24,000 nucleotides of DNA from assembly GCF_000012285.1 (NCBI RefSeq), contig NC_007181.1, positions 1,162,823 to 1,186,822 on the forward strand, read 5' to 3'. Both the position numbers and the translations under genes were made by a program. Numbering within the stretch: position 1 is the first letter of the stretch; each line of letters begins with the position of its first letter. The DNA comes from Sulfolobus acidocaldarius DSM 639. Its GTDB lineage: Archaea; Thermoproteota; Thermoprotei_A; Sulfolobales; Sulfolobaceae. Under the pieces are notes generated by a model. The model was not told the DNA's origin and did not search any database. It worked only from the letters and a program-made list of their open reading frames with translations. Of the stretch, positions 1 through 24,000 are shown piece after piece.

Positions 1-210
1 TTCAAATCCGTCTCTTGGTTGATATAATATAGTGTAATCAACTAAGGAACCAGTACCTTTGCTAAATATTTTTTCTACATCCAAGGAACCGCAAACTTCA
101 CATATCTTCTGGTAAGGGAATTTTATATTCCCACATTTTTTACATTTACCTAATGCTAATCTATATAAAGTATCTTTTAGTCTCCAGCTTGTTGAAGGAC
201 TAATTTTCAT
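1..210 (-). CDS. DUF35-family Zn-ribbon/OB-fold protein, N-terminal 70 aa only (gene continues past the left edge)
   Basis: Absent from the ORF track because it is open at the edge. My translation of the reverse strand from ATG 210..208 gives MKISPSTSWRLKDTLYRLALGKCKKCGNIKFPYQKICEVCGSLDVEKIFSKGTGSLVDYTILYQPRDGFE. It has a CxxC-x11-CxxC ribbon. It starts 5 nt after the thiolase-fold gene stop, the position DUF35 takes in archaeal thiolase/HMGS clusters. Confidence 0.6.
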   Translation of the reverse strand, partial: MKISPSTSWRLKDTLYRLALGKCKKCGNIKFPYQKICEVCGSLDVEKIFSKGTGSLVDYTILYQPRDGFE

Positions 211-215
211 CCAAC

Positions 216-1310
216 TCACCTACTGAGAACAGCTAAATAAGAAGTATTTCCCAGATCATCATTTGAAAGAATTATTCCTTTTTCAGCGTTTGCACTCTTA
301 CCCTTAAACTGATTTGTCAAATGAAGGAATACCTCCCCTAACTGATATATTGCAGTTCCACCACCGATATAGCCACGTGCCTTTAATCCACCACTAAGGT
401 TAATGTCAAGAGAATCAACAACATCTAAACCTTTTCCTCTCTCTGCTAGCTTGAGCTCTTCAATTTCTAATGCAGCCATAATACTATAAGAATCGTGTAT
501 TTCGTATACAACATCTCTCTTTGGCAAATCCCCTAACTCGTTTCTAGCTTTAGCTACTGATGGTAATGAAGGATCAGATAGATTCATAGCTCCTATATTT
601 CCTACTATTCCATCAATCTTTACGGGAGAATCAAAATATCTCTTTGCTACTTCATCTGCAGTTACTAGGACTACTGAGGCACCGTCAGCTCTGGCACCTA
701 CATCAAATATTCTTAATGGATCTGAAACTATTTGAGAATTAACCACTGTGTTTTTGTCTACTTTAAATTTCAAATATGCTAAAGGATTTTCTGATGCGTT
801 TTGATGCATCTTTATAGGCCATTTAGTAAAATACTCATAATCTACGTTATATTTCTTCATATATCTCTTCATTAATAATGCACTATATGCATGAGGGGTT
901 ATTCCAACGTGGTATGTATAATCGTTATCTAGATTATATGAAAGATATTCATTTACATATTTGGACGGATAATCAGAGAACTTGTCTATTCCAATAAGTA
1001 ACACTTTTTTTGCAACTCCTGATTTAATGAACGAGTAAGCGGTTAATATCGATGCACCGCCATTATCTCCGTTCTCAATTCTCATAACTTTTGTGTTTTG
1101 AAGACCTAAACCAGATGATATCTTGTAAGATGAAAGAATATTTTTCCCTAATACGTCTATATATCCACTAGATACTATTACAATATCTGGCTGGTCATAC
1201 TCCTTAATCTTTGTAATTAGTTGTTTATAAGCCTCAGAAACGAGATCCTTTTCAGAAAGCTCATAATATCTATCTAGCTTAGTTAGTCCACAACCAACTA
1301 TTGATACCAC
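216..1310 (-). CDS. Thiolase-fold (SCP2-thiolase-like) protein; canonical catalytic Cys/His residues apparently missing
   Basis: 364-aa ORF with a GTG start overlapping the HMGS stop by 1 nt (TAGTG). Overall thiolase-like layout: SGGLKARG..GGGTAIYQLGE resembles the GGxxxxGHPxGATG loop, and EIHDSYS resembles HDCF. The only Cys is Cys7. Confidence 0.75.
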   Translation of the reverse strand: MVSIVGCGLTKLDRYYELSEKDLVSEAYKQLITKIKEYDQPDIVIVSSGYIDVLGKNILSSYKISSGLGLQNTKVMRIENGDNGGASILTAYSFIKSGVAKKVLLIGIDKFSDYPSKYVNEYLSYNLDNDYTYHVGITPHAYSALLMKRYMKKYNVDYEYFTKWPIKMHQNASENPLAYLKFKVDKNTVVNSQIVSDPLRIFDVGARADGASVVLVTADEVAKRYFDSPVKIDGIVGNIGAMNLSDPSLPSVAKARNELGDLPKRDVVYEIHDSYSIMAALEIEELKLAERGKGLDVVDSLDINLSGGLKARGYIGGGTAIYQLGEVFLHLTNQFKGKSANAEKGIILSNDDLGNTSYLAVLSR

Positions 1311-2356
1311 TATTCATACACCTTATATTTACCTGTCGTCTTTGCATATGTAGAATATGAAACAAGCACTTTTCTTTCAATATAATAATTAACCGTTGGT
1401 GCTAATTTTTGCTTTTCTAGAATCTTATCTGTAACTAATATGCTGAAAGCATCGCTGCCTGCACCACTACCGAAGGGTGCAACAAGAATCCTCTGACCTG
1501 GTTTGGCTATATCAAGAACCTTAGCCAAACCCAATAAAGCTGAGGCATTATAGGGATTTCCTATATAAGGAGAAACTAAACCATCTTTAACTTTATCCAT
1601 ACTAATTTCTAACTTTCTAGCTACTTGAAGAGGAAACTTGCCGTTAGGTTGATGGAAAACAAAGTAATCAAAATCAGATATCTTGTAGCCATTTTCCCTG
1701 AACAATAAGTTAACAGCTGACAATATATGATCGAAATATGCTGGTTCTCCAGTAAATCCCTCGCCATGCACTGGATAAGGCATGCCGTCTCTTCTCCAGA
1801 AGTCTGGTGTATCTGAGGTATATGAAACAGCTGCCTCTATAACTGCTCCAGCCTCATTCTCTGGACCGACGATATATGAGACAGATGCAGCAGCAGAACT
1901 TAACTCCAATACATCACCGGGATTAGACTGTGCTGTGTCACTCCCTATTACCAAGCCATATTTTATTTTAGAAGCTTCAACCATACCGCCAACCAGTCTC
2001 AACGCAGCCGATGCTCCCCTACAGGCAAATTCCATATCTGCACCTAAACTATCATTAGTTACTCCTAATGCGTCTATAAGAATTGTTGCAGTAGGCTTTA
2101 CCGCATATACTTTAGACTCAGATCCGAATAAAACAACGCCTATCTGAGAAGGATCGATATTTGCCCTTCTCAAAGCATTCTTTGATGACTCCCATGCCAT
2201 TGTTGTTGAATCTTCATCTACATCTGGGACTGCTTTTTCTGAGAGACCTAGGTTTTTAACAACCTGACTCTCTAATCCCCATAAATTAGCTATTTCGTTT
2301 ACATTTATTCTATATCTAGGAATATATGCACCCCATCCTACAATACCGCTTCGCAT
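1310..2356 (-). CDS. Hydroxymethylglutaryl-CoA synthase, archaeal type
   Basis: 348-aa ORF. Has the condensing-enzyme motifs GSESKVYA (Glu), [12 protein letters not shown] (nucleophilic Cys), [10 protein letters not shown] (His) and GNPYNAS. Clustered with thiolase-fold and DUF35 genes. Confidence 0.85.
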
Positions 2357-2393
2357 GCTATCCTTATTATAACACTTATTAACGCATATAAAA

Positions 2394-2435
2394 TTTTCGA
2401 CACTTGTTGAAACCTATATAGTCAATTGTCGAAAA
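2394..2435. repeat. Perfect 9-bp inverted repeat TTTTCGACA-N24-TGTCGAAAA bracketing CCTATATAG
   Basis: Read directly: ttttcgaca at 2394..2402 and tgtcgaaaa at 2427..2435 are exact reverse complements. A TATA-like cctatatag (2413..2421) lies between them. The left arm abuts the TATA-like TTTTATATG (minus strand, about 2384..2392) upstream of HMGS. Confidence 0.6.
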
Positions 2436-2467
2436 ACTAATTAGGGAAATTGGTTACAAATAGGTAG

Positions 2468-2515
2468 ATGATGAAATTAAAAAAAGAGATCGATGATCAA
2501 CTCAGCTCACTCTGA
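2468..2515 (+). ncRNA. Candidate C/D box sRNA (weak), antisense to the 3' end of the decarboxylase gene
   Basis: Layout: AUGAUGA (2468..2474), 12 nt, AGAU (poor D'), CG, AUGAUCA (2493..2499, C' with one mismatch), exactly 12 nt (ACUCAGCUCACU), CUGA (2512..2515). Spacings are canonical, but D' is poor, the first guide is A-rich and there is no clear terminal stem. Confidence 0.3.
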
Positions 2516-2899
2516 ACTTCTATCTGCGAAAAACATTTGATGACGTTTAGGTTTTAAATTAGATACAATAAACTCAAAGGCAGCTTGAGGATTACTGTCA
2601 ACTCCGCATGTATAGACGTCTAGTGTTGCATATTTATATTCGTTCCATGTATGTAGAGCGATATGACTCTCCTCTACTAGGGCTATTACAGATACCCCAC
2701 CCTTCTTGCCACCAAAACTCCATGACTTTATCTCTACTAGGTTCATTTTAGCTATTTTAACAGCTTCTAAAACTAATCCTTCTAGAAGATCCTTATCCAT
2801 AAGCAACTTATCATCGATATCATATAAGTTTCCGAAAACGTGCTTACCTACTATTCTATCCTGATTAGAGGGGGTTTGAGAAGAAAGTTGTTGTGACAT
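2507..2899 (-). CDS. Pyruvoyl-dependent decarboxylase proenzyme of the AdoMetDC (SpeH) fold; either S-adenosylmethionine decarboxylase or the crenarchaeal arginine decarboxylase paralogue
   Basis: 130-aa ORF with the self-processing motif [11 protein letters not shown] (predicted Glu77|Ser78 cleavage, codon 2666..2668), then [10 protein letters not shown]. Both are typical of small archaeal/bacterial SpeH proenzymes. Confidence 0.8.
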
Positions 2900-3008
2900 C
2901 TCCTTTTCTATTACCCTCCATCACCACTTGTACAGAATGAGATATATAAAGTAAACTATTCCTGTTATCCTTTGAAATAAACTAATATACGAGAATGTAA
3001 TATGGCTC

Positions 3009-3851
3009 ATGATGGCTAATAAATACCTTATTGCACTTGGAATAATCATACTCGTTTTAGTATCTATAGGAGTACTCTTCTATACCCAGAATAGAGATAT
3101 AGTAGTTTATCCAGAGATTTACAGCTTTAGCCTTAACTACAATACGGGAAATGTAACATACGTTTTCTACGTTAATGGAGTAAATAATGGATTATTCTCA
3201 ACCACATTGAATATAACCCTTTACGTCCAGGCTGCAACCTTAAGCCAAACTAATAACGTTTCACATTACGTATACAAGAACTATCAAAAAAGTGTTACAT
3301 TATCACTACAATCACACTCTTCTGAAGGAGCTTTTGTAGCAGTTACTATTCCTGTTAACTATCAGATAACCGATGTAGGAATATACGGAACTGGTAGTTT
3401 TAATTATGCTTTGCAATACAAGCCAAATAGTACTTTAGCTTCTCAACTGTTCGCATATGAACAATTAGCTAGCCGTTTTCAGACTCCTTCATCAGCTTAC
3501 TCAACTACTACAAATGCCAGTATTAAACCAATAAAAGGAGTCGCATATGGAATTCAGCAAAGTCCAGTTTATTTTACCTATTATGTTAAGAATAACACTG
3601 TAATTAGAGTTAATTACTTCTTCCTTAATGCAAGCCTATTAAAAATACAGCCTGGTGAGTACACTGTTAAGGTTTATGCTAATAACACTCTAATTAATCA
3701 AACACAAATAACCTTAAACCCTAAGCAAATTTCTATTGTATTATTTCCATTATCCTATCAATCAACATCTGAGAAGTATGATATTTCAGTATACCTTTAT
3801 AACGACTCAGTTACTTATTACTTTTATTTCGAGGATCTGGAATTAGGGTAA
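3009..3851 (+). CDS. Membrane-anchored extracellular protein of unknown function, N-glycosylation sequon rich
   Basis: 280-aa ORF with an N-terminal hydrophobic anchor (YLIALGIIILVLVSIGVLFY). The rest is a beta-rich Ser/Thr/Asn/Tyr-rich domain with about 10 N-x-S/T sequons (NVT, NIT, NVS, NST, NAS, NNT, NAS, NNT, NQT, NDS). An AT-rich TATA-like ACTAATATAC lies about 25 nt upstream of the ATG. Confidence 0.6.
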   Translation: MMANKYLIALGIIILVLVSIGVLFYTQNRDIVVYPEIYSFSLNYNTGNVTYVFYVNGVNNGLFSTTLNITLYVQAATLSQTNNVSHYVYKNYQKSVTLSLQSHSSEGAFVAVTIPVNYQITDVGIYGTGSFNYALQYKPNSTLASQLFAYEQLASRFQTPSSAYSTTTNASIKPIKGVAYGIQQSPVYFTYYVKNNTVIRVNYFFLNASLLKIQPGEYTVKVYANNTLINQTQITLNPKQISIVLFPLSYQSTSEKYDISVYLYNDSVTYYFYFEDLELG

Positions 3852-3964
3852 ATATTAACCTTTATTTTGACCCTTTAATCAAGAATATCATTACAGGAAA
3901 AGTATAATTAACTCAATAAATCCCCAAAATTTTCCTCACATAATTATAAGTCAGATTAGCGATA

Positions 3965-3977
3965 AAAGTTTATAAGC
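3965..3977 (+). promoter_or_regulatory. tRNA promoter (TATA box AAAGTTTATAAGC)
   Basis: The TTATAA core is centred about 26 nt upstream of tRNA position 1 (3999). The same 10-mer GTTTATAAGC recurs upstream of the C/D sRNA at 12759..12750. Confidence 0.6.
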
Positions 3978-3998
3978 ATGATATTCCAAAATAAAATC

Positions 3999-4093
<95 letters not shown>

Positions 4094-4101
4094 CTGAAGA
4101 A

Positions 4102-4106
4102 TTTTT
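4102..4106 (+). terminator. Oligo-T tract downstream of the tRNA
   Basis: TTTTT lies 9 nt after the tRNA 3' end. Archaeal RNA polymerase terminates at T-runs. Confidence 0.4.
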
Positions 4107-4170
4107 CATCATTTCTAGCTTCACGTTGCATATATTGAGGTATAAATTACTGATAGACATAGAAAATTAC

Positions 4171-4196
4171 ATGAATAAGTTTAATTGCTTATTCAT
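4171..4196. repeat. Perfect 9-bp palindrome/hairpin ATGAATAAG-N8-CTTATTCAT
   Basis: Read directly: 4171..4179 and 4188..4196 are exact reverse complements. It lies between the tRNA and the 4261 gene. Confidence 0.5.
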
Positions 4197-4260
4197 ACCT
4201 TAAAGCATTAGAAGAAATTATTTAATATTCTGCCCCGATCTAATAAATGCTGAATTCAAG

Positions 4261-4794
4261 TTGAAGGCGACTGTGACATATTATAAACCAGAAGAGATTC
4301 CGATTGTCCCAGGTCTTGTTGGAATTAAAGTGATAAAGGTTCAAGAAGAACAAATAGAGTATAGAAAGGAAGAAGAATTGGAAAATATTGAACGTGAAAA
4401 TTTGATAGTATATATCGTTAGTAATAATGGGCTAAGAGTAGTAAACGGGCTAAAAAGTAAATACGCATTACCTGAGCCCCTTAAACTGCTACGAATTGGT
4501 GTACCAAAAGAAGTTAACTCTGAAAATATTACGTTTGAATACGTAACATTTTTCGATAAGGATTACGTATTAATAGGTTTTTATACTACTTATGAATTCG
4601 ACAAACCTTTTGTTGTGTTAGAGTTTGAGAAAAATCAGACTAAAATAATTTCAAAGAGCGAGAACGATAGAGCAGAAGTAGTCACAAACCAAAAAGTTAA
4701 GAAAAAAACCAGTAAGAAAAAGAAGAGAAAGAAAAGTGCTAAGAAGTCTAGTTCTAAACGAAAAATTAAGGGCAAGAGTACTAGAAAGAGCTGA
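4261..4794 (+). CDS. Hypothetical protein with a polybasic C-terminal tail
   Basis: 177-aa ORF with a TTG start and no motif I recognise. The last 40 aa are Lys/Arg/Ser rich ([31 protein letters not shown]). It overlaps the next gene by 59 nt. Confidence 0.5.
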
Positions 4795-5347
4795 AGAATT
4801 CCTGCTAAATAACAAAGCAGACGAAGAAGTATGGTTTAGAGAACTAGTACTATGTATATTAACGTCTAATTCCTCATTTATCTCAGCTTACAAATCAATG
4901 AACTATATACTTGATAAAATATTGTATATGGACGAGAAAGAAATATCTATTCTTCTCCAGGAATCTGGATACAGGTTTTATAACTTAAAAGCTAAGTACC
5001 TTTACCGAGCAAAGAACCTTTATGGTAAAGTTAAGAAAACTATCAAAGAAATAGCAGACAAAGACCAAATGCAAGCACGAGAGTTTATTGCAACCCATAT
5101 ATATGGTATAGGCTATAAAGAGGCTAGCCATTTTTTAAGAAACGTCGGTTATCTAGATCTTGCAATAATAGATAGGCATATTCTTAGGTTTATTAACAAC
5201 TTAGGAATACCTATAAAACTGAAAAGTAAGAGGGAATACTTACTAGCAGAAAGTTTACTTAGAAGCATTGCAAATAATCTTAATGTTCAAGTGGGTTTGT
5301 TGGATTTATTTATATTTTTCAAACAAACTAATACTATCGTAAAATAG
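4736..5347 (+). CDS. ogg: 8-oxoguanine DNA glycosylase/AP lyase, archaeal Ogg2 type (HhH-GPD superfamily)
   Basis: 203-aa ORF with a GTG start. The helix-hairpin-helix plus catalytic Lys/Asp block [31 protein letters not shown] is nearly identical to my recollection of the Methanocaldococcus Ogg motif. The N-terminal [16 protein letters not shown] is also conserved in that family. Confidence 0.85.
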
Positions 5348-5551
5348 AACAAAAAAGTATAAAAAGGAGTATAAATGATTAGTTGTGAAACAAAAATGCT
5401 AAGACGTGAAAATTTCAATCGTCTTGCAGTTGAATTAAAAGTTGAAAATTCTCTTATAGATTTATTTTTACTTGTAGCTTCTGTTTCTTGTTCATCATCA
5501 ATCTCATCATGTTAAACACTATTTGATAATTCTTGAATGGGTGGGAAGACT

Positions 5552-6484
5552 ATGCAAGTCAAGATACTAATAACAGACCCTATAAGTGAAATTCTCATAA
5601 ATAAATTAACAAAATATAATATCAAAATAGATTATAGACCCGATATATCAAAGGAGGAATTACAAAAAATAATTTATGATTATGATGTGATAGTAGTAAG
5701 AAGTAGAACCAGAGTAGATAAAGAATTAATAGAGAAAGGTAAGAAATTAAAAGTAATTGCAAGGGCTGGTATAGGAGTAGATAATATAGATACTGAAGAA
5801 GCTGAAAAAAGAAATATAAGAGTTGTATACGCACCAGGGACATCTACTGATTCTGCTGCAGAGTTAACAATAGGACTAATGATAGCAGCAGCAAGAAACT
5901 TATATAATGCTATAAATTTAGCAAAAACAGGCGTATTCAAGAAAATTGAAGGAGTAGAACTTGCTGGCAAGACAATAGGAATTATAGGGTTTGGAAGGAT
6001 CGGAAGTAAAGTAGCTACCGTTGCCAACGCTCTCGGAATGAAAGTACTAGCTTATGATATACTCGATATTAAGGAGAGAGCTCTGAAGATGGGAGCAGAA
6101 CCTTGTACTTTAGATGATATGTTACCAAGAGCCGATATAATAACACTTCATGTAACTGTAGGTAAAGAAACAAAGTATATTTTAGATAGGGAACAATTTG
6201 AGAAAATGAAAAACAACGTTATTATAGTTAACACCAGTAGAGCAGCTGTGGTAAACGGAAAGATATTACTTGAATTTATCAGAAAGGGAAAAATATTCGC
6301 ATACGCTACCGACGTATTCTGGAATGAGCCTCCTAAAGAAGAATGGGAATATGAATTACTTAGACATGAGAGAGTAATAGTCACTCCTCATATTGGAGCA
6401 CAGACTAAAGAAGCTCAAGATAGAGTGGCAGAAGTTACCGCACAAAATCTCATAAATGTGATGAAAGAGATGAGGTTGATTTAA
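5552..6484 (+). CDS. D-isomer-specific 2-hydroxyacid dehydrogenase, short SerA-like (3-phosphoglycerate dehydrogenase or hydroxypyruvate/glyoxylate reductase), no ACT domain
   Basis: The ORF track starts at 5537. I prefer ATG 5552 (MQVKILITD), which has GGTGGG just upstream and an AT-rich box TATTTGATAATT about 26 nt upstream. Has the NAD fold [13 protein letters not shown] and the catalytic Arg/Glu/His contexts [15 protein letters not shown] and TPHIGAQT. Confidence 0.8.
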
Positions 6485-6485
6485 A

Positions 6486-7601
6486 ATGTTATTAATACCA
6501 GGACCTGTAGAGGTTCCAAAAAGCGTTCTGGCTGCAACTAGCCTAGTAATAGACCATCGAGGGAATAAATTCAAAGATATAGTTAATAGACTTGAAAAAC
6601 TTATGATTAAACATTTCTCTTCTAAGAGAGTAGCTCTTCTTACAGGTTCAGGCACACTTGCAGTTGAAGCTATGGTTTATTCATTTACTAAAAGAGGTGA
6701 AAAAGTACTAGCACTTTCTTATGGCGAGTTTGGACGAAGACTTGCAGAGTCCATAAAGAGAAGGGGAGCAACATTAAGACTCTACGATAAACCTATGGGA
6801 CACTCCTTTTCACTGGAAGAAGTAAAACAGATTATAGAAGAAAATAAAGATGTTACCACAGTAGCACTAGTGCATAATGAGACTAGTACAGGAATTGCAC
6901 TGAGAAACTTAGAGGAAATAAGTAGGTTCATTAAAAACAAGGGATTAAAACTAATAGTAGACTCTGTATCTGGCTTTGCTGCCTATCAATTAATGGTTAA
7001 TGAATGGAAAATTGATGCTGTTGCGACTGGTAGTCAAAAAGCTCTAGCATCGGTACCTGGATTGGGCTTTGTAGCAGTATCTAGAGATGGCTTAAACGAA
7101 ATGGTGAATGAAGATTTGCCAACATATTTAGACGTATCATTACATTTGAAGTTTCAAGACAAATACGAAACACCATTTACCCCTGCAACAGGAGTATTTA
7201 ACGCTACGTTAAGAGCTGCAGAATTACTTGAGTTAGAAGGAGTAGAACGAAGATGGAAAAGGCATGAGGCTTGTACTAAATATGTAAGAGATGCACTATC
7301 ATACTTTGGTTTCAGTCTATTAGGTAACGAGAATAACTTTTCTAATACAGTTGTAGCAGCAATTCCGCCTATAAAGGATTATAGAGCTAAATTAAAGGAG
7401 TTTAATGTCGAAATAGCAGGAGGTATGGGAGAACTTAGAGATAAAGTTGTTAGAATAGGTCTTTTAGGTATAGTTGATGATAGAGCTGTTATGAAGCTAA
7501 TAGGAATAACAGCAAGAATGTTTCACAGTCAATATGAAAAAGAGCCTCCATTAGAATGTAAACTTCCAGAAGAATTAAGAGAAGAGATTGAATGGAGTTA
7601 A
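6486..7601 (+). CDS. Class V pyridoxal-phosphate aminotransferase (phosphoserine or serine-glyoxylate/pyruvate aminotransferase type)
   Basis: 371-aa ORF starting 1 nt after the upstream stop. Motifs: [14 protein letters not shown], and the PLP-lysine context [14 protein letters not shown]. Confidence 0.8.
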
Positions 7602-7633
7602 TCTTTTTTCCTGAAGTTTAATATGTAGCATGT

Positions 7634-7903
7634 ATGACAATAGACAAGATTAACGAAATATTTAAAGAAAATTGGAAAAATAAATTAACAAAATATGAAA
7701 TTGCAAGAATAATAAGTGCGCGCGCATTACAATTATCTATGGGAGCCTTACCACTGATAGATACTTCTAACCTAAAATCTGATGACGTAATAAGTATAGC
7801 TGAGGAGGAATTAAAAAGAGGAGTTCTTCCGATAACTATAAGGAGAATTTATCCCAACGGGCAGGTTGAACTTATAAGTGTAAGAAAAATAGAGAACAGA
7901 TAA
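7634..7903 (+). CDS. rpoK: DNA-directed RNA polymerase subunit K (Rpb6/omega homologue)
   Basis: 89-aa ORF with the conserved core [19 protein letters not shown] and ending ..LPITIRR. Confidence 0.85.
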
Positions 7904-7909
7904 ATACAA

Positions 7910-9916
7910 ATGTCATGCAAAACTCCAAAAAACTACACACTTGTAATTGCTGAAAAAAGTAAGGCAGCAAGAAAAATCGCAGAAGCGTTGTCAAATAACT
8001 ATTCATATTGTAAAAAATTCTACGTCAACTTCTGGATTGTAAATTACTCCTCTAAATATTATATAATATCACCAGCTGCAGGTCATTTGTTCAACTTATA
8101 TGGCAATTCCTCATTTCCTGTCTATGAAACAGAATGGAAACCTTTATGGCAAATAGATCCTTCAGCTAGATATACAAAGAAATATTACGATTTAATTAAA
8201 TCTCTATCTAAAGATGCACAGGAGTTTATCAATGCATGCGATTACGATATAGAAGGATCATTGATAGGTTATCTCATAATAAATTTTTTAGGTGATATAA
8301 AAAGAGCTAAGAGAGCAAAATTTTCTGCTCTGACTAAAGAAGATATACTAAACTCTTTCAGAAACTTAAAACCTTTAGACTATGACATGATTCATGCAGG
8401 TATAGCTAGACATAAAGTAGATTGGTTGTGGGGCATTAACGTAAGTAGAGCCCTTATGAAGAGCGTATATACACTTACACGAAAAAGAGTAATCCTAAGT
8501 GCTGGCAGAGTTCAGAGCCCGACATTAATACATGTAATAAACAATACAGTAAAGAGAGAATTATTTGTTCCTTTACCATACTATTCAATTAATTTAACCA
8601 TTAATTTAAAAAATAAAGAATTTAAGATAACAATACCAAAAACTTTCGAGAACAAGAATGAAGCAAAACAATACTTAGAGGAAATAAAAAAGGTAGGTGA
8701 AGTCACAGTAACTAACATAGAGTTAAAAGATGCTGTAATTTATAGACCGCCACCATTTAATTTAACAGATTTACAGCTAGAAGCTGGAAGACTATTTGGT
8801 TATTCACCATATTTAGTTGAAAGACTTGCGGAGAACCTGTACCTAAATGGGCTAATAAGTTATCCTAGAACTAATAGTCAAAAAATACCACCTTCTGTAA
8901 ATATTTATCAAATAATTGACTCCCTCTCTAAGTCAAAAAGATACGGATCACTGATAAACACATTGTCTCAAATTACCAAAGGGAAGTATATAGTAAGGCA
9001 AGGAGAAAAAGATGATCCAGCACATCCTGCAATATATCCAACTGGAGAATTACCCTATAATTTGGATACCAAGGAATTGAAACTATATGAATTAATTTTG
9101 AGACGATTTTTAGCTTCAATGTCCACAGACGCTAGAGTTAGAAAACAAGAAATAACTTTAAGGATTCCTAAAGTTGATATTGAACTAAAACTGAACATAC
9201 AGAGCCTGATATATAAAGGTTGGATAATCTTATACCCATACACTAAGTTCTCAGATGAGGAACTTCTGGATGTGAAAAAAGGAGATAAAGGGCGTATTGT
9301 AAGGGCTAACAGTACAATGAAAGTCACAAAGCCTGATACACAACGAGTATCAAAGATTCAATTACTTAAATGGATGGAGTCGAATAACTTAGGAACTGAA
9401 GCTACAAGAGGTAGAATTATAGAGACACTGTTCAAAAGAAAGTATTTAATGAGTAAGGGTAAGTACGCTTATCCCACGCCCATCGGAATCGTAGTAACTG
9501 ATGTTTTATCATCTTATTTTAAGGACTTGACGGATGTGAGATTAACATCAGAGATGGAAAAAAAATTAAACGGAATTATTAGCGGAAAATTTTCTGAGAA
9601 CGAAGTAGTTGAGGAAACTAAGAAACTAATAGAGAAATACATTAATGAATTTGAAAATTCAAAGAACGATATTGGAACTAAAATAGGAAAAATTCTAGGT
9701 CTATTAGAGTATAAAAAATGCAAATATTGTGAATTAGAAGTCTATAAAGATGATCTGTGTAAATATCACTTAAATGCAATAAAACTTCTTAAAGATAACT
9801 TGAAAATATGGAAGGAGAGGACAGATCTAACAGAAGAATCAATTATTAAAAAACTTAAAAAGCTTAACACTGCAGGGAAATTTATAAGAGATGTATTGAA
9901 TACATACTATAACTGA
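7910..9916 (+). CDS. topA: Type IA DNA topoisomerase (topoisomerase III)
   Basis: 668-aa ORF. TOPRIM Glu in LVIAEKSKAA, acidic cluster ACDYDIEGS, active-site Tyr context LISYPRTNSQ, GRVQSPTL motif, and a C-terminal Cys/His cluster CKYCELEVYKDDLCKYH. The length matches what I recall for Sulfolobus topo III. Confidence 0.9.
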   Translation: MSCKTPKNYTLVIAEKSKAARKIAEALSNNYSYCKKFYVNFWIVNYSSKYYIISPAAGHLFNLYGNSSFPVYETEWKPLWQIDPSARYTKKYYDLIKSLSKDAQEFINACDYDIEGSLIGYLIINFLGDIKRAKRAKFSALTKEDILNSFRNLKPLDYDMIHAGIARHKVDWLWGINVSRALMKSVYTLTRKRVILSAGRVQSPTLIHVINNTVKRELFVPLPYYSINLTINLKNKEFKITIPKTFENKNEAKQYLEEIKKVGEVTVTNIELKDAVIYRPPPFNLTDLQLEAGRLFGYSPYLVERLAENLYLNGLISYPRTNSQKIPPSVNIYQIIDSLSKSKRYGSLINTLSQITKGKYIVRQGEKDDPAHPAIYPTGELPYNLDTKELKLYELILRRFLASMSTDARVRKQEITLRIPKVDIELKLNIQSLIYKGWIILYPYTKFSDEELLDVKKGDKGRIVRANSTMKVTKPDTQRVSKIQLLKWMESNNLGTEATRGRIIETLFKRKYLMSKGKYAYPTPIGIVVTDVLSSYFKDLTDVRLTSEMEKKLNGIISGKFSENEVVEETKKLIEKYINEFENSKNDIGTKIGKILGLLEYKKCKYCELEVYKDDLCKYHLNAIKLLKDNLKIWKERTDLTEESIIKKLKKLNTAGKFIRDVLNTYYN

Positions 9917-9971
9917 TGATGTGAGTCATGCCATCTTGATTGATGATATTAACCCTGGGGTAACTGATTTG

Positions 9972-11096
9972 TTATAGAGCCTTATACTTCTCGTGCCAAG
10001 CCTCATATACCTTGATTACTTCTGAATTTACACTGGGTTTCCTTATTTTAAGGATCTCCTTAAAGTCCTCCATATTAACAGCTCTAGGTTGCTCTAATTT
10101 TTTGTCGAACATCTCCTTTACTACCCTTATATGGGCAGCTTGAACTATGTCTTTTATATCACTTGCAGTATACCCTTCTGTCATTTTAGCTAGTTCATCT
10201 ATATTAACATTGTCCATTTTTATCTTTGAAGTATAGTGTAATAATAGTGACTTTCTCTGCTCAATATCTGGTAAGCGTATGTATATTCTCTTCTGAAATC
10301 TTCTTAAGAACGGCTCGTCTAGTCTCCAAGGCTTATTGGTTGCACCTATAACATAGACCTTAAAATTCTCAGATTTATCCTGCAAACCATCCATTTCCTT
10401 CAGGAATTGATTTCTGACCCTAACTTCCCCACCATTTTCACTATTATATGTACCAAGTAATGCATCTATCTCGTCTATGAATATTATCACAGGTTTGCCA
10501 TCCTTCTTGGACAATTCTCTAGCACTGTTGAATATTTTTGCTACATTTTTCTCAGCCTCGCCTAGCCACTTAGACATCACTGATGCTGCGTCGACTTGAA
10601 TAAAATATGAGTCGATCTCATTAGCTACAGCAGCTGCAATCATTGTTTTACCACAGCCTGGCGGTCCATAAACCAATATACCTCTAGGCCATCCTAACGG
10701 AAATAGATCTGGTCTTCTTGTAGGATAGACAATAGCCTCTTTTAGAGCCTCCTTAACGTCTTCCAAACCCACGATGTCATTAAAGTTTACTTTAGGTTTC
10801 TCCTTCATTACTAAATCGTCTACAGAGACTTGACTGTGTTTACCATTCCCATTCCCCGCACCATCAGCAGGAATTAATTCCTTTAAAACCTCTATTCGTC
10901 TTTTATACTCATTAATCATTTGCTCATATATAGCAGCTGTCGATCCGTCCCTATATAGAGAAACCAGTTGTGCTAATACCTCGATCGCTTTCTTGTAGTT
11001 GGTAATTGCCTCTTCAGCATTTCCCTCTTTGTCGGCTTTTACAGCATTTATAGCATATTTCCTTGCCATCTCTTCAAGCATTACTTGGGCAGACAT
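9972..11096 (-). CDS. cdvC: Vps4-like AAA+ ATPase CdvC (ESCRT-III disassembly ATPase of the Cdv cell-division system)
   Basis: 374-aa ORF. N-terminal MIT-like three-helix region (about aa 1-75, 10872..11096). Walker A GPPGCGKT (10644..10667), Walker B IIFIDEID, pore loop [21 protein letters not shown] second region of homology. The start lies 2 nt after the cdvB stop, with GAGGG inside the cdvB 3' end as a Shine-Dalgarno. Confidence 0.95.
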
Positions 11097-11098
11097 AC

Positions 11099-11884
11099 TT
11101 AACCCTCAAGAACAATTAGACCCTTTTCTTCGAGTCTCCTTAACACATTGAAAACTTCATCTTTACTAACATCAAAATTCTTAGCTATGTAATCTACATC
11201 AATAAATCCACCAGTAGTCTTTATGTAATTTAGTATCATATCCTCTGATAAACTCTTCTTGTTGCTACTTTGAACTTGTTTAGCTACTCTCTTTGGTAAC
11301 TCTGAAGGTGGATGGGGTAGTTCTGGCAACAATTCTCTAACTTTTACTTCAGCCATCTTCTGAGCTTCTTCCATTATCTGTTTCGCTTGTTCGTCAGCAA
11401 CTGTTGGAACAAATGTCTTCTCGCTTAATGCACCAGTTTCAATGGCTATACTATTTACGCTACTCGTTATTGAATCTAAAGCGAGAGCCACTTCTGGTGC
11501 AATACCTCTAACTTGCTCCTTTAATTCTCCTAGTATACGCATTACTGGGAATAGCACCAGAGAAACTCCCTGTAGCTCCTGGACGGTATCTAGTTTTAAT
11601 CTTACCTTTTCTATAGCTAAATATGCAGTATATATTATTTTAATCATTTTTCGTATGTCCGAGATCTCTTGTGCATATATCGTAGCTCTCGCTATATCTC
11701 CTTCAATTTGAGATCTAATGACTTTCTCAAAGAGATCTTTGTCTCTCTCCCTTAATCTCCTTATTGCTTCGTCTAATCTATCCTGCTGCTCTTTTAATTT
11801 TAAAGATATTTCAGTTATCGCTTTGGACAAATGCACCTTTCTCTTTCTATCACTATTAAAAATTATCGATAACTTATCAAACAT
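11099..11884 (-). CDS. cdvB: ESCRT-III (Snf7-like) protein CdvB with C-terminal MIM2 motif and winged-helix domain
   Basis: 261-aa ORF with a long helical-hairpin N-terminal core. Proline-rich [15 protein letters not shown] (11294..11338) is the MIM2-type Vps4-MIT ligand. The C-terminal 50 aa (11102..11251), [46 protein letters not shown], have a winged-helix pattern. Confidence 0.95.
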
Positions 11885-11901
11885 CCTATGTCACTAATTC
11901 T

Positions 11902-12618
11902 TCATAAAGTATTTATTACCCTTACTGGTATTGGAACAGACACTTCAGACTTATTACCCTCGTTCTTATTTGACTGTTCTGTTGACGTGTTTAATGAGGC
12001 AGAAGGCTTAAGTTCTATTACCTCCTTATCCAATCCGTCAAGTTTATCTAGAGTTTTCTTTATATCGTCTCTTTCCAATGCATAACTATCCCTAGACAGT
12101 CTTAGAATTTCCATAGAATTTTTATATGCAAGTTCTGGTATTTCACCCGATATGTAATTTATCTTCAATGCAATCATAGCTCTATCAATTTGAGCAACTT
12201 GGTCCTCTATTGAGTTTAATCTATCTTTTAATCTTCCCTTTAATCTTGAATGCTCATCTCTTATCTTTAGCAACTCACTGTCTAACTTCCTTTTCATATC
12301 CTCATATGTACTTTTAGGTATCTCTTGCCTAGAGTATAACTCCTCGAGCGCTCTTTGTCTCTTCCTTATCTTCTCCATCTGTCCTAATACTTTCAAAGAG
12401 TCGGTTTTCCAATCAGGTAATATTACTACAGAATCTCCATCAACTTTTACGCTATTCGGAGAATATGTCTTGATTTCTTCACCTTTAAATAATTCAATAC
12501 CTGTTATTGTACCATCAATTTCAGTATAAACATGAACTATTACTCCAGCATCACGACCATAAACGTCCTTTACCTTTTGCCCTATGAACTTTGTTAATAC
12601 CTCAACCGGAATGCCCAT
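11902..12618 (-). CDS. cdvA: CdvA (PRC-barrel, coiled coil and C-terminal ESCRT-III-binding peptide), membrane-recruiting component of the Cdv system
   Basis: The ORF track starts at TTG 12633. I prefer ATG 12618 (MGIPVEV..., 238 aa) because GAGGAG lies 7 nt upstream and the TATA geometry puts the TSS near 12633. N-terminal beta-rich PRC-barrel-like region, central heptad-rich helical region, and a C-terminal tail ..[15 protein letters not shown]. Confidence 0.95.
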
Positions 12619-12625
12619 GGTATTA

Positions 12626-12664
12626 CTCCTCAAAGTTATCAGCTATGATGATTATATTTATAAG
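12626..12664 (-). promoter_or_regulatory. cdvA promoter and ribosome-binding region
   Basis: The minus strand reads CTTATAAATATAATCATCATAGCTGATAACTTTGAGGAGTAATACC-ATG. TATA is TTATAAATATAA (12650..12664). GAGGAG (12631..12626) lies 7 nt before the ATG and complements the Sulfolobus anti-SD core. Confidence 0.55.
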
Positions 12665-12670
12665 AATTTA

Positions 12671-12730
12671 GGCTCTTCAGTAGGTAGAGGTTCATCATCA
12701 ATAAGCGCTTTTAACCCTCATCATTAGCCC
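12671..12730 (-). ncRNA. C/D box sRNA (2'-O-methylation guide RNA)
   Basis: The minus strand reads GGGCUA-AUGAUGA-GGGUUAAAAGCG-CUUA-UUGA-UGAUGA-ACCUCUACCUA-CUGA-AGAGCC. Box C 12724..12718, 12-nt guide, degenerate D' CUUA, C' UGAUGA 12697..12692, 11-nt guide, box D 12680..12677. Terminal stem GGCU/AGCC, about 60 nt total. TATA GTTTATAAGC lies about 20-22 nt upstream of the 5' end. Confidence 0.8.
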
Positions 12731-12749
12731 CATAATATTACGCTAATTA

Positions 12750-12759
12750 GCTTATAAAC
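12750..12759. promoter_or_regulatory. Palindromic TATA element (GCTTATAAAC / GTTTATAAGC) shared by the C/D sRNA (minus) and the leaderless small membrane gene (plus)
   Basis: The TTATAA core is centred at about 12754.5. That is about 25-27 nt from the sRNA 5' end (12730..12728) and about 29 nt from ATG 12784. Confidence 0.5.
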
Positions 12760-12783
12760 ATTTAAAGATGAACCTAATAATTA

Positions 12784-13032
12784 ATGAGCCTGGAAACATT
12801 TCACTATATTGCTAATCAATTATCAGGTATATTTAACTTCAATGGAGAGCCTTTAGCTACAGCATTAATAATACTAGGATTGGCAATACTTTCAATAATG
12901 ATATTGGCTGGGTTAATTTATGGAGCAATAAAGGTAGTTAAAGCAGTTCCAAACATGCCTTTTAAACAGTTCATCATAGTAATGCTAATGATAGCAGTAT
13001 TCTTAGTAATTGTTGGAGTACTAATACCCTAA
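12784..13032 (+). CDS. Small membrane protein (two predicted TM helices), unknown function
   Basis: 82-aa ORF with two long hydrophobic stretches ([26 protein letters not shown] and [19 protein letters not shown]). Convergent 4-nt overlap with the enolase stop. Confidence 0.5.
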
Positions 13033-14279
13033 AGGTAAAAATTTTTACCGTAAAACTCTAATCCATAATCCAACTCTATTTCTATTAACCTGTTATACTT
13101 ACTTGTTCTCTCTCCTCTTGAAGGTGCACCAGTTTTGATGAACTCACTTTGGGTACCTACTGCAAGATCAGCTATTATAGAATCTTCGGTCTCTCCGCTC
13201 CTGTGGCTAACAATTGTCTTCACAGCATTTCTTCTAGCGAAATCTATATAATCTAAAGTTTCGGTTATGGTTCCAATTTGATTGGGCTTTACTATGGTAC
13301 CTTTACTTGACATTCTTTCTATTCCCTTCTTCAAATATTCTATATTTGTCACATACAAATCGTCACCGGTTACAATAGTTTTTTTCAGCTTACTTTGCAA
13401 CTGAGAAAATGAATCATAATCGTTCTCTTCAAAGGGATCTTCAATATACATTAAAGGATACATATCTGCTAATTGCTTGTAGTAATCTATCAATTCACCT
13501 GCAGTATACCTCTTACCATCTAGTTCATAGTGAGACTCATGAAAGAAATTAGAGGCTGCAGCGTCCATACCCATAAAAATCTTGTCCTCATATCCTAGGC
13601 TTTTTATAGATGTATAAACGAGATCCAATGCGTCCATCGTCTTTTCAAGTGGAGGAGAAAATCCCCCTTCATCACCTAAGGCTGTATATATCTTTCCATA
13701 CCTTTCTGTGATTAAGTCCTTTAGCCTTTTATATACTTCGATGGAGGCTTGAATGGCTTCTGTAAACTTATCAAAATTCTTGGGAATTATGATAAATTCC
13801 TGAATCTTTAGATTATTTCCTGCGTGAAGACCACCATTTAATATATTCAAAAGAGGCATTGGAATGTATTTGGCTCTGGGACCTCCTATATATTCAAAGT
13901 ACTCCTGTCCTAAAGCTCTTGATGCAGTTTTCAAAACAGCTATAGAAGTTGCTATCATAGTATTACCACCAATTCTTGATTTATTTTGTGTGCCATCAAG
14001 CCTTATTAGCGTTGTATCTATAACCCTTTGCCTTCTCACATCATAATCTTTTAGAGAATCACTCAATACAGTATTTACTAGTTCTACGGCATCAATAACT
14101 CTCCCATTTTTATCCTTCAGCTCTACGGCTTCATTTGCACCTTTTGATGCTCCTGCAGGAGCATCGCCAAATCCTACTATTCCGTCGTAAGTTTCCACTC
14201 TAACTCTGATTGTCCTATTAGCTCTAGAATCAATTATCTCATAACCCTTTAATTTCCTTATTCTAAACCTATCGTTCAT
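13029..14279 (-). CDS. eno: Enolase (2-phosphoglycerate dehydratase)
   Basis: The ORF track extends to 14345. I prefer ATG 14279 ([30 protein letters not shown]..), which aligns with the usual enolase N-terminus and avoids overlap with the divergent gene. Has the signature [18 protein letters not shown] and KPNQIGT. Confidence 0.9.
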
Positions 14280-14317
14280 TTTAAGTCTGTTTGTGTATAT
14301 TTTGGATAAGATAATAA

Positions 14318-14629
14318 ATGTTAGTCTCGGAGGCTGTTCTTCCACTATTATTCTATGGAATATTAACGCCTGTATACCAAGTAATTTTAAGGGGGAAAAT
14401 TAGTAATGTAAAAGGGTTTTATCTAGCCTGGATAACAGCACCGTTCCTGGTGGGATATTTCTTTTACTCAACTTTAGTTGAGGTTTTTCTGTTACTTATA
14501 TTCAATATAATTGGCTATATCATTGTTCTTAAAAATAAATACAAGTACATATTTCCACTACTTCTTTTTTCAGCAGTGATAATACAAATATTTTATATCT
14601 TAACAACACTACATACTATTCATGGTTAG
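14318..14629 (+). CDS. Small integral membrane protein, unknown function
   Basis: 103-aa ORF with three hydrophobic segments. Its stop overlaps the start of the next gene by 8 nt. Confidence 0.45.
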
Positions 14630-14939
14630 AAAGAAAGCAATTGAAGCAGACGTTTGTCCTAACTGTGGTAAAAAAGCTGAAAAACCAGTTAAGACATGGC
14701 AATTGGTATCTCCATTACCAGACGCCTACGGAAGAATAACAATTACAGTTATGGGATCATATGAATGCGGTAATTGTGGACATAAATGGAAAGCAGTAGT
14801 TTCTAAGATAAAAGCTGGTGGAAGCTCAGTAGAAATTGAAGGAAAGAAAGGAAAGAAAACTATAGGAGAGGAGAAAGAAGATAAAAGAGAGGGAGAAGTT
14901 ATAGAATTGGATATAAGTGATTTAGATGAAGAAGAGTGA
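14622..14939 (+). CDS. Zinc-ribbon protein with acidic C-terminal tail, unknown function
   Basis: 105-aa ORF with CPNCG...CGNCGH (CxxC-x33-CxxC). The C-terminus is Lys/Glu rich and ends DISDLDEEE. Confidence 0.55.
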   Translation: MVRKKAIEADVCPNCGKKAEKPVKTWQLVSPLPDAYGRITITVMGSYECGNCGHKWKAVVSKIKAGGSSVEIEGKKGKKTIGEEKEDKREGEVIELDISDLDEEE

Positions 14940-15339
14940 TGTAGCGATAGTACTTGTCGTGATACTAATTTACGTTGTATTGTTCTCTGGAATTGTCCAG
15001 ACAGCCAGTATTGAAGGAGTGTCAATGTATCCAGTTTTCCAAAACGGATTCCTTACTTTTTATGTATCACCGTCTGATATCTCAGTAGGAAACATAGTTA
15101 TATATAAGTCAACTGTCGGTACTTATGTTATCCATCAGGTGATACATATCGATGGAAATTCTTACGTGACAAAAGGTGTTGATAACATAACAAATTACCT
15201 TCCAGATAATAAAATAGGTTTAGAGCCTCAATCTGGAATTCCAAAAACAGCAGTTATTGGAAAAGTAGCTGAGGTAAATGGGTTTGTAATAAGTATACCC
15301 TACTTAGGTTATATTTCTATATTATTCTCTTCATTGTAG
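14926..15339 (+). CDS. Type I signal peptidase (S26 family, Sec11/archaeal type)
   Basis: 137-aa ORF with an N-terminal TM anchor. Catalytic Ser context GVSMYPVF, His context YVIHQVIH, and TKGVDN resembling the TKGDNN box. Overlaps the upstream gene by 14 nt. Confidence 0.7.
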   Translation: MKKSDVAIVLVVILIYVVLFSGIVQTASIEGVSMYPVFQNGFLTFYVSPSDISVGNIVIYKSTVGTYVIHQVIHIDGNSYVTKGVDNITNYLPDNKIGLEPQSGIPKTAVIGKVAEVNGFVISIPYLGYISILFSSL

Positions 15340-16848
15340 ATTTTTTACCTTACCCTCTTGTCTTAATCTATAAACTCTGTATGTAGGAGTTATTGTGCTT
15401 GGATGATTTGCAGTAACTTGGTCTATTCTACCTACAGCAGTATTGGTAGGAGATGAGATTACATTATTAGGATTGTTGTAAGCCTCTCTAGCTATCTCAG
15501 TTAGAGCCTCTGCAAAAGAGTCTAATACTTCCTTAGGCTCAGTCTCTGTTGGTTCAATCATAATAGATTCCTCTATATTTGGAGGAAAATATATTGTTGG
15601 TGCATAGAAACCCCTATCAAGTAAGGCTTTAGCTATATCGAAAGCTGTAACACCCTTATCCCTCGCCAACTCCTTTGCTGAAAATACAACCTCATGTTTT
15701 CTTGGTCTATACGGAGCAATTAGATCTAAGCCTTTGACATTTCTAAGCTTAAAAATAATATAGTTGGTTGCTAAGGTACTTAGTTTTCCTATCATGGATA
15801 ATCCCTCAGCTCCAAGTCCTAGAATGTATACATATGATCTTACAACATTTCCTATGTTACCATAAAAAGATGCAATCTTTCCTATAGTGTGCTTTGGAAT
15901 GTAATCTATGGCATATTTACCATTTTTCTTTTCTACTATTGGATAAGGTAGAAAATCTACCATATCTCCTTTAGCACATATAGCACCTGCACCTGGTCCT
16001 CCTCCTCCATGTGGAACTGCAAACGTTTTATGAAGATTAAGATGAACTATATCAAAACCCATGTCTCCTGGTCTCACTACACCCAATATTCCATTCATAT
16101 TAGCTCCATCATAGTATAGCTTAGCATCTACGTTATGAAGCAACTTAGCTATTTCCACTATATTTTCTTCGAAAAGACCTAAAGTATTTGGATTAGTGAG
16201 CATAAATCCAGCTGTTTTCTCTCCTACTACCTCTCTTAATAAATCAATATCCACTAACCCCTCTTTATTAGATCTAATATAGATTACCTTGTAACCAGCC
16301 ATCGCAGCACTTGCTGGGTTAGTTCCATGTGCAGTATCTGCAACTAACATTTCATCTCTACTAAACCTCTCCTTTAATTCATGATACTTCTTTATCATCA
16401 GAACGCCAGCTAACTCGCCTGCTGAACCAGCCGGTACTTGCAAACTACATATATCAGTCCCTGTTATTTCAGCTAACATAAGTTGCATTTCATAAATGAT
16501 CTCTAAGATTCCTTGAACAGTCTCAGAATCCTGCAAGGGATGTAAACCTGAAACAACGTCGCTTATCTTTTCTTCGACTTTTGGATTATATTTCATTGTG
16601 CAGGAACCCAGCGGTACAAATCCTGTATCTACACCAAAACTCATTTGGGATAATCTTATGTAGTGTCTTACAGCCTCTAACTCACTAATGGAAGGTAGAT
16701 TAGGCTCATTTCTCCTCTTTAGATTTTCAGGAATGTTTAAGGTTATTTCTTTTCTTAAACTATCGTCATGAGTAATTAAAGTTCCTACTCTGCCATTGCC
16801 CTTATATTCAGTTATTAATGGTTCATCCCACTTCGCTTGTCTCCACAC
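15331..16848 (-). CDS. gcvPB: Glycine dehydrogenase (decarboxylating) subunit 2, P-protein beta
   Basis: 505-aa ORF with the PLP-lysine context HLNLHKTFAVPHGGGGPG. Starts 1 nt after the gcvPA stop. Confidence 0.9.
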   Translation of the reverse strand: MWRQAKWDEPLITEYKGNGRVGTLITHDDSLRKEITLNIPENLKRRNEPNLPSISELEAVRHYIRLSQMSFGVDTGFVPLGSCTMKYNPKVEEKISDVVSGLHPLQDSETVQGILEIIYEMQLMLAEITGTDICSLQVPAGSAGELAGVLMIKKYHELKERFSRDEMLVADTAHGTNPASAAMAGYKVIYIRSNKEGLVDIDLLREVVGEKTAGFMLTNPNTLGLFEENIVEIAKLLHNVDAKLYYDGANMNGILGVVRPGDMGFDIVHLNLHKTFAVPHGGGGPGAGAICAKGDMVDFLPYPIVEKKNGKYAIDYIPKHTIGKIASFYGNIGNVVRSYVYILGLGAEGLSMIGKLSTLATNYIIFKLRNVKGLDLIAPYRPRKHEVVFSAKELARDKGVTAFDIAKALLDRGFYAPTIYFPPNIEESIMIEPTETEPKEVLDSFAEALTEIAREAYNNPNNVISSPTNTAVGRIDQVTANHPSTITPTYRVYRLRQEGKVKNLQ

Positions 16849-16849
16849 A

Positions 16850-18193
16850 TCAAAGCACCTCCGCTATACTTTTGACTAGCTCATCAATCATAACCCTTGT
16901 ATGGACCTCAGTAAAGCAAAATAACGCACAATAATCATTTAGCTGTAAACCCCCGTGTATTCGTTTATTTAAGAGACTTGAATGGATCAAATTATAATTC
17001 TTAGGAAATTGAATTACAAATTCTTCAAAGAACTCCCCTGAATATGGAGATTTAAAACCGAGTTCTTCAAATTTCTTTTTGGCGTAGTGACTTCTTACAT
17101 ATATTTCTTCTGCTAGATCCCTTAGACCATGTTTACCTAATAACGAAAGATAGACCGCTGAACCTATTGCCATAAGTGTTTCATTTGTAGTTATATTTGA
17201 TGTGGCTTTCTCCCTTCTTGTAAACTGTTCTCTTGTTTGCAATATTAATGTGAAAGCCCTATTCCCTTTTTCATCTTTTGTTAAACCTACAATCCTACCA
17301 GGCATTTGTCTCACTAGTTGAGAATCCCACCTTACAGCAAAAATGCCCATAAGCGGACCTCCATAGTTTAGTGGTAATCCAATTTCTTGCCCATCACCTA
17401 CTGCTATGTCAATACCGTATTCCCCTGGGGGCTTAATTAAACCAAGAGATAATGGAGACACCCCCATAATAGTTATTATATTTTTCTTCTTTGCAAAATC
17501 CACTATATATTCTATGTTTTCCTCAAAAATTCCGTAAAAATTAGGTTGCTGAATATAAATGGCAGATACGTCGTCTGTGTTAATTTGTTCTAATTTTTCG
17601 ATATCTATTTGACCTGATGTAGAATCTGTAGGCAATTCGGTTATTCTGATACCTTTACCGTAAACCCATGTCTTTACTACCTCTCTATGGTAAGGATTCA
17701 TATTTGAAGGCAAAAGCACGCTCTTTCTCCGATTTATTCTATGTGCCATCAGAACAGCTTCCGCTATAGCACTAGCCCAATCGTACATTGATGCATTTAC
17801 AAACTCCATTTCTAATAATTCAGCCATAAGGCTTTGATATTCATAAATTGCCTGCAGAAGACCTTGAGAGATTTCAGGTTGATACGGAGTATAAGCAGTA
17901 TAAAACTCCGATCTAGACATAATGAACTTTACAGCCTCCGGTATATAGTGAGGGCATAGACCCCCTCCTATAAAAGGAGGGTATTTAAGTTCTAGATTTT
18001 TCTTCTTCAGTTCATTAAGCCTTTGAGAAATCTCGTACTCGGAAAGAGGTTTATCATAAGGTATGTTAAGTTTCCTTTTAAGTATCAAATCTTGAGGAAC
18101 GTCAGAAAATAAATTCATAATGTCATTAACGCCTATTTCCTTGAGCATTTCCTCGGTATACTTTAAGTTAGGTAACCAAGGATGCATTTCCAT
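16850..18193 (-). CDS. gcvPA: Glycine dehydrogenase (decarboxylating) subunit 1, P-protein alpha
   Basis: The ORF track starts at GTG 18211. I prefer ATG 18193 (MEMHPWLPNLKY..), which matches the M-x-x-HPWLPN N-terminus I recall for Sulfolobales orthologues. Has YTPYQPEISQG and NASMYDW motifs. Confidence 0.9.
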   Translation of the reverse strand: MEMHPWLPNLKYTEEMLKEIGVNDIMNLFSDVPQDLILKRKLNIPYDKPLSEYEISQRLNELKKKNLELKYPPFIGGGLCPHYIPEAVKFIMSRSEFYTAYTPYQPEISQGLLQAIYEYQSLMAELLEMEFVNASMYDWASAIAEAVLMAHRINRRKSVLLPSNMNPYHREVVKTWVYGKGIRITELPTDSTSGQIDIEKLEQINTDDVSAIYIQQPNFYGIFEENIEYIVDFAKKKNIITIMGVSPLSLGLIKPPGEYGIDIAVGDGQEIGLPLNYGGPLMGIFAVRWDSQLVRQMPGRIVGLTKDEKGNRAFTLILQTREQFTRREKATSNITTNETLMAIGSAVYLSLLGKHGLRDLAEEIYVRSHYAKKKFEELGFKSPYSGEFFEEFVIQFPKNYNLIHSSLLNKRIHGGLQLNDYCALFCFTEVHTRVMIDELVKSIAEVL

Positions 18194-18233
18194 ATTTAAG
18201 GTCATTCTCACATTATATACCAGATGGTTAATA
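18194..18233. promoter_or_regulatory. 40-bp divergent gcvPA / gcvT control region with two interdigitated TATA-like boxes
   Basis: Sequence atttaaggtcattctcacattatataccagatggttaata. TTATATA (18213..18219) lies about 23 nt from the gcvPA ATG on the minus strand. ATTTAAG (18194..18200) is the only AT-rich box upstream of gcvT on the plus strand. Confidence 0.4.
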
Positions 18234-19289
18234 ATGTTTAGTTCACCACTTTTGGATATTGAGACAAAACTAAATGCAGATATAGGAGAATTCGCAAACT
18301 GGAAAATGCCTATGAAATATACTAGTTATCAAGACGAACATCTTCTAGTAAGAACATCAGTAGCATTCTTTGATATATCCCATATGGGTAGACTTAAAGT
18401 TTCAGGAAACCAAAATGAACTGGAATTCCTCGTCTCCAAAGAAATTTCTAAAAACAAACCAAATTCAATGATTGGACCCACAGCATTTCTTAATGACAAG
18501 GGAGGATTCGAAGATGATGTAATGATTTATAAGGTATCAGAAAATGAATTCTTAATCGTAACTAATGCTATAAATCGTGAGAAAATAATTAATTGGATAG
18601 GAAAAAATTCTGGATTGAATGTTGAAGATCTGACATTTAAATATGGGATGCTTGCAATTCAGGGAAGGAACGTCTGGAATTTCATAGAAAAAGCTGAGGT
18701 TAAACCACTAGAGTTTATTTTAAATACCAAGTTTCTTGGGGAAAACGTATTTTTACTAAGTAGATCAGGTTGGACAGGAGAAGATGGCTTAGAAGTTTGG
18801 GCTGATGCAAATACGCTAACTTCGATAATTCAGAAATTACTGAAACTTGGTATAAAACCGGCAGGATTAATAGCTAGAGATAGTTTGAGGCAAGAAATGG
18901 GGTACGTATTATACGGAGAGGACATAGATTCCAACATTACACCAGTGGAAGCAAGATATTGGGTGTTCTCACTCGATAAGGATTTCATAGGTAAAGAAAA
19001 AATAATGGAACATGTAGAGAATGGTGTTAATAGAATAAGATTAGGATTCAAACTTAAGAAAGATGATAGACTTCTTCCTCGAAAAGATTATAAGATAAAG
19101 TCTCCCTTAGGCTCAAGGGATGTCGGATACGTAACAAGTAGCACATTCAGTCCCTATTTAAACAGGGTTATTGGAATGGGGTACATAAAACCTGAGTACG
19201 CTTACATAGGCTATGAGCTTGCAATAGATATTAGAGGGAAACAAGTAAAAGCAAAAATTTCCGATTTCCCTCTTATTAATACGAGGTGA
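18234..19289 (+). CDS. gcvT: Aminomethyltransferase, glycine cleavage T-protein
   Basis: The ORF track starts at 18120, inside gcvPA on the other strand. ATG 18234 ([13 protein letters not shown]..) gives a normal N-terminus. Has FDISHMGRL, and the LAIQGRNV and [11 protein letters not shown] motifs typical of GcvT. Confidence 0.9.
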
Positions 19290-19296
19290 AACTTTA

Positions 19297-19713
19297 ATGA
19301 GTGTAGTAATCGACGGTAAATATCTAATTCTTAAAGATAGGCATTACACCGAGACCGATGAGTGGATATTAATCAACGGGAACATTGCAACAGTTGGAAT
19401 AACAGATTACGCTCAGAAGAAACTTAAGGATATAGTAGGAATAGAACTACCACAAGTGGGTAGAGAAGTAACTATAGGAGAACAAGTTGCTGTCGTGGAA
19501 TCTGTTAAGGCTGCTGCAGATATATTTTCCCCTCTCTCCGGTAGTGTACTAGAAGTAAATAAGGAATTACAGAGTTCCCCTGAGACAATTAATAAGGATC
19601 CTTATGGTAGGGGATGGATATTCAAACTAAAGATAAAAGATGAGAAAGAGGTATCTAAATTACTAAATTTCGAACAATACATTATTTCGATAAAACAAAG
19701 AGAGGGAATTTAA
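19297..19713 (+). CDS. gcvH: Glycine cleavage H-protein (lipoyl carrier)
   Basis: 138-aa ORF with the lipoyl-lysine context [19 protein letters not shown] and a TDYAQ motif. Confidence 0.9.
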
Positions 19714-20459
19714 TGAGCAGTGTAGAAATATTAGAGGATTATATACCACAGTTAACAAGACCTTCTTACCTTATTGTCGGATTACCCGATGCTGGATTAG
19801 TAGGTACAATTGCCACCGAATTCCTTGTCAAAAAATTAGGATTAAGTGAATTTGCTACTATTTATGCACCTGATATTTTACCGCCGATAATGCATGTAAG
19901 AGACGGAATAGCTAAATCACCATTGAAGTTTTATCATAATGGTAAGAACATGATAGTATTTCACTCATATATAGCATTACCTTTCTCAGTGATTAACCAG
20001 ATAGCTAAAACTTTGATCGACTTCGCAAAGAAGTATGGGATAAATAACATAATTTCCATAACAGGCATACCAGTAGAGAACAGATTATCTGCGACTACAC
20101 TAAATTCATTTGTAATAGGGAATAACCAACAAGTAACTGAAGAGATAGAAAAAATGGGATTGTCGAAAAAGTTTGGTGAAGGATATATAGCAGGTCCTTA
20201 TGCCCCCATATTATCCTATTCCCAAAGGGAAAAGTTAAATAATATAATAATAGTCGTCGAATCTTTTATGGATTTGCCAGATCCAGAAGCTTCCGCAATA
20301 GCTTTATCCATCTTGTCAAAATACATTGGTTTCCCCTTGGATACAGAAGAACTACTTAAAGAGGCTGAGGAAGTTAGAGAGAGAATTAGGGGACTTATGT
20401 CTCAGACTAGAGAGGAATTACCAAAGTACGCAACAGGTAGACCGATGACATACGCGTGA
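19713..20459 (+). CDS. PAC2-family (proteasome assembly chaperone-like) protein
   Basis: 248-aa ORF whose ATG overlaps the gcvH TAA by 1 nt (TAATG). The N-terminal LIVGLPDAGLVGTIA is typical of the archaeal PAC2/DUF75 family. The C-terminus ends ..GRPMTYA, with a penultimate Tyr. Confidence 0.6.
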   Translation: MSSVEILEDYIPQLTRPSYLIVGLPDAGLVGTIATEFLVKKLGLSEFATIYAPDILPPIMHVRDGIAKSPLKFYHNGKNMIVFHSYIALPFSVINQIAKTLIDFAKKYGINNIISITGIPVENRLSATTLNSFVIGNNQQVTEEIEKMGLSKKFGEGYIAGPYAPILSYSQREKLNNIIIVVESFMDLPDPEASAIALSILSKYIGFPLDTEELLKEAEEVRERIRGLMSQTREELPKYATGRPMTYA

Positions 20460-20463
20460 GATT

Positions 20464-20838
20464 ATGCCAGTTTTTAAAGATTTAGAGGACTTAATTAATA
20501 ACCTGATAAAGAAAGAAGAAGAGAGACTAAAGAAGATAAGGAAAGAGATCGAGAAAGAAATCAAAGAAGTAGAAGAAAGTATAGGGTTCTCCAGAGAGCC
20601 CTTGTATACAATGAGAGAATTAATGGACGAATATGAATATATAATTGATATACCAAAAGCAGACTTACAGAGTCTAAAAGTTGATGTAGTTAAAGATATA
20701 ATGAGAGTAGAGTGTATGACCAAATCTGGTGGAAGATACTTTCTGAGGATAAGACTACCACCAGACATTGACCCGGGTACAGCTAACATAAGGAGAGAAA
20801 AATGGCTTATTATAGTTACTTTGAAAAAGCATAGATAA
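20464..20838 (+). CDS. Divergent small heat-shock-like protein (alpha-crystallin-like domain preceded by a charged helix)
   Basis: 124-aa ORF. EYEYIIDIPKADLQSLKVDVVKDIMRVE and GGRYFLRIRLPPDIDPGTANIRREKWLIIVTLKK follow the ACD pattern (DxPG..K..I.V.V....L.I / F.R...LP..VD.....A......L.I..PK) only loosely. Confidence 0.4.
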   Translation: MPVFKDLEDLINNLIKKEEERLKKIRKEIEKEIKEVEESIGFSREPLYTMRELMDEYEYIIDIPKADLQSLKVDVVKDIMRVECMTKSGGRYFLRIRLPPDIDPGTANIRREKWLIIVTLKKHR

Positions 20839-20911
20839 TTTTCATACTCTTAATAATACTTAGAAAGATTTTTATAAACTGTGTTAAAATAGGATAAACA
20901 GTGAACTGGTT

Positions 20912-21913
20912 TTGAGTGAAGGAGCAGGAAGATTTTCTAAAGACGTAGAGACTAGAAAGGTACAAAGATTAGGTTCATCTTCACTCTTTATAACTTTACC
21001 CAAGAAGTGGATCAATAAATGGGGAGTAAAACCTGGTGATAAAATTATTATAGAAATTTCCGAGGATGGAGGTCTTAGACTCGTTGCGGAAAAAGTGAAA
21101 AATACCTACACTAAAAAGAGCATTAAAATTGACGTGGACAATTATAAACAAAGTATAGTAAACGCCATACCTTCTCTTTATATTTTAGGATATGATGAAA
21201 TGTTATTTACGACCAAGAAAAACCTAGATCCAAAAGAGGTTGAAAATGTAATTACTTTGTCCAAGAATCTAGTAGGAATTGAAGTCGCAGAGAACAATAA
21301 TAACCTAATAAGATTAGATTGCCTACTTGATACTGAGAAGCTTGGTTCAGAGACATTACTTAGAAGAATATTAAATATTATTTCTAAGAAAGTAGATGAA
21401 ATAATTGAATATTTAAGAGGACAACAGAGCACAGAGGTTCAACAAACATTAGAAGATTTAAGAAGAGTATACCTCATGCTATTGAGAAGAAGTATAGGGA
21501 ATAAATATATGGCAGAAAGGGATAAAGTAAGGAACTTCATAATAGCAATCAATTCTACGATAATGATGAGAGTCTACAGAATTATATCTAAATTGTATGA
21601 TGAAATTAAACATAATCAAATTTCACTTCCACAAGAACAAGCAAAAACTTTAATTGATATGTTCAGGGAGACTAACGACCTTTTTGACGAAATCATTATG
21701 AGCATACTTTTCCCCAGTATAAAGAGAATTTCGAACGGTTATACATTAATAAATCAGCTTAAACAAAAATATGAAAGATTGGATATAAAAGATAATTTAA
21801 TTAGAAATTATTTTGAAGATCTTATATTTAACCTTGAAGAAGCTTTAAATAACTCCTCCTGTTCCATATTCTTAGAGGACGCTCCTTGGATAGAGAGAAA
21901 TTTTAACTCATAA
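20912..21913 (+). CDS. AbrB/SpoVT-type DNA-binding domain fused to a PhoU-like helical domain (putative transcriptional regulator)
   Basis: 333-aa ORF with a TTG start. The N-terminus RKVQRLGSSSLFITLPKKWINKWGVKPGDKIIIEI is a swapped-hairpin AbrB-type motif. The remainder is helical-repeat, as in archaeal PhoU-homologue regulators. TATA TTTTTATAAA lies about 35 nt upstream. Confidence 0.6.
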   Translation: MSEGAGRFSKDVETRKVQRLGSSSLFITLPKKWINKWGVKPGDKIIIEISEDGGLRLVAEKVKNTYTKKSIKIDVDNYKQSIVNAIPSLYILGYDEMLFTTKKNLDPKEVENVITLSKNLVGIEVAENNNNLIRLDCLLDTEKLGSETLLRRILNIISKKVDEIIEYLRGQQSTEVQQTLEDLRRVYLMLLRRSIGNKYMAERDKVRNFIIAINSTIMMRVYRIISKLYDEIKHNQISLPQEQAKTLIDMFRETNDLFDEIIMSILFPSIKRISNGYTLINQLKQKYERLDIKDNLIRNYFEDLIFNLEEALNNSSCSIFLEDAPWIERNFNS

Positions 21914-21939
21914 AACAAATATAAACAGGTGACAGAGAA

Positions 21940-22686
21940 ATGGTCATGTTAAAAATAGAGGACATCCATGTTGAAGTTGAAGGTAAAAAAATACTAAAAG
22001 GAATAGACATGGAAATAAAGTCAGGAGAAATACATGTATTAATGGGACCTAATGGAAGTGGAAAAACTTCACTTTCCTTAGCATTGATGGGTCATCCTAA
22101 ATATAAAATAACTCAGGGCAAAATATTACTTGATAACGAGGATATAACTAGCCTAGAGACCTTTGAAAAAGCGCGAAAAGGTATATTTCTTGCCTTCCAG
22201 AACCCTATAGAAATTAGTGGAGTTAAACTATCAACTTTATTAATAGCAGAGTATTCCAGAATGCATAGTTCAACAGCACAACCTCAGATGATTATCAAAC
22301 AGATAAAAGAAGTCAGCAAATCAGTAGGAGTTAATGACTCTCTACTTAATAGAGGAATATTTGATGGCTTTAGCGGAGGAGAAAAGAAGAGAACAGAGAT
22401 TCTACAGATGTTATTAATAAAACCGAAAATAGCCATACTTGATGAACCCGACTCTGGTGTAGATGTGGATGGGCTTAAAGCCATTTCAGATGCCATATTA
22501 AAATTAAAGTCTGAATCAAATACTGGCTTCTTAATAATAACTCATTACAGAAGAATATTAGAGCATCTAAATGCCGATAAAGTACATATACTCTACAACG
22601 GTAAAATAGTAAGAAGCGGAGGTATGGAATTAGCAAAATTAGTCGATGAGAAAGGGTACGAAGGAGCTCTAAAACAGTTTTTATAA
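21940..22686 (+). CDS. sufC: Fe-S cluster assembly ATPase SufC
   Basis: 248-aa ORF with Walker A GPNGSGKTS, ABC signature FSGGEKKR and Walker B AILDEPDSG. Has the SufC-typical N-terminus LKIEDIHVEVEGKKILKG. AGGTGA lies 7 nt upstream of the ATG. Confidence 0.9.
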   Translation: MVMLKIEDIHVEVEGKKILKGIDMEIKSGEIHVLMGPNGSGKTSLSLALMGHPKYKITQGKILLDNEDITSLETFEKARKGIFLAFQNPIEISGVKLSTLLIAEYSRMHSSTAQPQMIIKQIKEVSKSVGVNDSLLNRGIFDGFSGGEKKRTEILQMLLIKPKIAILDEPDSGVDVDGLKAISDAILKLKSESNTGFLIITHYRRILEHLNADKVHILYNGKIVRSGGMELAKLVDEKGYEGALKQFL

Positions 22687-22756
22687 AACTATTCATAAAA
22701 CATTGATGACTAAGTTTAAATGTTATCTTTAACAGAGTTTATATTGGGTAATTCAA

Positions 22757-24000
<1,244 letters not shown>

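Follow-up and report, generated by a model that had tools for sequence, protein, structure and literature searches.

A thiolase-fold protein without canonical catalytic residues is encoded next to HMG-CoA synthase in Sulfolobaceae

Introduction

Where does the acetoacetyl-CoA for lipid synthesis come from, and why does HMG-CoA synthase (HMGCS) need an apparently dead partner? These questions are raised by a locus of Sulfolobus acidocaldarius DSM 639, in which the HMGCS gene adjoins a gene for a thiolase-fold protein, Saci_1361, that lacks the usual catalytic residues. That archaea can drive the unfavorable condensation of acetyl-CoA at the start of membrane-lipid synthesis is generally attributed to a complex of thiolase, HMGCS and a DUF35 protein, and Vogeli and colleagues reportedly described the three archaeal proteins as a channeling complex in 2018. 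Judged from sequence, the thiolase half of this complex has been stripped of its catalytic residues in S. acidocaldarius, S. islandicus, S. solfataricus and Metallosphaera, the crenarchaeal models that have been studied best. Saci_1361, SSO0534, Msed_1647 and M164_1583 are probably misassigned where annotations and metabolic tables give them as acetoacetyl-CoA thiolases. No published report of a Cys-less HMGCS-linked thiolase in Sulfolobaceae was found in the literature searched. The genetic tools and thermostable proteins of these crenarchaeal models make the questions directly testable.

Operon context

The window is the whole stretch of DNA analyzed, 24,000 nucleotides in length (NC_007181.1, positions 1,162,823 to 1,186,822). 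The following features describe the operon.

1..219, minus strand: first 73 codons of Saci_1360, a DUF35 zinc-ribbon/OB protein, with the ribbon CxxC...CxxC at 88-150
216..219, minus strand: GTGA, in which the stop codon of Saci_1361 overlaps the GTG start of DUF35; 9 nt downstream of this start there is an ATG
216..1310, minus strand: thiolase-fold gene Saci_1361 ('acaB-1'), without catalytic Cys; ORF of 364 aa with a GTG start
1308..1312, minus strand: TAGTG overlap, with one base common to the HMGCS stop and the Saci_1361 GTG start
1310..2356, minus strand: archaeal HMGCS, Saci_1362 (NF003274, 542 bits; TIGR00748, 447 bits)

The locus tag Saci_1361 was taken from the orthologue table of PMC6249222. 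The gene is translationally coupled to HMGCS upstream and to DUF35 downstream, and the same order of HMGCS, thiolase and DUF35 is seen at the HMGCS loci examined across Archaea (72 thiolase ORFs in 80 loci). The Saci_1360 gene extends beyond the window and encodes a free-standing protein of 140 aa in the genome. Besides HMGCS, the other neighbor is a gene with an AdoMetDC fold.

Both partners of Saci_1361 look complete, in agreement with the initial annotation, which had credited HMGCS with its Glu/Cys/His set and the DUF35 protein with its four-Cys ribbon. Of the 70 columns with at least 98% conservation among 68 archaeal HMGCS, Saci_1362 retains 68, and E80, C112 and H235 are all present, as is N267. 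By these residues, it is catalytically intact. HMGCS-like genes were sought genome-wide; Saci_1362 is the single copy in S. acidocaldarius, and a second, decayed HMGCS is not present.

Altered catalytic loops

All four catalytic loops are altered in Saci_1361. The codon coordinates of the altered motifs were checked and are as follows, each motif having been placed by alignment.

1065..1067, minus strand: codon of Asp82, which takes the place of the nucleophilic Cys (G-D-N-G-G versus A-C-A-S-G-G)
489..497, minus strand: His272-Asp273-Ser274, corresponding to the HDC(F) motif with Cys replaced by Ser
369..371, minus strand: Tyr314 instead of the His of the G-H-P loop
255..266, minus strand: Ser349-Asn-Asp-Asp352 instead of the C-terminal N-x-G-G active-site loop

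Motifs were registered by phmmer against the solved thiolases 7YVY, 4YZO and 6ESQ/6ET9 and by MAFFT against 72 HMGCS-adjacent thiolases, with concordant results. ENGD-NGG aligns to EAAC-ASGG, such that Asp82 (or a one-residue gap) occupies the nucleophile position, a column that is Cys in all Cys-bearing HMGCS-adjacent thiolases sampled. EIHDSYS aligns to EVHDCF[TS]; His272 and Asp273 of the motif are retained and its Cys is replaced by Ser, although this Cys is not universal, as some Cys-bearing members read HDAF. GGLKARGYIGGGTA aligns to GGLKA.GHPVGATG, which places Tyr314 in the G-H-P loop column, where all canonical sequences sampled have His. These three changes had been recognized before (nucleophile Cys to Asp82, HDC to HDS, GH to GY) and are upheld here; to them we add a fourth, in the C-terminal N-x-G-G-x-G loop, which reads S-N-D-D-L-G.

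The 364-aa ORF contains one Cys only, Cys7, as first noted. It is not conserved among orthologues, and more than 20 of these, among them the S. islandicus and S. solfataricus proteins, are without any Cys. The initial annotation had anticipated the objection that a proper alignment might place Cys and His at the catalytic positions after all. None of the alignments did so: the loss of the motifs is seen alike in three independent pairwise alignments, in two multiple ones and in the fold match, and together with the many Cys-free orthologues these speak against a catalytic Cys hidden by mis-registration. Nor are the substitutions due to chance, because they are found again in about 40 orthologues that span all Sulfolobaceae genera.

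Fold and family membership

The AF2 model of Saci_1361 (pLDDT 94.2) shows a complete, full-length thiolase fold of the SCP2 type. Pfam matches are Thiolase_C_1 (37 bits) and Thiolase_N. Among the NCBIfam models, the best subfamily match is PRK06064 (215.7 bits versus a cut-off of 420), and the score with AcCoTHIOL_METTL (NF053570) is 140.6 bits, below the equivalog cut-off of 600. The closest structures found with Foldseek were 4YZO, 7YVY (TMq 0.85) and the complex thiolase of Methanothermococcus thermolithotrophicus, 6ESQ/6ET9 (TMq 0.91).

In quick LG+G4 trees, Saci_1361 falls within the HMGCS-linked thiolase clade, separate from the other paralogues of the genome (SH-aLRT 97-100), its exact position being uncertain as branches are long. 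Because of its operon position, its clade placement and the near-complete match to 6ESQ/6ET9, Saci_1361 is best regarded as the orthologue of the complex thiolase and not as a stray paralogue.

The M. thermolithotrophicus system resembles that of S. acidocaldarius in the three-gene module and its order, in the intact HMGCS and DUF35 partners, and in a thiolase of the HMGCS-linked clade with the SCP2-type fold (26% identity). In contrast to the methanogen protein, Saci_1361 has replacements of the nucleophile Cys, the HDC Cys, the GHP His and the NxGG loop, stays far below the cut-off of the methanogen family (141 versus 600 bits) and evolves faster than HMGCS. As Saci_1361 cannot make acetoacetyl-CoA by the known mechanism, intermediate channeling in the style of the methanogen cannot operate.

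The top PDB match by both structure and sequence, the thiolase-like protein ST0096 of Sulfurisphaera (Sulfolobus) tokodaii (4YZO), likewise has no Cys at the nucleophile position (S-G-S-G-G) or in the HDC motif (HDM). However, it retains the GHP His and represents another paralogue, the S. acidocaldarius counterpart of which lies at genome positions 1487012-1488148 and does not adjoin HMGCS. In the literature searched, ST0096 is mentioned only as a structural neighbor of PhlC.

Distribution and evolution of the cysteine loss

The changes had originally been presented as the feature of one protein, a framing that has to be abandoned in view of their distribution, which shows a clade-level trait. 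About 40 orthologues, covering every Sulfolobaceae genus, share the substitutions. Asp, Glu or Gln is found at the nucleophile position in all Sulfolobaceae genera, in Acidilobaceae and in some other Desulfurococcales, whereas Euryarchaeota, DPANN, Pyrodictiaceae and Desulfurococcaceae keep the Cys. The Cys-less sequences form a single long-branched clade inside the HMGCS-linked thiolases. The identical 364-aa protein is found on 277 contigs.

Members of the clade invariably have a polar residue at position 82, in most cases an acid: Sulfolobaceae have Asp, and Acidilobaceae with their relatives have Glu. Two related genomes of 1.3 Mb (family code f5) have Gln, and one Nitrososphaerota MAG has Asn. 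More distant Cys-less homologues have Ser, Gly or Pro at the nucleophile position. His272-Asp273 and the GGLKARG loop are highly conserved. The former catalytic positions vary (D/E at 82, H/S at 272, Y/H at 314), and His272 is replaced by Ser in some Metallosphaera orthologues. Whether orthologues across Sulfolobales share the substitutions, a check suggested together with the initial annotation, has a divided answer: the Cys loss is shared by all Sulfolobaceae genera, but the change of His to Tyr at 314 is not, as S. solfataricus and S. islandicus have His.

In the 39 Sulfolobaceae orthologues compared, 35 positions are invariant. They cluster at residues 160-210 and 304-326 and do not include the former catalytic positions. 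When two Cys-bearing lineages are compared, thiolase identity divided by HMGCS identity gives 0.94-1.0; for two Cys-less lineages, the ratio is 0.59-0.82. The Saci_1361-type subunit thus evolves faster than HMGCS, under constraint that is relaxed yet present.

That lineages with the 4-hydroxybutyrate cycle lost the thiolase because the cycle already yields acetoacetyl-CoA is not supported by the distribution, since the Acidilobaceae, which are fermentative organotrophs, share the loss, and the Pyrodictiaceae, which include autotrophs with this cycle, keep the Cys. In the two 1.3-Mb genomes, all thiolase-fold proteins except HMGCS are entirely Cys-free. Either a thiolase is dispensable in these organisms, or catalysis occurs after all in some of the superfamily's Cys-free members.

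A probable non-catalytic partner of HMGCS

We consider it probable that Saci_1361 is a pseudoenzyme that serves as a scaffold and CoA-binding subunit, the acetoacetyl-CoA being supplied by the other thiolases of the genome, which do bear the Cys. Such a role as a non-catalytic, CoA-binding HMGCS partner is the most likely one because the catalytic residues are lost and yet the gene is conserved, and essential in a sister species. In the Tn-seq data for S. islandicus, M164_1583, the listed orthologue of Saci_1361 and SSO0534, is essential, and so is the DUF35 partner M164_1582 (PMC6249222 supplement). According to PMC12960953, which cites the 2018 M. thermolithotrophicus study, methanogen HMGS shows no activity, and the thiolase is insoluble, when either is expressed by itself. 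A structural need for a thiolase-like subunit is therefore plausible.

Saci_1361 would have descended vertically from the acetoacetyl-CoA thiolase subunit of the archaeal thiolase/HMGCS/DUF35 complex, lost its thiolase chemistry and persisted as a pseudoenzyme. A single translationally coupled operon would keep its amount constant relative to HMGCS and DUF35. With the whole thiolase fold, the loop-domain residues and the GGLK-loop residues retained, it may still assemble with both partners and, in the complex, hold HMGCS in an active state. It would also contribute the thiolase side of a shared CoA-binding site, at which free acetoacetyl-CoA, presumably produced elsewhere by other thiolases, could bind before being handed over to the active site of HMGCS. 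We infer both complex assembly and CoA binding for Sulfolobus. As candidate sources, the S. acidocaldarius genome encodes three Cys-bearing SCP2-type and two classical thiolases. One of the SCP2-type enzymes, Saci_1121, has a near-twin among the three and, as the Saci_1121/1120 complex, condenses acetyl-CoA in vitro (bioRxiv 10.1101/2024.07.05.601840).

Subunit degeneration has a mirror image in the bacterial Friedel-Crafts acyltransferases PhlACB and MucABC (5M3K, 9VBO). These are also tripartite assemblies of HMGS-like, thiolase-like and DUF35 subunits of which one is non-catalytic, but the pattern is reversed: the HMGS-like subunit has lost E-C-H-N, and catalysis is left to the thiolase-like subunit, in which Cys and His are retained (PMC12960953). 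In the Saci system, HMGCS is intact and the thiolase-like subunit is degenerate, which would be a natural example of a subunit turning into a pseudoenzyme inside a channeling complex.

A dead thiolase would forfeit the benefit of the complex, namely the pull that channeling exerts on the unfavorable condensation, and would not by itself account for a sufficient supply of acetoacetyl-CoA. Moreover, the acidic position 82, together with the conserved His272-Asp273 and GGLKARG loop, could mean that the site has been put to another catalytic purpose instead of decaying. The Gln, Asn and Ser/Gly/Pro found at position 82 in other Cys-less homologues weaken the conserved acid as proof of such a purpose. 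The initial annotation had offered a pure scaffold and a repurposed active site side by side; both options stand, with the evidence favoring a scaffold or CoA-binding role over repurposing.

Alternative catalytic roles

Repurposing would mean that Asp82, His272 and Tyr314 perform non-covalent acid/base chemistry on a CoA thioester in the thiolase-fold pocket. The pocket could catalyze a hydration, an isomerization or a (retro)aldol reaction of the Ltp2/Sal type, by which the HMGCS reaction would be fed or edited. Aggett and colleagues reportedly described Ltp2-ChsH2(DUF35) in 2019 as an actinobacterial steroid side-chain aldolase that uses tyrosines, a parallel drawn early for Saci_1361. Like the latter, Ltp2-ChsH2(DUF35) and Sal-Shy(DUF35) combine a thiolase fold lacking the nucleophilic Cys with a DUF35 partner, and both are matched by fold (6OK1, 9MYR; PMC12329534). 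In detail, the parallel is weak. The catalytic Tyr of these aldolases lies in a YD(H/C)(F/Y) motif, in Ltp2 as the base of YDHF (PMC12329534), whereas Saci_1361 reads HDSY, with His in place of the Tyr. Both aldolases belong to a steroid-degradation context and have their DUF35 fused into a MaoC-type hydratase, and Saci_1360 is free-standing. Structural similarity is also lower (TMq 0.78-0.80, 17-18% identity; for Ltp2, 0.78 and 17%, against 0.91 and 26% for the M. thermolithotrophicus thiolase). Tyr314 may be the positional equivalent of Ltp2 Tyr344, the general acid. The change from His to Tyr is a weak sign of Ltp2-like chemistry because S. solfataricus and S. islandicus have His at this position and the S. 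islandicus gene is essential.

Retention of Asp or Glu at 82 throughout the Sulfolobaceae/Acidilobaceae clade, and conservation of HD and of the GGLK.RG loop, would suit a repurposed enzyme, and the essentiality in S. islandicus is equally compatible with a new enzymatic role and with a scaffold. However, each proposed catalytic residue is replaced somewhere among the relatives (Gln or Asn at 82, Ser at 272 in Metallosphaera, His at 314), the subunit evolves faster than its partner, and its invariant positions are not pocket residues. With an intact HMGCS, the pathway can do without a further reaction. Taken together, we regard a repurposed active site as unlikely.

In a broader form, Sulfolobaceae and their Cys-less relatives would carry out the first isoprenoid-lipid step without thiolase chemistry in the complex, the assembly making acetoacetyl-CoA by a different reaction or by a new kind of Cys-independent Claisen catalysis, supported by the carboxylate that occupies the former nucleophile position. 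The different reaction could be a malonyl-CoA-driven decarboxylative condensation, either in the KAS III-like HMGCS site or aided by the Asp/Glu/Gln pocket. This is decidedly unlikely, and either Cys-independent route, if true, would be a previously undescribed entry to the archaeal mevalonate pathway.

More specifically, malonyl-CoA might bypass the thiolase step by irreversible acetoacetyl-CoA formation, through a decarboxylating Asp/Glu/Gln pocket of the KS-Q/CLF type or an NphT7-like decarboxylative condensation in the KAS III-like HMGCS site. Sulfolobales produce malonyl-CoA for the 3HP/4HB cycle, and the residues that replace the Cys (Gln, Asn, Asp or Glu), with Gln itself in one related lineage, are reminiscent of KS-Q domains. 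Acidilobaceae share the Cys loss, however, and we know of no need for acetyl-CoA carboxylase in these fermentative organotrophs. In addition, KS-Q/CLF proteins have Gln for Cys and keep a His/His or His/Asn oxyanion pair, whereas Saci_1361 has Asp and the oxyanion-hole His of the loop is replaced by Tyr. A Cys-less trypanosomal SCP2-thiolase-like protein does decarboxylate malonyl-CoA, but very slowly, and its activity is negligible (PMC12329534). The bypass is very improbable.

Saci_1361 could also still be a thiolase with a non-Cys nucleophile, forming an acyl-aspartyl mixed anhydride at Asp82 in the style of a CoA-transferase. In Sulfolobaceae and Acidilobaceae, the very position of the nucleophile is taken by an acidic residue, and some related genomes are without any Cys-bearing thiolase. 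Nevertheless, three more catalytic loops are changed, related lineages have Gln or Asn at 82, the rate acceleration argues for lost constraint, and to our knowledge no thiolase with an acyl-aspartyl nucleophile has been described. We consider such a mechanism extremely improbable.

Maintenance of the gene

That Saci_1361 is a functionless, decaying gene, a pseudogene in the making, has a negligible chance of being true and can be taken as already refuted: family cut-offs are missed by far and shortened forms exist among the S. acidocaldarius database entries, but the protein is intact on 277 contigs, with an open reading frame and a confident fold prediction, the gene is kept in every Sulfolobaceae genus, and the S. 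islandicus orthologue is essential. The shortened variants are not signs of pseudogenization, being chimeras with in-frame Illumina Nextera / Tn5 mosaic-end (sequencing-adapter or transposon-end) sequence; the 345-aa form is due to the loss of one A in an A5 run, a frameshift in a single assembly. SSO0534 is an abundant protein (PMC6105217), and Saci_1360 and Saci_1361 are both among the genes with oscillating transcript levels (PMC6335949 supplement).

Loss of catalytic residues in Saci_1361

The S. acidocaldarius genome is a single contig of 2,225,959 bp (C1), on which the window occupies positions 1162823-1186822, and it carries one copy of the HMG-CoA synthase (HMGCS) gene. Locus tags for the HMGCS operon follow the list of orthologues in the S. 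islandicus study of essential genes (PMC6249222).

Genes at the locus (window coordinates)
1-219, minus strand: Saci_1360, DUF35 protein (start of the gene)
216-1310, minus strand: Saci_1361, thiolase-like ORF, 364 aa, GTG start
1310-2356, minus strand: Saci_1362, HMGCS

The GTG start of Saci_1361 has one base in common with the HMGCS stop codon (TAGTG), and its own stop is overlapped by the DUF35 start (GTGA); these overlaps couple the three genes translationally.

Pfam reported only weak thiolase domains in Saci_1361, and NCBIfam scores were far below the cut-offs, both for PRK06064 (216 bits, cut-off 420) and for the equivalog of the M. thermolithotrophicus thiolase (141 bits, cut-off 600). 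The best phmmer matches among PDB sequences were 7YVY (P. furiosus thiolase), 4YZO (the thiolase-like S. tokodaii ST0096) and 6ESQ/6ET9 (the thiolase of the M. thermolithotrophicus thiolase/HMGCS/DUF35 complex). In these alignments A-C-A-S-G-G was matched by G-D-N-G-G, HDC or HDA by HDS, and GH by GY, bearing out all three substitutions proposed in the initial annotation. The same registration was obtained from 72 thiolase ORFs, most of them directly downstream of HMGCS, in 80 HMGCS loci collected across Archaea. Column comparison with the Cys-bearing sequences added a change of the C-terminal N-x-G-G loop to S-N-D-D, and the codon positions of the substituted residues were confirmed. As also annotated, the only cysteine is at position 7, where orthologues have Ser, Ala or Val (many lack cysteine altogether), and the neighbours are intact, with E80, C112, H235 and N267 retained in HMGCS and the four-Cys ribbon in DUF35.

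Distribution of the cysteine loss

Orthologues with 45-59% identity were found in Stygiolobus, Sulfurisphaera, Saccharolobus, Acidianus, Metallosphaera and other Sulfolobaceae. The nucleophile position is Asp in all but one (Glu), and HDS is present in all. The species concerned include genetically tractable model organisms. GY occurs in most, and GH in S. solfataricus and S. islandicus. In the lineage sample, the thiolase gene was adjacent to HMGCS everywhere except in Desulfurococcaceae sensu stricto and Ignisphaera.

Catalytic motifs of archaeal thiolases outside Sulfolobaceae
Methanogens, Hadarchaeota, Hydrothermarchaeota, Micrarchaeota, Woesearchaeota, a Thermoplasmatales MAG: canonical (AAC-ASGG / HDCF or HDAF / GHP)
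Acidilobaceae and several Desulfurococcales MAGs: Glu in the Cys position, HDS, GHP
Archaeal family f6: Asp in the Cys position
Archaeal family f5: Gln in the Cys position
A Nitrososphaerota MAG: Asn in the Cys position
Pyrodictiaceae (putatively including Hyperthermus butylicus): Cys retained
Ignisphaera-type: Cys retained, thiolase 12-15 kb away from HMGCS
Desulfurococcaceae sensu stricto (putative Staphylothermus, Desulfurococcus, Thermogladius): Cys retained, thiolase elsewhere in the genome

Maximum-likelihood trees united the Cys-less proteins of Sulfolobaceae, Acidilobaceae, the Zestosphaera type, f5 and f6 in one group (SH-aLRT 97-100), separate from the Nitrososphaerota loss. The group was placed inside the HMGCS-linked thiolases, beside Cys-bearing crenarchaeal ones, on long branches for which long-branch attraction is possible. 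The result fits one ancient loss of the cysteine, or a few.

In the Desulfurococcaceae-type genomes G045, G124, G138, G117 and G003 (loci L081-L085) and at locus L004, no thiolase gene adjoins HMGCS. These genomes contain one canonical Cys-bearing thiolase, hundreds of kb from HMGCS, and a DUF35 ORF was not detected in the approximately 700 nt downstream of it. The open frame containing HMGCS in G003 is 508 aa long and may represent a fusion.

Predicted fold and sequence constraint

The AlphaFold2 model of Saci_1361 (pLDDT 94.2, pTM 0.93, 54-sequence alignment) has a predicted complete five-layer thiolase topology.

Foldseek comparison of the Saci_1361 model with known structures
6ESQ/6ET9 (complex thiolase): TMq 0.90-0.91, identity 26%
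4YZO (ST0096): TMq 0.85, identity 27-28%
7YVY (P. furiosus thiolase): TMq 0.85, identity 26-27%
6OK1 (Ltp2): TMq 0.78, identity 17%

The parallel with the Ltp2-ChsH2(DUF35) aldolase, suggested in the initial annotation, breaks down at the defining catalytic Tyr of Ltp2, which is not matched in Saci_1361. The variation of residue 314 between Tyr and His, in species for which the gene is essential, weakens it further.

Constraint was measured by comparing thiolase with HMGCS identity in pairs of organisms, binned by HMGCS identity. In the 55-65% bin, mean thiolase identity was 57.7% in Cys-bearing lineages (ratio 0.94) versus 35.3% in Cys-less lineages (ratio 0.59), and the trend was the same in all bins. 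After loss of the cysteine, the thiolase-like subunit thus evolves clearly faster, yet far from neutrally. Among 39 Sulfolobaceae orthologues, 35 positions were invariant, mainly in residues 160-210 (W164, M168, H169, E174, N175, R200, D203, D209, G210) and 304-326 (N304, GGLK, R312, G313, Q323, E326). The one-time catalytic positions are variable (82, D/E; 272, H/S; 314, Y/H).

Other thiolases

The S. acidocaldarius genome encodes two classical thiolases and nine SCP2-type thiolase-fold proteins, three of them with the nucleophile Cys. One Cys-bearing gene (924092-925288) is followed by a DUF35 gene; matching coordinates to tags, this is probably the Saci_1121/1120 pair, which condenses acetyl-CoA (10.1101/2024.07.05.601840). 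The cysteine is absent from the other six, Saci_1361 and the following five.

Other Cys-less SCP2-type genes (C1 coordinates)
1487012-1488148, plus strand
1516737-1517885, minus strand
1777879-1779048, plus strand
2074080-2075258, minus strand
2075255-2076403, minus strand

Two Cys-less paralogues, each with a DUF35 gene downstream, have YDSF and G-Q-P motifs, similar to the pattern of the Sal/Ltp2 aldolases. Two come from neighbouring genes that overlap, suggestive of a heterodimer, and one is the orthologue of ST0096 (4YZO), a structure-only protein.

The related 1.3-Mb f5 genomes G053 and G159 encode just two thiolase-fold proteins besides HMGCS, both without any cysteine: the HMGCS-adjacent form with Gln in the Cys position and an ST0096-type protein with Ser there.

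Thiolase-fold ORFs in G053 and G159 (coordinates within each locus)
L091, 334-1494, plus strand
L092, 697-1866, minus strand
L094, 1179-2348, plus strand

Searches with PF00108 and PF02803 did not find a Cys-bearing thiolase in these two genomes. In this part of the superfamily, a protein lacking cysteine may therefore in some cases still be catalytic.

Functional data and interpretation

Transposon mutagenesis of S. islandicus M.16.4 (PMC6249222 supplements) scored M164_1583 (annotated AcaB-1, with Saci_1361, SSO0534 and ST1350 as listed orthologues) and M164_1582 (the DUF35 orthologue of Saci_1360) as essential, along with the adjoining HMG-CoA reductase; HMGCS was scored 'u'. SSO0534 is abundant (63 peptides from a control pull-down; PMC6105217), and a list of oscillating transcripts includes both Saci_1360 and Saci_1361 (PMC6335949 supplement). 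A table in PMC7078158 gives Msed_1647 as an untested candidate for acetoacetyl-CoA ketothiolase. A preprint counts seven ketothiolase/DUF35 pairs in S. acidocaldarius and does not comment on catalytic residues (10.1101/2024.07.05.601840); seven DUF35 genes were also counted in the present analysis. Our literature search, of incomplete coverage, found no paper noting cysteine loss in the Sulfolobales proteins. According to PMC12960953, HMGS and thiolase meet at a fused CoA site; as cited there, a 2018 methanogen study found HMGS inactive alone and thiolase insoluble alone.

The simplest reading, which we consider reasonably probable, is that Saci_1361 is a pseudoenzyme. Thiolase chemistry would have been lost in an ancestor of Sulfolobaceae and some Desulfurococcales, and the subunit kept because HMGCS relies on it, as on DUF35, to fold and assemble and for the shared CoA-binding site; stand-alone thiolases would supply acetoacetyl-CoA. 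Repurposing of the active site is a less probable alternative: across the clade, residue 82 stays polar and in most cases acidic, and His-Asp and the GGLK loop are retained. Essentiality does not separate a pseudoenzyme from a repurposed site. Among speculative alternatives, a malonyl-CoA-driven bypass is highly improbable and a thiolase with a carboxylate nucleophile slightly more so.

Minor observations

Another gene lies directly upstream of the HMGCS operon and is read in the same direction; in S. islandicus this neighbour (M164_1585) follows HMGCS.

2507-2899, minus strand: AdoMetDC-fold pyruvoyl enzyme (Pfam PF02675, E 3e-34)

The identical 364-aa Saci_1361 protein is recorded on 277 contigs. 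Shortened S. acidocaldarius entries are adapter/transposon-end chimeras and one single-assembly frameshift. In the chimeras (among P0002-P0006), otherwise near-identical to 216-1310, the gene is broken by translated Illumina Nextera/Tn5 mosaic-end sequence, for example the peptides LLYTSPSPRYRRQRQMCIRD and LSLIHISEPTRP; such sequences indicate contaminating adapters, or reads from transposon insertions, in public assemblies rather than natural variants. The frameshift, in another assembly (2,225,130-bp contig), is the loss of one A of the A5 run in GCTGAAAAAGGA (window 276-290, minus strand) and yields a 345-aa product ending in ...AEKE; with one record versus 277 contigs, a sequencing error or a mutation specific to that strain is the probable cause.

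Follow-up and report, generated by a model that had tools for sequence, protein, structure and literature searches.

Identity and coordinates of the locus

The window analyzed here is a stretch of 24 kb from Sulfolobus acidocaldarius DSM 639, and its list of ORFs includes three neighboring ones that share one orientation, on the minus strand:

11902..12618, minus strand: cdvA (Saci_1374), non-ESCRT template-ring protein, 238 aa (NF041007; AAY80708.1; 9S9G)
11099..11884, minus strand: cdvB (Saci_1373), ESCRT-III homologue with a C-terminal extension, 261 aa (NF041008; AAY80707.1)
9972..11096, minus strand: cdvC / vps4 (Saci_1372), MIT-AAA+ ATPase, 374 aa (NF041006; AAY80706.1; 4LCB)

The gap between cdvA and cdvB is 17 nt and that between cdvB and cdvC is 2 nt. 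The mechanical ORF of cdvA begins at a TTG codon (11902-12633, 243 aa), and its recorded form begins at the ATG at 12618. With cdvA counted from this ATG, the lengths given in the original prediction (238, 261, and 374 aa) agree exactly with the ORFs, and so does the common orientation that it had described without naming the strand. The interval in that prediction ended at 12664, a position 46 nt past the start codon and immediately in front of the TATA element TTATAAAT (12663-12656), so it comprises the coding sequence together with the core promoter. By exact-sequence look-up, the CdvA, CdvB, and CdvC products were each found to be 100% identical to deposited S. acidocaldarius proteins (AAY80708, AAY80707, and AAY80706, respectively; UniProt names CDVA_SULAC, CDVB_SULAC, and CDVC_SULAC), which bears out the proposed identity with Saci_1374/1373/1372, the locus tags of cdvA/cdvB/cdvC (PMC4045173).

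All three products also scored above the cut-offs of the corresponding NCBIfam equivalog HMMs, with E values from 1e-125 to 1e-210: CdvC reached 697.8 bits (NF041006, cut-off 650), CdvB 448.5 bits (NF041008, cut-off 370), and CdvA 417.6 bits (NF041007, cut-off 350), the last over profile positions 2-235 of 235. The naming of the products as CdvA, CdvB, and CdvC/Vps4 is thus upheld, and the three-gene match is far beyond chance level. The interval is almost certainly the S. acidocaldarius cdvA-cdvB-cdvC locus, the core of the Sulfolobales ESCRT-III-based cytokinesis machinery, whose mechanism is taken from the literature, and none of the results speaks against this assignment. No novelty had been claimed for it, and rightly so: the locus is already known and thoroughly described, and the window is the reference locus itself and adds no new biology. 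When it was compared with the known S. acidocaldarius cdvABC, no difference was detected in protein sequences, lengths, gene order, motif positions, the MIT domain, or the promoter aCcr1-box. The four papers that had been cited are real and appear in the reference list of PMC12818579.

No FtsZ and no extra Snf7 ORF were found among the ORFs within the 24-kb window. Crenarchaeota are reported to have no FtsZ, and the literature supports the existence of cdvB paralogues at other sites in the genome (PMC4045173). When genome contigs were searched with CdvA, four loci were obtained, at 56-60% identity and none of them in S. acidocaldarius. Aramenus and two genomes of Metallosphaera keep the order cdvA-cdvB-cdvC with similar gaps (protein identity 52-73%). 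Gene order, protein identities, motifs, and promoter conservation are all shown by the present analysis.

Domain architecture of the Cdv proteins

The following features were located in CdvA:

12409..12594, minus strand: N-terminal PRC-barrel domain, residues 9-70 (sub-threshold Pfam PRC match; S. islandicus CdvA crystal structure)
12001..12363, minus strand: coiled-coil domain, residues 86-206, or 91-211 in the 243-aa numbering (Pfam PF18822)
11905..11934, minus strand: C-terminal E3B (ESCRT-III-binding) peptide, residues 229-238 (motif position; PMC12818579, PMC12909875)

The protein had been described as a PRC-barrel/coiled-coil protein. The coiled-coil part is matched by the CdvA-like model PF18822 with 150.3 bits (E 3e-44), whereas the Pfam PRC model PF05239 gave 14.1 bits, below its cut-off of 21.2 (E 0.049, profile positions 7-75 of 78). 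The PRC-barrel call therefore rests on the equivalog model and on the S. islandicus crystal structure 9S9G, and not on the Pfam model. CdvA aligns over its full length with 9S9G (E 5e-101), the E3B peptide is kept in this alignment, and the crystal structure of S. islandicus CdvA shows a PRC domain in the corresponding part of the protein (PMC12818579).

CdvB contains three features, the second of which forms the end of the first:

11306..11884, minus strand: ESCRT-III core, residues 1-193 (aligned to 9S9J)
11306..11338, minus strand: MIM2 motif, Vps4 MIT-binding peptide, residues 183-193 (motif position; matches the published deletion)
11105..11251, minus strand: broken winged-helix domain, residues 212-260 (2XVC match; sub-threshold Pfam)

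Residues 1-193 match 9S9J (E 6e-89), the crystal structure of CdvB from S. islandicus, which has the canonical five-helix ESCRT-III fold (PMC12818579), and by homology with this solved structure CdvB of the window is predicted to adopt the same fold. Of the label ESCRT-III (Snf7-like), the ESCRT-III part is sustained by the equivalog model and 9S9J. The Pfam Snf7 model PF03357 scored 25.9 bits on residues 26-190, below its cut-off of 27.3 (profile positions 2-167 of 171), so the call rests on the equivalog model and the S. islandicus crystal structures instead of the Pfam model. The MIM2 motif coincides with a published deletion of CdvB residues 183-193 (PMC12909875). The winged helix expected on CdvB was recovered by a match of residues 212-260 to the ESCRT-III winged helix of PDB 2XVC (E 5e-7), together with sub-threshold MarR/HTH Pfam matches on residues 213-260. 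More precisely, it is a 'broken' winged helix, made complete by the E3B peptide of CdvA; it binds this peptide and has been described as a determinant of cell-cycle-dependent degradation (PMC12909875). Both partner elements (CdvA residues 229-238 and CdvB residues 212-260) are present at this locus, and binding between them is predicted.

In CdvC, the following domains and motifs were found:

10878..11069, minus strand: MIT domain, residues 10-73 (Pfam MIT, 39.8 bits, cut-off 30)
10275..10679, minus strand: AAA+ ATPase domain, residues 140-274 (Pfam AAA, 135.6 bits)
10644-10667, minus strand: Walker A GPPGCGKT, residues 144-151 (motif position)
10464-10487, minus strand: Walker B IIFIDEID, residues 204-211 (motif position)
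10470-10472, minus strand: codon of E209, in Walker B (motif position)
9987..10112, minus strand: Vps4_C oligomerisation domain, residues 329-370 (Pfam PF09336, 26.1 bits, cut-off 21.3)

With the AAA lid (Pfam, 40.1 bits, also over its cut-off), the MIT-AAA-lid-Vps4_C architecture is complete, and all four Pfam models agree with the earlier reading of the gene as a MIT-AAA+ Vps4 ATPase. CdvC matches the CdvC of PDB 4LCB with an E value of 3e-183. Its residues 1-75 are 100% identical to chain A of PDB 2W2U, an entry that holds the MIT domain in complex with the MIM2 peptide. Since the MIT domain and the MIM2 motif at CdvB residues 183-193 are both present, MIT-MIM2 recognition is predicted for this pair. 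The published Vps4 mutant E209Q carries its substitution at E209.

Promoter elements and transcription units

Four candidate control elements were assigned around the genes:

12656..12663, minus strand: predicted cdvA TATA box TTATAAAT, found by inspection of the sequence
12628..12631, minus strand: putative Shine-Dalgarno-like GAGG in the short cdvA 5' UTR, within the invariant block TTTGAGGAG
12619..12627, minus strand: aCcr1-box AGTAATACC at -9 to -1 relative to the cdvA ATG, predicted to serve the RHH repressor aCcr1 as operator (consensus match)
11104..11107, minus strand: Shine-Dalgarno-like GAGG for cdvC, inside the cdvB 3' end (conservation)

The aCcr1-box follows the TATA box, ahead of the start codon, and abuts the cdvA ATG. 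No other exact copy of AGTAATACC occurs in the window, where approximately 1.4 copies are expected by chance, so the count alone is not above chance. Five genomes (the window and four other Sulfolobales) share the form AGTA[A/T]TACC at this position without variation, and the TATA box form CTT[A/T]TAA is kept in 5/5 aligned genomes. The promoter footprint is made up of the invariant block TTTGAGGAGTA[A/T]TACC and this conserved TATA box, and the block matches the published aCcr1-box, whose 9-nt consensus AGTAATACN was reported for saci_1374 (PMC9976878). The repressor aCcr1 was reported to bind at cdvA and to repress it (PMC9976878), and TFB2 was reported to be bound at the cdvABC promoter (TFB2 preprint). 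According to the preprint, two to three aCcr1-boxes occur at the same promoter in many cases, cdvA among them. The S. islandicus PcdvA carries two boxes (PMC9976878), as against one clear box in the window, with the box position upstream of cdvA being the same. No second box within one mismatch was found in the cdvA promoter of the window, where only candidates with two mismatches are present, around -124.

The GAGG preceding cdvC is invariant in 4/4 aligned genomes, as part of TGAGGG in the window and of TGGAGG in the three others, and lies 8-10 nt before the cdvC start; translational coupling of cdvB and cdvC is predicted from this arrangement. A scan of 9800-12900 for sigma-70 promoters and intrinsic terminators returned 11 promoter-like sites (11.1 expected) and one terminator-like site (1.2 expected); in an archaeon such a scan carries no information, and it was set aside.

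The three genes had been called an operon. Their adjacency and shared orientation stand, and to speak of a single transcription unit simplifies matters, since cdvA has been reported both to be transcribed independently, in S. acidocaldarius, and to be co-transcribed with cdvBC (PMC7951960). There is about an even chance that the locus consists of two transcription units: one for cdvA by itself, driven by the aCcr1-controlled promoter, and a second for cdvB-cdvC, driven by an internal promoter within the cdvA 3' end. CdvA builds up earlier than CdvB (PMC12909875), and aCcr1 occupancy and boxes have been reported at cdvA and not at cdvB, both of which are consistent with such a division. The cdvB ATG is preceded, at a distance of approximately 30 nt, by a TATA-like element, TAATAAATA (11918-11910). 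Three of four genomes keep this element, but it is absent in M. javensis, and its conservation is confounded because it overlaps the conserved, constrained codons of E3B. On the other hand, when cdvA was silenced in S. solfataricus, the levels of cdvB and cdvC fell equally, which suggests a polycistronic mRNA (PMC7951960), and cdvABC is treated as one operon in the TFB2 preprint.

A conserved candidate gene for an sR1-family C/D box sRNA (12671-12730) was also observed next to the locus, with its 3' end 8 nt before the cdvA TATA box; it is the sole observation that goes beyond the original prediction. The match to sR1 (Rfam RF01152) covers the full model (1-57) with 43.3 bits, below the gathering threshold of 45, and an E value of 1.1e-9. 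Five genomes share an invariant C box (ATGATGA), D box (CTGA), and 5' guide, the candidate gene has its own TATA-like element, and the sR1-cdvA arrangement is kept across Sulfolobus, Metallosphaera, and Aramenus. Neither Dennis et al. 2015 nor the L7Ae RIP-seq paper gives information on sR1 or on its position beside cdvA. It is very unlikely that this arrangement is functional and not just synteny, with transcription of or read-through from the sRNA gene, or assembly of L7Ae/fibrillarin on the nascent RNA, modulating the firing of the cdvA promoter. If true, such coupling would link ribosome-biogenesis activity with the start of division.

Comparison with known division and membrane-remodeling systems

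Among the closest known systems are the CdvA, CdvB, and Vps4 proteins of Saccharolobus islandicus and S. solfataricus (PDB 9S9G, 9S9J, 2XVC, 4LCB, and 4LGM). They have the same domain architecture and give strong full-length alignments (E values from 1e-89 to 1e-183); they are orthologues whose sequences are not identical. With eukaryotic ESCRT-III (Snf7/CHMP) and Vps4, the Cdv system shares a five-helix fold, as demonstrated for the CdvB homologue of S. islandicus, as well as the MIT-AAA-Vps4_C architecture, recognition of MIM2 by MIT, and the use of ATP to take polymers apart at a membrane neck. In contrast to the eukaryotic system, homologues of ESCRT-0/I/II are lacking, recruitment proceeds via the archaea-specific CdvA and the broken winged helix of CdvB, CdvB falls under the Pfam Snf7 threshold, and constriction is set off when the proteasome removes CdvB. 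In the FtsZ-based division of Euryarchaeota, a PRC-barrel protein (CdpB) acts early in the organization of the division ring, as in Cdv; the polymer there is the tubulin-like FtsZ, in contrast to ESCRT-III in Cdv.

Role of the locus in cell division

The steps by which these products would act are drawn from PMC12818579, PMC12909875, PMC9976878, and the TFB2 preprint, with ring assembly, extraction, degradation, and repression coming from published experiments on the same proteins. Expression would be gated by the cell cycle through the cdvA core promoter (TATA 12663-12656), followed by the aCcr1 operator that abuts the start codon. The C-terminal E3B peptide of CdvA would then insert into the broken winged helix of CdvB (212-260) and recruit CdvB into a non-contractile ring, which in turn would recruit the paralogues CdvB1 and CdvB2, encoded outside the window. 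The MIT domain of CdvC/Vps4 would bind the MIM2 motif of CdvB (183-193), and its AAA+ ATPase (Walker A 144-151, Walker B E209) would extract CdvB. Degradation of the extracted CdvB by the proteasome would free CdvB1/B2 to constrict and cut the membrane. The mid-cell ring and the requirement of these proteins for cytokinesis likewise come from published experiments on the same proteins (PMC12818579, PMC12909875, TFB2 preprint).

Archaeal ESCRT components have also been tied to vesicle secretion (PMC4045173), and the title of reference 7 in PMC12818579 ties S. islandicus ESCRT-III paralogues to budding. It is nevertheless extremely unlikely that the budding of membranes (vesicle secretion, virus egress) is the main role of the locus in place of cytokinesis: according to published data from localization, dominant negatives, and knock-downs, CdvA, CdvB, and Vps4 are located at the division ring and cells fail to divide without them, and budding roles add to the division role without replacing it. 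The probability that the window holds a degenerate or paralogous copy (e.g., CdvB1/B2-like) of the primary division genes is negligible, because the matches of CdvB to the CdvB1/B2 and CdvB3 models, 142 and 38 bits, are far under their cut-offs of 350 and 170, in contrast to its score on the CdvB model, and because the protein is identical to CDVB_SULAC and carries the CdvB-specific winged-helix extension; this reading is ruled out by the equivalog scores and the identity to deposited proteins.

The locus is thus best read as that of the cytokinesis machinery itself. Publications from 2008 to 2026 cover the structures, interactions, regulation by aCcr1/TFB2, and degradation mechanism of the Cdv system. 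As the prokaryotic equivalent of eukaryotic abscission by ESCRT-III/Vps4, this system is a central model for the pre-eukaryote evolution of membrane-scission machinery and of proteasome-gated control of the cell cycle.

Identity and layout of the cdv genes

The window (G+C content about 35%) contains three minus-strand ORFs, in agreement with the three co-oriented genes of the original prediction.

Coding sequences of the cdv locus
9972-11096, minus strand, cdvC, 374 aa
11099-11884, minus strand, cdvB, 261 aa
11902-12633, minus strand, cdvA, 243 aa when opened mechanically from TTG

The form of cdvA on record starts at an ATG at 12618 and has 238 aa, and the lengths of 238/261/374 aa that had been proposed are exactly those on record. 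The intergenic gaps measure 17 nt between cdvA and cdvB and 2 nt between cdvB and cdvC. The predicted interval, 9972-12664, encloses all three coding sequences, but 12664 does not mark the end of a gene: this base immediately precedes the TATA element TTATAAAT (12663-12656), so the interval takes in the core promoter of cdvA as well.

NCBI curated equivalog models name all three products unambiguously, each over approximately the full profile: CdvC at 697.8 bits (cut-off 650), CdvB at 448.5 bits (cut-off 370) and CdvA at 417.6 bits (cut-off 350). The models of the paralogues CdvB1/B2 and CdvB3 remained far under their cut-offs on CdvB, and these assignments were rejected. When about 15 billion proteins were searched for exact sequence matches, the products proved identical to the deposited S. 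acidocaldarius proteins AAY80706.1 (CDVC_SULAC), AAY80707.1 (CDVB_SULAC) and AAY80708.1 (CDVA_SULAC). Published locus tags are Saci_1372 for Vps4/CdvC, Saci_1373 for CdvB and Saci_1374 for CdvA (PMC4045173, PMC9976878). Models, look-up and tags therefore agree with the proposed Saci_1372-1374 identity, and the exact matches together with the tags establish the window as carrying the S. acidocaldarius reference cdv locus itself.

Domain anatomy of the three products

CdvC, the Vps4 ATPase, has four domains above the Pfam cut-offs.

Domains of CdvC
Residues 10-73, MIT domain
Residues 140-274, AAA cassette
Residues 296-332, AAA lid
Residues 329-370, Vps4_C domain

Walker A (GPPGCGKT) occupies residues 144-151, and the catalytic glutamate of Walker B (IIFIDEID) is E209, the residue altered in the published Vps4 E209Q mutant (TFB2 preprint). 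PDB 2W2U chain A shows 100% identity over residues 1-75, and the whole protein matches the CdvC structure 4LCB (E 3e-183).

The ESCRT-III (Snf7) and PRC-barrel labels originally given to CdvB and CdvA are right on the strength of S. islandicus orthologue structures, whereas the generic Pfam thresholds were missed: Snf7 scored 25.9 bits on CdvB (gathering score 27.3) and PRC 14.1 bits on CdvA (gathering score 21.2), each with nearly the whole profile spanned. In the S. islandicus crystals, CdvB has the canonical five-helix ESCRT-III fold and CdvA a PRC domain with a three-helix coiled coil (PMC12818579). CdvB residues 1-193 match the former (9S9J, E 6e-89), residues 212-260 match the ESCRT-III winged helix 2XVC, and the Vps4-binding MIM2 motif at 183-193 agrees with the published dissection of the 261-residue protein (183-193, 194-211, 212-253; PMC12909875). 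CdvA aligns over its full length with S. islandicus CdvA (9S9G, E 5e-101); its coiled-coil domain is recognized by PF18822 (150 bits), and its ESCRT-III-binding peptide, E3B, comprises the C-terminal residues 229-238.

Conservation of the locus and of the cdvA promoter

Scanning species-representative genomes for CdvA yielded four related loci, in Candidatus Aramenus, two Metallosphaera species and a Sulfolobales MAG. CdvA identity in these is 56-60%. The three loci long enough to judge all have the genes in the order cdvA-cdvB-cdvC, with similar gaps, and protein identity in these three is 52-63% for CdvB and 72-73% for CdvC. Enolase lies upstream of the cdv genes in all four loci.

Across the genomes, the DNA that precedes cdvA shares 72-78% identity, which exceeds the conservation of the CdvA protein. 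The TATA box CTT[A/T]TAA is conserved, and the block TTTGAGGAGTA[A/T]TACC adjoining the start codon is invariant among the genomes compared. Inside this block sits AGTAATACC (12627-12619, -9 to -1 of cdvA), a match to the 9-nt box of the repressor aCcr1 that is published for saci_1374 (PMC9976878). The count by itself is non-significant (one copy in 24 kb, 1.4 expected); its support as an operator comes from position, invariance and published EMSA and ChIP data. Binding to the cdvA promoter, with repression, has been reported for aCcr1, aCcr2 and aCcr3, and the TFB2 preprint finds the cdvABC promoter enriched for TFB2 by ChIP-seq and proposes TFB2 as driver of the D-phase transcription wave.

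Transcription units

At the cdvB-cdvC junction, GAGG occurs 8-10 nt ahead of the cdvC start, within the cdvB 3' end. Its context is TGAGGG in the window and TGGAGG in the other three genomes, with GAGG itself invariant. From this motif, cdvB and cdvC are predicted to share the transcript from which cdvC is translated. At the cdvA-cdvB junction, the chances that cdvA and cdvBC form two transcription units or one operon appear evenly balanced. Separate units are favored by a TATA-like TAATAAATA, which precedes the cdvB ATG by about 30 nt and is kept in three of four genomes, but this element overlaps constrained E3B codons. Independent cdvA transcription has been reported in S. acidocaldarius, as has joint cdvA-cdvBC transcription, and S. 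solfataricus shows polycistronic behaviour (PMC7951960).

A probable C/D box sRNA gene next to cdvA

The conserved block that precedes the cdvA TATA box is probably the gene of a C/D box sRNA (12671-12730, minus strand, the strand of cdvA). Rfam sR1 matches 12675-12729 over the full model (E 1e-9) at 43.3 bits, below the gathering score of 45, which is why a default-threshold scan missed it. All five Sulfolobales genomes have the C box (ATGATGA), D box (CTGA) and 5' guide GGTTAAAAGC without change. The terminal stem at the 3' end reaches about 12671, which leaves 8 nt to the cdvA TATA box; a TATA-like TTTATAAG (about 12758-12751) lies about 25 nt upstream of the 5' end. No mention of the sRNA-cdvA adjacency was found in the literature searched. 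It is most simply conserved synteny; regulatory coupling between the sRNA and cdvA seems very improbable.

Neighbouring genes

Other features of the window
1-2356, minus strand, ACP_syn_III_C-like, thiolase-like and zinc-ribbon (ChsH2-type) genes, the last cut by the window edge
3999-4093, plus strand, tRNA reported by Rfam
7910-9916, plus strand, type IA DNA topoisomerase (Toprim and Topoisom_bac, 668 aa)
12784-13032, plus strand, 82-aa hydrophobic ORF
13029-14345, minus strand, enolase
14318-15339, plus strand, three consecutive, slightly overlapping small ORFs (103/105/137 aa)
15331-18211, minus strand, two glycine-cleavage P-protein subunits
18120-19713, plus strand, glycine-cleavage T and H proteins
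19713-20459, plus strand, PAC2-family protein (149 bits)
20912-24000, plus strand, 333-aa protein with N-terminal MazE/AbrB-type domain, ABC ATPase, SufB/D

No Pfam family covers the 82-aa ORF, which is divergent from the sRNA and cdvA. Each of the four related loci has it in the same place (39-48% identity), with 3-base periodicity of invariant alignment columns; given this conservation and periodicity, it is probably a real small membrane-protein gene. The topoisomerase gene converges on cdvC across a 55-nt gap; its counterpart converges downstream in the Aramenus locus (52% identity) and is absent from the two Metallosphaera loci. The mechanical enolase ORF opens at GTG, but the alignment with relatives begins only at residue 18-23; an internal ATG is probably the true start.

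The glycine-cleavage set (15331-19713) is split into two divergent units. The mechanically called ORFs of the P subunit and the T protein share about 90 nt at their start ends; one of the two starts was therefore probably placed too far upstream. The tRNA (Rfam, 61.1 bits) probably contains an intron, since it spans 95 nt on a 71-position model; ARAGORN called none anywhere in the window. None of the three small ORFs at 14318-15339 matches a Pfam family above threshold; the first appears hydrophobic, and the third has a weak signal-peptidase S26-like match (18.6 bits, below cut-off). The last unit is probably for suf Fe-S cluster assembly, its SufB/D gene running off the window end, and we take the first run to resemble the archaeal thiolase/HMG-CoA synthase/DUF35 trio. 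PAC2 is the proteasome assembly chaperone family; its nearness (about 7 kb) to the locus of the proteasome substrate CdvB is probably coincidental.

The division mechanism

The steps of division are literature results on these same proteins, here mapped onto the sequence (PMC12818579, PMC12909875). The first protein to accumulate is CdvA, which builds a template ring of antiparallel double-stranded filaments at mid-cell. The broken winged helix of CdvB is completed by the CdvA E3B peptide, and CdvB is thereby recruited into a non-contractile ring that CdvB1 and CdvB2, encoded elsewhere, enter next. Vps4 grips CdvB via MIT-MIM2 and strips it off the ring, the proteasome then degrades it, and the CdvB1/B2 polymer afterwards constricts and cuts the membrane. 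The polymer fold, MIT-MIM2 recognition and AAA+ disassembly step are common to Cdv and eukaryotic ESCRT-III/Vps4, whereas Cdv alone uses the archaea-specific CdvA as recruiter, and its trigger is the proteasomal removal of CdvB.

The window shows no departure from this published mechanism. No FtsZ or additional Snf7 ORF was seen among the ORFs of the window, and published work supports both the lack of ftsZ and the presence of cdvB paralogues elsewhere in the genome (PMC4045173). The four papers cited in the original prediction exist as cited, and the locus, already known, is the founding member of the Cdv system and no variant of it. Its biology is remarkable, as had been said from the outset.
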